Origin: Candidatus Omnitrophota bacterium | GTDB taxonomy: Bacteria > Omnitrophota > Gorgyraeia > JAHIPI01 | DNA: 45,370 nucleotides | Assembly (NCBI GenBank): GCA_016931215.1 | Contig: JAFGFD010000051.1 | Location: forward strand, 1 to 45,370 | Reading direction: 5' to 3' | Part shown: positions 1 to 45,370 of the stretch, piece after piece | Layout: the number at the start of each line of letters is the position of its first letter | Numbering within the stretch: the stretch's first letter is position 1 | Notes under the pieces: model-generated | Database searches by the model: none | Told to the model about the DNA's origin: nothing | What the model saw: only the letters and a program-made list of their open reading frames with translations | Program-made: the position numbers and the translations under genes

Positions 1-125
1 ATCTAAATTTGATAGAAATTATATCAAAGGAATGGCGGAATAGCAAGATGTTTGTGCTCTCCGGGATAACAACTTTTGTCCGGCATAAATGGGTTGTATT
101 CGGCTATAGGCGGATCGATGCTCAG

Positions 126-1067
126 TTAAAGTAAAGAAATAAAAAACGGAACTGTAATGATGCTGCACATCGTAGTCGCAAAAACTCCTACGCTGGCAAG
201 TTCCATATCGCCTCCGAACCTGGATACGAATATGGGCGTCGTAGACGCCGAAGGCATAGCGGATTGCAATACTATTATGGCCCGCGACAACGGCGCCAAG
301 TCTTTGAAAAGGGAAGAAATAAATAACGCCAAACAAGGCACTACTAAGAGCCTGCATACCGTAATCAAGATGACACTACGTCGATACTGACGAAACTTCG
401 ACATGTCGCACTTTGACATTATTGAACCCACGACCAAAAGGGCCAGCGGTATAGTGGCGGATCCGATTATGTTGGCCGAATCCATCAAGAAAGACGGCAG
501 CCTTATCGACATAAGGCCGACGCCTATGCCGCACAGAAGCCCAATAGTGCCTCCATTTATCAGATTCCCTGCCAGCGCAAACCTACCGCCATAGGAAGAA
601 CCGGATGACTTATTAGCGGTCCTCAAGGTCCGAACGCCGAGCGTCCAATATAAAAGATTAAAGCCTACGTTGAAAAAAACAACTCTGATTATTCCGTCGG
701 GGCCATAAAGGGCATTAGCAATAGGAATGGCTAAAAAACCGCAGTTCGTAAAAGTGGCCAGGTAGACAAAAGTGGCTTTACTCGAAGCCGGAAGATCGAT
801 AAAACCCGACAGGACCTTGGCTATTGCATAACCCAAGCTAACGAGCGCCAGGGCAAAGACGGGCAAAACCCAAATCGTATTCAAGAGTTCAGCCGTGAAC
901 TTCGTAGATAGAGAATGGAAATATAAAAAAGGGAGCGCCACAACCAGAACTAAATTGGCCAATGTCCTCGTTGAAGCCTCATCCAATATCTTTTTATACC
1001 TTGCCGCCGCGCCTATCAGAAGAACTATAAACAGCACGCTCGTCTTTGACGCTATCTCTTGAAACAT
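126..1067 (-). CDS. AEC (auxin efflux carrier / Mem_trans) family permease
   Basis: 313-aa ORF that is hydrophobic throughout with about 10 TM segments. The two-halves layout and N-terminus (VLFIVLLIGAAARYKKIL...LANLVLVVALP) are typical of AEC-family transporters. Confidence 0.8.
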   Translation of the reverse strand: MFQEIASKTSVLFIVLLIGAAARYKKILDEASTRTLANLVLVVALPFLYFHSLSTKFTAELLNTIWVLPVFALALVSLGYAIAKVLSGFIDLPASSKATFVYLATFTNCGFLAIPIANALYGPDGIIRVVFFNVGFNLLYWTLGVRTLRTANKSSGSSYGGRFALAGNLINGGTIGLLCGIGVGLMSIRLPSFLMDSANIIGSATIPLALLVVGSIMSKCDMSKFRQYRRSVILITVCRLLVVPCLALFISSLFKDLAPLSRAIIVLQSAMPSASTTPIFVSRFGGDMELASVGVFATTMCSIITVPFFISLL

Positions 1068-1114
1068 ATCGTACTCTTGTTTGAGAAAAGGTTCCTCTCC
1101 TCAGAAACGCCGTG

Positions 1115-1153
1115 TTTTTTAAAAAAGGCGAAGTATATTATTTTACTTCGCCT
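1115..1153 (-). terminator. Rho-independent terminator after the wHTH gene
   Basis: On the minus strand, GGCGAAGUA - 8-nt loop - UACUUCGCC forms a perfect 9-bp stem (plus 1127-1135 / 1144-1152). It is followed by UUUUUUAAAAAA. Confidence 0.75.
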
Positions 1154-1190
1154 CTATGACAGGTCAATCGATAACTAAACGCAAAGATTC

Positions 1191-1418
1191 TTACTCTTTG
1201 ACTGCCTCCAGGTCTTTCTTTCTCCTGAGACTTACGACGAATTGATTTTTATCCTGATTTACCAAAACATGACCTTCGCGGGATAACCAGCCCAGACTCA
1301 TGAGAATTAGGTATTCGGGCTTGTCAAGCTTGGTTTTTATCTCACTTAATGTCATATTTTCGTTAGATTCCAAAAGCTGCCATATTTCACCAGCAACTAT
1401 CCCTATCCTCGTTATCAT
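1191..1418 (-). CDS. small winged-helix protein (DUF2582-like)
   Basis: The ORF track gives 91 aa from 1466. The internal start MITRIGIVAGEIWQLL at 1418 is preceded by a strong SD (GAGGUGA, 4 nt spacing). The sequence pattern (IWQLL...LSEIKTKL...LMSLGWLSREGHV) resembles stand-alone wHTH proteins. Confidence 0.6.
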   Translation of the reverse strand: MITRIGIVAGEIWQLLESNENMTLSEIKTKLDKPEYLILMSLGWLSREGHVLVNQDKNQFVVSLRRKKDLEAVKE

Positions 1419-1437
1419 GTTTTCACCTCGCATTAAA

Positions 1438-1466
1438 AGTTTAACATATAATCGTTCTATTGTCAA
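1438..1466 (-). promoter_or_regulatory. possible sigma70-type promoter for the wHTH gene
   Basis: The minus strand reads TTGACA (rc of 1461-1466), a 17-nt spacer, then TAAACT (rc of 1438-1443), just upstream of the SD. Motif match only. Confidence 0.3.
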
Positions 1467-1506
1467 GTTCGGGGCGAGCGACTATGTCGACGGCGCATAT
1501 GAAATA

Positions 1507-2178
1507 CTAACTTGCCGATAATAAATCGCAATAAAAAAACTGTTTACGCCTTATAAACTTTCGCCCTTTTTTAAAATCGATCTTTCGCCTAAAAATAGGT
1601 CCGTCAAATACAAAAGAGTGAAATTCCCCGTTTTCTCCGCACGGGTCTACGCCGGCCGGCAGGTCTTTTAAAAATTGTTCATCGTAAATTCTGCCGCTGA
1701 AGCTTCCGTTGAGCACCTTCAGGTCCACGCACGTTATAACGGATCTGAAACCCGCATTTATGAGCTCCTGGGCGGTATCGCGCGTATCGCATCCCCAGAG
1801 AGGAAATATTGCGTTCATATCCAGTTTGGAAAGGTTCTCCGTTCTATTGCGCCTGACATCTTCCAGAAATATATCTCCAAAAGCAACATCGTCGATGCCG
1901 TCGCGCTTATATCTCAGCAGAACTCTCTCCATGGCATCTTCATATTCTTCCTGCGAGGAATTTTTTGGAATATAGACGATTTCAAGCGGAAGGTCCAGCC
2001 GCTCTGCCTGTATTCTCAATAGTTCCGTCCTTACGCCGTGCATACTGATTCTCTCATGGTCCTTTGATACGGTGGTCAATATAGCCCTTACTTTATAGAT
2101 TGCGTCCCTTGAAATCTTATAAAGACAAAAAGCGCTGTCTTTGCCACCGCTCCAAGAAAGGATGATATTCTTATTCAT
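1507..2178 (-). CDS. PP-loop ATP pyrophosphatase, DUF71 / Dph6 (diphthine-ammonia ligase)-related
   Basis: 223 aa with the N-terminal PP-loop motif SWSGGKDS. Length and layout match the MJ0570/DUF71 family. Confidence 0.75.
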   Translation of the reverse strand: MNKNIILSWSGGKDSAFCLYKISRDAIYKVRAILTTVSKDHERISMHGVRTELLRIQAERLDLPLEIVYIPKNSSQEEYEDAMERVLLRYKRDGIDDVAFGDIFLEDVRRNRTENLSKLDMNAIFPLWGCDTRDTAQELINAGFRSVITCVDLKVLNGSFSGRIYDEQFLKDLPAGVDPCGENGEFHSFVFDGPIFRRKIDFKKGRKFIRRKQFFYCDLLSAS

Positions 2179-2207
2179 ATTTTTTATAGAGTTTCTAGTC
2201 CTTTAAC

Positions 2208-3212
2208 TCAAAAAGACATCATATTGCTGCCCCTTCTGATAAGCAGCCAGATAAATAACGGCCCTCCCAGCAGAGCCGTTATAATGCCGATCGGTATCTC
2301 CGACGGGGGGACGATCTTTCGCGATATTAGATCGCATATGACCATGAAGCATCCGCCGAATAGAAGGCTGGCTGGCGCCAGATATCTGTGGTTGGAGCCG
2401 ATAATAAGTCTTGAGATATGCGGTGCTACCATGCCGACAAATCCTATTATGCCGCACAAAGATACACTTGCCCCGACCATGACCGAACATAACAAGAACA
2501 TAAATAATTTGAATCTATCCGTATCCAGCCCCCTGGAGACAGCCAAGTCCTCCCCCAACAGCATGAGATTGAGTTCCTTATTGAAAACTAAAATAACGAA
2601 AGAACCTATTATGAAAAAAGGAAATAGGGTGGCTGTCTTTTCGAACCCGTAAGTCCCGAGATTGCCCATAAGCCAGCGGTACGTGTGAAATACCTTTGTA
2701 TAATCGGCTATATACTGAAGAAAGAGAATAAGGCTGGAGAAGATAAAATTGATGGCGACACCGGCCAGAAGCATGATGAAGGTAGAGAACCCTCCTTTGA
2801 TACGCATCAGAAGATACAAAAGCAGTACTGACAAAATAGCGCCTAAAAATGCGGATAGATAAGTCTTTGCGAGGCCTAAAAATGCTATCTCCGACCCGAA
2901 GATAATAAAGGCAACGGCGCCGAATGCAGCGCCGCTTGATATGCCGAGAGTAAACGGTGTGGTAAGAGGGTTTCTAAAGATCGCCTGATATACCATTCCA
3001 CAGAGCGAAAGGATGGCTCCTACCATGAATGCAAGTAGCGCTCTGGGCAACCGAATATTCCAATATATGGAATAATTTTTGTCTTCGACGCTTCTTTCCA
3101 GTAAGACCTTTATCGGTATGTCGCTAATCCCCAACAACGGAACGACGAATAATGCCGCGATACTCGCGATCAACAGCGCGATAATGACCGATTTTTTATT
3201 TCTCTCGCTCAA
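2208..3212 (-). CDS. btuC: FecCD/BtuC-family ABC permease (corrinoid/iron-chelate type)
   Basis: 334 aa with about 9-10 TM helices and a typical FecCD pattern (RLPRALLAFMVGA...GAAFGA...GPLFIWLL). Its start overlaps the ATPase stop by 4 nt. The symbol is assigned from the riboswitch context. Confidence 0.85.
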   Translation of the reverse strand: MSERNKKSVIIALLIASIAALFVVPLLGISDIPIKVLLERSVEDKNYSIYWNIRLPRALLAFMVGAILSLCGMVYQAIFRNPLTTPFTLGISSGAAFGAVAFIIFGSEIAFLGLAKTYLSAFLGAILSVLLLYLLMRIKGGFSTFIMLLAGVAINFIFSSLILFLQYIADYTKVFHTYRWLMGNLGTYGFEKTATLFPFFIIGSFVILVFNKELNLMLLGEDLAVSRGLDTDRFKLFMFLLCSVMVGASVSLCGIIGFVGMVAPHISRLIIGSNHRYLAPASLLFGGCFMVICDLISRKIVPPSEIPIGIITALLGGPLFIWLLIRRGSNMMSF

Positions 3213-3994
3213 TCCACCGCCTCCGGAAGAACCATCTTTACCCCTTTTTCGGGATGATCAAACAGTTTAAATTCTTTTTCATACACCGATCTTAGAACGC
3301 TCTGTTCCGTAAATCCGCGCGCCTCACCGCAATAAACGACTCTCCCATTTTTAAGGGATAAAATCCGGTCGCTTAAAAGAACGGCGGAGTTTATATTATG
3401 GCTCACGGCAAAGATAGTGATCTTTTTCTCTCTGTTATACTTTTTCAAAATAGAGTTTATTTCTTCCTCGTGTTTAGGGTCCAGAAATGTCGTCGGTTCA
3501 TCCAGAAGAAGTATCTTGGCATTTTGCACCAACGAAGCGCATATCATAATCTTCTGACGTTCGCCCGAACTCAACATGTTCATAAATCTCGTCTTAAAAC
3601 CCGTCATGTGAACAGACTCGAGGGCTCGCTCGACTTCAAGTTCATACCTCGAACCATATCTCGAAAACGGATTGAGATAAGGGTATTTGCTCATAAGGAT
3701 AAATTCCCGCACTTGAAACGGGTAACTCCTGCCGTCTGATTGCGGAACGTAGGCTATGTTCTTCGCCAGATCCCTGCGGCTATAATGAACTATATCGCGG
3801 CCCAGGACATTTATACTGCCCGAACCCTTTAATATTCCTACAATATTCTTCAGCAATGTGGTCTTCCCGGAGCCGTTAGGCCCCACCACGGAGACATATT
3901 CCCCTGCTTTTATTTTAAAAGCGAGCGAGTCTAAGACATAACCGTTGCCGAAAGAGTATGAAAATTTCTTGAGTTCTATTGCGAAAGTCTCCAT
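3209..3994 (-). CDS. btuD: ABC transporter ATP-binding protein (FecE/BtuD type)
   Basis: Carries Walker A GPNGSGKTT, signature LSSGERQ and Walker B LLLDEPT. The likely start is METFAIEL at 3994 rather than the longest-ORF start at 4021. Confidence 0.88.
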   Translation of the reverse strand: METFAIELKKFSYSFGNGYVLDSLAFKIKAGEYVSVVGPNGSGKTTLLKNIVGILKGSGSINVLGRDIVHYSRRDLAKNIAYVPQSDGRSYPFQVREFILMSKYPYLNPFSRYGSRYELEVERALESVHMTGFKTRFMNMLSSGERQKIMICASLVQNAKILLLDEPTTFLDPKHEEEINSILKKYNREKKITIFAVSHNINSAVLLSDRILSLKNGRVVYCGEARGFTEQSVLRSVYEKEFKLFDHPEKGVKMVLPEAVD

Positions 3995-4146
3995 CGCTTC
4001 TCCGATTATGTGTTGTGGCACGTTTCAATTGAATCGCGATTGAAAATTGTGCGTAATGATCTCGACCGGTTTTTGTCTTCTTTTCTTTTAAGGGGACATG
4101 TCCGGCAGGCAATGAGCCATAACCGCCAACTCCGCAAAGTGTTACG

Positions 4147-5016
4147 TTAAGGAGAAACGTCCCCTTCTATGACCTTCTCCAAGTCTTCAAGTAATTTGAC
4201 AAAACTGGGGCCCGGTATGCAAGCATACTCCTGATTGAATATATGAACATTGCCGTCACTGACCGCCTTTACGCGGCTAAGAATACCCCATTCTTTCCTA
4301 CGCGTATCTATCTTATTGTCAGCTAGATACGGTAAGATCTCTATTATGATGTCCGGCTCAAGCCTTAAGACCGCTTCCGAAGATATTACGGGATAGCTCA
4401 CACCGCCCTCTCCGCATATGTTAGCCGCTCCGAGGATCTCTAAAATTTCGTCGTAAAAAGTATTTCTCCCGGCAATACACATATTATCGAAAGACCCCTC
4501 TTCCCTCTCTACTACGATCATAATCTTCTTGAAAGGCCTGCCGGTCGCCCTTCTCTTGGCCTCGTCCAACCGCGCCTGTATTGACTCTGTCAATACCTGC
4601 GCCCGGCTACCTTGACCTGTCCTTTCCCCTATTTGCCTTATAGAACGCAATATACCGTCGATAGTATCGGTGCTGACATTCAGGTAATCGATCCCTGATT
4701 CCTTAAATAAATCCACCAGTTCATAGTCGTAGCCTGCGGGTATTATTATAAGATCCGGGTCAAGGAGCAGTATCTTTTCATAATTCGCGCCAAGGACGCA
4801 GCCGATTCTCGACTTGCCGGCATCGTCATCCGGAACTATGCAGTAGTCCGTGACCCCCACAACCTTGTCTTCGAGCCCCAACTCATAGAGGATCTCCGTT
4901 ATACTGGGAGATAGGGATATTATGCGCTGGATCTCTCTTCCCATGGCAAAAGAAGGGCCCGCGCATATCAATACGGCGAGTATTATGATTACCGCTTTCT
5001 TCATATAATATACCAT
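4147..5016 (-). CDS. btuF: periplasmic substrate-binding protein, BtuF/FhuD class (PF01497-like)
   Basis: Has a signal peptide (MKKAVIIILAVLICAGPSFA) followed by RIISLSPSITEILYELGLEDKVVGVTDY, typical of class III binding proteins. An alternative start lies at 5004. Confidence 0.85.
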   Translation of the reverse strand: MVYYMKKAVIIILAVLICAGPSFAMGREIQRIISLSPSITEILYELGLEDKVVGVTDYCIVPDDDAGKSRIGCVLGANYEKILLLDPDLIIIPAGYDYELVDLFKESGIDYLNVSTDTIDGILRSIRQIGERTGQGSRAQVLTESIQARLDEAKRRATGRPFKKIMIVVEREEGSFDNMCIAGRNTFYDEILEILGAANICGEGGVSYPVISSEAVLRLEPDIIIEILPYLADNKIDTRRKEWGILSRVKAVSDGNVHIFNQEYACIPGPSFVKLLEDLEKVIEGDVSP

Positions 5017-5041
5017 TATGTTTTATTATACCATAGGATTC

Positions 5042-6952
5042 CTAAAACGTGACTTTTCCGCCTCCGTAAAAAGAGATGCCCGGAACACCGTAGCCGTCAA
5101 CCTCCTGATAGTGCTTATCCAGAAGGTTCTCTATCCTGCCGAACAGCTCCAGGTATTCGTTAACTAAATATCTGGCGGATACATCGACCTTGTGATAATC
5201 ATCCAATATAGTCTGATTGCCGGTATAACTGTTATCTTTTCTGTTTCCTACATACAAATATGTCAGGTTGACATTCAGTTTATCGGTCGGTTTGCATCTT
5301 ATATTAAAAGTGTGTTTATGGCGAGGTCTTCTATCCAGACTCTGTTTTGTAGCTTCATTCTCAGTTTCAAGGTATGTATATGAATAGTCAAAATAGACTT
5401 TATCCGTAATATTCAAGCTGGCTACGTTCTCTATGCCCCAAATTATGGCTCTGTTTACATTCTGATATTGGCCTCCCCACCCGCCGTCCGACACCCAGTC
5501 TATCAGGTCATCCAATTCGGACCGGAAATAAGTCGATTCAACCTCAAGCTTATCTTCAAAAAGGCTTTGCCCCGCGCCCAATTCATACGTCTCGTTCTCC
5601 TCGGGTCTCAAATCGGTACTACCATAAGTAGGGTCGTAAAGCTGATATAGGGAAGGTGCCTTGAAGCCGGTCGACCAGCCTCCTTTCACGCTAGTGCCGG
5701 AGTCAAAGACATATTTGGCATGTATCTTGTACGTATCGTGAAAACCGAACTCGGAATGGTCATCAAGGCGAACGCCTATAATAGAATAGAAACTTTCGCC
5801 AAGTGTCAATCTGTTTTGAACATAATATCCGACATTATGGTTCTTTCTTTTAGGGGTATCGGCCATTATCCCCCACGCCTCGTTAAAGTAATACGTATCG
5901 CTTTCCTGTTCATCATAATCGATGCCGCAAGATAAAGTACCGTATTCCTCGGTGCGGAATACATTATGGATTTCACACGCAGTATTCAGGCCTTCATATT
6001 TACTATAGATGTAGTCATTTGCGTCCAACTCATCTAAAAAGTCTTTGTCGAATCTTTCGTTATGCATCCGCATCCACTTTAAGCCGAAACTCCACCAATC
6101 GTTCATGTCAAAATCCAGGTAACTAGAAACAGTTCCCACGCGCTCGCGGTCTCTTCTATTGGGATCGTCCCCATTGTAGCCGCCGCCATCGTCGATCTCG
6201 ATCTCGGCGTCCGTGTACCTGAACGTCCCTCCGCAGCTTACATTTTCAAACGGCTCATAATCGATTCTTGTCGAAAAAGACGTGTTGACGTAACCGTCTT
6301 CTTCATCATTATCGTATTTGGAATCGGCCTTTGATATGCCTTCTGTGTCCAAGCGGGAGAAGGCCGCGGAATAATGGAACCCTTTGAATTCTCCGTATGA
6401 GCCGGCCGACTCCTTAAAGGTAGAGAAGGAACCTCCCTCGAAAGAACTCCAGACCTTTGGTCTGCCTTCCCCCTTCTTTGTTATTATGTTTACGACTCCT
6501 CCCATAGCATCGGAGCCATAGAGTGTGCTGTGAGGCCCTCTCAGCACTTCCACTCTCTCTATATTATCCAGGGTCAGATTTGCAAAATTGAAGGCGCCGT
6601 TGGTCGACGTCGGATCGAACACCTTTACCCCGTCTATCATGACGAGCGTGTGGCTGGATTCCGTACCCCTGGTAAATATGGAGGTAGGTGAGCCAAATGA
6701 GCCTGTCTGGACTACATGCAGCCCCGGCACGCCCATCAATATATCCTTTACCTGAACCTTGCCCTGCGAGACCAGCTCGTCCTCATATACGATAGTGAAA
6801 GAAGACGGTATGCCGCGCGTCGGGACTTCGTACTTTGTAGGCGTGATCATTATAGCCGGAAGCTCTATGCCTTCCGTAGGTCCATCGCCTTCAAAGGCCG
6901 AGACTTTTAAAGATATAAATAAAGTAATTAAAATTGCGATGCACTTCTTCAT
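5042..6952 (-). CDS. btuB: TonB-dependent outer-membrane receptor, cobalamin-type by context
   Basis: 636 aa with a signal peptide and plug-domain motifs (GVPGLHV...FTRG...VMIDGV...RVEVLRGPHSTLYGSDAMGGVVNI). The C-terminus is a beta-barrel ending in ...KVTF. It is the first gene after a cobalamin riboswitch. Confidence 0.9.
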   Translation of the reverse strand: MKKCIAILITLFISLKVSAFEGDGPTEGIELPAIMITPTKYEVPTRGIPSSFTIVYEDELVSQGKVQVKDILMGVPGLHVVQTGSFGSPTSIFTRGTESSHTLVMIDGVKVFDPTSTNGAFNFANLTLDNIERVEVLRGPHSTLYGSDAMGGVVNIITKKGEGRPKVWSSFEGGSFSTFKESAGSYGEFKGFHYSAAFSRLDTEGISKADSKYDNDEEDGYVNTSFSTRIDYEPFENVSCGGTFRYTDAEIEIDDGGGYNGDDPNRRDRERVGTVSSYLDFDMNDWWSFGLKWMRMHNERFDKDFLDELDANDYIYSKYEGLNTACEIHNVFRTEEYGTLSCGIDYDEQESDTYYFNEAWGIMADTPKRKNHNVGYYVQNRLTLGESFYSIIGVRLDDHSEFGFHDTYKIHAKYVFDSGTSVKGGWSTGFKAPSLYQLYDPTYGSTDLRPEENETYELGAGQSLFEDKLEVESTYFRSELDDLIDWVSDGGWGGQYQNVNRAIIWGIENVASLNITDKVYFDYSYTYLETENEATKQSLDRRPRHKHTFNIRCKPTDKLNVNLTYLYVGNRKDNSYTGNQTILDDYHKVDVSARYLVNEYLELFGRIENLLDKHYQEVDGYGVPGISFYGGGKVTF

Positions 6953-6983
6953 CTACCCTCCCATCGACCCTAAAGAATACAAT

Positions 6984-7014
6984 AAAAAACCCAACCTTCG
7001 CATGTCCGGTCGGG
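6984..7014 (-). terminator. second terminator-like hairpin in the btuB leader
   Basis: Minus-strand RNA reads CCCGACC-GGACAUGCGAA-GGUUGGG, a 7-bp stem with one G.U pair, followed by UUUUUUAUU. Confidence 0.5.
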
Positions 7015-7016
7015 AA

Positions 7017-7057
7017 ATAAAAAATCCCAACCTTCTTCCATCTCGGTTGGGATTTTA
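7017..7057 (-). terminator. riboswitch expression-platform terminator
   Basis: Minus-strand RNA reads AAAAUCCCAACC-GAGAUGGAAGAA-GGUUGGGAUUUU, a perfect 12-bp stem, followed by UUAUUU. Confidence 0.75.
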
Positions 7058-7084
7058 TGATATCATATCCTCTCACCCCGAAGG

Positions 7085-7245
7085 CCTATTTTAGGTATCC
7101 TGGCTCGGGAGTAATCTTATACTCCGGCCTTCCCGTTCCGCTGGCTCTCTCGACCATCATCGGAACAGTGACCTGAGATTATCCTCTCCCTTACAGTTGC
7201 GGGGGCAGCAACGGCTTTTCACCGTTTTCCCTATGTTTATTTTTG
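7085..7245 (-). promoter_or_regulatory. cobalamin (B12) riboswitch aptamer
   Basis: The minus strand reads AUAGGGAAAACGGUGAAAAGCCGUUGCUGCCCCCGCAACUGUAAGGGAGAGG...GGUCACUG...GGGAAGGCCGG...GAGCCAGGAUACCU. It contains the conserved AGGGAA / GGUGAAA.CC / GCCCCCGCAACUGUAA core and a B12-box-like AGCCAGGAUACCU, upstream of a TonB receptor gene. Confidence 0.9.
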
Positions 7246-7261
7246 TTAATGAACTGAATAA

Positions 7262-7290
7262 AGTATAACGCGGGCAAATTATTTTGTCAA
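7262..7290 (-). promoter_or_regulatory. sigma70-like promoter of the riboswitch/btu operon
   Basis: The minus strand has TTGACA (rc of 7285-7290), an exactly 17-nt spacer, then TATACT (rc of 7262-7267). This places a TSS a few nt before the aptamer. Confidence 0.5.
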
Positions 7291-7315
7291 CTAAAAATTA
7301 CGCCGATAATATTTC

Positions 7316-7894
7316 CTATTTCAGTATCTGCATCCTCCACGGCGGCCACCATATAAACATGGCCCTTCCTATAATATCCTCCCTGGGCACAAATCCCCAA
7401 TAACGCGAATCCCTTGAACTGTCACTGTTATCACCCAGCACAAAATAGTTACCCATAGGGACCCTTATGGCCTTCCCTTCCTGCCCGTAAAATCCTCTGT
7501 TGTAATAATACCTCTTGGTCACCTCGGGAGGATATTTTATCGGTTCGCCGTTTATCAGTATATTTCCTTTGGAGATTTCGACCGTCTCGCCGCCCCTGGC
7601 GATGATGCGTTTTATAAAGTCCTTCTTTCTGTCCTGGGGATACACAAAGACCACTATGTCGCCCCTCCTGGGCTCCCTTATAGACGGAAACGTAAAATTG
7701 GTAAAAGGGATCTTGGGGCCGAAAAGAAGTTTGTTGACCATTATCTTGTCGCCTTCCATCAGAGTATTCCTCATGGATCCGGACGGTATCCTAAAAGCCT
7801 GGATAAAAAACGTTCTTATAAATAATGCCAATACTACCGCTATGATTATCGACTCGACCCATTCCCTCAATATTGCTTTCGTCGTCTCTTTCAT
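7316..7894 (-). CDS. lepB: signal peptidase I
   Basis: 192 aa with an N-terminal TM segment and the catalytic Ser box PSGSMRNTL. The GDNSDSSRDSRYWGFV box is also present. Confidence 0.92.
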   Translation of the reverse strand: MKETTKAILREWVESIIIAVVLALFIRTFFIQAFRIPSGSMRNTLMEGDKIMVNKLLFGPKIPFTNFTFPSIREPRRGDIVVFVYPQDRKKDFIKRIIARGGETVEISKGNILINGEPIKYPPEVTKRYYYNRGFYGQEGKAIRVPMGNYFVLGDNSDSSRDSRYWGFVPREDIIGRAMFIWWPPWRMQILK

Positions 7895-7895
7895 G

Positions 7896-9689
7896 TCACA
7901 CCTTCAGCGCCGCTATAAACGCCTCTTGCGGTATCTGCACCTTTCCAAACTGTTTCATCTTCTTTTTCCCCTCCTTCTGTTTCTCCCATAATTTTCTCTT
8001 GCGGGTGATGTCTCCTCCGTAACACTTTCCAGTAACGTGTTTCTTCAACGGCTTTACGGTGGAACGGGCAATAATGTTATTGCCTATCGAGGCCTGAATC
8101 GCGACCTCGATCAGCTGTTTAGGTATGAGTTCCTTCAACTTATCTACGATGGCCCTGCCCTTGTGATACGCCTTATCCTTGTGGACAATCGAGGACATGG
8201 CATCGAATCCCTCACCGTTTAAAAGGATATCGAGTTTTACCAGGTCGCTCTCTTTGTAATCGAGAAATTCATAATCCAACGATCCGTACCCTCTTGTAAT
8301 GGATTTGATCTTATCGTAAAAATCTACTATGATCTCGGAGAGTGGTATCACGTATGTAAGTTTAGCCTTATCCTCGCTGAGATAGTCGGTACTGATATAT
8401 TCTCCTCTTTTGGATTCCGCAAGCTGCATAATATTACCTATAGAGTCGGCGGGCGTGATTACATATGCCGCTACGTATGGCTCGCTGATCCTATGTATGA
8501 GATTCGAAGGGGGCATCTTGGAAGGGTTGTCGACGTTTATCGTCTCTCCGGAGGTAGTCTCGATTTTATATATCACGCTCGGTATGCTTATAACTAGATT
8601 TAAATCGTATTCCCTCTCCAGTCTCTCCTGTATTATCTCCATATGCAGAAGCCCCAGAAAACCGCATCTGAAACCAAAACCTAAAGCGGCGGAACTCTCC
8701 GGTTCATAATGGAAGGAGGCGTCGCTGAGGCTCAGTTTATCCATAGCGTCTTTCAACGCCTCGAAATCTTTGCTATTCACGGGGTATATGCCGCTAAATA
8801 CCATAGGTCTCATCTTTCTATATCCCGGCAAAGGCTCATGGGCTTTGTTCGATACGAGCGTAACGGTGTCGCCTATCTCTATCTCGCCCGCGTCCCTTAT
8901 GTTGCAGGTCATATATCCGACTTCTCCGCAGCTCATCTGGTCTACGCTCTTCGGCTTCGGCGTAAAGACACCCAACTCCTGGACTTCATATTCTCTTCCG
9001 TTTCGCATCAGCAAAATCTTGTCGCCCGTCTTGACAACCCCGTTCATTATCCTGACATAGACTATGGCACCTTTGTAAGTATTGTAGCTTGAGTCGAATA
9101 TAAGTGCCTGTAAAGGATGCGAATCGCCCCCGGAAGGCGGAGGAATAGTCTTTACTATACTCTCCAGAATATCCACCACGCCTGTACCCTCCTTGGCGCT
9201 CGCCATTAATATCTTATCTTTGTACCCTCCCAAGAGATTATTGATCTGCGCGATCGTCTTTTCCGGTTCTGCGTTTGCGAGATCGATCTTATTTACGACG
9301 GGTATTATTACGAGATTATGCTCCATAGCCATATAAAGATTCGCGACCGTCTGCGCCTCAACGCCCTGAGCCGCATCGACCACCAACAGCGCTCCCTCGC
9401 AGGCGGCTATGGACTTGGACACCTCATAAGTGAAGTCTACGTGGCCCGGAGTATCTATGAGATTTAGTATGTATTCCATGCCGTCTTTTGCCTTATAAAC
9501 CAGGCGAACTGCGCTCGATTTGATGGTAATGCCTCTCTCGCGCTCGAGCTCCATATCATCAAGCATCTGTTCATGGAACTCGCGTTCGGATATCGCCTTT
9601 GTTATCTGCAATATTCTGTCCGCGAGCGTGGATTTCCCGTGGTCTATGTGTGCGATTATTGAAAAGTTTCTGATTCTATCTTGATCCAT
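7896..9689 (-). CDS. lepA: translation elongation factor 4 (LepA)
   Basis: 597 aa with GTPase motifs [22 protein letters not shown] and NKID. The LepA-specific C-terminal region is present, and the gene sits immediately upstream of lepB. Confidence 0.97.
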
Positions 9690-9770
9690 ACAAAAAATTT
9701 GTTTAACGGCAACGACTTTGGAAAACCGACTGTTGTAACCCGTTATGCTCGACCTCTTCGGTAGCGCACT

Positions 9771-11231
9771 TTATATGTTGAATGCGATTCTCTTGCCAGC
9801 CTCCAGCATCTTGAGAGCCGTACTATCGGAACTCGCCTCGGAATAAATTCTCAATATCGGCTCTGTCCCGGAAAGCCGCAAGAGAAGCCAGCTACCGTCA
9901 TCCAATAGCATCTTGACTCCATCATAAGACTCTATCTTGACTACCTTCTTTCCCATTATCTTTTCGGGCGGGTTCGCTTCCAACGTCTTCACCAGTCTCG
10001 GCTTCAGGCGATCCGGATATCTGATGCCTATCTTTTTGTAATTGAACGACCCGTATTCTTTTTCGATATCCTCAAGTATTTTGGTAAGCGATTTTTTTCT
10101 ATGGGCCATCATCTCCAATATAAGGAGGCCTGAAAGAATACCGTCCCTCTCGGGGATGTAGTTCTTAAAACCGACGCCTCCTGCCTCTTCTCCCCCCATC
10201 AGGATATCTCTGGTCCTCATGAGATCGCAGATATATTTAAATCCAACGGGCGTCTCATGCATCTTAAGGCCGTATTTCTCGCATACCTTATCTATGAGTT
10301 TGGTACCGCAAATGGTCTGGACGACCTCCCCGGCCATCTTCCTGTCTTCAAAAAGATGAAGCAGTAACAGCGTCAACACTTTATGTCCCGTTAAGAGATT
10401 TCCGCCCGGGGCAATGATGCCGATCCTGTCGACGTCGCCGTCCGTGACCAATCCCACGTCGAAGGCGCCCTTCTTTACCATCTCGATACTCATCTGAACG
10501 TTCTTCGCTATTGGCTCGGGATTTACCCCGCCGAAATAAGCGTCTCGCTCGGAGCGTATAGTCTTAACTTTATTTTTTGTCTTCTTCAGGAGGTCCTCAA
10601 TATATGTACCTGCACAACCATGCATGTCATCCACAAGCACTTTAAATCCCTTTTGTTTTAAGACGCGCCAGTTCAGGTAGGCGGATACATATTTAAGATA
10701 GCGCGGTAACACGTTTTCGCAACTGTACAATTTACTCTTGAGAAAAACGCTCGTTGCTATCCTCTTAGGTGTCCTCTTGTACAGCCTCTTCTCGATCTTT
10801 GAAATAATGGAAGGGTCGGCGCTTCCGGAATAGAATGCCTTGTATTTTATGCCGTTATAATAAGGCGGGTTGTGGCTGGCGGTTATCATGACACCGCCGT
10901 TCAGTCTTTTATCCTTGATGGCATAAGAGACCGATGGGGTGGGCGAAGGTCTGTCCGTAAGTATGGCACTTATACCGTTGGCTACCATATTCTTCGCGAC
11001 TACCTCGGCATATTTCTCGGACATGAAACGCGAATCATATCCGACTATTATCCTGATCTTTCCTTTTTTATAGGTGTCCTTCAGATAATCGCTTATCGCC
11101 TGTGCCACTATCCTTACATTGTCGAATGTAAAATCGTCGCTAATAATAGCGCGCCATCCGTCAGTTCCAAACTTAATCTTATCCACTTTATCTCTCCCGA
11201 TTTTTTGTTGATTATCTTTTAATTTTCCCAT
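9771..11231 (-). CDS. phosphoglucomutase/phosphomannomutase family protein
   Basis: 486 aa with FGTDGWR, the phosphoserine loop TASHNPPYYNGIK, the metal loop DGDVDR and the sugar loop GGEEAGG. Its start overlaps the rpe stop by 13 nt. Confidence 0.9.
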   Translation of the reverse strand: MGKLKDNQQKIGRDKVDKIKFGTDGWRAIISDDFTFDNVRIVAQAISDYLKDTYKKGKIRIIVGYDSRFMSEKYAEVVAKNMVANGISAILTDRPSPTPSVSYAIKDKRLNGGVMITASHNPPYYNGIKYKAFYSGSADPSIISKIEKRLYKRTPKRIATSVFLKSKLYSCENVLPRYLKYVSAYLNWRVLKQKGFKVLVDDMHGCAGTYIEDLLKKTKNKVKTIRSERDAYFGGVNPEPIAKNVQMSIEMVKKGAFDVGLVTDGDVDRIGIIAPGGNLLTGHKVLTLLLLHLFEDRKMAGEVVQTICGTKLIDKVCEKYGLKMHETPVGFKYICDLMRTRDILMGGEEAGGVGFKNYIPERDGILSGLLILEMMAHRKKSLTKILEDIEKEYGSFNYKKIGIRYPDRLKPRLVKTLEANPPEKIMGKKVVKIESYDGVKMLLDDGSWLLLRLSGTEPILRIYSEASSDSTALKMLEAGKRIAFNI

Positions 11232-11866
11232 GTTCCCTTCATGCTTTTTATGGTACTTCTTAAATCTTTCGACTTATAGACTGATGTCCCCGCGACCAGT
11301 ATATTTGCCCCGGCTTCTATAACCAGAGGCGCTGTATCTTCATCTATGCCTCCGTCCACCTGGATATCTCCCGAATATATCTTTCTCAAGTTCCTGATCT
11401 TCGGCAGCATATCTGCCATGAACGCCTGACCGCCAAAACCCGGCTCTACGGTCATAATGAGAACCATGTCTATGTCCTTGAGGTATCTCTTTATCGGGGC
11501 AATCCCTGTCTTTGGTTTTATAGAGACGCCTGCCTTGACGCCCCTCGATTTTATATTCGTTATAACCTTGCCGAGTCTCTTTTCGCTTTCGGCATGAACC
11601 GTTATAATATCGCTTCCTGCATCGATGAACGAACCCGCATGCTTTAACGGGTCCGAGATCATAAGATGGACGTCCAATGGCAATTTTGTCACTTTGCGTA
11701 TATCCCTGACCACTGCGGATCCTATTGTGATATTAGGAACAAAGTGGCCGTCCATCACGTCAACATGGATCATATCGGCCCCGGCCTCTTCCGCTCTTTT
11801 AATTTCGTTTCCCAGAGCGCTAAAATCCGCGGCAAGTATTGAAGGGGCTATCAGTATCTTTTTCAT
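11219..11866 (-). CDS. rpe: ribulose-phosphate 3-epimerase
   Basis: 215 aa with IAPSILAADF, HVDVMDGHFVPN and VEPGFGGQ.F motifs. Confidence 0.95.
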   Translation of the reverse strand: MKKILIAPSILAADFSALGNEIKRAEEAGADMIHVDVMDGHFVPNITIGSAVVRDIRKVTKLPLDVHLMISDPLKHAGSFIDAGSDIITVHAESEKRLGKVITNIKSRGVKAGVSIKPKTGIAPIKRYLKDIDMVLIMTVEPGFGGQAFMADMLPKIRNLRKIYSGDIQVDGGIDEDTAPLVIEAGANILVAGTSVYKSKDLRSTIKSMKGTWEN

Positions 11867-11898
11867 ACATCTCTCCGTATATTTTTTACCATTAATAC

Positions 11899-12960
11899 TT
11901 AGTGCCTGTGGGCCAAAAGAGAATAGACTCTTCCTATATCCTCCAATGTGATTATACCGTAAATTAAAGAGCCTTTCGCTACCGGAAGCGCCCTCGTTCC
12001 CTTCTCTTCCATTATCCTCTGCACGATAACAAGTTTGTCTTCGGGGCTTACGGCGGGCAGGTCCTTTCTCATGATATTTTCTATGGTCTCGTTGGGTCCG
12101 GTGGCGTGCAAGGATCTTATGATATCCTGGCGCGTTACAAATCCGACAAGCAAACCTCCCTCAACTACGGGGAAATCTTCCTGATGCGTATGAAAGACCA
12201 GCTCAAATACCTTTGAAAGCGGTGTCTCCTTATTCAGGGTCGTATATTGTGGATTCAATATATCCTTAACCAGAAAATCCTTTAAAGTCTCTTTTATGTT
12301 GACGTGGCTCTCTTCCGCGGAAGCAGCCATATATACGAATATCGCTATGAAGATCAAAAGCGGATTGTCATGCGCAAAGCCTAAATATCCGAAAACGATG
12401 GCAAAGATATGCCCTATATTGACCGCTATCCTCGTTGCTTTTCTATAATCGATCTTCGTCGCTAAAAGGGACCTAAGGACCCTGCCACCATCCATAGGAA
12501 AAGCCGGCAGTAGGTTGAATATTGCCAGCGTTATGTTTATCCAAGGCACCAAAGCGATCGTATGCAGCCAAGTATTACCAAGTGTCGGACGAAAGAGTAT
12601 GCTCTCGGGCATCCATGGGGCGTAATAAAACACAAATATCAAAACAGCGGCCAGAACTATATTGAATAAAGGCCCTGCTATCGAAATCAGGAATTCCTGC
12701 TTTGGGTTATCCGGCATCTTGTTCATGCTCGCGACCCCGCCTATCGGCAGAAGAGTTATGTCCTTGACCTTTATCCCAAAGCTCATGGCGACCAAAGAAT
12801 GCGTCAATTCGTGCATCGTCACGCAGATAAACACTATGAGGACAAGGACCATCGATTTTATCCCACCCATAACCAGAAAAAAAAGCGGCAACAGGAAGAA
12901 CGTAAGGTGAATCTTTACCGATATTCCGAATATATTGAACAATTTTATAGAACTCTTCAT
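11899..12960 (-). CDS. M50 site-2 protease family protein with C-terminal CBS pair
   Basis: Carries the HELTHSL zinc motif in a TM segment and NLLPAFPMDGGRVL. The C-terminal ~120 aa look like tandem CBS domains. Confidence 0.85.
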   Translation of the reverse strand: MKSSIKLFNIFGISVKIHLTFFLLPLFFLVMGGIKSMVLVLIVFICVTMHELTHSLVAMSFGIKVKDITLLPIGGVASMNKMPDNPKQEFLISIAGPLFNIVLAAVLIFVFYYAPWMPESILFRPTLGNTWLHTIALVPWINITLAIFNLLPAFPMDGGRVLRSLLATKIDYRKATRIAVNIGHIFAIVFGYLGFAHDNPLLIFIAIFVYMAASAEESHVNIKETLKDFLVKDILNPQYTTLNKETPLSKVFELVFHTHQEDFPVVEGGLLVGFVTRQDIIRSLHATGPNETIENIMRKDLPAVSPEDKLVIVQRIMEEKGTRALPVAKGSLIYGIITLEDIGRVYSLLAHRH

Positions 12961-14234
12961 AGATTGCGTATGCTCTCTTCTATTTTTTCCTTCTTTGCCT
13001 CGTCGATAGGGCCCACTATTCCTATATTAAGATTATCACTCTTGAATACTTTCTTGGAAAGCTCCGATAGGTCATCTTGCGAAACCCTGTCTATCTTTTC
13101 GAGAATCTTCGCTATATCCAACGGCTCGTCATCCGTTACCACCTTTCTGCCGAGCCAAAGCATATGCGAAAGAGTGTCTTCGAGAATAAAAGATAGATGC
13201 CCCCTATAATACTCCTTAGCCCTTTCAAATTCATTTTTCGCAACTACCTTCTTCTTTATTTTGACCAATTCTTTTAAGGCAAGGCTTATAAAATCTACTA
13301 TCTTGCCGTTGTCTACACCCGCGTCAATAACCATATAACCGCCATCGTTGAAATAAGATGCGTGGGAACTTATGGCATATGCCAGGCCCCTCTTTTCCCT
13401 GAGCTCGTGAAACAGCCTCGAAGACATATTCGCCCCCAAGATAACATTCAGAATATCCATTGCGTATCTTGAAGGGTTGCGCCTTGATATACCGTGAAAT
13501 CCCAGGGCCACGTGAGTCTGTTCGGTATCTTTCGTAAATATTTTGCTCTTAGGGGCGTCCTGAGTTATCTTTATGGCCTCGTAGGGGCAAGACTTCCCTA
13601 CCCTCCTTTTGGAAAATAACTTACTACAAGATGAGATAAGTAAGCGCCAGTCGATATCCCCGCACGCAACTACAGTTATGTTAGACGGTACGTATTCCTT
13701 ATCCTTGTAATTCAATAAATCACTGCGCGACAGGGCATTTATTATTTCGTATGTCCCTATGAGCGGTATCCCCAACGTATGGTCGGGCCACAAAAGTTCA
13801 GCCAGGAGGTCCTGGACATACTGATCCGGTTGGTCCTTATACATCTTGATCTCTTCAAGTATTACCATCCTCTCCTTAAAGATATCTCTGGAATCGAACC
13901 TGGCATTTAGAACCATGTCTGACAATATTTCAACGCCCAAGTTCTGATATTTAGCCGGCACCTTGACCAGATAACAGGTCAACTCTTCGCTCGTAAATGC
14001 ATTAAGAGAACCTCCTATGCCTTCTATGGAGTTTTTAATCTTTGCGGCGCTTCTGGTGGAAGTGCCCTTAAATAAAAGATGCTCGATAAAATGGCTGATG
14101 CCTCTCTTTTCGATATCCTCATGCCGGCCGCCGGTCGCTATCCATATACCGAGGGCTACGGATTTCATGTTGGGCATATTATGAGCGATCACCCTTAACC
14201 CATTATTCAATGTATGAGTGTTGTATCTATGCAT
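12957..14234 (-). CDS. M16 (pitrilysin/insulinase) family zinc peptidase
   Basis: 425 aa with the inverted zinc motif HFIEH (HxxEH) near the N-terminus and the two-domain M16 length. Its stop has a 4-nt overlap with the downstream gene. Confidence 0.85.
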   Translation of the reverse strand: MHRYNTHTLNNGLRVIAHNMPNMKSVALGIWIATGGRHEDIEKRGISHFIEHLLFKGTSTRSAAKIKNSIEGIGGSLNAFTSEELTCYLVKVPAKYQNLGVEILSDMVLNARFDSRDIFKERMVILEEIKMYKDQPDQYVQDLLAELLWPDHTLGIPLIGTYEIINALSRSDLLNYKDKEYVPSNITVVACGDIDWRLLISSCSKLFSKRRVGKSCPYEAIKITQDAPKSKIFTKDTEQTHVALGFHGISRRNPSRYAMDILNVILGANMSSRLFHELREKRGLAYAISSHASYFNDGGYMVIDAGVDNGKIVDFISLALKELVKIKKKVVAKNEFERAKEYYRGHLSFILEDTLSHMLWLGRKVVTDDEPLDIAKILEKIDRVSQDDLSELSKKVFKSDNLNIGIVGPIDEAKKEKIEESIRNL

Positions 14235-14240
14235 ATACGA

Positions 14241-14660
14241 CTATATCCTTTTGTCCAGAGAATCCAAATAGCTTTGAAGGATCAACTGGGCCGCCATCTT
14301 ATCATCCAAGCGCTTCCTCTTCATCCTGCTGACGTCTGCGATCAGAAGAAGGCGCTTCGCTTCCGCTGTAGTCAGCCTCTCGTCCCATAGCTCCACGGGA
14401 ATATTGGATTGCCGCCTCAAGACCTCCGCAAATAGTGAGGCATCTTCCGCTTTCGGCCCTTTGGTCCCGTTCATGTTAAGCGGCAACCCGACTACTATTT
14501 TTGAGACTTTCATCTCTTTTATAATTTCGAGTATGGCATTTATCTCGCCTTTTTTATCGTCCCGCGCCAGCGTCCTGAGACCTTGCGCAGTTATGCCGAG
14601 AGCGTCACTTACCGCAACGCCTATCTTCTTTTCGCCTACATCTAAGCCCAATATCCTCAT
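14241..14660 (-). CDS. ruvX: putative Holliday junction resolvase / pre-16S rRNA nuclease YqgF
   Basis: The canonical start MRILGLDVGEKKIGVAVSD lies at 14660, in a 4-nt overlap with the upstream stop. The 26-aa basic extension in the longest ORF is unlikely to be translated. Confidence 0.85.
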   Translation of the reverse strand: MRILGLDVGEKKIGVAVSDALGITAQGLRTLARDDKKGEINAILEIIKEMKVSKIVVGLPLNMNGTKGPKAEDASLFAEVLRRQSNIPVELWDERLTTAEAKRLLLIADVSRMKRKRLDDKMAAQLILQSYLDSLDKRI

Positions 14661-15739
14661 AGGAACTTCTGGTGTTCTATATTGCCTTTTAGTCTTTTCA
14701 CCAAAAGCTTGACGTCTTCGGTCCTTCTTCTGTCGCATACCAGAACGGCGTCCTCTGAAATAACTATCGCCAGGTTATTCAACCCGATTGCGCCGGTCAT
14801 TGTCTTCTCGGTGGAATATATAAGGCAATTTTCCGTATCGATGGTCGCGCAACTCCCTAAAACAGCGTTGCCGCGTTTGTCTTTAGGCAAAATGGCGTAC
14901 AGACTGTCGAAGCTCCCTACATCACTCCATCCAAAATCGGATGGCACGACCCTTGTGTTACTATATCTCTCCATGAGCGCATAATCCAAAGAGTCCCCTT
15001 CAATATTTTTGTATAAGGTATTGAGTCTTTTATCGAAGATTCTTTTTTCCCGAATATCAGGCAATGAGTTCAGGCCTCTGTATAACCTTGGCACATGTAT
15101 ACGCAAGGCATCAAGAAGCACGGATGTCTTGAAGACAAATATGCCGCTATTCCATAGAAATCTATTACTTTTCAACATGGCCTTCGCTTTCCCGACGGTT
15201 GGTTTTTCCACGAATCTCAAGACCTTATACGAGCTGTCCGCGGGGATCTTATAGACCTTGTCGACAACGCCGATGTAGCCGTAAGAACTCCTTGGAGAAT
15301 CAGGTTTTATGCCCATGGTTATTATTGCCCTTCTATCACGGGCCTCCTTCACTGCGATACCTATTGATCGATAAAAACGCTTATTGTCGAGCACGATATG
15401 ATCGCTCGGCATCGCAACAAGCACCGCGTCTCTATCTTCTCTATGTGCTAGCAAGGCCGCCAGGCCTATCGCCGGCGCGGTATTTCTTCCGAACGGCTCT
15501 ACGATAAGTCTCCTTTTGCCCATACGCCTGACGTCCCGAGGGGCGTTGCCAATGCTTTCTTTATTCGTTACGATAAAGACATTGCCCGAGGCAATCCGCT
15601 TTGCGCGCCTGACAGCGTCCTCGACTATGCTCCTTTTGCCTATAATTCTTAAATTCTGCTTTGGGCAGACAACCCGGCTCTTGGGCCATAATCGTTCGCC
15701 TCTGCCTCCTGCCAAGATGGCAACATATGTCTTTCCCAT
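14657..15739 (-). CDS. mannose-1-phosphate guanylyltransferase-like nucleotidyltransferase (no PMI/cupin domain)
   Basis: 360 aa with the N-terminal AILAGGRGERLWP nucleotidyl-transferase loop. The layout matches short GDP-mannose pyrophosphorylases. Confidence 0.8.
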   Translation of the reverse strand: MGKTYVAILAGGRGERLWPKSRVVCPKQNLRIIGKRSIVEDAVRRAKRIASGNVFIVTNKESIGNAPRDVRRMGKRRLIVEPFGRNTAPAIGLAALLAHREDRDAVLVAMPSDHIVLDNKRFYRSIGIAVKEARDRRAIITMGIKPDSPRSSYGYIGVVDKVYKIPADSSYKVLRFVEKPTVGKAKAMLKSNRFLWNSGIFVFKTSVLLDALRIHVPRLYRGLNSLPDIREKRIFDKRLNTLYKNIEGDSLDYALMERYSNTRVVPSDFGWSDVGSFDSLYAILPKDKRGNAVLGSCATIDTENCLIYSTEKTMTGAIGLNNLAIVISEDAVLVCDRRRTEDVKLLVKRLKGNIEHQKFL

Positions 15740-15751
15740 AGTCCACCTGTA

Positions 15752-15773
15752 AAAAAATGGTGACGGTCACCTC
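15752..15773 (-). terminator. weak terminator-like hairpin after trpA
   Basis: Minus-strand RNA reads GGUGA-CCG-UCACC, only a 5-bp stem, followed by AUUUUUUUA. It lies immediately before the next SD (AGGUGG). Marginal. Confidence 0.25.
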
Positions 15774-15820
15774 TCATCATATATGACACAAAAAATCGCG
15801 ACAATCACCATTTGTATGAG

Positions 15821-16645
15821 CTACGTTAAATCGAAACGTCTCTTAATGAACCCGCCGACTCTCTGTCCAAGATCCTTGCGGGTCTCATTCTTTCGTATAA
15901 AATCCACTACTGCGCTGCCTACTATGACGCCGTCCGCAATCGAGTTTATCTCCCTCTGCTGCACAGCGTTTGATACGCCAAAGCCGACACATACCGGCTT
16001 GGCGGTGAACTCCTTTATCTTCTTAATGTGAGCCGCTATATCGGCGGGTAATACCTTCCTTGCGCCGGTTACGCCCGTCAAAGAAACATAATATATGAAC
16101 CCCTGCGACCGCTTTGCTATTATCTTTAAACGCTCCACCGTGCTGGTCGGAGAAGCGAGAAATATTACCGAAAATTTCATATTGTTGGAATATCGCACAA
16201 TATCCTCTGCTTCATCCGGCGGAAGATCGGGAAAGATTACGCCGTCTACGCCGCATGAAACAGCGTCCTTCACGAACTTATCCATCCCGTAATGGTAGAC
16301 CGGATTGAGATAGCTCATCAAAACTATGGGGATGTCACTTTTGCTCCTAATAGACTTTACGCGCTTCAGGATCCCCGTCAGGTTTGCGCCTCTCTCAAGG
16401 GCCTTTTCTGAAGATTTCTGTATAGTCAGCCCGTCTGCCATAGGATCGGAAAAAGGCACGCCAAGCTCAACTATGTCGACACCCGCACTCTCCAATGCCA
16501 ATACGATGTCCTCGGTCATTTTAAGCGAAGGGTAACCGGCGGTTATGTACGTAATAAACGCTCTTTTCCTTTTTTTCCTCAATTCTAGAAATTTTTTTTC
16601 TATTCTGTTCATAAAATTTATATCTTCTTTTAGGCCATAGTCCAT
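15821..16645 (-). CDS. trpA: tryptophan synthase alpha chain
   Basis: 274 aa with AGVDIVELGVPFSDPMADG, the YxNP loop and GFGV motifs. It follows trpB. Confidence 0.95.
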   Translation of the reverse strand: MDYGLKEDINFMNRIEKKFLELRKKRKRAFITYITAGYPSLKMTEDIVLALESAGVDIVELGVPFSDPMADGLTIQKSSEKALERGANLTGILKRVKSIRSKSDIPIVLMSYLNPVYHYGMDKFVKDAVSCGVDGVIFPDLPPDEAEDIVRYSNNMKFSVIFLASPTSTVERLKIIAKRSQGFIYYVSLTGVTGARKVLPADIAAHIKKIKEFTAKPVCVGFGVSNAVQQREINSIADGVIVGSAVVDFIRKNETRKDLGQRVGGFIKRRFDLT

Positions 16646-16671
16646 AGTCTATCGTCTATAGACCACAGACT
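16630..16671 (-). repeat. six-unit 7-nt periodic array spanning the trpB-trpA spacer and the trpA start codon
   Basis: mRNA sense reads AGUCUGU GGUCUAU AGACGAU AGACUAU GGACUAU GGCCUAA. The AUG of trpA lies across the unit 4/5 boundary, and it contains the palindrome GGTCTATAGAC. Confidence 0.8.
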
Positions 16672-16674
16672 ATT

Positions 16675-17853
16675 TCAAAACTTAAAATATTCCTTAACGA
16701 TATCGATGTCTTTGTCGCCTCTTCCCGAAAGACATACGATGATACTATCTTTCTTGCTCAGTTTGGGAGCGATTTTAGAGGCGTAATAAATAGCGTGCGC
16801 CGGCTCCAACGCCGGTATAATGCCTTCCATTTCCGAAAGCATCTTAAATCCCGAAAGGGCCTCCCTGTCATTGACGGCAACGTATTCCGCTCGCTTTGTG
16901 TTCATATAATACGTATGCTCGGGCCCTACTCCCGGATAATCCAAACCCGCGCTTACGGAATGCGTGGTCTCGATCTGTCCGTCATTATCCTGAAGCACCG
17001 CGCTCTTAGAGCCGTGAAGTATTCCGATCTTTCCCTTCAAAAGACTTGCCGCATGAGATCCTGAAGAGAGCCCCAAACCGCCTGCCTCCACGCCGATAAA
17101 TGAAACCTTGTCCTTGTAGAAAGGATAAAAAAGCCCTATTGAGTTGCTTCCGCCTCCGACGCAAGCGATAAGACAACGAGGTAGTTTTCCTTCGACATCG
17201 ATTATCTGTCGCCTCGCCTCTCTGCCTATTACGGACTGAAAGTCCCTCACCATCATCGGATAAGGATGAGGACCTACTACCGAACCGAGTACATAATGCG
17301 TAGTATTTATATTCGTAACCCAATCTCTCAGTGTCTCATTTATAGCGTCCTTCAATGTCTTCGAACCGCTAGAAACGGGTATGACCTGAGCTCCCAAAAG
17401 ACGCATCCTGAAGACGTTTATAGCCTGTCTGCGTATATCCTCCTCGCCCATATAAACTGAACACTTGCATCCGAAAAGGGCGGCTGCCGTCGCGGTTGCG
17501 ACACCATGTTGGCCCGCTCCGGTTTCCGCTATTATTCGATACTTCTTCATGCGTAGCGCCAGCAGCAATTGGCCGATCGTATTGTTTATCTTATGAGCGC
17601 CCGTATGTAAAAGATCTTCCCGCTTTAGATATATCTTAGCGCCTCCGAATCTCTTCGTAAGGTTACGGGCGTAGAAAAGAGGGGTCGGTCTACCTGCGTA
17701 TTCCTTGAGATAATATTCCATCTCTTTTCTGAATGATTTCTCCTTCTTGGCCGACATATATTCCTTTTCAAGGTACTGCAAAGCGGACATTAACGTCTCC
17801 GGGACGAACCTGCCTCCGAATTTTCCGAAATATCCCTTTCTATTTGGTATCAT
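16675..17853 (-). CDS. trpB: tryptophan synthase beta chain
   Basis: 392 aa with the PLP-lysine region [15 protein letters not shown] and GGGSN. Confidence 0.97.
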
Positions 17854-17863
17854 ATCTTCCCCA

Positions 17864-20251
17864 TCAATTTATAAGTAACTCCTGCATGCCGCCGGATAGA
17901 TCGAAAGCCAATTTAAGAAGCCCGTCTTTATGCTTAAATGAAAGCTCTCTGCCGTCTAAAAGAATATTGCCCGGCTTTCTCGTCTCAATCGCCAATTCCG
18001 CCCTGCCGCCGGCTACGCCGTGAAGCAACAGGCGAATTTGCCTGTCTTCGCATCGAGCCTCCAATATCTCAGCGGTTGAATATCTGATCTTCACACGCTG
18101 CGACAAAGGTACGTTAAGAGGCAGTATACAGGCGTTTCTGTTCGCCAAAAGAATCTTGCCTTCCTGCGGAATAGTAACGGATTTATTCAATCCCGGTATC
18201 CTTAGCGACAGCGTGGCCTCCCTGGGCTCGTCGTTGAAATTGCAGACCGTTAAAAAACCGTATTTCCTGTTCGATCTCATCACAACATGCACGTCCTGGG
18301 GCGAAACCTTTATCTTAGGCTCGATATTCAACATCTGCATGAAATGGCCCATAAGGATGATATGATAATCGAGCGTATGCATAACTCCGAATCCCAGCAA
18401 CAGCAGTTTCCCCTTTTTAACCTTCTTCAATATGCCGCACGGTTTTTTATCGCGTGTCCTGGCAACTACCCGCCTCTTTTTTGAATCGAAAACTTTGATT
18501 TCTCCTTCAACGAAATAGTCCTTGCCGGTAACATATACCAAATTGTCCCTTATGGTCTCCGTAACATTTACCTCGAATTCCTTCAGAAATGCCTCATCCC
18601 TCAAAAGACCCATGTTTTTTGTGGGTACTGTGGGACTCATGATGAGCGTCCCGCCGGATCTTACATAATCGACCAATTTGAGTTGCGTAGGTTTGTCCAT
18701 ATAGTCCAGGCTAAATACCCACATTGCAGGTATCTCCCTAAGATCTTTATCTTTAATGCGTTCTATATCTACCAGACGATAGTTAAAACCATTCAACAGC
18801 AGTAATCTTGCCATGCCGTCAAAGAAAAATTTATCCCTGGAAACCGTCATATTTTCGACTATGGAACCTTGTAGATAACTGGTCTCGTAATAAGGCAAAT
18901 ATAAGCCTATCGCAAAATCATAATCTTTCTTTGTATCAGCCAACAAGTCGCCGTAAGACGAGATAATCTTGCCTACATCTTCAATGGGTTTTACTTTCGA
19001 GCTCTTCCTGCCTTTGGAGTCAATAGGCGCCTGCCACTCGTGGTAACTTCCTCTGAAGCCGAGACCGGGCGGATTGACTCCCCCTGAGAACATATAGGCG
19101 TTGAGGCCGTTTATGCCGTGGCCTATAGCATATCTCGCCAGGAGGTTTATATCGTTTGGGTATATCCTGGGCCTGTCGTTCATCCCTCCTACTTGCATCT
19201 CAGCGCAAAACACGGGAGCCTCTTTATCCTTTATCATCTTGAGGCCTTCGGTCATTATTATAGAATCATGAAAATTTTCAAAATTGAGGTTCCTCATCTG
19301 ATATGCGCCTCCGAATACCACGCCCGGCGTGTATCTTCCAAAATCGCGAAATTGGGCTATATTCATAAGCCCCTGGTTGCCCCTGGCGCAAATGTTGTAA
19401 TCCCAAAACATCGGTATGTTGGCCGCAAAGGGTAATTTGATGTTCGCTTTTTTGGCCTGTAAGTAGAGGAAATTGTAATAACGGGCATAGAAATCTCTAT
19501 AAAATCTGACCCAGTCCCAACACCGTATCACGCCCTCTTCATCCACATCACCCTTCGGCTGTGTTATCTCGGAAAACTTGACGTGATTTGTGTAATATTT
19601 GTCATTGAGCCGCGATAGGTTATTGTCGTAGGACTTTTCCAAAAATTCACCGTACATCTTATTGGTGGCTTCGTTATAATCCGGGCAATTCATCACCCAA
19701 TTCATCATCCCTATTTCGTTGTCCAGTTGGACCATAAGAATCGGCCCGCCCTTATTGAGCTGGTTCTTTTGGACTATGGGCAATATCTTTGAGTACCATT
19801 GCGAGATGTGCTTGACGTAAATAGGGTGCATATATGATACCATGGCCTCGTGAAGAACATTGCCGCCTTTTCTGTTCTTCGAACGAGCCTCTTGGTACTT
19901 CTCCAAAAACCACATGGGCGTACCCTCGCCCTTCATTTCCGCATTTGAGGTAGGGCCGACTCTCGCGATTAAATACAATCCTGTATTCTTGACGAGTTTT
20001 ATGAAGCTATTTAGATCTCTTTCGCGGGAGGTCTTGCCCGTTAAGTCAAAAGTTCCTTCATCGGGCTCGTGCCAACTCCACGGTATGTATGTGCTTATCG
20101 TATTTAATCCCGCCTCCTTAGCCTTTCTCAATCTATCGCTCCATTTGTCCTTGGGCATCCTGAAATAATGTATCTCTCCCGAGTAGATGAGGAAAGGGCG
20201 TCCGTTTAAAATAAACCTTCCGTCTTTCAATTCCACTTTCTGCCTTTTCAT
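17864..20251 (-). CDS. GH35-like glycoside hydrolase (beta-galactosidase / exo-beta-glucosaminidase family), cytoplasmic
   Basis: 795 aa with no signal peptide. It has [31 protein letters not shown] and [14 protein letters not shown], a near match to the GH35 signature GGP[LIVM]2xxQxENE[FY]. There is a good SD (GGGAGAG), and the stop lies 10 nt before the trpB start. Confidence 0.72.
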
Positions 20252-20284
20252 ATAACTCTCCCTTTATGGCATATAGTTTCTATT

Positions 20285-22099
20285 CTATAATACGGTCTTT
20301 TCCGCTTCTTCTTCCTTCTCTTTCTGCAACTCAATCCTGTCTATATAGATTTTCGAGTTCTCTACAGGGTGTTTAGACCTTAAGGTAAACGACATCTCTA
20401 TGATGCGGGAGAGTCCGAACATATTGTCTCCGTACGTGACGCCGTCATAGCTTGAGCGCTCGAAGTCCTCCCATAAATTAAAGATATATTTCCTCCATCC
20501 GCTTCTATTCAAAAATATCGGTGGAGATATATACACCTCTCCTTCGCGGTCCTTTATATTGAAAGTCGCTATGTTATTATTACCGCTCGTCCCGTTGGAA
20601 TAAACCCATAGACTCAGCGTATCATATGTGCTCCAGTCTTGAGGATAGAGAAACTTCCTGACCAGGGCAGCGGTTGCCACCTTCGCCCCATCGTCCGGAA
20701 TAAACTCTATACCCAAGGAATATATGCCGTCGACCACTATCTCGTCGGACCTTTCCGTGAATAACTTGGCCTTTTTGGTAAATATCAAATCTTCGGGATA
20801 GGCCGTGCAAAACTTTATATCCGAACACTCGAAATCGTCTATAACGGGCATAAATTGGCATCTCCCGTCATAGTCCAACTTATCGATTATTTGATTGGCC
20901 AGTTCCAGCTCGCCCGTAGCCGAAAACGGATTGAATTTGTTTTCGGCAAAATAATACCAAGTCGTCGATGATATACATAACGGCTTATCCTGCATCATCC
21001 AGCTGTCGTATACGGGAGTCCCCTCGTTGCTTGCGTAAGGAAGCCCCATAGTGTAAGGGAAAGTGGGGCTATCGGTCAGGCAATTCCTTATCTGATCCAG
21101 ATAATAATCGCTCTCTTTTTCCCTCCCGGCAATGGAAAAGGCCAATACCATATGGGCCGTACCCTCAAACCAAACGGCATCTTTATCCGGAAAAGGTGAC
21201 CTCTTATAGTCGGAGCCAAAGTCGAATCCTTCAACCTTAACATTCTTCACTTTATATGTCTGGGTATTCAGGCTCTTATCCATGGCAAAATCGAGGCTTG
21301 GCGCATACTCAATGCCGAGGCTTAACACAGCCCAGCTGGAGAGGTCTGTAGCAAAATTGGGGTTGTTCTTTCCCAGGAAGAACCTCTTGTTCTCCTCGTT
21401 CCAGACGTCATCTACGAGCCATCTCTTTACTTCTTTTGCCTTTTTCAAATATTTATCATCCGCTGTCAATATGCCTAAATCCCGAAACCCTGCGTAACAA
21501 TCAAAATTATGCTCCGTAGAGACCCACGTCATGGGCTTGCCGTTGCCGTAATAACCTCCTATGCAACCACCGTCAATACATTGTAGAGATATAAGCCAAT
21601 CCGCTAAGTCCCTCGCCAGCGGTAGAAAGCTCTTATCATTGGTCTTGTACATATAGTAGTTTAGCGCCATCAAGACCCACGCGTTGGGCCCGGCGGCTCT
21701 GGTCTCAGTCTCTCTGCCGTCACGTTTGTATGTGTCGGTGAAACCTATGAGATTGCCATACTTTTTTATGTGCCTCTCCCTCACTCCATCAAAAAAATTG
21801 AATATAGCCTTTGCCTTCTGGTAATCGCCGTGATGAGTAAAAGCAAACGCGGCAAGAGCCTGATCATAAACAAAACAATCCTCTCCCCCTTCGTGGCTGG
21901 GTAATAACCCCGTGTGGAAAAGTATATATTTCCTGTTTGCCCTTTGATTTGAGCACAGCCATTGATACACCTTGTCAAGATCAGACCACTCCTGGTGGCC
22001 TTTAGTTGCGATACTATCTTGATAAACAGGAAAAAATATCACAATAGCAGCAGAAGCTGCCAACATCAGAATTAACAACGCAAAAAAATACTTTTTCAT
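20285..22099 (-). CDS. membrane-anchored/secreted protein: (alpha/alpha)6-barrel-like N-domain plus C-terminal CBM11/CIA30-like beta-sandwich
   Basis: 604 aa with an N-terminal hydrophobic anchor (FFALLILMLAASAAIVIFF). The helical-repeat region (YDQALAAFAF...GPNAWVLMALNYY...ADWLISLQ...) suggests a six-hairpin fold. The C-terminal ~170 aa follow the DDFE...WVYSNG...IYIDRIEL pattern. Fold calls are made by eye only. Confidence 0.5.
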   Translation of the reverse strand: MKKYFFALLILMLAASAAIVIFFPVYQDSIATKGHQEWSDLDKVYQWLCSNQRANRKYILFHTGLLPSHEGGEDCFVYDQALAAFAFTHHGDYQKAKAIFNFFDGVRERHIKKYGNLIGFTDTYKRDGRETETRAAGPNAWVLMALNYYMYKTNDKSFLPLARDLADWLISLQCIDGGCIGGYYGNGKPMTWVSTEHNFDCYAGFRDLGILTADDKYLKKAKEVKRWLVDDVWNEENKRFFLGKNNPNFATDLSSWAVLSLGIEYAPSLDFAMDKSLNTQTYKVKNVKVEGFDFGSDYKRSPFPDKDAVWFEGTAHMVLAFSIAGREKESDYYLDQIRNCLTDSPTFPYTMGLPYASNEGTPVYDSWMMQDKPLCISSTTWYYFAENKFNPFSATGELELANQIIDKLDYDGRCQFMPVIDDFECSDIKFCTAYPEDLIFTKKAKLFTERSDEIVVDGIYSLGIEFIPDDGAKVATAALVRKFLYPQDWSTYDTLSLWVYSNGTSGNNNIATFNIKDREGEVYISPPIFLNRSGWRKYIFNLWEDFERSSYDGVTYGDNMFGLSRIIEMSFTLRSKHPVENSKIYIDRIELQKEKEEEAEKTVL

Positions 22100-22192
22100 A
22101 CTTAATTTTAAAATAAAACCTCCCTTTCTTCAATATTAAAATTCAGATTATATAATAAGCTAATAAAGATATTGAAGTGTGAAAAGACCGTA

Positions 22193-24493
22193 TTACAAGC
22201 TCAGGGCCTCTTTTATCCTCTTCTTAGAATAAATAGCATACTCTGAAGTCGGAAAATTGTCAATTATATATTGATATTCTCTCTGCGCCTCGGTATGGCG
22301 CCCCAATGACTCAAGTATCAGGGCGAGTTCGTATCTGGCTTGGGCCAAAAAAATACCCTCTGCATACATACCTATGATCTCTCTAAGAAAAGAGATAGAT
22401 CGCTCTTTGTCCTTGCCGCCCCCGTTCTTAGAAAGGATGGTCAACGCTTCTTTTACTGCATTCTTCGAAAGCTCGCTCCCCGGAAATGTATGTATGAAAT
22501 CTTTAAATGACGCGACCGCCTCATCGTATAAGCCTTTCTCTTTAAATGTAAAGGCGATATTATAAGCTGCGTCGTCAGCCAATTCACTATTGGGAAATTC
22601 CTGAAGCAGTCTTTCGCACAAAGCGATTGATTCGTTATATTGAGCTTTACCTCTGTATGCCGCCGAAATCTCCAATATAGTAAATGATATCTCTTCCTCG
22701 GGCTTGTAATCGAGGGCCATATTTACGTAAGCATCATATAATATTTTTGCTCGATGAGTATTGCCGTCATCCATATCGCCCTCTGCCTCGGTCTTAAAGA
22801 TAGCGAGGGCGTCTTCCGGGTCCCATTGTTCCCGCGTCTCCTCGACGAATGTGCGCAGCAATCTATCCGATGCACGCTGTTCCGCCTTCGCCTTAAGCAA
22901 TTTTGAATATGCCAGGAGCGGCTTGGTATCCTTGGTATCTTTTGCGTATGCGATACATGAGTCTTCCAATAGAGACAGAATCGTGTCTTCTCGGCCGGTC
23001 AGCAATTCATTGTTTATGTCCCATTTTAAATACAAGGCCTTAAGGTATGTCTCTTTATCGCCGGTATCTTTAAGGAGTGTTTCGATCTCTTCGAAAATAA
23101 GCGGCAATTCTCTCGTCTTTTCAGCGAAGTAAGTCTCCCAGTCGCCGATCGCGCAAAGATGCTCGAGCTTTTTCCATCGGGCAAGTACCGTGTAATAATC
23201 GACAAGGCCCAAATACCGCGTTCGGTCGTATAGTGATCTATTTCCCTTCAGTAAATCCGCAAACTGGTCATAACATGACTTTTCGAAATAGGCTTCCGAC
23301 AGTCTCTCGAGGACCTCCGGGACGTTAAAATGCGACGGATTCTTCAGTTTATTCACAAGTATCGCTGCCCTGCCGCCGTCGACAAATCTCTTTTCTCTCC
23401 AGCCGCTTCTGAGGGCACGTTTCCGGGCTGTTAAATACGATCCCTTGAAATAATCCGATATCGCAAACAGCGTCTCCTTTAATATCGTGTTCCTAAACAA
23501 TCTTTTCAGGACATAGTAGCCGTTTTTAAAACTCCTGTCACCCTCCACTACTCCCCAGTGTTCTTCAACATGCCTATCTTGTAAACCGCTATTTCCCGCC
23601 TTGGACCAGTTGTCGGCCCACTGAAAAATTATAATGCCGTCCAGCTTTTTAAGCGCCTTCGAGATCTGTTCGCCCAAGACCCCTTCCTGTTCATCTCTTG
23701 TCCAGAAGGTGCTGTATCCGGCCTCCGTGATTATAACGGGTTTACCGTACTCTTTGCGCAGTAGGGCCAGTTCGTCTACAATGCGTTCGGCTTCTCCGGA
23801 ATCATACCCGCCTCCGATCCAATCTGTCACGCCTAAATAAACGTTAAACCCGAGGATATCCAGAAAGTCTGCACCCAGACGCCTGAGGTCTGGCTCCATA
23901 GCCAATGTCGCGCCGATGACAGGCCTTAAGGGATCTTCCATCTTGACCGTCTTGTAGATCTCGCGAAGGAATCGACTGACCGCATCCTCGCCGTAAACAT
24001 CGGTAACGTCTCCCTTGCCACTGCCGTATGTCCAAGGTGCATCGTTCCAAATACCCCAGGCGTAAACACACTCCCTATCTTTGTCCCGCCTGATATTTCT
24101 TACCGCGTCCCTTTTGAGCGCCTTCAGTTGATACGGTGAAGTGAAATCAGTCCATTCTCCGGGGAATGCGATCGTCTCTATCACCTTAAATTTGTACTTC
24201 TCGGCCAAATCAAGTATGAATTCAGGTGGAATTCCGTAAAGCCTTAAGGTATTTATGCCGGCCTTCTTCATAAGTTTGAAATCTTCTTCGAAAACTGAAA
24301 CCGGGACCTGGGAATAATGGCTTGTAGCCGGATAACTTAAGTCATAGGTAACGCCTTTGATGACGTCACTCTCTCTGGGTACCAATAGAGCCAGAAAGAG
24401 TAATCCAAAGACAGAAATAGTCAAAACCAATATTGCGGCCTTGACTACGTTTCTCAAATTAATTTCTCTTTTTACCTTTTTCTTCTTCGGCAT
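22193..24493 (-). CDS. N-terminally anchored clan GH-A (beta/alpha)8 glycosidase-like domain fused to C-terminal TPR repeats
   Basis: 766 aa with a basic N-terminus and one TM segment. The TIM-barrel-like region carries INTLRLYG, WGIWNDAPW (the NE position reads ND) and KPVIITEAGYS (nucleophile-like Glu). The C-terminal ~350 aa have TPR-like A/Y/L periodicity (AQYNESIALCERLLQEFPNSELADDAAYNIAF...). Confidence 0.6.
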   Translation of the reverse strand: MPKKKKVKREINLRNVVKAAILVLTISVFGLLFLALLVPRESDVIKGVTYDLSYPATSHYSQVPVSVFEEDFKLMKKAGINTLRLYGIPPEFILDLAEKYKFKVIETIAFPGEWTDFTSPYQLKALKRDAVRNIRRDKDRECVYAWGIWNDAPWTYGSGKGDVTDVYGEDAVSRFLREIYKTVKMEDPLRPVIGATLAMEPDLRRLGADFLDILGFNVYLGVTDWIGGGYDSGEAERIVDELALLRKEYGKPVIITEAGYSTFWTRDEQEGVLGEQISKALKKLDGIIIFQWADNWSKAGNSGLQDRHVEEHWGVVEGDRSFKNGYYVLKRLFRNTILKETLFAISDYFKGSYLTARKRALRSGWREKRFVDGGRAAILVNKLKNPSHFNVPEVLERLSEAYFEKSCYDQFADLLKGNRSLYDRTRYLGLVDYYTVLARWKKLEHLCAIGDWETYFAEKTRELPLIFEEIETLLKDTGDKETYLKALYLKWDINNELLTGREDTILSLLEDSCIAYAKDTKDTKPLLAYSKLLKAKAEQRASDRLLRTFVEETREQWDPEDALAIFKTEAEGDMDDGNTHRAKILYDAYVNMALDYKPEEEISFTILEISAAYRGKAQYNESIALCERLLQEFPNSELADDAAYNIAFTFKEKGLYDEAVASFKDFIHTFPGSELSKNAVKEALTILSKNGGGKDKERSISFLREIIGMYAEGIFLAQARYELALILESLGRHTEAQREYQYIIDNFPTSEYAIYSKKRIKEALSL

Positions 24494-24512
24494 GGTATTT
24501 GACGGCTATGCG

Positions 24513-24590
24513 AACAGCCAACAGCCCACGGTCTTTCATCCTTACATTCAGGGTTAGCCCCTAAGGAGACAAGCCATGGGCTGTTAAGAA
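24513..24590 (-). other. long nested intergenic hairpin with a tandem AACAGCC heptamer
   Basis: The outer 12-bp stem pairs AACAGCCCACGG (24520-24531) with CCATGGGCTGTT (24574-24585), including one wobble in RNA. Inside it are TCCTTA/TAAGGA and GGG/CCC stems. AACAGCC is duplicated in tandem at 24513-24526. Confidence 0.5.
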
Positions 24591-24620
24591 TAGCAAGACG
24601 TATCTATAAAGATTATGATA

Positions 24621-25601
24621 TTACTCGCTGTTGGTAAATATAAAATTATCGATAAAAGCAATATCCCCTTTTTGATTGCCGACATCGCTGCCAAATGCCA
24701 GCCCGATATTATCCATTTGGGATAAATCGACTCTGCTCGAGATGGCTCCGAGAGGTATAACCAACTTCTGCCATGATGTAGTTAGAGCGGGTAGCGGATA
24801 TTCCGCCTGCGGCATGTAGTCCAAGGCATGCGCGTCCCTGGCAATGAACTTCATCTTCTCCCCGCCTTTTTTTCCTTTTGCCCAAAACACAAGATATTTA
24901 TATTTCGAAACATCCAAACTCTCGACCTTCTTAGGCATAGTCGTGACATCGACCGTAGGACCGAGGTCCATAGCGAAACTCCCCCATCCCTCATTTGATT
25001 TAGTCCCGAGTCCTGTTACCAGCCTGAACGATTGGCGTCCGGCATGAATATCTTTAGTGTTATATCCTGGTGTAACCGGCTCAAAGACCCACGAATACGG
25101 CGTCGTAGTCACTTCATCCCAATCAGGCTCCAGAGATCCATAGACACCCATCTCTCCCCCGACATTGTTGGGCCACCCCTCGAAATCAGCGGCCAGCAAA
25201 TCTTCCTCGGACAAAGCAACGGCACCGGGCACCTCGGGCTCTTCTATAAAATCGACGTCCTCTATGGTCTCCGTAACCACCTCCTCCTCGATCGTACTCA
25301 GAGTATCGAATAACTCTTCCGCCTCGTCTTTCGCTTCTTCGATCTGGCGAACGATCTCTTCGTCCTCTTTAGTAACGACAAGCGGCATCGGTTCCTCCGC
25401 TTTCAACTCCTCCTCTGCACTCTTCGACATTTCTCTCAATGTCTTCTTGTAAGCGCCCTCTGTATCGGTTTCGGCAATCTTCTTCTCTATTGAAGAAATG
25501 ATCTCTTTTGCCGACGGTGACGTAGCCTTCTTTTCTCCGCATCCCGAAAGGGCGACTGCGCACATGAGAGAGACCAACAGCACATATCCTGGTAAACGCA
25601 T
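24621..25601 (-). CDS. lipoprotein: acidic low-complexity linker plus CBM11/CIA30-like beta-sandwich (paralog 2)
   Basis: 326 aa with the lipobox ALSGC and an E/D-rich region of about 100 aa. The C-terminal ~190 aa align closely with the neighbouring 227-aa protein and end in FIFTNSE. Confidence 0.6.
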   Translation of the reverse strand: MRLPGYVLLVSLMCAVALSGCGEKKATSPSAKEIISSIEKKIAETDTEGAYKKTLREMSKSAEEELKAEEPMPLVVTKEDEEIVRQIEEAKDEAEELFDTLSTIEEEVVTETIEDVDFIEEPEVPGAVALSEEDLLAADFEGWPNNVGGEMGVYGSLEPDWDEVTTTPYSWVFEPVTPGYNTKDIHAGRQSFRLVTGLGTKSNEGWGSFAMDLGPTVDVTTMPKKVESLDVSKYKYLVFWAKGKKGGEKMKFIARDAHALDYMPQAEYPLPALTTSWQKLVIPLGAISSRVDLSQMDNIGLAFGSDVGNQKGDIAFIDNFIFTNSE

Positions 25602-25653
25602 TTTTACATGTCTCCTCTACGGTTTGGAAATAGCGCCGCACGGAACGGCGATG

Positions 25654-26337
25654 CTATTCACTGTTTGTGAACATAAAGGTATCCAGGTATACTATAGCTC
25701 CTTTTCTGTTACCCAGATCCACTCCGAATGAAATTCCTACATTGTCCAGTGTATTTAAATCGATCCTCTTCTTTGCCTTTGCCAAAGGAACTACCACCTT
25801 CTCCCATTCGGTAGTAGCCGGCGGTAAGGGATGCTCATATTGAGGCATATAGCTCAACGCATGTGAATCCCTCATTATGACCTTGATCTTTTCTCCTCCC
25901 ATAGCCCCCTTGTACCAAAAGGTCAAATATTTAAAACCCGAGGCATCGAAAGATTCCACTTTTTTGGGGGTAACGGTCGTATCTATCGTTTGGCCCATGT
26001 CCATGGCAAAACTTCCCCAGCTCTCATTCGGCTTTGTTCCGAGGGCGTTCACCAACCTCATGGACTTGTTGCCGTCATGCACGTTGATAGAGTTATATCC
26101 GGGTGTCACCGGCTCGTACACCCATGAATACGGCACTGTCTCCTTCATGTCCCAATCAGGTTCCAGGGAACCGTATACCCCTATGTCGCCTCCTAGATTA
26201 TTCGGCCACCCTTCAAAATCCGCAAGCATCACGCTGTCCTCCCCGGTCTCTTCTGCGCGGAGATCAAAGCCAACCGCGAAAGAGAAAGACAAAACGAGTA
26301 TCGCTATCGCAAAACTTGTACCTATCCTTTTAAACAT
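25654..26337 (-). CDS. secreted CBM11/CIA30-like beta-sandwich protein (paralog 1)
   Basis: 227 aa with a signal peptide (IAILVLSFSFAVG). It carries ADFEGWPNNLGG...GVYGSLEPDWD...PYSWVYEPVTPGYN...WGSFAMDMG...FWYKG...GGEK and ends in FMFTNSE. Confidence 0.6.
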   Translation of the reverse strand: MFKRIGTSFAIAILVLSFSFAVGFDLRAEETGEDSVMLADFEGWPNNLGGDIGVYGSLEPDWDMKETVPYSWVYEPVTPGYNSINVHDGNKSMRLVNALGTKPNESWGSFAMDMGQTIDTTVTPKKVESFDASGFKYLTFWYKGAMGGEKIKVIMRDSHALSYMPQYEHPLPPATTEWEKVVVPLAKAKKRIDLNTLDNVGISFGVDLGNRKGAIVYLDTFMFTNSE

Positions 26338-26356
26338 TTATAACCTCCTTCATCTT

Positions 26357-28786
26357 TTACCCCATAATGACTTCTACCTTATGGGTCTTTTTATCCCGTC
26401 TGTGTCTCACTATATTATGTTTCTGCTCTATTCCGTCAACTATCATCTTCTTTACTCCCCGCTGAACGCCTTTAGGATTCTTTATGACGATATTATATAC
26501 GTCGTTCCGGAAGGACCTGGTTATCTCGCACTTCTTCCATTGAGAGGGTATGACGGGGTCTATTCTCAGACCGCTGAACTCCCGATGAACGCCCAATAGA
26601 TGTTCGGTCGCAGCTAAAAACGTCCAGGCGGCTGTGCCGGTTATCCACGTAAAAGCCCCTTCTCCGTATCGATAAGGATGCTCCGGACCTATCAGATATT
26701 CAGCGTATACATATGGCTCCGTCTTATAGACGTCGTAATCCTCCTGGCTATTAGGCATGATCTTCTTCATGCTTCCATACGCTTTATCTCCTCTTCCAGC
26801 CACGCAGTCCGCCACTATTTTGAAAGTCGAGGCGTGACAAAAGACGGCTGCATTCTCTTTTGTGCCTTCGGAAAACATGGTTATCCTGCCAAGCTTAGGA
26901 TTATAATTTGAGTAGGCCGGGTAAAAGAGCGCCACTCCGTGTTTGCCGTCGAGGTACTTATCGACCGATTCAAAGAGCTTTTCGGACCTCTGTCTATCCG
27001 CGACTTCGCTCAACACGGCCCAACTTTGCGTATTCACAAAGATCTTTCCCTCGCTATTTTTCGACGCGCCGTAAACGGTCCCATCGTCCGTAAAGCCCCT
27101 GACGTACCAGTTTCCGTCCCACGCAATATCGTTTATGCGCGTCGCCATTACCTTTGCGCGCGTCCTTAGGTACTTAGCCTTGCGCACATCTCCCAATATA
27201 TCCGCCAGCTCCGCCAGTAATCTGTAAGAACGTACGAGTGCCATGGCGAGCCAGACGCTTTCGCCCTTCATCGCTTTTCCCGCAGCGTCAATGGCGTCAT
27301 TCCAATCGGCATGGCCTATCAAAGGCAGTCCCCGTCTGCCTACATCATTGAAAGTAAAGTTGAGATTCTTCTCAAGGTGCTCGAAGAGAGTCCCTTCTCC
27401 GTCTTTGATAACGCCTTTTTTCCAGTGGATATCCTTTTTTGTACCCTTCTCTATCCACGCATCTTTTATGTAAGGGAATTTCTGTATGAGAATATCTTTA
27501 TCCCCTGTCTCCTTGACATAAGCCGATACTGTGGAGACCAGCCACGTAGGGTGGTCTTTATTGGGCATGTGGTTAGCGGGACCTCTGGTCGTAGACCACC
27601 CAGGGCAACATGAACCGTCCCTTCTTATCAATCCCGCAATAGTTTTGATTTTGGAAAGCGCATGGTCGCTGTCAATGGCCATGATGCCTTCAGCATCCTG
27701 GCAGGAGTCTCTATATCCCTTGCCGCCCGACCCCTCATGATAATAAGAGGGTGAACGTGACCATAGATTGCATATATACATCTGATATTTAAGCCAGATA
27801 TTCGTCATGAGGTCGAAACTTCTGTCCGGTGTCTTTACCCATATGTTATTTACAATGCGGTCTCTCCAGATAGTCTTGACGTTCTCCAATTCCTCTTTGG
27901 CCGTCGTTAAATTTCTATATTTTGCGACAAGTTCCTTCACCTTCGATTTGCTGGGAATCTGCCCCAATATCACGACAAATTCCCTTGTGCCGCCGGCTTT
28001 CAAAGCCACTTTATGGCGAAATGCGCCTATGCCGTCTTCGCCGGAACAGAATCGAGACTCCATGAAATGGTCTGAGGTGACAGACTGCGGCTTCTCTTCA
28101 TTATTGAATTTGCCCAAAAACAGATCCTTTCTCGTAGCCACACCCAGAACAGGAAGGCTTGAAGCAAAGAAGGCTATCGAATGAAAAGGCTTAATGTTGA
28201 GAGCCTCCCACATCGCAGTCTTGCGGGCAAATATAATACCGTTTTCATCATCCGCCCAAAACCTGTTGTACAGGTTCATAATGTTTCTATATCTCAATTC
28301 CTCGTGATAATCGCCTATGAGCCATTCGACATAAGGCACTACAGTCAAATCCCTGCTCCTGCGCGTCTTATTTGAAAGTTTGACCAACCATATCTCACAC
28401 GTATCTTCAGACGGAACAAAGTAAGTGACCTCAGAATCTATCCCGTAATACCTGGTCTTTATCACCGTGTAGCCCAGTCCGTGTCTGGCGGTAAAACCGT
28501 CAGGTTCCGCTTTTACGGGCTGATATGTAGCGCCCCAGTATTTTTTTGTCTCGTTATCCTTTAAATAAATATATTTGCCGGGTCTGTCTTTATGATAGTT
28601 TTCCGGATTCCATCGGGTGACGCGGTCAGAACGGCAATCCTTATAAAAACTATAGCCTCCCCCGCATTGCGATATAACCGAACAATAATCGGCATTTGTA
28701 AGATAATTAATCCAGGGCCGCGGTGTGTTGGGTCTTTTGATTATAAACTCAAGTCCGTCTTTCGAAAAATTTCCGTATTTTACCAT
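26357..28786 (-). CDS. GH94 glycoside phosphorylase (cellobiose/chitobiose-phosphorylase-like)
   Basis: 809 aa and cytoplasmic. The N-terminus YGNFSKDGLEFIIKRPNTPRPWINYLTN closely mirrors the GH94 disaccharide-phosphorylase N-terminus. A catalytic-Asp-type motif GHADWNDAID is present, and the length fits the disaccharide phosphorylases. Confidence 0.82.
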   Translation of the reverse strand: MVKYGNFSKDGLEFIIKRPNTPRPWINYLTNADYCSVISQCGGGYSFYKDCRSDRVTRWNPENYHKDRPGKYIYLKDNETKKYWGATYQPVKAEPDGFTARHGLGYTVIKTRYYGIDSEVTYFVPSEDTCEIWLVKLSNKTRRSRDLTVVPYVEWLIGDYHEELRYRNIMNLYNRFWADDENGIIFARKTAMWEALNIKPFHSIAFFASSLPVLGVATRKDLFLGKFNNEEKPQSVTSDHFMESRFCSGEDGIGAFRHKVALKAGGTREFVVILGQIPSKSKVKELVAKYRNLTTAKEELENVKTIWRDRIVNNIWVKTPDRSFDLMTNIWLKYQMYICNLWSRSPSYYHEGSGGKGYRDSCQDAEGIMAIDSDHALSKIKTIAGLIRRDGSCCPGWSTTRGPANHMPNKDHPTWLVSTVSAYVKETGDKDILIQKFPYIKDAWIEKGTKKDIHWKKGVIKDGEGTLFEHLEKNLNFTFNDVGRRGLPLIGHADWNDAIDAAGKAMKGESVWLAMALVRSYRLLAELADILGDVRKAKYLRTRAKVMATRINDIAWDGNWYVRGFTDDGTVYGASKNSEGKIFVNTQSWAVLSEVADRQRSEKLFESVDKYLDGKHGVALFYPAYSNYNPKLGRITMFSEGTKENAAVFCHASTFKIVADCVAGRGDKAYGSMKKIMPNSQEDYDVYKTEPYVYAEYLIGPEHPYRYGEGAFTWITGTAAWTFLAATEHLLGVHREFSGLRIDPVIPSQWKKCEITRSFRNDVYNIVIKNPKGVQRGVKKMIVDGIEQKHNIVRHRRDKKTHKVEVIMG

Positions 28787-28826
28787 TCTTGCTGTCTTCT
28801 CCTGTCTTATTACTTATCCTGTAGCG

Positions 28827-30131
28827 TCAGTTTCCCTCGCTCAACAATCTATCGGCCTCGGGCGCAATCTTCGCCATGGCATCCTCCACTGACTCCGACC
28901 CGTTAAAGACTAAATCGAGTTGGGGGCTCAGATGGAGATCGTTGATCTCCCTCCATTTGATATGAAAAGGCTCAAAGATCACATATTTTACGGCTTCGTT
29001 AAGCATGCCTTTATTGAGCGGCGGCTTGGAATTTCCGGCAAAATGCTCTCCCATCGCAATGGATCTCCTGGAAGGCTGCGTCAATCCCATTTCCGAAAGT
29101 GCTATCTGCGCCTTTTCGCCCGTCAGGGTCTTGACTATATCCCACGCCAATTCCGGGTATCTTGTCGTCCTTAAAACGCAGTATCCGGAACCTCCTGTCC
29201 CGAAACGTCTGATACCCGTGGGCCCTTTGGGAAACATGGCAACGTCCCAGTCAAAATCCTTGATATTCTTAAAAAGAGTGCTCTCCCAGAAACCCGACTG
29301 GTACATAGCGAGCTTGCTCGACATAAAGAGCTGCTGTGCCCCCATTCCCAGGTTTCCGAATTCAACGGGGCTGGGGCAGACCTTGTGCACATTTATTAAA
29401 TCCGCATAAAACTTCAGCCCGTCTACGCCTTCTTTCTCATTCATGACAAATCTTTTAGGGTCTTGGACGTCGTCAACAATACCGCCGCCGTTGGAATAGA
29501 CAAAGTTCTGCCACGTCCATCCGTAATATCCATACTGAGAAATCGTTCCGTCGGCGGACCTCTTCGTCAACTTCAACGCCTTGTCCAATAGGTCGGACCA
29601 ATCCCAGTCGTCGGACGGATAAGCGATGCCCGCTTCGTCAAAAAGCTTTTTATTAAAATAGACGCAGGCGAAAGGCGCGTTATCCCGCGGAATGCAATAG
29701 ACCTTGCCATCTATCGTAAATCTGTCAACTATCTCCGGGAAAAAGTCGTCTATGCTAAAATCTGGGTCTTTATCGATAAAAGGTTTCAGATCCAGAAATG
29801 CGTCCATAGCCCAAAAGTTTACAAAGATATTCGCCTCTACAAACATCACGTCTGGAGCTGTGCCGCCAGCTATCCTGATGAGAAGTTTGTTGGTGTAAGA
29901 GCCTGCCGGCGTATGCTCCAGTTTGGCGATAACCTCAGGATGCTTCTCCTGCCATTCCTCTACCAGCGAATTCAACATCTCGATCTCATCCGTACCTCCC
30001 CATATGGCAATTTTTATCACAGGTTTTTCTTCCCTGACCTGGCCGCATCCGAGGGTACAAACTAATAAAAATACCATAAACATCGCGCCAATAAAAAAAG
30101 TTACCGAATATTTCTCAAAATTTTTCATCAT
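28827..30131 (-). CDS. ABC-type extracellular sugar-binding lipoprotein (family 1 SBP), with no cognate permease in the window
   Basis: 434 aa with a signal/lipobox-like CTLGC. It has a typical carbohydrate-SBP layout (IKIAIWGG...WQEKHPEV...APDVMFV...). Confidence 0.78.
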   Translation of the reverse strand: MMKNFEKYSVTFFIGAMFMVFLLVCTLGCGQVREEKPVIKIAIWGGTDEIEMLNSLVEEWQEKHPEVIAKLEHTPAGSYTNKLLIRIAGGTAPDVMFVEANIFVNFWAMDAFLDLKPFIDKDPDFSIDDFFPEIVDRFTIDGKVYCIPRDNAPFACVYFNKKLFDEAGIAYPSDDWDWSDLLDKALKLTKRSADGTISQYGYYGWTWQNFVYSNGGGIVDDVQDPKRFVMNEKEGVDGLKFYADLINVHKVCPSPVEFGNLGMGAQQLFMSSKLAMYQSGFWESTLFKNIKDFDWDVAMFPKGPTGIRRFGTGGSGYCVLRTTRYPELAWDIVKTLTGEKAQIALSEMGLTQPSRRSIAMGEHFAGNSKPPLNKGMLNEAVKYVIFEPFHIKWREINDLHLSPQLDLVFNGSESVEDAMAKIAPEADRLLSEGN

Positions 30132-30205
30132 GGGATATCTCCGTACTTTAGTATTATGATATAATTTATGTATAATTAAAATTTGCGGGGATTACTATAA
30201 CATAC

Positions 30206-30838
30206 TCATTCTTTGGAGTCAAGGCTTTTTATGTAGCCTATAAGTTCTTTCATCTTATTTTTATCTTTTATGCCCGGAGACCGTTCTATAGAGCTGGATA
30301 TATCTATACCATAAGGCCTTACGGTCTTAACCGCCTCCTCGACGTTATGCAAACCGATTCCGCCCGATAGTATAATCGGCATACCATAAGATTTGGCCTT
30401 AACGGCCAGGCCCCAGTCAAAACTCTTGCCGGTTCCGCCGTACTCATTGGCTGAATATGTATCGAGCAGATATGCAAATACCCTCTTATAGGCAGTGATG
30501 GTCTCGAGCACTGTTTGGTCTTTCATCCTGAATGACTTGATAATTCCGTAGTCGCCTATATCATTGCAGTAGTCCGGCGATTCTTCACCGTGTAGTTGTA
30601 GTGTATTCAAACCGCAATAATCGGCAATCTCCTTTACTTTTTTGGAATCCTCGTTTACAAACACCCCCACGGTCAAAATATAATCATTTTTAATATAATC
30701 GATTATTTCTTTGGCCCTGGAGGGTTCTATGCACCTGGGACTTTTGGCAAAGATAAATCCCAATGCATCGGCGCCGTACCGGACGGCTGACTTTGCGTCA
30801 TCTAAATTGGTAAGACCGCAGATCTTGACTAATTTCAT
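30206..30838 (-). CDS. trpF: phosphoribosylanthranilate isomerase
   Basis: 210 aa with MKLVKICGLT, ADALGFIF, LQLHG and GGTG motifs. Confidence 0.93.
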   Translation of the reverse strand: MKLVKICGLTNLDDAKSAVRYGADALGFIFAKSPRCIEPSRAKEIIDYIKNDYILTVGVFVNEDSKKVKEIADYCGLNTLQLHGEESPDYCNDIGDYGIIKSFRMKDQTVLETITAYKRVFAYLLDTYSANEYGGTGKSFDWGLAVKAKSYGMPIILSGGIGLHNVEEAVKTVRPYGIDISSSIERSPGIKDKNKMKELIGYIKSLDSKE

Positions 30839-30898
30839 ATATATAAGACGTGCTGAAGTCTCGAATCTAACATTTATTAGGATGATTTAGCTATTATT

Positions 30899-31681
30899 TT
30901 AAGAGAGCAAATCCCTGATTTTGCTCCCTATATCATCACTCGCCATCAACGCTTCCCCTATTAGTACGGCATTGATGCCCAACGAAAGCAGATATTGTAT
31001 GTCCTTCCTGTCATGTATCCCGCTTTCCGAGACTATAATCTTGTCCTCCGAAATCATCTTAAGTAATCTCGGGGTCGTCTTGACGTCGACTTTAAGACTG
31101 TGCAGATTCCTGTTATTTATCCCTATTATGGCGCAGCCTGTATTCATGGCCTTTTCCGCGTCCTCTTCGGAATGGATTTCAACCAGGGCATCCATGGAAT
31201 AGCTCTCGCATATAGCCAGAAATCTCTTCAATTCTTCGGGAGAAAGCAGGTCGGCAATCAAAAGGAGAGCATCCGCCCCGGCGCAAACGGACTCATATAT
31301 CTGATATTCGTCTATTACGAATTCTTTTCTGAGGACCGGGACGCTTACATTTTTCTTTATAGCCTCCAGATGCGATAAGCTTCCTTTAAAAAACTTTTCA
31401 TCGGTCAAAACAGAAATGGCAGAGGCACCGTTTGCCTCATAGATAGAAGCTATCTTCAAAGGATCGAAATCTCTTCTGATAACGCCGGCGCTCGGAGAGG
31501 CCTTCTTCACTTCGGCAATGAGGTGTATCTTATGCGGCTTGCTTATGGAATGTTTAAAAAAATTATGTTTTCGCTCGGATTTAAGCCGGTCTGCCTCGTC
31601 TATGACCGCAGCTATAGGGGTCTGGGCCTTTTTGCCGTCTATCTCCTTCTTCTTTTCTTCGATAATCTTATTTAAAATCAT
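30899..31681 (-). CDS. trpC: indole-3-glycerol phosphate synthase
   Basis: 260 aa with IAEVKKASPS, ISVLTD..FF.GS and IGINNRNL motifs. Its start has a 4-nt overlap with the trpD stop. Confidence 0.95.
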   Translation of the reverse strand: MILNKIIEEKKKEIDGKKAQTPIAAVIDEADRLKSERKHNFFKHSISKPHKIHLIAEVKKASPSAGVIRRDFDPLKIASIYEANGASAISVLTDEKFFKGSLSHLEAIKKNVSVPVLRKEFVIDEYQIYESVCAGADALLLIADLLSPEELKRFLAICESYSMDALVEIHSEEDAEKAMNTGCAIIGINNRNLHSLKVDVKTTPRLLKMISEDKIIVSESGIHDRKDIQYLLSLGINAVLIGEALMASDDIGSKIRDLLS

Positions 31682-32691
31682 CCGTTGCTCTCTTCGCGAA
31701 GTTGATTCAATTTCTCCATTACCTTTCCCGAGTCAATACAATCTGCCGCCATTCGAACACCATCTTCGAACCCGCTACATTTTCCCGTCATCTTAAGGGC
31801 CGCCGCTGAATTCATCAAGACCATATCTCTGCGCGGACTCTTGTCCTTGCCGCGCAAAATGTCAAGGACCACTTTTTTATTGTATTCGACGTCTCCTCCC
31901 CTGATCTGGTCGATGGAACCCTCATTCAACCCAAAATCAGCAGGCTTGACAAAATAAGTCCTGACCTTGCCGTCTTTAAGTTCGGATACCTTTGTCTCGC
32001 CGCTTATTGATATTTCGTCAAGCCCGGCCATCCCGTGCGCCACTATGGCCTTGGCCGTACCCAATCTATTCAAGGCCCCGGCCATGACCTCCGTCAATTC
32101 GGGTTTATATACCCCCAGAATCTGCTGGTTGGCACCGGCCGGGTTTGACAATGGGCCCAAAATATTGAAGATGGTCCTCGTCTTCAATTCTCTTCTGACG
32201 CCCATTACATTCCTCATGGCCGGATGAAAGTTTTTCGCGAATATAAATCCGATGCCCACACCATCAATCAGACCGGCGACTTTTTCGGGTGTAGTCTCTA
32301 TATTTACGCCGAGGGCCTCCAGGATGTCTGCACTTCCGCATTTCCCCGTAAAAGAACGGTTTCCGTGCTTAGCGACTCTCAATCCGCAAGCCGCCAGAAC
32401 GAGAGCGGCCATAGTAGAGATATTTACGTCGTTGACGGAAGCCCCTCCCGTACCGCAGGTATCTATGAGGCCATCGCCCTTGACTCTTACTTTGGTAGAT
32501 TTTCTTCTCATAATCGTTGCGGCAGCGGCTATTTCTTCCGAGCTTTCGCCTTTCTCCTTCAAGGAAATGAGAAACTTCTTCATCTCCTCTTGCGTTGCCT
32601 TCCCGCTCATGATTTCATCGAAGACTTGAATCATCTCTTCTGTGGTGAGATTTTCTCTTTTTATTAGTTTTTCTATGGCGTCTTGAATCAT
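31678..32691 (-). CDS. trpD: anthranilate phosphoribosyltransferase
   Basis: 337 aa with DTCGTGG, KHGNRS and FNILGPLSNPA motifs. Confidence 0.95.
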   Translation of the reverse strand: MIQDAIEKLIKRENLTTEEMIQVFDEIMSGKATQEEMKKFLISLKEKGESSEEIAAAATIMRRKSTKVRVKGDGLIDTCGTGGASVNDVNISTMAALVLAACGLRVAKHGNRSFTGKCGSADILEALGVNIETTPEKVAGLIDGVGIGFIFAKNFHPAMRNVMGVRRELKTRTIFNILGPLSNPAGANQQILGVYKPELTEVMAGALNRLGTAKAIVAHGMAGLDEISISGETKVSELKDGKVRTYFVKPADFGLNEGSIDQIRGGDVEYNKKVVLDILRGKDKSPRRDMVLMNSAAALKMTGKCSGFEDGVRMAADCIDSGKVMEKLNQLREESNG

Positions 32692-32694
32692 CTC

Positions 32695-32743
32695 TGTGTC
32701 TCCTGTCTATAGTCTATTGTCTATAGTCTATAGTCTATAGACC
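32695..32743 (-). repeat. seven-unit heptanucleotide array (GTCTATA / mRNA AGACUAU) filling the trpG-trpD spacer
   Basis: mRNA sense reads GGUCUAU AGACUAU AGACUAU AGACAAU AGACUAU AGACAGG AGACACA, then GAG-AUG(trpD). The last two units contain the SD AGGAG. Confidence 0.9.
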
Positions 32744-32748
32744 ATTAC

Positions 32749-33321
32749 CTAAATCGACAAAAAGTTCTTAAGTATTTTTTTCCCCTCTCCCGTAAGTATG
32801 GATTCGGGATGAAATTGCACTCCATAGACGTCGGATTCTTTATGCCGTACCGCCATTATCTCCTCTGCCTCCGTCCATGCAGTCACCTCCAGGCAATCAG
32901 GCAGCGTCTCCCGCTCAACAACGAGAGAGTGATAACGGGTTGCCTCAAAAGGACTCTTTATCTCTTTGAATATATCCTTTCCGTCGTGAAAGATCATGGA
33001 TGTCTTACCGTGCATGAGACGCTCGGCCCTGACAATTCTGCCGCCGAACACCTCGGCAATCGCCTGATGGCCAAGGCATACCCCCAGAATTGGGACCGTC
33101 GAGGAAAACGCCTTTATAACCGACTCCGATATTCCGGCATTCGAAGGATAGCCAGGCCCCGGAGAGATGATGATTTTGGCGGGCCGCAGCTTCGCTATAT
33201 CTTCAAGGCTTATCTTATCGTTTCTGTACGTAGTCAAATCAGCCCCTAGCTCACCAAGATATTGCACCAGATTATAGGTAAAAGAATCGTAATTATCGAT
33301 AACGAGTATCATCGTTATCAC
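32749..33321 (-). CDS. trpG: anthranilate synthase component II (glutamine amidotransferase)
   Basis: 190 aa class-I GATase with the GVCLGHQ catalytic Cys box and FHPES. Confidence 0.93.
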
Positions 33322-33339
33322 TCTCGTCTTTCTTATTGG

Positions 33340-34803
33340 CTATACCGTCTCCTCAATGGCCTTTATCAAGGCCATAGCCTTGTTCAACGTCTCCTTATAC
33401 TCTTTTTTAGGCTCGGAGTCTGCGACGATTCCGGCGCCCGCCTGAATGTACGCCTTCTTCTTCTTGACCAAAATAGTCCTGATTGTAATACAGGTGTCGA
33501 CGTTCCTTGAAAAACTGAAATAACCTACGCAACCGGCGTACGGCCCCCTCTTGACGTTCTCAAGCTCGTCTATAATCTCCATGGCGCGAATCTTGGGCGC
33601 GCCCGTGACCGTCCCGGCAGGAAACGACGCCCTCACGACATCATACTCATTGCAGGTCTTAGACAATGTACCTACTATATCGCTAACGATATGCATCACA
33701 TGCGAATACTTCTCGATCCTCATCAATTCCTGCACTTTGACGGTATCGAACTGCGAAACCCTGCCCACGTCGTTACGCCCGAGATCTACGAGCATTATAT
33801 GCTCAGCCCTCTCCTTAGGATCGGCGAGAAGTTCTCTCTGGAGTTCCTCGTCCTCCTTAGCATCCTTCCCTCTGGGCCTGGTACCGGCTATAGGCCTTAA
33901 TTCTATCTTCCTGTCTTCGCAACGTACCATAATCTCCGGCGAAGAACCTATGAGTTTCATATCCTTGAACTTCAAATAATACATGTAAGGAGACGGGTTT
34001 ATGGACCTAAGATTTCTGTAAATTCCGAAGGGGTCTTTTTTGCCCAACTCCGCCTCTATGCGCTGCGATAAGACAACCTGTATTATGTCTCCGTTCTTTA
34101 TGTATTCCTTTGCCTTGTCTACGATATCCGAAAATTTCTTCTCCGTAAAGTTCGAGCTTATCTTCAAATGTCCCTTCGAGCCTTTCGCCTTCTTACTCTT
34201 TATGTTTGCGGATAGTTGTTTTTCTATGCTCTTTATCTTTTTTACGGCGCTATCGTATGCCTTGACCGGATCTCCTTGAATGAGTATATTTGAGACTATC
34301 TTTATCTTATGAAGCATATGATCGAATATAAGAATGGTGTCCGTCAGCATAAATACAGAATCCGGGATGCCGAGATCATCTGTGTTGTTGTCGGGTATGT
34401 CTTCGAAAAAGCGGACCATGTCATATCCTATATATCCCACGAGTCCGCCGCAAAAACGCGGAAGTCCTTTTATCTTTACAAATTCGTATCTCTCCATGAA
34501 CCGCTTCATCTCGTCCAATGGGTCCGTCTTTGTCTTGTAGCGGCTCACTTTACTGTTTTCTATGACTTCGATATTCTTACCTTTTGTCTTGAATATTATG
34601 GAAGGGTCTGAGCCCAGAAATGAGTAACGGGCAATCTTTTCTTCCCCCTCAACTGACTCCAGCAGGTATGAATAATCGCCCTTGTCGATCTTAATAAAAC
34701 TCGAGACGGGCGTCTCCAGGTCTGCGGCTATCTCTTTGTAAACGGGTATAAGATTGCCCTTCTTCGATAATCTGATAAATTCATTTTTACTCGGATAAAT
34801 CAT
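33340..34803 (-). CDS. trpE: anthranilate synthase component I
   Basis: 487 aa with the LLESVEG motif and the chorismate-binding C-terminal region (GTRPRG, FPAGTVTGAPK.RAMEII, GPYAG.VGY). Confidence 0.95.
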   Translation of the reverse strand: MIYPSKNEFIRLSKKGNLIPVYKEIAADLETPVSSFIKIDKGDYSYLLESVEGEEKIARYSFLGSDPSIIFKTKGKNIEVIENSKVSRYKTKTDPLDEMKRFMERYEFVKIKGLPRFCGGLVGYIGYDMVRFFEDIPDNNTDDLGIPDSVFMLTDTILIFDHMLHKIKIVSNILIQGDPVKAYDSAVKKIKSIEKQLSANIKSKKAKGSKGHLKISSNFTEKKFSDIVDKAKEYIKNGDIIQVVLSQRIEAELGKKDPFGIYRNLRSINPSPYMYYLKFKDMKLIGSSPEIMVRCEDRKIELRPIAGTRPRGKDAKEDEELQRELLADPKERAEHIMLVDLGRNDVGRVSQFDTVKVQELMRIEKYSHVMHIVSDIVGTLSKTCNEYDVVRASFPAGTVTGAPKIRAMEIIDELENVKRGPYAGCVGYFSFSRNVDTCITIRTILVKKKKAYIQAGAGIVADSEPKKEYKETLNKAMALIKAIEETV

Positions 34804-34854
34804 ACGCTCTTTTTCTATTATTCTGATTTAATCGATGGTCGATAGTTTTATTTC

Positions 34855-34913
34855 GGTTTATGGTTCACGGTGTAAGGTTAAAGGGGATTTGTCTTTTCCA
34901 TAAACCGTAAATC
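34855..34913. repeat. heptad-built hairpin element, copy A (GGTTnAC family)
   Basis: The plus strand reads GGTTTAT GGTTCAC GGTGTAA GGTTAAA GGGG-ATTTGTCTTTTC-CATAAACC GTAAATC. GGTTTATGG pairs with CCATAAACC as a perfect 9-bp inverted repeat. Confidence 0.75.
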
Positions 34914-34921
34914 AAACTTTT

Positions 34922-34949
34922 ATACTATTCCCTATACGCTATGCGCTAA
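34922..34949 (-). repeat. four-unit AUAG-N3 heptad array immediately after the hisI stop
   Basis: mRNA sense reads UUAGCGC AUAGCGU AUAGGGA AUAGUAU, starting at the first base after the hisI UGA. Confidence 0.8.
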
Positions 34950-35330
34950 TCAATACACCTTCTCCGGATCGAATATCCTCTCTTCGACAATACGCGAGGA
35001 GCCATCCTTGTCAAGCCGTCTAAAATAACAACTGAAATAACCTTTATGGCAGGCGGCAACCTTCTGTTCCACCTTTATAAGCAGGGACTTGCCTTCGCAG
35101 TCCATAAATACCTCTTTTAAAAGTTGTATATGGCCGGATGTCTCTCCTTTCAACATAAGACGCCCCTTGGACCTGCGGTAAAGGTATATCTTTCCGGATT
35201 CCAGCGTCTTCTCAAGGGCAACTCTGTTCAGATAACAGAGGGTAAGGACCTTTCCCGTCTTTTGGCACTGAATGACGGCCGGTACAAGGCCTTTTTCGTC
35301 AAACTTAATCTGCGCTATAAAATCTTCCAT
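34950..35330 (-). CDS. hisI: phosphoribosyl-AMP cyclohydrolase
   Basis: 126 aa with GLVPAVIQ, the SGH region and the DCEG...C...C zinc-site pattern. There is no fused HisE domain. Confidence 0.92.
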   Translation of the reverse strand: MEDFIAQIKFDEKGLVPAVIQCQKTGKVLTLCYLNRVALEKTLESGKIYLYRRSKGRLMLKGETSGHIQLLKEVFMDCEGKSLLIKVEQKVAACHKGYFSCYFRRLDKDGSSRIVEERIFDPEKVY

Positions 35331-35340
35331 CGGTTACACC

Positions 35341-36105
35341 TCATAATCTTACGTTAACACCTCGGCCATGTAGATACTCTTTGGTCTCTCGTATTGTAAA
35401 TTCCTTGAAATGGAATATGGAGGCCGCCAGAGCAGCCTCCGCCTTGCCCTCTGTGAGGACTTCGTAAATATGTTCCAGATTGCCGCAACCGCCGCTTGCA
35501 ATCACAGGGACGCTTACGGCCTCGCTGACTCGGCGGGTAAGTTCTATATCATAGCCCGACTTTGTTCCGTCAAAATCCATACTCGTCAGCAGGATCTCGC
35601 CTGCGCCGAGGGAGACCGCGGTCTTGGCCCATTCAACGGCGTCTATTTTAGTGTTGTCCCTTCCTCCGTGTATGTAAACTTCCCATCCGGAAAAACCCGA
35701 GGTCTTTTTCTTTGCGTCTATAGCCACCACTATGCACTGACTGCCGAATTTTTCCGAAGCTTCCTTTACGAACTTTGAATCTTTGACGGCGCTGGTATTG
35801 ATCGAGACCTTGTCGCAACCTGCATTCAATAACTCCCTGATGTCGTTTATGTCCCTGATGCCTCCTCCCACCGTAAACGGCATAAAGACCGTTTCGGCGA
35901 CACGCCTGACTACATCTATCATAATCTTTCTCTTCTCGTGGGAAGCCGTTATATCAAGAAATACCAGCTCATCGGCAAATTCGTTATCGTAAATCTTAGC
36001 CTGCTCAACGGGATCACCGGCATCACGCAGTTTTACGAAATTGACGCCTTTTACAACCCTTCCCTCTTTCACGTCAAGGCATGGTATTATTCTCTTCGCA
36101 AGCAT
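35341..36105 (-). CDS. hisF: imidazole glycerol phosphate synthase, cyclase subunit
   Basis: 254 aa with [23 protein letters not shown] and the SGG..G motif. Confidence 0.96.
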
Positions 36106-36818
36106 ATGCTAATGGCCTCTCTTAAATCTATGGCGCCTTCATAAAGCGCCTTGCCGATTATTACCCCGATCAGATTCTTCCTGTCCAGCTCGCTGAGTCT
36201 CTTTATGTCATCTACTGACGATATTCCGCCGGCCACGATAACGGGCAGATCGATATCGTCCAAGAGCCCTTCCAATGTCTCAAGATTCGGACCTCTCAAT
36301 GTCCCGTCAACGCTTACGTCGGTATATATCATGGACTTGACGCCCATGCCCTTTATCTTTTGAGCAAGTTCAAGGGCATCCAAGCCCGAAGATGCAGTCC
36401 ACCCCTGGATCATAACGATCCCTCTGTTGGCGTCTACGGAGACTATCACCTTCTCCTTATACTTCTCTACCACAGCTACGATGAAATCCAGGTCTTCGAC
36501 CACCTTAGACCCCAAGATAACCTTGGAAACGCCTATATCGAAAGCCTTGTCAATGACATCCATATCCCGTAAACCGCCGCCGAACTGAATCGGAATATCT
36601 ACGCTCCTAATGATAGCGGCAACGGAGTCCATGTTCTTAGGGACTCCTTCAAGGGCGCCGTCTAGATCGACCACGTGAAGCATCTCGGCGCCTTGACTAT
36701 ACCATAGCTTAGCTATCTCGGACGCATTAGAGGAATAGACCTTGAGATCATCATATCTGCCCCTTGTGAGCCGGACGACATTGCCGTCTTTCAAATCTAT
36801 TGCAGGTATTATCTTCAT
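36087..36818 (-). CDS. hisA: 1-(5-phosphoribosyl)-5-[(5-phosphoribosylamino)methylideneamino]imidazole-4-carboxamide isomerase
   Basis: 243 aa with [25 protein letters not shown] and VIVAGGISS motifs. Confidence 0.95.
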
Positions 36819-36825
36819 ATGAGTC

Positions 36826-37434
36826 TTATATTTTCAAGAAATTAAGAAGAAACTTTAGGCCTACGGTTTGACTCTTTTCGGGATGAAACTGAGTGGCGAA
36901 TATATTTTCTTTCCATACCATGGAAGTGAAATTCAAACCGTAATCTGTCGTTGCCGCCTTTATCCCACCATGAACGGGCTCAACGTAATATGAGTGTACA
37001 AAATAAAAAAATGATCCGTCTGATATGCCCTTGAACAACGGACAACCTTGCCGCTCCGTCTTCACCTGATTCCAGCCCATGTGCGGTACTTTGAGCCCGC
37101 GGCCGCGAAACTTCACTACGTCACCTTTTATGATCCCAAGGCCTTCCGAACCCCCGTCTCCTTCTTCGCTCTTTTCAAAAAGGACCTCCAGCCCCAGACA
37201 TATCCCAAGATAGATCTTACCCTTAGAGATCTCCTCTTTCAGGGGTTCTATGAGCCCAAGCTCATTCATTGAGTCTAAGGCATCCTTGAACGCACCTACC
37301 CCCGGCAAGACTATCTTGTCGGCCTTCTTCAAGTCCGCGGGCCTGTTCGTTATCTTTGCGGGGCCGCCTAAATATTTAATGGCGTTTGAGACGCTCCCCA
37401 AATTACCGACTCCGTAATCGATAACCGCTATCAT
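36826..37434 (-). CDS. hisH: imidazole glycerol phosphate synthase, glutaminase subunit
   Basis: 202 aa with IAVIDYGVGNL, GICLGLE (catalytic Cys) and QFHPEKS motifs. Confidence 0.95.
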   Translation of the reverse strand: MIAVIDYGVGNLGSVSNAIKYLGGPAKITNRPADLKKADKIVLPGVGAFKDALDSMNELGLIEPLKEEISKGKIYLGICLGLEVLFEKSEEGDGGSEGLGIIKGDVVKFRGRGLKVPHMGWNQVKTERQGCPLFKGISDGSFFYFVHSYYVEPVHGGIKAATTDYGLNFTSMVWKENIFATQFHPEKSQTVGLKFLLNFLKI

Positions 37435-37455
37435 TATTTAAGCCTGATCTCCGTT

Positions 37456-37483
37456 TTTGACTATGGTCTATAGACGATGGGCT
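37456..37483 (-). repeat. four-unit heptad array with a GGTCTATAGAC core in the hisB-hisH spacer
   Basis: mRNA sense reads AGCCCAU CGUCUAU AGACCAU AGUCAAA. It shares the 15-nt GGTCTATAGACGATrG core with the trpB-trpA junction. Confidence 0.75.
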
Positions 37484-37496
37484 ATTATTTAGTTCA

Positions 37497-37565
37497 GGGT
37501 TAAAGGGTTACGGTTTATGATAAAGAAAAAAATCCCGTGAACCGTTAACCATGAACCGTGCACCG
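37497..37565. repeat. heptad-built hairpin element, copy C (inverted relative to A and B)
   Basis: The plus strand reads GGGTTAAA GGGTTAC GGTTTAT GA-TAAAGAAAAAAATCCC-GTGAACC GTTAACC ATGAACC GTGCACC. Its reverse complement aligns with copies A and B. Confidence 0.75.
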
Positions 37566-37570
37566 ATCTT

Positions 37571-38185
37571 TTATTCGTCGGCAATGACACCTTTGGTAGA
37601 GGGGATATCTTTCCTACGGGCATCTATCTGAGTCGCCTGATCCATGGCAATGCCGAATGCCTTGAATACGGCCTCAAGTACATGGTGCAGATCGGAGCCC
37701 GAAGAGACCTCCACATGCAGATTCATTCCGAGTTTTTTGGCAAAGCTGTCGAGAAAATCCATGCCGTCTTCGAAGGTGTAACCTTCCTCGGCGCCCAAGG
37801 CGGGAAACGCGAGTCCCGGAAGAAGAAGTTTCTCAAACGCATATCGATTGCTGATATCCACGACTACTTTTGCCCTGGCCTTATCCATGGGTACTTCGGA
37901 GGCGCCAAACCGCTTAATGCCCCTGCAGTTCCCAAGCGCCTTTTTGAAGGCAAGGCCCAATGATATTCCCACATCCTCGTTGGTGTGGTGCATATCCACT
38001 TCGAGATCGCCCTTCGCTTTCAACGTCAGGTCAAACAAGCCGTGAAACGCGAATAGGTCCAGCATGTGGTCCAGAAAACCTATGCCTGTCTTTACGTCGG
38101 CCTCACCTTTGCCGTCGATATTAAGGCTACCTTTTATATCCGTCTCTTTTGTCTTTCTGCTTATTTCAGACGTCCGCTTAGCCAT
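37571..38185 (-). CDS. hisB: imidazoleglycerol-phosphate dehydratase
   Basis: 204 aa with RKTKETDI, GIGFLDHML and HH..E motifs. It is monofunctional, with no phosphatase domain. Confidence 0.95.
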   Translation of the reverse strand: MAKRTSEISRKTKETDIKGSLNIDGKGEADVKTGIGFLDHMLDLFAFHGLFDLTLKAKGDLEVDMHHTNEDVGISLGLAFKKALGNCRGIKRFGASEVPMDKARAKVVVDISNRYAFEKLLLPGLAFPALGAEEGYTFEDGMDFLDSFAKKLGMNLHVEVSSGSDLHHVLEAVFKAFGIAMDQATQIDARRKDIPSTKGVIADE

Positions 38186-38213
38186 ATTTATCCTCTTACA
38201 TTGCCTCTTTATA

Positions 38214-38278
38214 GGTTTACGGTTAGCGGTGTACGGTTAACGGGGTTATTTCTTTCCGTTAACCGATAACCATTAACC
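38214..38278. repeat. heptad-built hairpin element, copy B
   Basis: The plus strand reads GGTTTAC GGTTAGC GGTGTAC GGTTAAC GG-GGTTATTTCTTT-CC GTTAACC GATAACC ATTAACC. CGGTTAACGG pairs with CCGTTAACCG as a perfect 10-bp stem. Confidence 0.8.
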
Positions 38279-38286
38279 AATCTTTT

Positions 38287-38307
38287 TCTCTATCCGCTAT
38301 ACGCTAT
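38287..38307 (-). repeat. three-unit AUAG-N3 heptad array just after the hisD stop
   Basis: mRNA sense reads AUAGCGU AUAGCGG AUAGAGA, beginning 3 nt after the hisD UAA. It is nearly identical to the array after hisI. Confidence 0.8.
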
Positions 38308-38310
38308 CTT

Positions 38311-39531
38311 TTATTTAAACCTCACATTTACAGATTCAAGATGTTTCGGGAGGCCCTCCATGTTTGCGACCTTCTCCAGGCTTCCTCTTACCTTTTCCAG
38401 ACCTTTCTTCGTATAGTTTATGATGTGAGAACTCTTTATGAAATCATTAAGGCCCAGTCCGGAGAAGAAACGCGCCGTTCCTCCTGTGGGCAACACGTGG
38501 CTTGGACCCGCTACATAATCCCCAACTGCGGTCGGTGAATAAGGGCCTATAAATATGGCGCCTGCGTTTTTAATCCTCTTGAGCACCTTCTGCGGACTCT
38601 TTATCTGTATCTCCAAGTGCTCGGGTGAAAGCTCATTGATTACGTCGGATGCCTCATCCATATTTTTAGTGAGTATTATATATCCTTTCTCCACTTCCTT
38701 CTTCATGACCTTGGCAAGCTTCTTGGACGGAGTCACCAGCACGGCAAGGCCTCCGTAATGCTCGCCTTGGGCCATGAGGTCGGCCTTTACATAATCAAAA
38801 TTGCTGTGTTGATTGGCAAGTACTATAACCTCGCTCGGGCCGGCGAGCATGTCGATATCGCAATAGCCGAACACTTGCCTCTTCGCTTCGGTGACATATT
38901 GATTTCCGGGCCCGACTATCTTATCGACTTTTGGTATCGTCTTGGTGCCGAACGCCAGCGCCCCTATAGCCTGGGCGCCTCCGACTTTGTATATCTCATC
39001 GACTTTAAGAAGATTTGCGACGACGAGTATGTGAGGATCTACGCTCTTATATTTATTGGGAGGAGTGGCCAGGACTATCCGCTTGACACCCGCCAGTTTT
39101 GCCGGTAATACCGTCATATAGACGCTTGATATCAGTGGGACCGTACCGCTCGGTACATATACGCCGACGATATCGATCGGCTGATATTTCTCCCCGAGGA
39201 CAACGCCGTCGTCATCGACTATCTTCCAGGATCTCTTCAGCTGTTTTTTGTAAAACCTGCTTATGTTATCTATTATGACTTTTAAGGTACTTACGAAATT
39301 GGGGCTTATATCCTGATAGGCGCCGTTTGTCTCGATCTCCGTTACCTTCAACTCTTTCGGAGTCAACTTGACCTTGTCAAACTTGCGGCTGTACTTAACG
39401 ACGGCGTCATCGCCGCCCAGCCGCACGTCCTCCAATATTTTTTCTACGCTAAAGGCAAGACGCCTATTTTTAACGAAACCCCTGCATCTGAGTTTTTCAT
39501 ACTGTTTACCGGTCTTCTTGATTATCTTCAC
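38311..39531 (-). CDS. hisD: histidinol dehydrogenase
   Basis: 406 aa with ILEDVRLGGDDAVVKYSRKFD near the N-terminus and the QGEH, SPEHL and GDY.AGPSHVLPT motifs. It has a GTG start in a 4-nt overlap (GTGA) with the alaS stop. Confidence 0.93.
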   Translation of the reverse strand: MKIIKKTGKQYEKLRCRGFVKNRRLAFSVEKILEDVRLGGDDAVVKYSRKFDKVKLTPKELKVTEIETNGAYQDISPNFVSTLKVIIDNISRFYKKQLKRSWKIVDDDGVVLGEKYQPIDIVGVYVPSGTVPLISSVYMTVLPAKLAGVKRIVLATPPNKYKSVDPHILVVANLLKVDEIYKVGGAQAIGALAFGTKTIPKVDKIVGPGNQYVTEAKRQVFGYCDIDMLAGPSEVIVLANQHSNFDYVKADLMAQGEHYGGLAVLVTPSKKLAKVMKKEVEKGYIILTKNMDEASDVINELSPEHLEIQIKSPQKVLKRIKNAGAIFIGPYSPTAVGDYVAGPSHVLPTGGTARFFSGLGLNDFIKSSHIINYTKKGLEKVRGSLEKVANMEGLPKHLESVNVRFK

Positions 39532-42173
39532 TTGTCAAGCTCCTCTTGAACAATGTTTGCTACCGATTTAAGCGCCCCTTCCAACTTTTCGACATCCTTT
39601 CCCCCCGCCTGGGCAAAGTCCGGCCGCCCGCCACCCGAGCCGCCGACCATCATAGAAATCTTTTTTACTATATTGCTGGCGTCGAGTCCTCTGCCCACAA
39701 GATCCCTGCTGACGGCACATACCAACGTCACCTTGCTCTTTGCCCCGGAACCCAAGACCACTATAGAGCTGCCCAATTTGTTCCTAAGCGCTTCTGCGGT
39801 GATCCTCAAATTTTCAATGTCGGCATCCAGCTTCGTCGAAATCACCTTTATTCCGCTAACTTCCTGGGAGCTTCCCGCGATGCTCTCAAGGTCCAATCGG
39901 TTCTTGCCGCTGTTCATATCCGCGATATCCTTCTCCAGGCTCTTGACCTTGGCCGAAAGATCCTTCAAGGCCTTAACCACGTCTCCCTTTTGCGTGCGCA
40001 GGATGTCAGCCGAATCCCGTATCCTCTCCTCGTCGTCCTTGACGCTACGAAAAGCCATCCTACCCGTAAGCGCTTCTATACGCCTGATGCCGCTTGCTAT
40101 GGAACCCTCGCCGACTATCCTGAATAATCCTATTTGCCCCGTATGCTCCAAATGAGTGCCGCCGCACAATTCCTTGGAATAATTGCCTATGGAGACCATG
40201 CGAACTCTATCCCCGTATTTCTCGCCGAATAGCGCTATCGCCCCCTTCTTCTTGGCCTCCTCTATCTTCAGCTGTGACGAGGAAACATTGGTATTCGCCC
40301 TGACCAATTCGTTCACCAATTCCTCTATCCTGTCCAGCTCCCTCTTCTCGACGGCTTTAAAATGTGTAAAATCGAAACGCAGCCGTTCTCTCGCAACAAG
40401 CGAGCCGGACTGCTTTATGTGTCTTCCGAGGACTTCCCGCAGGGCGTAATGCAGAAGATGCGTCGCGGTATGATTCCTGGCTATGTCCAGACGGCTATCC
40501 TCGTCAACTATCGCCGTAAGGCGCATCTTCTCTTTTACGCTGCCCTTGGCGATCTCTCCGAGGTGCACAATTATATTTCCTACGCGCTTGGTGTCGTCGA
40601 TCGTGATCTTTGTGTTTTTGGACGCCATGTGCCCGGCGTCTCCAATCTGGCCACCGGCTTCTCCATAAAACGGCGTCTTGTCCAAGACCAATTCTATCCT
40701 CGCGCCTGCCCTTGCGCTCTTTACCCTTTTGCCGGAGTAGACAATGGCCTGAACCGTTGCTTCCGATCGGTATTTTTTATAACCCGTAAATATGCTCGGT
40801 TTCAGGCTCTGTGAAAGCTTCTTCAACAAATCCTCATCCTTCGATTCGTCAAATATCGAGCTTTTTATCTTAGACTTGGCTCTCGCCAGGTCACGCTGCC
40901 TATCCATTGCTTTTTTGAAACCTTTTTCGTCCAATTCATAGCCTTTTTTTTCGGCAAACTCCCTTGTCAGCTCTACCGGAAAACCATAGGTGTCATACAA
41001 GCGGAAGATATCCTCGCCGGGGATGGTGCGCCTTTTACCGTTCTTGAGTTTAGAGATTATGTCTTCGAGCAGTTTCGTGCCTTCTTCCAGGGTGCACCGG
41101 AATCTCTTCTCTTCATTTAGAATTACGTCCGCGATGCCTTCCCTCATGGATTCAAGCCCAGGGTACGGGTCCCTCATGGTCTTTGTTACGGCCGGCACCA
41201 GCTTATATAAAAATGGGAGCTCTATGTCAAGTTCCTTTCCGAAACGAAATGCCCTCCTTATGAGCAACCTCTCCACGTAACCCCTTTCTTCATTTGAAGG
41301 GAGTATACCGTCGGCAATCATGAAACACACGGCCCTAATATGATCCGCTATGGCATTGACCAGGTATGACTTCTCGCCTTTTTTCATACCCGCGGACTCG
41401 CATATCTTATTTACTATCGGCAAAAATATGTCTGTCTCAAAGTTGGTCCGCACATTCTGCATGACACCGGCCATCCGCTCCAGGCCCATGCCGGTATCTA
41501 TGTTCTTGCTCTTCAAAGGCTCAAGATTATTCTTGCCCGTCCGATTGAACTGGGTAAACACCAGATTCCAGACCTCGACAAACCTATTGCAGCTGCAGGA
41601 CGGCTCGCAATATTTGGTCCCGCATCCGACATCTTCGCCCTGATCGTAAAATATCTCGCTGCATGGCCCGCAGGGCCCGTTCGGACCGTCCTTAGGGGCA
41701 TTGGCAGGCCAGAAATTATCATCGGCGCCGTATCTCTTAATCTTATATTCCGGCACCCCCACCCCGTCCCTCCAAATCTTATATGCCTCATCATCATCTT
41801 TATAAACAGATACCCACAGCCTTTCCGGATTCACCCTGAGCTCCTCGGTCATAAACTCCCAAGCCCAAGTGATGGCCTCCTTCTTAAAATAGTCACCGAA
41901 TGAAAAATTACCCAACATCTCAAAAAAGGTATGATGGCCGGCGGTCTTGCCCACCTTATCGAGGTCTCCGGTCCTCAGGCATTTCTGACTCGATGTGGCA
42001 CGTCTGTAGGTTATGTTGCGGCCCATGAACTGGTCTTTGAATTGATTCATGCCCGCGCCGGTAAAGAGCACGGAAGGGTCGTTCGCAGGAATTAAAGAAT
42101 CACTTGAGACGATCTTGTGCCTCTTTGACTCAAAAAACTTTAAATATTTCGTCCTTATCTCATTTGTAGTCAT
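39528..42173 (-). CDS. alaS: alanine--tRNA ligase
   Basis: 881 aa with FTGAGMNQFK and FFEMLGNFSFGDYFK class-II motifs. It also has the editing-domain HTATHLL...CGGTH and a C-terminal DHHA1-like GGGGRPDFAQAGG. Confidence 0.97.
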   Translation of the reverse strand: MTTNEIRTKYLKFFESKRHKIVSSDSLIPANDPSVLFTGAGMNQFKDQFMGRNITYRRATSSQKCLRTGDLDKVGKTAGHHTFFEMLGNFSFGDYFKKEAITWAWEFMTEELRVNPERLWVSVYKDDDEAYKIWRDGVGVPEYKIKRYGADDNFWPANAPKDGPNGPCGPCSEIFYDQGEDVGCGTKYCEPSCSCNRFVEVWNLVFTQFNRTGKNNLEPLKSKNIDTGMGLERMAGVMQNVRTNFETDIFLPIVNKICESAGMKKGEKSYLVNAIADHIRAVCFMIADGILPSNEERGYVERLLIRRAFRFGKELDIELPFLYKLVPAVTKTMRDPYPGLESMREGIADVILNEEKRFRCTLEEGTKLLEDIISKLKNGKRRTIPGEDIFRLYDTYGFPVELTREFAEKKGYELDEKGFKKAMDRQRDLARAKSKIKSSIFDESKDEDLLKKLSQSLKPSIFTGYKKYRSEATVQAIVYSGKRVKSARAGARIELVLDKTPFYGEAGGQIGDAGHMASKNTKITIDDTKRVGNIIVHLGEIAKGSVKEKMRLTAIVDEDSRLDIARNHTATHLLHYALREVLGRHIKQSGSLVARERLRFDFTHFKAVEKRELDRIEELVNELVRANTNVSSSQLKIEEAKKKGAIALFGEKYGDRVRMVSIGNYSKELCGGTHLEHTGQIGLFRIVGEGSIASGIRRIEALTGRMAFRSVKDDEERIRDSADILRTQKGDVVKALKDLSAKVKSLEKDIADMNSGKNRLDLESIAGSSQEVSGIKVISTKLDADIENLRITAEALRNKLGSSIVVLGSGAKSKVTLVCAVSRDLVGRGLDASNIVKKISMMVGGSGGGRPDFAQAGGKDVEKLEGALKSVANIVQEELDK

Positions 42174-42197
42174 GACTCACTTGAAATAGACCCGATT

Positions 42198-42641
42198 CTA
42201 CTTTCTTGTCTTATTCAGTTCTTCGATCAAAAAATTGAAATTATCGGCCAGGCCATTTACCAAATCGGTCTTTCTGAAACGAAGGAGTTCGGCCTTTTGC
42301 CCCTTCGCAAGCCTTTCTATGGTCTGCTCCAACTTGTATAAGGGCCCCGCGATATGATGGCTAAACCTTATGCCGAAGTAAAACAGGATGATACTCGAAA
42401 TCACAAGGAGCGCCAAAACGGAATACGCCGAAAAGTTCAAAACCTCTTTTATGTGATAGTCGGGCAGCACATCATTGCCGATAACTATCTGTATGCTCGT
42501 CAGATAGAGTTTGTTTATGATATAAAGGCTCATCCCGAATAGAAAGATAGGGATAGCCGCCTGAAGCGCAAGAAAAAACGAAAATTGGTACTGAAAACGC
42601 TTGTTGACCAGAAACCTACTTCGTTTATAATTTTTCTTCAT
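42198..42641 (-). CDS. small two-TM membrane protein consisting essentially of a HAMP domain
   Basis: The likely start is MKKNYK at 42641, preceded by a GGAGAGGUGGGGA SD. It has two TM helices followed by IAGPLYKLEQTIERLAKGQ...DLVNGLADNFNFLIEEL (HAMP-like) and no output domain. Confidence 0.6.
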   Translation of the reverse strand: MKKNYKRSRFLVNKRFQYQFSFFLALQAAIPIFLFGMSLYIINKLYLTSIQIVIGNDVLPDYHIKEVLNFSAYSVLALLVISSIILFYFGIRFSHHIAGPLYKLEQTIERLAKGQKAELLRFRKTDLVNGLADNFNFLIEELNKTRK

Positions 42642-42676
42642 TCCCCACCTCTCCATGCTTGCGAAAAATTATTTCA

Positions 42677-44197
42677 TCAATCCCCTTCCAGTATCACGTA
42701 CCCTCTATTCGTCCTGACGAGTATCTTTCCTGAGGCAGCATCCGTAACATTGTTAAAATCCATCGTATTCCGTATGAGCACCCTGTCTACCTCCTTTATA
42801 ACGAGCCCTCTCACCAGCCCTGCCCGGTATGCAGCGCTACCTACTTCAATATCCACAATCAAGACTCCCGATTGCTTTTCAACGCCATACTTACTAGCCG
42901 TTTCATCGGTTATATTGATTACCGTAATGCCCCGCCATGACTTGGAGGCCTCTGAACCGACACCTTCTTCGGCCGGTCCTCCTTCGGCAATCTCGCCCTC
43001 CGACGGCCTAGCCTCAACTGTAACGGCAAAGTGCACCTCTTTACCCTCTCTCAAGACGCCGACATCGACCTTCCTGCCTATCTGCGTCTCACCCACATAC
43101 TTAAGTAGTGTCTGAAGGGAATCTATCTCAGTGCCTTCATATTTTGTAATTATATCGCCCGATCTTATACCCGCCTTCTCGGCAGGACCATCCTTGACCA
43201 CGTCTATGACAATCACGCCCTTACGTTCCTTCATCTTAAAGTACTCGGCCATATCATACGAGAGCTCTTGTATAGTAACTCCTATCCATCCATAAGAGAC
43301 CTCTCTTCCCTCGATGAGGGCCTGAAGGGCATGCCTTATGGCGTTGGCGGGGATCGCAAAACCTATACCCTGATACCCTCCCGTCGTAGAAAATATGGCC
43401 ACATTGAGACCGATGATATCGCCGTTCAGATCGCAGAGAGGGCCGCCGCTATTTCCAGGATTTATCGCAGCGTCTGTCTGAATAAGGTCTATATAGTTCC
43501 TGCCCTCGGTCCTGCCGAGAGGCAACTGTCTGTGCAAGGCGCTCACAACTCCCACTGTGACCGTGGGACTCGGGTTGCTCACGACAAAACCGAACGGATT
43601 GCCTATCGCAATGGCCCATTGCCCTGTCTTAACGGTATCCGAGTCTCCCAACCGCGCCACGGGCAGATTACCCGCCTCTATCTTTATCACCGCCAGGTCA
43701 CTCCTGGGGTCCGACCCTTTAAGAACACCGTCAAATCTCCTGCCATCGGGCAATATAACCGTTATCTTATCCGCTCCTCCTATGACGTGGTCGTTGGTGA
43801 TGATATATCCTTCTTTATCGATTATGACGCCGGAACCCAACCCCTGCTGTTTGAATTCGCGTTCAGGAACGTCACCGAAGAACCTCTTAAAAAAATCATC
43901 GTCAAAGAAGTTCCTCTGCGGACCGTAATAATACATACGCATAGGTAGCTTTTGCGTCGTCTCGGTCACTACGCTCACTACCGCAGGGCCTACTGTCTTG
44001 GCGACGCTCGTGAATGCATCCTCGAGCCCTGCCTCTCTGCCCGAAGTAGCTATCATGGGTTCCCTGGTCTCTGCAATGGTCTTGGATACGGACGAAGTCC
44101 TTACGGTAATACCTAAACCTATAATCACCCCTATGAGGATAAGTATGAGGATCGAACCGATAGTAAAATTTCTTGCAATATTTCGCATGTCAACCAT
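42677..44197 (-). CDS. htrA: HtrA/DegP/DegQ-family periplasmic serine protease with two PDZ domains
   Basis: 506 aa with an N-terminal TM/signal segment. The catalytic triad context is TNDHV, D...AVIK and GNSGGPL, followed by two PDZ-like regions. Confidence 0.92.
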   Translation of the reverse strand: MVDMRNIARNFTIGSILILILIGVIIGLGITVRTSSVSKTIAETREPMIATSGREAGLEDAFTSVAKTVGPAVVSVVTETTQKLPMRMYYYGPQRNFFDDDFFKRFFGDVPEREFKQQGLGSGVIIDKEGYIITNDHVIGGADKITVILPDGRRFDGVLKGSDPRSDLAVIKIEAGNLPVARLGDSDTVKTGQWAIAIGNPFGFVVSNPSPTVTVGVVSALHRQLPLGRTEGRNYIDLIQTDAAINPGNSGGPLCDLNGDIIGLNVAIFSTTGGYQGIGFAIPANAIRHALQALIEGREVSYGWIGVTIQELSYDMAEYFKMKERKGVIVIDVVKDGPAEKAGIRSGDIITKYEGTEIDSLQTLLKYVGETQIGRKVDVGVLREGKEVHFAVTVEARPSEGEIAEGGPAEEGVGSEASKSWRGITVINITDETASKYGVEKQSGVLIVDIEVGSAAYRAGLVRGLVIKEVDRVLIRNTMDFNNVTDAASGKILVRTNRGYVILEGD

Positions 44198-44245
44198 CTC
44201 CCTCTATATATTCTGATTCAAACGAAACGAAATTATCTTTTCTGC

Positions 44246-45265
44246 CTATTGCAGGTTGGACTTTACCTCTTTTTCCAGCTTTGTCATGAGCTTCGCATCC
44301 TGTTTCAAATTCATCCTGGCGCTCTCACGTCCCTGTCCGATCTTCTCATCGCCGTATGCCAGCCAGTTGCCGGTTCTCTTGATAATACCCATGTTCTCGG
44401 CCATGTCCAAAATGGCCCCTGCCCGCGATATGCCTTCGTCATACATGATATCGAATTCGGCCTTCCTGAAGGGCGGGGCTACTTTATTCTTCACCACGTT
44501 AGCCCGGACCCTTGAACCTACGACCTCCTCGCCTTTCTTGAGAGATGCGATTCTTCTCAAGTCTATTCTGACTGAAGAGTAGAACTTGAGCGCCCTCCCG
44601 CCGGTCGTCGTCTCAGGGTTGCCGAACATCACTCCGATCTTCTCCCTAATCTGGTTTATGAATATGACGCATGTCTTGGACTTGCTGATCGACCCCGTCA
44701 ATTTTCTCAATGCCTGACTCATGAGGCGCGCCTGCAACCCCACATGCGACTGACCCATCTCCCCTTCTATCTCCGCACTCGGGGTAAGTGCCGCCACTGA
44801 ATCTATCACTATTATATCTACGGCGTTACTTCTTACAAGGGTCTCGGCTATGTCGAGCGCCTGTTCGCCCGTATCCGGCTGCGAGATCAAGAGCTCGTCA
44901 AGATTCACGCCTATCTTCTTTGCGTATGTGGCGTCAAAAGCATGTTCGGCATCGATGAACGCCGCCTGTCCGCCCTGCCTCTGCGACTGTGAAATTACGG
45001 AGAGCGTGAGTGTTGTCTTGCCGCTTGCTTCGGGTCCATATACCTCTATGACCCTGCCGCGCGGTAATCCGCCGACACCCAACGCCATGTCAAGAGTCAA
45101 GGCCCCGGTTGAAATCGTGGCTACCTCTGCCTTATATCCCTCGCCCAGCTTCATTATCGATCCCTTTCCAAATTGCTTTTCGATCTGGTTTATGGCCAAA
45201 TCCAATGCCTTGGTCTTGGCACCCTTCTCGTCTTTATGCTCCTCGACCTCTTTCGCCTTTACCAT
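44246..45265 (-). CDS. recA: recombinase A
   Basis: Carries Walker [18 protein letters not shown] and IVIDSVAAL. The start at 45265 (MVKAKE) is preceded by GAAGGAGGAG with 6-nt spacing, so the 9-aa extension to 45292 is unlikely. Confidence 0.97.
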
Positions 45266-45370
45266 AATACTCCTCCTTCGATCCGTTATCAACTCAACGT
45301 ATTCAATCTATGAATATAAATAATTCGATAGAGTGTTATTATACCTCTTGCCGATATGTTTGTAAAGAAA

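Follow-up and report, generated by a model that had tools for sequence, protein, structure and literature searches.

How does a group of seven carbohydrate-related genes come to stand in the middle of a tryptophan operon, and does that position carry a meaning? The question is raised by an Omnitrophota MAG contig, the whole of which (45,370 nucleotides, some 45 kb) was analyzed and is referred to here as the window. The genes probably form a self-contained operon for the utilization of beta-glucan or beta-gluco-oligosaccharides, inserted at a trpF|trpB junction that is often broken, and their placement among the trp genes is most easily seen as accidental.

Gene order across the divided trp operon

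The open reading frames called in the window are all on the minus strand. The proximal trp block begins with trpE (33340-34803), encoding anthranilate synthase component I (PF00425, 322 bits; PF04715, 134 bits), and continues with trpG (32749-33321; PF00117, 209 bits), trpD (31678-32691; PF00591, 302 bits, and PF02885), trpC (30899-31681; PF00218, 287 bits) and trpF (30206-30838; PF00697, 156 bits; NF002298, 224 bits against a cut-off of 215). These five genes are separated from trpB (16675-17853; TIGR00263, 618 bits against a cut-off of 392) and trpA (15821-16645; PF00290, 288 bits) by seven minus-strand reading frames, the island, at 17864-30131. The preliminary description had placed seven same-strand genes here, bounded by spacers of 74 and 10 nt, and the open reading frame calls, together with the Pfam and NCBIfam identities, agree with it. 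The spacer between trpF and the island occupies 30132-30205 (74 nt), and that between the terminal GH35 gene and trpB (17854-17863, 10 nt, minus strand; TGATGGGGAAGATATG) contains the trpB ribosome-binding site, GGGGAAG.

As had also been described, none of the seven island reading frames encodes an integrase, transposase, regulator, sugar permease or outer-membrane transporter, and a search for direct repeats at either end of the island found none. The remainder of the 45-kb contig likewise holds no importer genes, and no tRNA genes occur in the window. The GC and GC3 values of the island are those of the flanking genes.

Envelope proteins and the module to which they belong

Two of the island genes encode CBM-like beta-sandwich paralogs with 63% identity across 195 aa. 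The first is a secreted protein of 227 aa (25654-26337, minus strand) with a visible signal peptide, and the second is a lipoprotein of 326 aa (24621-25601, minus strand), in which a lipobox (ALSGC) and an acidic linker precede the beta-sandwich. Their CBM30 and CBM11 matches are sub-threshold (around 17 bits against a Pfam cut-off of 27), and sequence searches with the 227-aa protein returned no solved relative. Its family is rare, with 214 representative clusters in a set of 1.84 billion proteins, and adjoins that of the 604-aa protein described below in nearly all of the loci examined.

The two larger envelope proteins are both anchored. The TIM-TPR protein (22193-24493, minus strand; 766 aa) consists of an anchor helix (residues 13-37), a clan GH-A TIM barrel (around 45-335) and an all-helical TPR region (around 345-765), for which TPR matches were obtained in a Pfam-type domain search. 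The 604-aa protein (20285-22099, minus strand) combines an anchor helix (2-31) with an (alpha/alpha)6 barrel (around 40-410) and a CBM11-like beta-sandwich (419-592). AlphaFold models, with pLDDT values of 86 and 90.7, respectively, uphold the fold combinations that had been proposed for both proteins. The beta-sandwich of the 604-aa protein had further been taken for a third copy of that in the paralogs; the fold class stands, with a Foldseek match to CtCBM11 (TM 0.72), but the sequence kinship does not (BLASTP E = 0.18 against the 227/326-aa pair). Its barrel is matched in Foldseek by MmpH (7QSJ, TM 0.74), GH76 and AGE-type epimerases, and many acidic residues are invariant in the family, although a sequence search with the family profile detects no solved structure and the (alpha/alpha)6 domain has no detectable GH144-type relationship.

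The TIM barrel is matched in Foldseek by GH2 glucuronidases and LaGH157. The best solved match of the family profile is LaGH157 (9FZ9, 5.5e-29), which is probably driven by members fused to GT2 domains, whereas the TIM domain of the window alone reaches E ~1e-6 at best, and only against GH2 glucuronidases. The GT2-fused homologs are distant, and in them the barrel forms the N-terminal domain of glycosyltransferases of around 870 aa. The nucleophile, E257, is invariant. At the acid/base position the GT2-fused homologs have Glu, whereas the TIM-TPR family has Asp throughout (WNDAPW), and because of this replacement the barrel may not be an ordinary hydrolase. The surface capture of glycan that had been envisaged is not borne out for the anchored enzymes: their positively charged N-termini suggest an N-in signal anchor, so that both would face the periplasm of a two-membrane cell.

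Relatives of these genes are clustered in other loci as well. CBM-like and (alpha/alpha)6-CBM genes occur with LacI, GH94 and GH35 genes, away from trp, in L010 and L095, with GH94 in L019 and L094, and with TIM-TPR genes in L008, L017, L020 and L027-L029. Homologs of the island's binding protein (50-52% identity) lie alongside the module in L022 and L026. The proposal that these carbohydrate-related genes form a module is thereby strengthened, and since they cluster beyond trp operons, the objection that the preliminary description had raised against itself, of genes unrelated to carbohydrates or never co-localized elsewhere, falls away.

A different role for these proteins, which we consider unlikely, would be the turnover of a periplasmic or secreted glucan made by the cell itself and trimmed, cyclized or recycled by the TIM-TPR, (alpha/alpha)6-CBM and beta-sandwich proteins, with the binding protein, GH94 and GH35 salvaging the freed fragments, in a manner resembling synthase-dependent hydrolase-plus-TPR pairs or OpgG/OpgD. 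The pairing of TPR with a hydrolase is typical of the Pel, Bcs, Pga and Alg systems, and the GT2 fusions present the distant barrel homologs as synthase-linked, transglycosylase-like domains; yet no glycosyltransferase, synthase or porin is found in or beside the island in seven genomes. Both large enzymes carry N-terminal membrane anchors without outer-membrane or secretion signals, and the Glu-to-Asp exchange could favor transglycosylation. The genes manC and pgm lie close downstream, but they do so in island-less relatives too. Against this role stands also the company of the module in other lineages, where a LacI repressor with catabolic GH94, GH35 and GH65/beta-PGM genes marks the locus as inducible and catabolic.

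Promoter, transcription and history of the insertion

A candidate sigma-70-type promoter lies over the trpF stop codon (30194-30222, minus strand), with TTGACT and TATAGT separated by 17 nt and a TG-extended -10 element, matching 10 of the 12 consensus positions plus TG. Promoter and terminator calls of this kind are consensus matches, and the scan gave 39 promoter-like sites against 31 in shuffled sequences. The motif CTTGACt-N17-TnTGnTATnnTA is nevertheless found upstream of the island in all six genomes with a visible junction; across these orthologous loci CTTGAC and TnTGnTATnnTA are invariant and their spacing is fixed, whereas the intervening sequence varies. The -35 hexamer is supplied by the final trpF codons (..L-D-stop), and in L005 the entire motif lies in non-coding DNA around 85 nt past the trpF stop. 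The promoter is thus conserved, and it is predicted to be active.

Gaps within the island range from -4 to 15 nt (L014, L015), and the consensus scan gave no terminator-like sites at either the trpF-island or the island-trpB junction. The 400 nt upstream of trpB, which is the eighth gene after the island promoter, hold no conserved promoter in the six loci. As neither a conserved promoter nor a terminator precedes them, trpBA are probably co-transcribed with the island and would be driven at least partly from its promoter. The earlier picture of trpBA standing merely behind inserted genes needs correcting, as the island is an operon inside an operon, with a conserved promoter belonging to it. 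The coupling of trpB to the GH35 gene survives in part: read-through is plausible, but the tight 10-nt link is not conserved, as the equivalent spacer measures 8-138 nt across orthologous loci.

The trpF-island-trpB arrangement is present in at least seven independent assemblies (from JGI, ENA, NCBI and Logan), which come from varied samples and pipelines and have diverged sequences. The block, of seven genes or, in some relatives, eight, is found in the window and in L002/L003, L005-L007, L014, L015/L178, L016 and L177. It is followed by a conserved trpA-manC-ruvX-M16-M50-rpe-pgm order, and it is conserved even where identity in the 604-aa protein has fallen to 63-71%. Relatives show other states of the junction. 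In L012 and L097, whose taxonomy, like that of L101 and L103, is assigned only by shared gene order, the flanks are the same (with hisI upstream in L097) and trpF and trpB overlap or are adjacent. Elsewhere the junction is filled by ROK and SAM hydroxide adenosyltransferase genes (L103), PMT_2 and zinc-ribbon genes (L101), a zinc-ribbon reading frame (L106, L132) or a nucleotidyltransferase-like reading frame (L110), and in L109 and L116 the 10 kb upstream of trpB contain no trpF.

The synteny comparison that had been suggested thus finds the island kept in one Omnitrophota group, with the trp genes of others overlapping, differently filled or split. These states in same-flank relatives argue for an old, fixed insertion, as the preliminary description had supposed, and for a repeatedly breaking junction; the divergence of the conserved block and its flank-like composition also point to an old insertion. 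An ancestral array of the order hisI-trpEGDCFBA-manC-ruvX probably received the operon between trpF and trpB, in the forebear of a single Omnitrophota clade. Since unrelated insertions occur at this junction in related lineages, it appears to be a permissive breakpoint and does not seem to tie tryptophan to glycan metabolism functionally; the trp position is most readily understood as an accident of genome rearrangement that was tolerated, with no adaptive link to tryptophan.

We think it improbable that selection holds trpBA behind the island promoter, whether in order to supply Trp for Trp-rich island proteins or for indole salvage, in which tryptophan synthase would be expressed apart from trpEGDCF during glycan feeding. 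Trp makes up 86 of 3961 residues (2.2%) in the island proteins and 3 of 2150 in the seven trp enzymes, and is below 1% in most neighbors, but carbohydrate-active proteins are Trp-rich in general. The arrangement is kept among relatives with 63-80% protein identity and trpBA have no detected promoter of their own; against this, the GH35-trpB spacer is conserved neither in length nor in sequence, related lineages carry unrelated cargo or a split at the junction, and the module functions apart from trp genes in other lineages.

Cytoplasmic enzymes, substrate and related systems

The first island gene encodes a solute-binding protein of 434 aa (28827-30131, minus strand; SBP_bac_1, PF01547, 124 bits) whose N-terminus bears a signal or anchor and a lipobox-like TLGC, and which has no permease gene beside it. 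Its best solved relatives are the arabino-oligosaccharide-binding protein 6RJY (1.9e-37) and Lmo0181, with Lin1841 only tenth (1.6e-14); it is not specifically Lin1841-like. The cytoplasmic GH94 phosphorylase (26357-28786, minus strand; 809 aa; PF17167, 345 bits; PF06165, 231 bits) scores 457 bits against CtCBP (3QDE), 431 against ChBP (8BOU) and 352 against the GH94 domain of Cgs, so that the Cgs domain is a more remote relative than the cellobiose and chitobiose phosphorylases; no SOGP structure is among its matches at E <= 1e-5. Its ADWND, RDS.QD, CH and EPYVY motifs align with CtCBP, the last presumably lining the +1 glucose site, as do E649 and Y653 in CgCBP.

The other cytoplasmic enzyme, of 795 aa (17864-20251, minus strand; PF01301, 167 bits; PF22369), had been called GH35-like. 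The family holds, but the label is too generic, as the protein scores 378 bits against IaSGT (7VKW), the GH35 beta-1,2-glucosyltransferase of Ignavibacterium (PMC8861115), and 238-256 bits against the GlmA group. It retains the nucleophile Glu and the N-E motif of the acid/base site, and is of the IaSGT type.

A chitin or chitosan pathway like that of Thermococcus, with a GH94 chitobiose phosphorylase and a GlmA-type GH35 exo-beta-D-glucosaminidase, is very improbable. Chitobiose phosphorylases nearly equal cellobiose phosphorylases as matches for the GH94, and the GH35 has a GLMA_2nd domain and exo-beta-D-glucosaminidase as its best NCBIfam model, but at 289 bits against a cut-off of 1500; moreover, IaSGT is by far the better match, the Asp by which GlmA recognizes the amino group is replaced by Asn, as in IaSGT (PMC8861115), and the island lacks chitinase, deacetylase and GlcN/GlcNAc kinase genes. 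That the juxtaposition is due to chance, or that a single MAG contig joins unrelated fragments, as metagenome assemblies can, is refuted to near certainty by the recurrence of the gene order in diverged, independent assemblies and by an identical 4.8-kb Logan contig covering the 604-aa gene, GH35 and trpB.

On the preferred reading of a glucan utilization operon, the conserved promoter would drive the seven island genes, and transcription would probably run on into trpBA. In the periplasm, the secreted and lipoprotein beta-sandwich proteins would bind glucan, which the membrane-anchored TIM-TPR and (alpha/alpha)6-CBM11-like enzymes, to judge from their modeled folds, may cut or rearrange. The binding lipoprotein would hand oligosaccharides on to an ABC importer whose genes lie elsewhere, and in the cytoplasm the GH94 is predicted to release glucose-1-phosphate and the GH35 to transfer or remove beta-linked glucose. 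Roughly weighted, a beta-1,2 linkage is the foremost, if tentative, candidate; a beta-1,4 or mixed linkage follows it closely, some other linkage is unlikely, and a beta-1,3 linkage is more unlikely still.

The signals for substrate differ. Leads to the substrate are given by the IaSGT-like GH35, by the module-adjacent GH94 of L094 (459 bits against the Cgs domain, a beta-1,2 synthase, and 470 against cellobiose phosphorylase) and by PF10091/DUF3131 (GH144-type) genes near the modules of L010 and L094. Conflicting with these, the GH94 of the window is cellobiose/chitobiose-like and the TIM-barrel profile points to GH157 laminarinase and GT2-fused homologs.

Synthase-dependent exopolysaccharide systems contain hydrolase-plus-TPR pairs such as PelA/PelB, BcsZ/BcsC, PgaB/PgaA and AlgL/AlgK. 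The island resembles them in that TPR modules go together with a periplasmic glycosidase of TIM-barrel or (alpha/alpha)6 fold, but here TPR and TIM barrel form a single protein with an inner-membrane anchor, synthase, porin and deacetylase are lacking, and the module accompanies catabolic genes. With the endo-beta-1,3-glucanase LaGH157 (PDB 9FZ9/9G5G) and GH2, the TIM barrel shares the clan GH-A (beta/alpha)8 fold and an aligned nucleophile Glu, but differs in its acid/base Asp and in the restriction of its single-domain matches to GH2.

The insertion of genes into trp operons is already a recognized class of event. The aromatic supraoperon of Bacillus subtilis is one non-canonical trp arrangement. 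Others are split EGDC/FBA operons and the trpF-B-X-A of Burkholderia (Kagan et al. 2008, PMC2395257), and the trpFBA-accD-folC of Sinorhizobium (PMC6614838). In all, unrelated same-strand genes interrupt or flank trp genes whose function is still presumed. However, the insertions described consist of a single gene, the X that separates trpB from trpA, or of genes at the flanks, whereas here a 12.3-kb operon of seven genes with its own promoter is inserted, and the break is at trpF/trpB, normally an overlapping pair, while the common split is trpC/trpF.

Like the Lin1841/SOGP system, the island would proceed from binding protein through import to GH94 phosphorolysis of beta-gluco-oligosaccharides, but it differs in its distant relationship to Lin1841 and SOGP and in lacking GH3 and permeases. 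Also close is the beta-1,2-glucan (SGL) cluster of Ignavibacterium album, which contains IaSGT (IALB_1185), a GH94 and a binding protein (Kobayashi et al. 2022, PMC8861115). Common to both are a sugar-binding protein, a GH94 phosphorylase and an IaSGT-type cytoplasmic GH35 with Asn-Glu at its acid/base site; for the GH35 of the window, IaSGT is also the best solved match. In contrast, genes for a GH144/SGL-clan glucanase, a GH3, an ABC permease and a TonB receptor are all lacking from the window, its GH94 stands nearer to cellobiose/chitobiose phosphorylases than to the Cgs-type domain of IALB_1177 (PMC8861115), its GH35 is around 90 residues longer (the IaSGT alignment stops at residue 677/795), and it lies inside a trp operon. 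To call the island an undescribed system was therefore an overstatement, as the binding protein, GH94 and GH35 parallel a described beta-glucan cluster (PMC8861115); what sets it apart is the three uncharacterized envelope families that stand in place of the missing components, in an island that looks like cargo at an often-broken junction and not like a novel type of system.

Gene order and the trpF-trpB junction

All sizeable open reading frames (ORFs) of the window lie on the minus strand, where Pfam and NCBIfam assignments describe a co-directional housekeeping run of recA, htrA, alaS, hisD-B-H-A-F-I, trpE-G-D-C-F, seven carbohydrate-related genes and trpB-A, continued after trpA by manC, ruvX, genes for an M16 and an M50 peptidase, rpe, pgm, lepA and lepB. 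The run ends with a cobalamin riboswitch (RF00174, 89.6 bits, 7080-7268, minus strand), which lies upstream of a TonB-dependent receptor (5042-6952), the only such receptor in the contig, and of an Fe/B12-type periplasmic-binding/ABC/FecCD transporter (2208-5016); together these form a B12 uptake locus that closes the run. A 439-nt "spacer" (1068-1506, minus strand), flanked by a diphthamide-synthase-like gene and a membrane transporter gene, encloses a reading frame of about 75 codons (MITRIGIVAGEIWQLLESNENMTLSEIKTKL...), with a hairpin and a T-run downstream of it; this frame was missing from the ORF list, whose minimum was 100 aa.

The tryptophan set of the window is complete, with the seven genes trpEGDCFBA in canonical order on one strand, and 12.3 kb lies between trpF (30206-30838) and trpB (16675-17853). 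The intervening block encodes a binding protein (28827-30131), a GH94 phosphorylase (26357-28786), two CBM-like beta-sandwich paralogs of 227 aa (25654-26337) and 326 aa (24621-25601), a 766-aa TIM-TPR protein (22193-24493), a 604-aa (alpha/alpha)6-CBM protein (20285-22099) and a GH35 protein (17864-20251). The preliminary description had this gene list right, as it did the edge spacers of 74 nt (30132-30205) and 10 nt (17854-17863).

In the source contigs of 604-aa protein homologs, the same block was found between trpF and trpB in L002/L003, L005-L007, L014, L015/L178, L016 and L177, with the downstream gene order kept through pgm. In these loci the 604-aa protein is 63-71% and TrpB 77-80% identical to its window counterpart, and one extra TIM-barrel gene follows the GH94 gene in L015, L016 and L178. 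An assembly artefact is excluded, since the arrangement is repeated in at least seven independent genomes, the window included. The trpF and trpB genes are overlapping or adjacent in island-less relatives with the same flanking genes (overlapping in both L012 and L097), the order being trpD-C-F-B-A-manC-ruvX-M16 in L012 and hisI-trpE-G-D-C-F-B-A-manC-M16-rpe-pgm in L097, where TrpB is 73% identical. The island matches its neighbouring genes in GC and GC3, and repeat and tRNA scans revealed no insertion scars. The insertion is therefore old, and its description as an old and fixed event is upheld. A mobile genomic island was rejected, as no integrase, transposase, tRNA target, flanking direct repeats or deviant base composition was found.

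In a more distant relative (L012:10001-11848 and L030:10001-11752), trpDCFBA is uninterrupted and a 615-aa protein homologous to the (alpha/alpha)6-CBM protein (38% identity) is encoded just 2.4 kb or so upstream of trpD, behind a sigma-54 two-component pair. This family may have neighboured the trp genes already when the block arrived, or the proximity may be a coincidence.

The trpF/trpB junction also carries other cargo in related lineages, as judged from shared gene order only. This cargo includes a ROK protein with a SAM hydroxide adenosyltransferase (L103:7730-10001), a PMT_2 glycosyltransferase-like protein with a zinc-ribbon protein (L101:5966-8206), small zinc-ribbon (membrane) ORFs (L106:~1700-2090 and L132:~7915-8270) and a nucleotidyltransferase-like ORF (L110:~1520-1880); in L109 and L116 the operon is split, with no trpF within 10 kb upstream of trpB. 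Such differing cargo at exactly the same junction identifies a recurrent breakpoint, at which the glycan block is one cargo among several, and it is chiefly on this ground that a dedicated connection of tryptophan with glycan metabolism is disfavoured. Any functional tie of the island to the trp genes was overstated at first. The trpF-trpB pair is normally translationally coupled. Insertions into and splits of trp operons are already recognised, including the trpF-B-X-A order of Burkholderia and split EGDC/FBA operons (PMC2395257). No description of a seven-gene operon between trpF and trpB was found in the literature searched, and the trpF-island-trpB arrangement is absent from recent surveys of the Omnitrophota, which report complete tryptophan biosynthesis and many GH2-type enzymes.

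Transcription signals and intergenic spacers

A sigma-70-like promoter with a TG-extended -10 element overlaps the trpF stop codon (30222-30194, minus strand), as detected in a consensus scan that returned 39 matches against 31 in shuffled sequences, so that one match alone means little. The elements CTTGAC and TnTGnTATnnTA are invariant at a fixed spacing in six orthologous loci, where the intervening and surrounding sequence is variable, and the motif is absent from uninterrupted relatives. Its conservation is no by-product of the trpF reading frame, because in L005 the entire motif is found in non-coding DNA about 85 nt downstream of the trpF stop codon. In L014 and L015 the gaps that separate the island genes narrow to -4 to 15 nt, a spacing that fits a single operon. 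A promoter scan over 400 nt ahead of trpB, run on six loci, gave just two weak, non-homologous 9-of-12 matches and no conserved promoter, and no terminator-like site was found at either island junction. These observations make the earlier suggestion of read-through into trpBA plausible, and the simplest reading, we infer, is that trpBA is co-transcribed with the island.

The 10-nt edge between the GH35 gene and trpB, on which close coupling had been proposed, is right for the window but not general: the spacer measures 8-10 nt in the window and L016, and 62-138 nt in the other loci. The longer spacers are filled by heptamer-repeat hairpins, which are also present between his genes. Tandem 7-nt repeats, such as TATAGAC x5 or TTGGTTA ATGGTTA TCGGTTA, occupy many his/trp intergenic spacers, both in the window (38186-38310, 37435-37570, 34804-34949, 32692-32748 and 16646-16674, read on the minus strand) and in relatives (L002:14237-14367, L014:10726-10787, L015:14153-14248 and L177:14184-14321). 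They often consist of two inverted arrays with a predicted long hairpin, the repeat unit varies between spacers and between genomes, and the arrays are reminiscent of the cyanobacterial STRR heptamers. In the window, the spacers of the island itself are free of heptamer repeats. A trp-specific regulatory RNA in the heptamer-rich spacers before trpE (in the window) or trpB (in relatives) was rejected because the same arrays fill the his-gene spacers. At Rfam gathering thresholds, no T-box, trp leader or other element was found near the trp genes in the window and four orthologous loci, the sole match being the cobalamin riboswitch, which lies away from them.

Envelope and cytoplasmic proteins of the block

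The block is a functional module. Genes for the CBM-like protein, the (alpha/alpha)6-CBM protein, a LacI regulator, GH94 and an IaSGT-like GH35 (IaSGT is the GH35 beta-1,2-glucosyltransferase of Ignavibacterium album) are clustered away from trp operons in L010/L011 and L095, and those for the CBM-like protein, the (alpha/alpha)6-CBM protein and GH94 in L019 and L094. The trio of CBM-like, TIM-TPR and (alpha/alpha)6-CBM proteins is found in metagenome-assembled genomes labelled Auribacterota, UBP3, Spirochaetes and unclassified "bacterium", and in L022 and L026 the module comes with the binding protein; the LacI gene is absent from the trp-embedded version. With seven carbohydrate-related genes, and members that also travel outside trp operons, the interpretation of the block as a glycan module stands. 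The island proteins have the highest tryptophan content on the contig, with 86 Trp in 3961 aa (1.4-2.8% each), compared with 3 in the 2150 aa of the seven trp enzymes and less than 1% in most neighbours. This probably reflects the usual richness of carbohydrate-binding proteins in aromatic residues, although the position of the block is still curious.

The two beta-sandwich paralogs share 63% identity across 195 aa; a signal peptide is present in one, and a perfect lipobox (ALSGC) followed by an acidic linker in the other. Matches to the CBM11/CBM30 Pfam families are below threshold (about 17 bits against 27) in both paralogs and in the 604-aa protein. No solved relative of the 227-aa protein was found by sequence, and its beta-sandwich family is rare, numbering 214 representative clusters in a set of 1.84 billion proteins. 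Residues ~125-225 of this protein, its C-terminal half, recur as a repeated module in giant multidomain proteins of up to 7809 aa (P0215-P0337 of a representative library). Giant surface proteins have been reported for Omnitrophota, and this module may link the 227-aa family to them.

The AlphaFold model of the 766-aa protein (pLDDT 86) has a Lys/Arg-rich start, an N-terminal membrane helix, a (beta/alpha)8 barrel and a TPR-like helical part of about 420 residues. Its barrel groups with GH2 catalytic domains and GH157 in Foldseek, and the best solved match of the family profile is the laminarinase LaGH157, as which entry 9FZ9 is described in Foldseek; no paper for the PDB codes 9FZ9, 9G5G and 9G4N was found in a literature search. 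The strand-7 nucleophile Glu (E257) is invariant, and the strand-4 acid/base is an Asp (D151 in WNDAPW, residues ~147-153, beside the invariant N150) in every TIM-TPR member, replacing the clan GH-A Glu (alignment A2). The fold of clan GH-A is confirmed by the model and by Foldseek, and the pairing of a strand-4 Asn-Glu with a strand-7 Glu that marks its retaining hydrolases is not found in this protein. Distant homologs of the TIM barrel form the N-terminal domains of GT2 glycosyltransferases of ~870-1290 aa, some with NHL repeats, in which the Asn-Glu is kept. This sequence relationship suggests that a putative hydrolase/transglycosylase domain is common to glucan synthases and the stand-alone, anchored 766-aa protein.

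The 604-aa protein is modelled (AlphaFold, pLDDT 90.7) as a membrane helix, an (alpha/alpha)6 barrel and a beta-sandwich. In Foldseek the barrel lies nearest to MmpH, an endo-mannosidase, and to GH76 and AGE-type epimerases, with identities of 10-14%, and no SGL-clan structure appears in the top 50. The C-terminus matches CtCBM11 by fold only (TM 0.72), and BLASTP detected no significant similarity between this beta-sandwich and the two paralogs; its original designation as a third copy is thus right for the fold class and not for the sequence. Many acidic residues are invariant in the family. The family profile found no solved relative by sequence, nor did hhalign detect a relation to a GH144-type (PF10091) protein from L010. 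A Pfam survey of 114 genes flanking distant (~33% identical) (alpha/alpha)6 homologs in Bacteroidota, Elusimicrobiota and others revealed no recurring partner family, and these neighbourhoods therefore provide no hint of a substrate.

The GH35 protein (795 aa) is cytoplasmic and matches PF01301 with 167 bits, against a cut-off of 27. Its best solved relative is IaSGT (7VKW, 378 bits), followed by the GlmA group (5GSL, 5GSM, 6JOW and 8OUG; 238-256 bits) and galactosidases (about 105 bits or less). The alignment keeps the catalytic Glu pair (LDNEIG vs LCNEIG and CAEMQ vs AAEFQ), which corresponds to E176 and E343 of IaSGT, whose roles follow PMC8861115. In front of the acid/base Glu is an Asn (a D-N-E motif), as for Asn175 of IaSGT, and not the Asp of GlmA (Asp178 in TkGlmA), which reads the amino group in glucosaminidases (PMC8861115). 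The alignment with IaSGT stops at residue 677 of 795, leaving an extra BetaGal_dom2-like C-terminus, and the position of IaSGT Asp309 is occupied by Ala, though the contact of Asp309 is through its main chain. On sequence grounds, the enzyme is assigned to the IaSGT type, IaSGT being its nearest relative among characterised GH35 proteins.

The GH94 phosphorylase (809 aa) is likewise cytoplasmic and is above threshold for PF17167 (345 bits) and PF06165 (231 bits). Its motifs GHADWND, GYRDSCQD and FCH, which we take to be the catalytic Asp and phosphate-binding motifs of cellobiose phosphorylase (CBP) structures, align with CtCBP (3QDE). The enzyme scores 457 bits against CBP, 431 against chitobiose phosphorylase (ChBP) and 352 against the Cgs domain, with laminaribiose and cellodextrin phosphorylases distant. 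The binding protein (434 aa), a member of SBP_bac_1, carries a lipobox-like TLGC. Among solved structures it is closest to an arabino-oligosaccharide-binding protein and to Lmo0181, and Lin1841, a sophoro-oligosaccharide binder, is a weak, tenth-ranked match.

Substrate and relation to known beta-glucan loci

The leading single candidate for the substrate is beta-1,2-glucan, which we hold tentatively and at clearly less than even chances. The GH35 is of the IaSGT type, and the I. album cluster contains the same trio of a GH94, a binding protein and such a GH35 (PMC8861115). Moreover, the GH94 adjoining the module in L094 scores almost as well with the Cgs beta-1,2 domain (459 bits) as with cellobiose phosphorylase (470 bits), and in both L010 and L094 the module has GH144-type (PF10091/DUF3131) genes in its vicinity. 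However, the window's own GH94 is nearer to cellobiose and chitobiose phosphorylases, the binding protein is not Lin1841-like and the relatives of the TIM barrel point to beta-1,3-glucan, while a CBM11 fold usually goes with binding to beta-1,4 and mixed-linkage glucans. Given this conflicting evidence on linkage, we commit ourselves only to a beta-glucan or beta-gluco-oligosaccharide.

A broader reading, which we consider improbable, would make the envelope trio, namely the rare beta-sandwich proteins, the anchored GH-A TIM barrel-TPR protein with its Asp acid/base and the anchored (alpha/alpha)6-CBM11-like protein, a new periplasmic machine with at least two new glycoside hydrolase/transglycosylase families. 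This machine would act on beta-1,2/beta-1,3 osmoregulated or cyclic bacterial periplasmic glucans and be used by Omnitrophota on the glucans of prey or host, the IaSGT-like GH35 and the GH94 would finish the process in the cytoplasm, and tryptophan synthase expression would be tied to a glycan-responsive promoter behind the trpF stop. The Omnitrophota have been proposed to be predatory or host-dependent nanobacteria and have, to our knowledge, almost no cultured members. Either the beta-1,2 or the periplasmic-glucan reading, if true, would bear on the diet of these tiny, possibly host-dependent bacteria. A chitosan route of the GlmA type was rejected as unlikely, since the GH35 has Asn-Glu and fits GlmA poorly.

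The island does not overturn current understanding. It provides a clean and replicated case in which a large foreign operon that carries its own promoter has become fixed between two biosynthetic genes normally coupled in translation, and it lends itself to work on the tolerance of operons to insertions and on the continued expression of downstream genes, here trpBA. Three uncharacterised, co-inherited envelope families, together with the IaSGT-type GH35 and the GH94, are targets for expression that may yield new carbohydrate-active enzyme families and a beta-glucan pathway of the Omnitrophota.

In a beta-1,2-glucan utilisation cluster of the I. album / L. innocua type one would expect an SGL-clan endo-beta-1,2-glucanase (GH144, GH162, GH192-194), a Lin1841-like binder and ABC permeases, whereas the window island has no such glucanase and no PF10091/DUF3131 match, and neither island nor contig has a sugar permease. 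Polysaccharide utilisation loci of the Bacteroidota type are built around a SusC/SusD pair, and the island contains neither. The proposal of an undescribed system was too strong for the block as a whole: its catabolic logic is a variant of that of known beta-glucan phosphorylase clusters, and the envelope trio is the uncharacterised part.

Follow-up and report, generated by a model that had tools for sequence, protein, structure and literature searches.

A phased heptanucleotide array between trpG and trpD of a Candidatus Omnitrophota bacterium: probably an intergenic simple-sequence repeat, not a tryptophan sensor

The stretch of DNA analysed here—hereafter the window, meaning all 45,370 nucleotides of contig JAFGFD010000051.1 from a Candidatus Omnitrophota bacterium—carries trpG and trpD on its minus strand, with the following features at their junction:

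32749..33321, minus strand: trpG, the anthranilate synthase glutamine amidotransferase component (Pfam GATase, E 6.2e-62), with its stop TAG at 32751-32749
32692..32748, minus strand: trpG-trpD intercistronic spacer of 57 nt, which our table of junctions shows to be inserted where relatives have an ATGA overlap
32695..32743, minus strand: heptamer tract of seven phased units, read directly from the sequence
32733..32742, no strand assigned: palindrome GTCTATAGAC, 10 bp, at the junction of inverted and direct units, and the core common to three sibling elements
32705..32740, minus strand: core tandem array (Tandem Repeats Finder: period 7, 5.1 copies, 93 % matches, score 65)
32700..32704, minus strand: Shine-Dalgarno AGGAG of trpD, 8 nt ahead of the AUG and at the join of two decayed units
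31678..32691, minus strand: trpD, encoding anthranilate phosphoribosyltransferase (Pfam Glycos_transf_3, E 3.8e-90, and Glycos_trans_3N), with its ATG at 32691-32689

The N-terminus of the TrpD so delimited can be aligned with those of its relatives. The spacer opens with six non-repeat nucleotides, GUAAUG, after which the tract, from 32743 to 32695 on the minus strand, reads GGTCTAT AGACTAT AGACTAT AGACAAT AGACTAT AGACAGG AGACACA, followed by GAG and the ATG. An earlier note on this DNA had described seven phased heptamers filling the spacer, which description both the direct reading and Tandem Repeats Finder confirmed. One of the units is inverted (GGUCUAU), four are good direct copies (AGACUAU or AGACAAU), and two are decayed (AGACAGG and AGACACA), some five of the seven being good copies; in the middle of the array the units are near-perfect, and toward its 3' end they are degraded. 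The inverted first unit forms a head-to-head junction with the direct ones, and there, at 32733-32742, we located the palindrome GTCTATAGAC that the same note had derived from a GTCTATA unit. The best 21-nt stretch of the array gave 14 out of 14 period-7 matches, and ATAGACNATAGACNATAGAC, with up to 3 mismatches allowed, was found 13 times in the window against an expectation by chance of 0.05.

Triplets of the (G/U)AG type occur at positions -46, -39, -32, -25, -18, -11, and -3, counted from the A of the AUG, the first five being UAG and the sixth a GAG inside the Shine-Dalgarno. Six of them (-46 to -11) are in exact period 7, and the seventh lies 8 nt further on. The recurrence of UAG or GAG with 4-5-nt spacers up to the trpD AUG is accordingly as had been claimed, and so is the presence of the Shine-Dalgarno within the last repeat units, since the AGGAG at 32704-32700 falls in the two degenerate ones.

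Tandem repeats assemble poorly, and several of the arrays in our census terminate contigs (L055 and L027, for example), which circumstances raise the question of whether the array or its copy number might have come from mis-assembled metagenomic reads. Against such an origin, however, the array measures 49 nt, less than one read, and its repetition is broken by unique variants (AGACAAU, AGACAGG); the genes on either side of it, well inside the 45-kb contig, are intact and have correct termini; moreover, the independent assemblies of relatives contain the same class of element. We therefore give an artefact next to no chance.

A fold of 101 nt across the trpG-trpD junction had a minimum free energy of -18.5 kcal/mol (z -2.5; centroid -8.7), with the Shine-Dalgarno and AUG of trpD predicted to be unpaired. 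No promoter-like or terminator-like sites were found in the trpG-trpD spacer, nor any terminator-like ones close to it, and their regional counts equalled those of shuffled sequences. At the gathering thresholds of Rfam the sole match in the window was a cobalamin riboswitch at 7080-7268, with no element at the spacer, on which grounds we rejected an identity as a T-box or trp leader.

The palindrome GTCTATAGAC occurs three times in the window (16654, 32733, and 37466; 0.00 expected), and all three copies sit at trp or his junctions, namely trpB-trpA, trpG-trpD, and hisB-hisH. The three elements built around these copies are alike in little besides the repeat units. They are accompanied by arrays of other heptamer families, as follows:

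16613..16674, minus strand: trpB-trpA sibling element, a head-to-head palindrome around GTCTATAGAC with flanking genes of Pfam PALP and Trp_syntA
37459..37485, minus strand: short sibling element of about 2+2 units with core GTCTATAGAC, in the hisB-hisH spacer, flanked by IGPD and GATase
37435..37570, minus strand: hisB-hisH spacer, holding an inverted CGGUUNA heptamer hairpin and the short ATAGAC element
34804..34949, minus strand: hisI-trpE spacer, with (UAGCGNA)n adjoining the hisI stop codon, plus an inverted CGGUUNA/UNAACCG array
38186..38310, minus strand: hisD-hisB spacer, with (AUAGCGN)n adjoining the hisD stop codon, plus a heptamer hairpin of CGGUUNA/UNAACCG

The trpB-trpA element, for which the TrpA start at 16612 was deduced from the 263-aa record P0241, reads AAUAGUC UGUGGUC UAUAGAC GAUAGAC UAUGGAC UAUGGCC and forms a strong hairpin (-20.4 kcal/mol, z -5.2), while the hisD-hisB spacer folds at -28.8 kcal/mol (z -3.2). 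Further heptamer-family repeats lie on the contig at 24494-24620. When periods from 6 to 12 were scanned, arrays of at least three units appeared in the window at period 7 alone. Repeat-bearing spacers in the 45-kb contig were present at 5 of the 11 trp/his junctions and at 1 of the remaining 26 (p = 0.005 by Fisher's test, a comparison made post hoc).

An exact look-up of the TrpD of the window gave no match, and a metagenome scan with TrpD yielded only 10 loci. In four of the six relatives with the same his-trp order (L004, L005, L010, L011) trpG and trpD overlap by an ATGA (-4); in L001 the spacer is 4 nt, and in L008 and L014 repeat-free spacers of 5 and about 27 nt, respectively, are present. 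L003, for its part, has 115 nt at this junction, holding another heptamer family (GTTTACC/ACGGTNC), so that the length of the junction in the window and relatives ranges from -4 to 115 nt. The conservation of array and phase that would accompany a TRAP-like reading was not found: the array of the window was absent from that junction in all eight relatives examined. The earlier note had named variable copy number between close strains among the signs that would speak against regulation; heptamer elements of variable presence were seen in L003 and L004, whose aligned blocks are 99.5-100 % identical, with the same TrpD, and whose indels coincide exactly with such elements at hisI-trpE and trpG-trpD. 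In addition, an 80-nt hairpin of GGTCACA(A) repeats exists in L003, L004, and L139 as dispersed copies with 95 % identity in both orientations, and the hisD-hisB element of L001 is a hairpin of -30.1 kcal/mol (z -6.2).

At trpB-trpA the junction length ranges from -4 to 92 nt. UAG-period-7 arrays with varied spacer sequence are found there in the window, L137, and L140, with a two-unit version in L138; in two units of the window's own element UGG takes the place of UAG. The first four relatives had suggested a conserved UAG-period-7 array at this junction, which candidate we rejected when the next four turned out to have either no spacer or a period-8 array: in four of the eight relatives the genes overlap or lie at most 2 nt apart, and in the other four the arrays differ in unit, one of them with a period of 8.

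These data bear on the proposal, put forward in the earlier note as one of two readings, that a TRAP-like, tryptophan-responsive oligomeric protein controls trpD. TRAP binds sites of 9-11 (G/U)AG triplets with 2-3-nt spacers. The tract resembles the targets of that protein in Bacillus—the trp leader and the trpG, trpP, and ycbK mRNAs—in having (G/U)AG repeats in a trp-operon mRNA and in that the last triplet overlaps the Shine-Dalgarno; the functional idea is likewise that occlusion would repress translation. The differences are that TRAP is a Bacillota protein not detected here in the window or the loci, and that TRAP sites are conserved, whereas the trpG-trpD array is not. With its seven triplets and 4-5-nt spacers the array was rightly said not to be canonical TRAP, and on spacing, triplet number, and the lack of any tblastn match in the window or the fetched loci we rejected TRAP as the reader. 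That tblastn search, made with B. subtilis MtrB as the query, gave a best E of 1.2 across the window and all the loci.

By analogy, HutP is the better counterpart for a UAG-N4 arrangement of period 7. Like TRAP, this protein is an oligomeric, amino-acid-activated reader of repeated triplets; it contacts U498, U505, and U512 of the hut RNA, which spacing equals a period of 7 (PMC2425495), and its register is one of NAG triplets with spacers of about 4 nt (PMC2425495, PMC12591593). The hut RNA and our array thus share NAG triplets at a 4-nt spacing, and sets of three NAG with spacers of about 4 nt are indeed contained in the array (UAG five times plus GAG). Nevertheless, HutP sites consist of two three-NAG sets, 12-20 nt apart, flanking a GC-rich terminator stem, whereas the trpG-trpD array is composed of six to seven contiguous triplets with no terminator and is unconserved among relatives. 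Neither the window nor the fetched loci gave a tblastn match to a HutP homologue. A word-seeded search for the HutP family retrieved 768 proteins, among which those with an organism name within the 120 listed all belonged to the Bacillaceae. Thus, although the register fits, we rejected HutP itself.

A more general version would have a ring-forming or hexameric protein, TRAP-like or in the HutP register, bind the UAG arrays of the trp and his junctions and occlude the trpD Shine-Dalgarno upon Trp or His. In favour of this version are the six (U/G)AG triplets that keep an exact period of 7 between -46 and -11 and end within the Shine-Dalgarno, the period shared with the HutP contacts on hut RNA (PMC2425495), the post hoc enrichment of repeat-bearing spacers at the trp/his junctions of the window, and the UAG-period-7 arrays at trpB-trpA of the window, L137, and L140, together with the two units in L138. 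Contrary to it, the array is unconserved at trpG-trpD; trpB-trpA is spacerless in four of eight relatives, with a period of 8 in another; (TAG-N4)3 is missing from the approximately 37 kb sampled of the L003/L139 genome; UAG arrays are likewise present at CBM30-hypothetical, hypothetical-GH2, and M50-rpe junctions; the trpB-trpA element has UGG instead of UAG in two units; and there are, besides the restriction of the named HutP-family matches listed to Bacillaceae and the tblastn results for the window and loci, no terminator upon which an antiterminator could act and too few triplets, too widely spaced, for TRAP. We accord such a protein a very slight probability. That the trp/his UAG-N4 arrays of this lineage serve as platforms for an oligomeric NAG-reading protein in the HutP register, setting translational coupling or access to the Shine-Dalgarno, we regard as highly doubtful; if true, such a platform would constitute a convergence with TRAP and HutP in another phylum and on biosynthetic operons. 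The TRAP-like, tryptophan-responsive reading of the earlier note hence found no support, in view of the 4-nt spacing, the seven triplets, the unconserved site, and the absence of a TRAP or HutP match by tblastn in the window or the fetched loci.

The distribution of the unit far beyond this contig points in another direction. Three consecutive ATAGACN units are found in at least 120 stretches from a dozen or more phyla, about 17 being expected by chance. Among the carriers are Chloroflexota, Bacteroidota, Gemmatimonadota, Planctomycetota, Verrucomicrobiota, Armatimonadota, Deinococcota, Acidobacteriota, and Omnitrophota, and the pattern was also matched by 22 stretches in viral contigs; Dyadobacter fermentans, Dyadobacter sp. 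BE34, Sphingobacterium daejeonense, Pseudopedobacter beijingensis, and Mariniflexile sp. represent the cultured Bacteroidota. Over 1.0 Mb of carrier loci we counted 363 arrays of period 7, while periods 5, 6, 8, 9, 10, and 11 gave 83, 61, 30, 8, 0, and 1, respectively. Most of the arrays in carriers (118 of 133) are not deep inside an ORF. The 140 proteins flanking ATAGACN arrays belong to 199 Pfam families, and no trp or his enzyme is present among the 25 most frequent of those families listed; other Omnitrophota have ATAGACN arrays at fabH-fabD and beside a T2SSE ATPase. An enrichment at amino-acid biosynthesis beyond the contig was rejected: it was not seen in the other phyla, and the arrays of relatives are also at junctions unrelated to amino acids.

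With respect to transcription, 44 ATAGACN arrays are in sense and 18 in antisense (p = 0.001), and those in the mRNA sense begin a median of 3 nt past the upstream stop codon. Such a polarity may be due in part to the TAG present in all three frames of the sense orientation. We nevertheless rejected the idea that heptamer arrays in general serve as three-frame stop modules, since ATAGACN is biased (41 sense versus 15), while the other families are not so significantly (34 versus 21). Pure neutral slippage does not predict this polarity. That a conserved factor reads the ATAGACN arrays, with their fixed polarity after stop codons across a dozen phyla, is, however, highly doubtful. In other phyla we also observed a composite architecture, stop-(NATAGAC)n-loop-(GTCTATN)n-start.

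This architecture, along with the hairpins at trpB-trpA (z -5.2), hisD-hisB of L001 (z -6.2), and hisD-hisB of the window (z -3.2), and with the 95 % identical copies in both orientations in L003, L004, and L139, suggests an alternative of the REP/MITE type, in which the tract would be the remnant of a mobile heptamer hairpin whose stem-loop either shields trpE-trpG against exonucleolytic attack from the 3' side or provides a site of processing. As with the REP, BIME, and MITE sequences of enterobacteria and others, we are dealing with short palindromic intergenic elements located within operons directly past stop codons, occurring in both orientations, polymorphic in their insertion, and capable of mRNA stabilization. 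The elements described here, however, consist of tandem units of 7 nt (at times 8 nt) instead of a unique palindrome of 20-40 nt, and the trpG-trpD copy is mainly a direct array with little hairpin potential: that copy is asymmetric, with one inverted unit versus about six direct ones, and folds weakly (z -2.5). Furthermore, neither a transposase nor a RAYT gene was noticed among the annotated genes of the window, and for most of the length of the array the near-perfect direct units suggest local slippage rather than transposition. All things considered, we hold this origin to be improbable.

Another alternative is that arrays near stops and starts are coated by an abundant single-stranded-RNA-binding protein of about 7-nt footprint (Csp-, S1-, or CsrA-like, such as was put forward for TAACTGA repeats), which coating would be neither trp-specific nor Trp-responsive. 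Such a global platform would adjust translation initiation, coupling, or mRNA stability for many genes. The polarity of the arrays and their position adjoining stops and starts, as well as the extension of the trpG-trpD array into the Shine-Dalgarno, are in line with such a role; the same positional rule applies to TAACTGA (PMC4679880) and to GGGAATC/GGGGAYT repeats (PMC4692102), and reporters in Nostoc hint at effects of start-codon-proximal heptamers and at a partner (bioRxiv 10.1101/2022.06.06.494920). The units are nonetheless diverse within a genome and between relatives (AUAGACN, UAGCGNA, CGGUUNA, GGUCACAA, AACCGAR), and because their sequences differ so widely one sequence-specific protein cannot read all of them. 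The arrays are, besides, in both orientations, often as inverted pairs, and their presence or absence between strains that are 99.5-100 % identical speaks against an important regulatory role at any given gene. No candidate protein was found, and we judge this possibility rather unlikely.

Mrazek et al. in 2007 reportedly described heptanucleotide long simple-sequence repeats (LSSR), and Mazel et al. in 1990 are said to have described the cyanobacterial STRR. Our arrays share with both kinds the head-to-tail 7-nt units with period 7 in strong excess, the intergenic location mainly between co-oriented ORFs, near the end of the upstream ORF and also within operons, and the variation in length and sequence among relatives; an explanation by slippage of a polymerase with a footprint of 7 nt has been put forward for such repeats. 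Rehm et al. (2015) likewise found heptamer repeats near the upstream ORF and between co-oriented ORFs, as in pecE-pecF, with the units GGGAATC in Xanthomonas and GGGGA(C/T)T in Nostoc (PMC4692102). What differs here is that ATAGACN is not among the described units, that Omnitrophota would be a new host phylum for repeats of this kind, and that the arrays are often head-to-head palindromes or hairpins. Our search of the literature found no paper on the ATAGACN unit. STRR in the strict sense comprise CCCCAGT, TTGGTCA, and CAACAGT units in heterocystous cyanobacteria, to which our unit does not correspond; the array is accordingly STRR-like and not a member of STRR1-3, since its unit is ATAGACN and its host Candidatus Omnitrophota. 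A quadruplex role is inapplicable because this unit is not G-rich.

TAACTGA direct repeats, described by MacGregor (2015) in marine Beggiatoaceae, cyanobacteria, and Bacteroidetes (PMC4679880), offer a further comparison. These, too, are direct heptamer repeats, in 2-6 copies, situated a few nt from start codons and overlapping the position of the ribosome-binding site; they are scattered among phyla, upstream of unrelated and even essential genes, and when read forward they include stop codons. The protein proposed to bind those repeats post-transcriptionally was never found (PMC4679880). The unit here is a different one, a canonical Shine-Dalgarno follows the good units, one genome holds several unit families unrelated to one another, and many arrays are paired in inverted orientation.

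We thus consider the trpG-trpD tract to be probably an intergenic heptanucleotide simple-sequence repeat of the STRR/LSSR kind and not a tryptophan sensor. The second reading of the earlier note, a STRR-like repeat without a specific trp role, is the one favoured by the sibling junctions, the absence in relatives, the variation between strains, and the unrelated flanking genes. That the heptamers are a tryptophan-sensing RNA switch is very unlikely because the array is one copy of a fast-changing heptamer family found at many gene junctions and in many phyla. Three observations run counter to the simple-sequence-repeat reading: five of the six repeat-bearing spacers of the contig are at trp/his junctions (p = 0.005, post hoc), ATAGACN is polar relative to transcription, and the UAG triplets are at exactly the period of 7 that forms the register of HutP, a known oligomeric RNA-binding protein.

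As to how such a repeat may have come to lie where it does, trpG and trpD overlap by 4 nt (ATGA) in most relatives, and in the window a small palindromic heptamer element stands precisely between the stop codon of the former and the start codon of the latter. One arm of the element (AGACUAU) would then have grown to about five copies via slipped-strand mispairing, and the insertion would have ended the termination-reinitiation coupling from trpG to trpD. In such a sequence of events trpD would now be translated from a Shine-Dalgarno of its own, the AGGAG presumably born of decay in the last two units. In the transcript the array would form a largely unstructured, A/U-rich intercistronic spacer, and its effect on expression, if any, would be constitutive—through uncoupling, or perhaps as a processing or standby site—and not responsive to Trp.

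With the failure of the trp-regulator reading the direct importance of the tract is low. The locus would, however, illustrate that a simple repeat can disrupt an ancestral translational coupling—here, the ATGA overlap of trpG and trpD—and that the decay of repeat units can give rise to a new Shine-Dalgarno. Of wider value are the elements built from heptamers, which are gained or lost between strains 99.5-100 % identical, and the recurrence of ATAGACN, with a polarity toward the genes, across a dozen phyla or more. The preference of bacterial tandem repeats for 7 nt, and with that preference the possible binders, is a question dating from 1990 and 2007, to which the cultured carriers provide a practical route.

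The genes of the window all lie on the minus strand, and the gap under study, 57 nt from the trpG stop to the trpD start, belongs to a trp cluster located by Pfam and composed as follows:

33340-34803, minus: trpE
32749-33321, minus: trpG
32751-32749, minus: trpG stop TAG
32733-32742: palindrome GTCTATAGAC
32705-32740, minus: tandem array (Tandem Repeats Finder: period 7, 5.1 copies, 93% matches)
32704-32700, minus: trpD SD, AGGAG
32691-32689, minus: trpD start ATG
31678-32691, minus: trpD
30899-31681, minus: trpC
30206-30838, minus: trpF

Upstream of trpEGDCF are hisI, hisF, and hisA and, farther upstream, hisH, hisB, hisD, and alaS, the order on one strand (30206-42173) being alaS-hisD-hisB-hisH-hisA-hisF-hisI-trpE-trpG-trpD-trpC-trpF, where the pairs alaS-hisD and trpD-trpC each overlap by 4 nt; this apparent alaS-fused his-trp supraoperon is kept in all the relatives examined. 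The closest relatives of TrpD share 70% identity with it, those that carry a name being entered as 'MAG: Candidatus Omnitrophica/Omnitrophota bacterium'. The window is an entire metagenomic contig, and no close strain of its organism was found.

The spacer mRNA reads GUAAUG GUCUAU AGACUAU AGACUAU AGACAAU AGACUAU AGACAGG AGACACA GAG AUG, exactly as the earlier note had given its heptamers up to the trpD AUG. The UAG or GAG triplets with 4-5-nt spacers which that note described were mapped as seven (U/G)AG triplets, at -46, -39, -32, -25, -18, -11, and -3 upstream of trpD; the SD does lie within the last two units, both of which are decayed, and the palindrome noticed in the DNA is present because the first repeat unit is inverted. 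The array is far above chance, its pattern matching the window 13 times against 0.05 expected and the palindrome occurring 3 times against 0 expected, while 7 is the only array-forming period in the window among periods 6-12. In the predicted fold the spacer RNA is weakly structured (z -2.5), leaving both the SD and the AUG open.

Two readings had been offered for this array: that a TRAP-like, tryptophan-responsive RNA-binding oligomer controls trpD, or that the tract is a genome-wide STRR-like repeat with no specific role. TRAP requires 9-11 triplets with 2-3-nt spacers, whereas the array has seven triplets with 4-5-nt spacers, which spacing had rightly been placed outside the TRAP optimum. 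The register, period 7, is instead that of HutP, which reads NAG triplets 7 nt apart (U498, U505, U512; PMC2425495; PMC12591593); but HutP requires two sites around a terminator, and we found neither a promoter-like nor a terminator-like site in the trpG-trpD spacer. A word-seeded HutP search, with the query sequence confirmed against PDB, gave 768 family members, and among the matches listed all those with an organism name were Bacillaceae. The search for a TRAP-like protein was likewise negative, tblastn giving no match to HutP or TRAP, whether in the window or across the fetched loci. We rejected a TRAP site for its wrong triplet count and spacing and the missing tblastn match in the window and loci, and a HutP site for the missing terminator, the missing match in the window and loci, the lack of conservation, and the restriction of the named listed matches to Bacillaceae. 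The Rfam scan of the window found no element at the spacer, its sole match being a cobalamin riboswitch (RF00174, 89.6 bits, 7080-7268, minus) upstream of a gene at 5042-6952, which gene aligns with the genes for TonB-dependent receptors (Plug / TonB_dep_Rec) that two relatives' loci, L138 and L139, have at the corresponding place.

Relatives' loci were chosen by the shared alaS-his-trp-SBP-GH94 gene order, and their trpG-trpD junctions were:

L004, L005 (= L006/L007), L010, L011: 4-nt ATGA overlap
L001: 4 nt
L008: 5 nt, without repeats
L014: about 27 nt, without repeats
L003: 115 nt, different heptamer family (GTTTACC ... ACGGTNC)

The array is therefore not kept among relatives, which have an overlap or another spacer instead. 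These junction states point to translational coupling by overlap as the ancestral state, and to the window's 57-nt spacer as a lineage-specific insertion. The other his-trp junctions vary highly in length across relatives and are filled by heptamer, sometimes octamer, arrays. L003 and L004 have the same TrpD protein and 99.5-100% identity in every aligned block, yet they differ by indels located exactly at the hisI-trpE and trpG-trpD heptamer elements. At hisI-trpE the L003 element is a hairpin, 80 nt long and built of GGTCACA(A) units, with 95% identical copies elsewhere in both orientations, so that at least some elements disperse. This hairpin, centered on GGTATAC and present at several junctions (L003 4578-4657; L003 7769-7840, inverted; L004 10445-10525; L139 1276-1311), is missing from one of these two near-identical strains and behaves like a mobile (MITE/REP-like) element of tandem units. 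The pair also shows a 45-nt indel within the solute-binding-protein gene (L003 13170-13214 versus L004 6686-6690), which gene is called in L004 as two ORFs (245 + 170 aa) and may reflect a pseudogene or an assembly difference.

Heptamers occur within coding sequence as well: a perfect (AAACCGC)5.4 array inside trpE (L003 8455-8492; L004 2094-2131) encodes KTANRKPQTANRK in the TrpE variable linker, at about aa 200-213, and L001 has (AAGACCG)n at the matching position (8564-8609), the window retaining only a faint trace at about 34160-34210. Heptamer slippage seems to shape this TrpE loop in 21-nt steps.

Within the window the palindrome-cored ATAGAC element occupies three sites, the trpG-trpD, trpB-trpA, and hisB-hisH spacers. 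The second lies 13 kb from trpEGDCF, with glycoside hydrolase genes between:

16675-17853, minus: trpB (PALP enzyme, TrpB)
16613-16674: trpB-trpA spacer
15821-16645, minus: trpA ORF, a 263-aa database record implying the ATG at 16612, not 16645, as its real start

There the element forms a strong hairpin (-20.4 kcal/mol, z -5.2) and contains two in-frame ATGs within repeat units. The remaining long spacers of the his-trp cluster are filled by other heptamer families, with (A)UAGCGN arrays directly 3' of the hisD and hisI stops and hairpins from CGGUUNA / UNAACCG inverted arrays at hisD-hisB, hisB-hisH, and hisI-trpE. Counting as repeat-bearing any spacer with at least 11/14 period-7 matches in a 21-nt window, we found six, at 5 of 11 trp/his junctions versus 1 of 26 others (Fisher p = 0.005, tested post hoc on a single contig), which concentration is the one observation at odds with random scatter. 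The sole such spacer outside the trp/his genes, 24494-24620, is a hairpin with AACAGCC / GGCUGUU heptamers in its arms, each arm having about 2 units; it lies between the gene for a 766-aa protein containing TPR and that for a 326-aa protein without a Pfam match. Elsewhere, the 439-nt gap at 1068-1506 holds a small unannotated ORF of about 80 aa (start ATGATAACGAGGATAGGG...), followed by a terminator-like hairpin and T-run.

Because a sibling element sits at this second trp junction, we compared trpB-trpA in eight relatives:

L139, L142, L143, L144: overlap or at most 2 nt
L138: 11 nt, ATAGAC-like units
L137: (UUAGUCG)3-4
L140: (UAGGNNG)5 + (AACCGAR)6
L141: period-8 array

The junction is a hot spot for arrays of independent origin rather than a conserved site. 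Across 200 kb of loci from Omnitrophota, (TAG-N4)3 occurred 27 times in sense and 16 in antisense versus 1.5 expected, also at CBM30-hypothetical, hypothetical-GH2, and M50-rpe junctions; the sample of about 37 kb from the genome of L003/L139 contained none.

Scanned against one genome per species, ATAGACNATAGACNATAGAC matched at least 120 stretches versus about 17 expected by chance. Among the matches listed, the carriers were Chloroflexota, Bacteroidota, Gemmatimonadota, Planctomycetota, Verrucomicrobiota, Armatimonadota, Deinococcota, Acidobacteriota, Fibrobacterota, Bacillota, Gammaproteobacteria, and Omnitrophota, with Dyadobacter, Sphingobacterium, Pseudopedobacter, and Mariniflexile strains as cultured representatives, and the longest ATAGACN arrays had 24 units. 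Census arrays (loci L017-L136) include:

L094: 6910-7059 and 7607-7714
L088: 3516-3671
L109: 715-888
L055: 1012-1143

In two other Omnitrophota genomes, arrays were located at the fabH-fabD junction and next to a T2SSE ATPase. In the carrier loci among the matches listed, 118 of 133 arrays were not deep within an ORF, and 140 flanking proteins matched 199 Pfam families, no trp or his enzyme being among the 25 most frequent families listed. The census placed arrays near unrelated genes in a dozen or more phyla, although the window's own repeat-bearing spacers cluster at trp/his. The 1.0 Mb of carrier loci held 363 period-7 arrays versus 61 with period 6 and 30 with period 8, and a frequent composite was stop-(NATAGAC)n-50 to 80 nt-(GTCTATN)n-start. 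Between co-oriented genes of the listed carrier loci, ATAGAC was mRNA-sense in 44 cases versus 18 (p = 0.001), the sense arrays beginning a median of 3 nt 3' of the upstream stop; for other heptamer families the bias (34 versus 21) was not significant. As a caveat, the sense unit puts a TAG into each of the three frames, which may skew the set of insertions that is tolerated. ATAGACN x3 also occurs in 22 viral contigs (IMG/VR, L145-L166), several being giant-virus MAGs (GVMAG).

According to Mrazek (2007), as reported in PMC4679880, many bacterial genomes have heptanucleotides as the most frequent class of long simple-sequence repeat, and slippage on a polymerase footprint of 7 nt was proposed for them. 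Those of Xanthomonas and Nostoc lie in intergenic regions, for the most part with co-oriented ORFs on the two sides, the upstream ORF being about 28 nt away and the downstream ORF about 160 nt; some are found within operons, e.g., pecE-pecF, and they differ between relatives (PMC4692102). TAACTGA repeats adjoin start codons on the upstream side in Beggiatoaceae, cyanobacteria, and Bacteroidetes, with S1, Csp, or CsrA binding proposed without proof (PMC4679880), and Nostoc reporter work hints at repeat effects and an unknown partner (bioRxiv 10.1101/2022.06.06.494920). The trpG-trpD array has every general property of the kind, but its unit, host phylum, and head-to-head arrangement are new; no paper in the literature searched contained the ATAGACN unit.

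The TRAP-like reading is not supported, given the misfit of the triplets, the non-conservation of the array, and the lack of a TRAP match in the window and loci. The trp/his concentration in one contig and the cross-phyla ATAGACN polarity leave a slim chance to a period-7 triplet-reading RNA-binding protein. The array is an insertion that is not conserved, has sibling copies, and is of a ubiquitous kind, which last three properties support the STRR-like reading. The course of events that we consider most likely is that the trpG-trpD junction gained a small palindromic heptamer element by insertion, that one of its arms would have grown by slippage, and that SD-driven initiation of trpD, from decayed repeat units, would have replaced translational coupling, the element itself probably having no part in Trp sensing.
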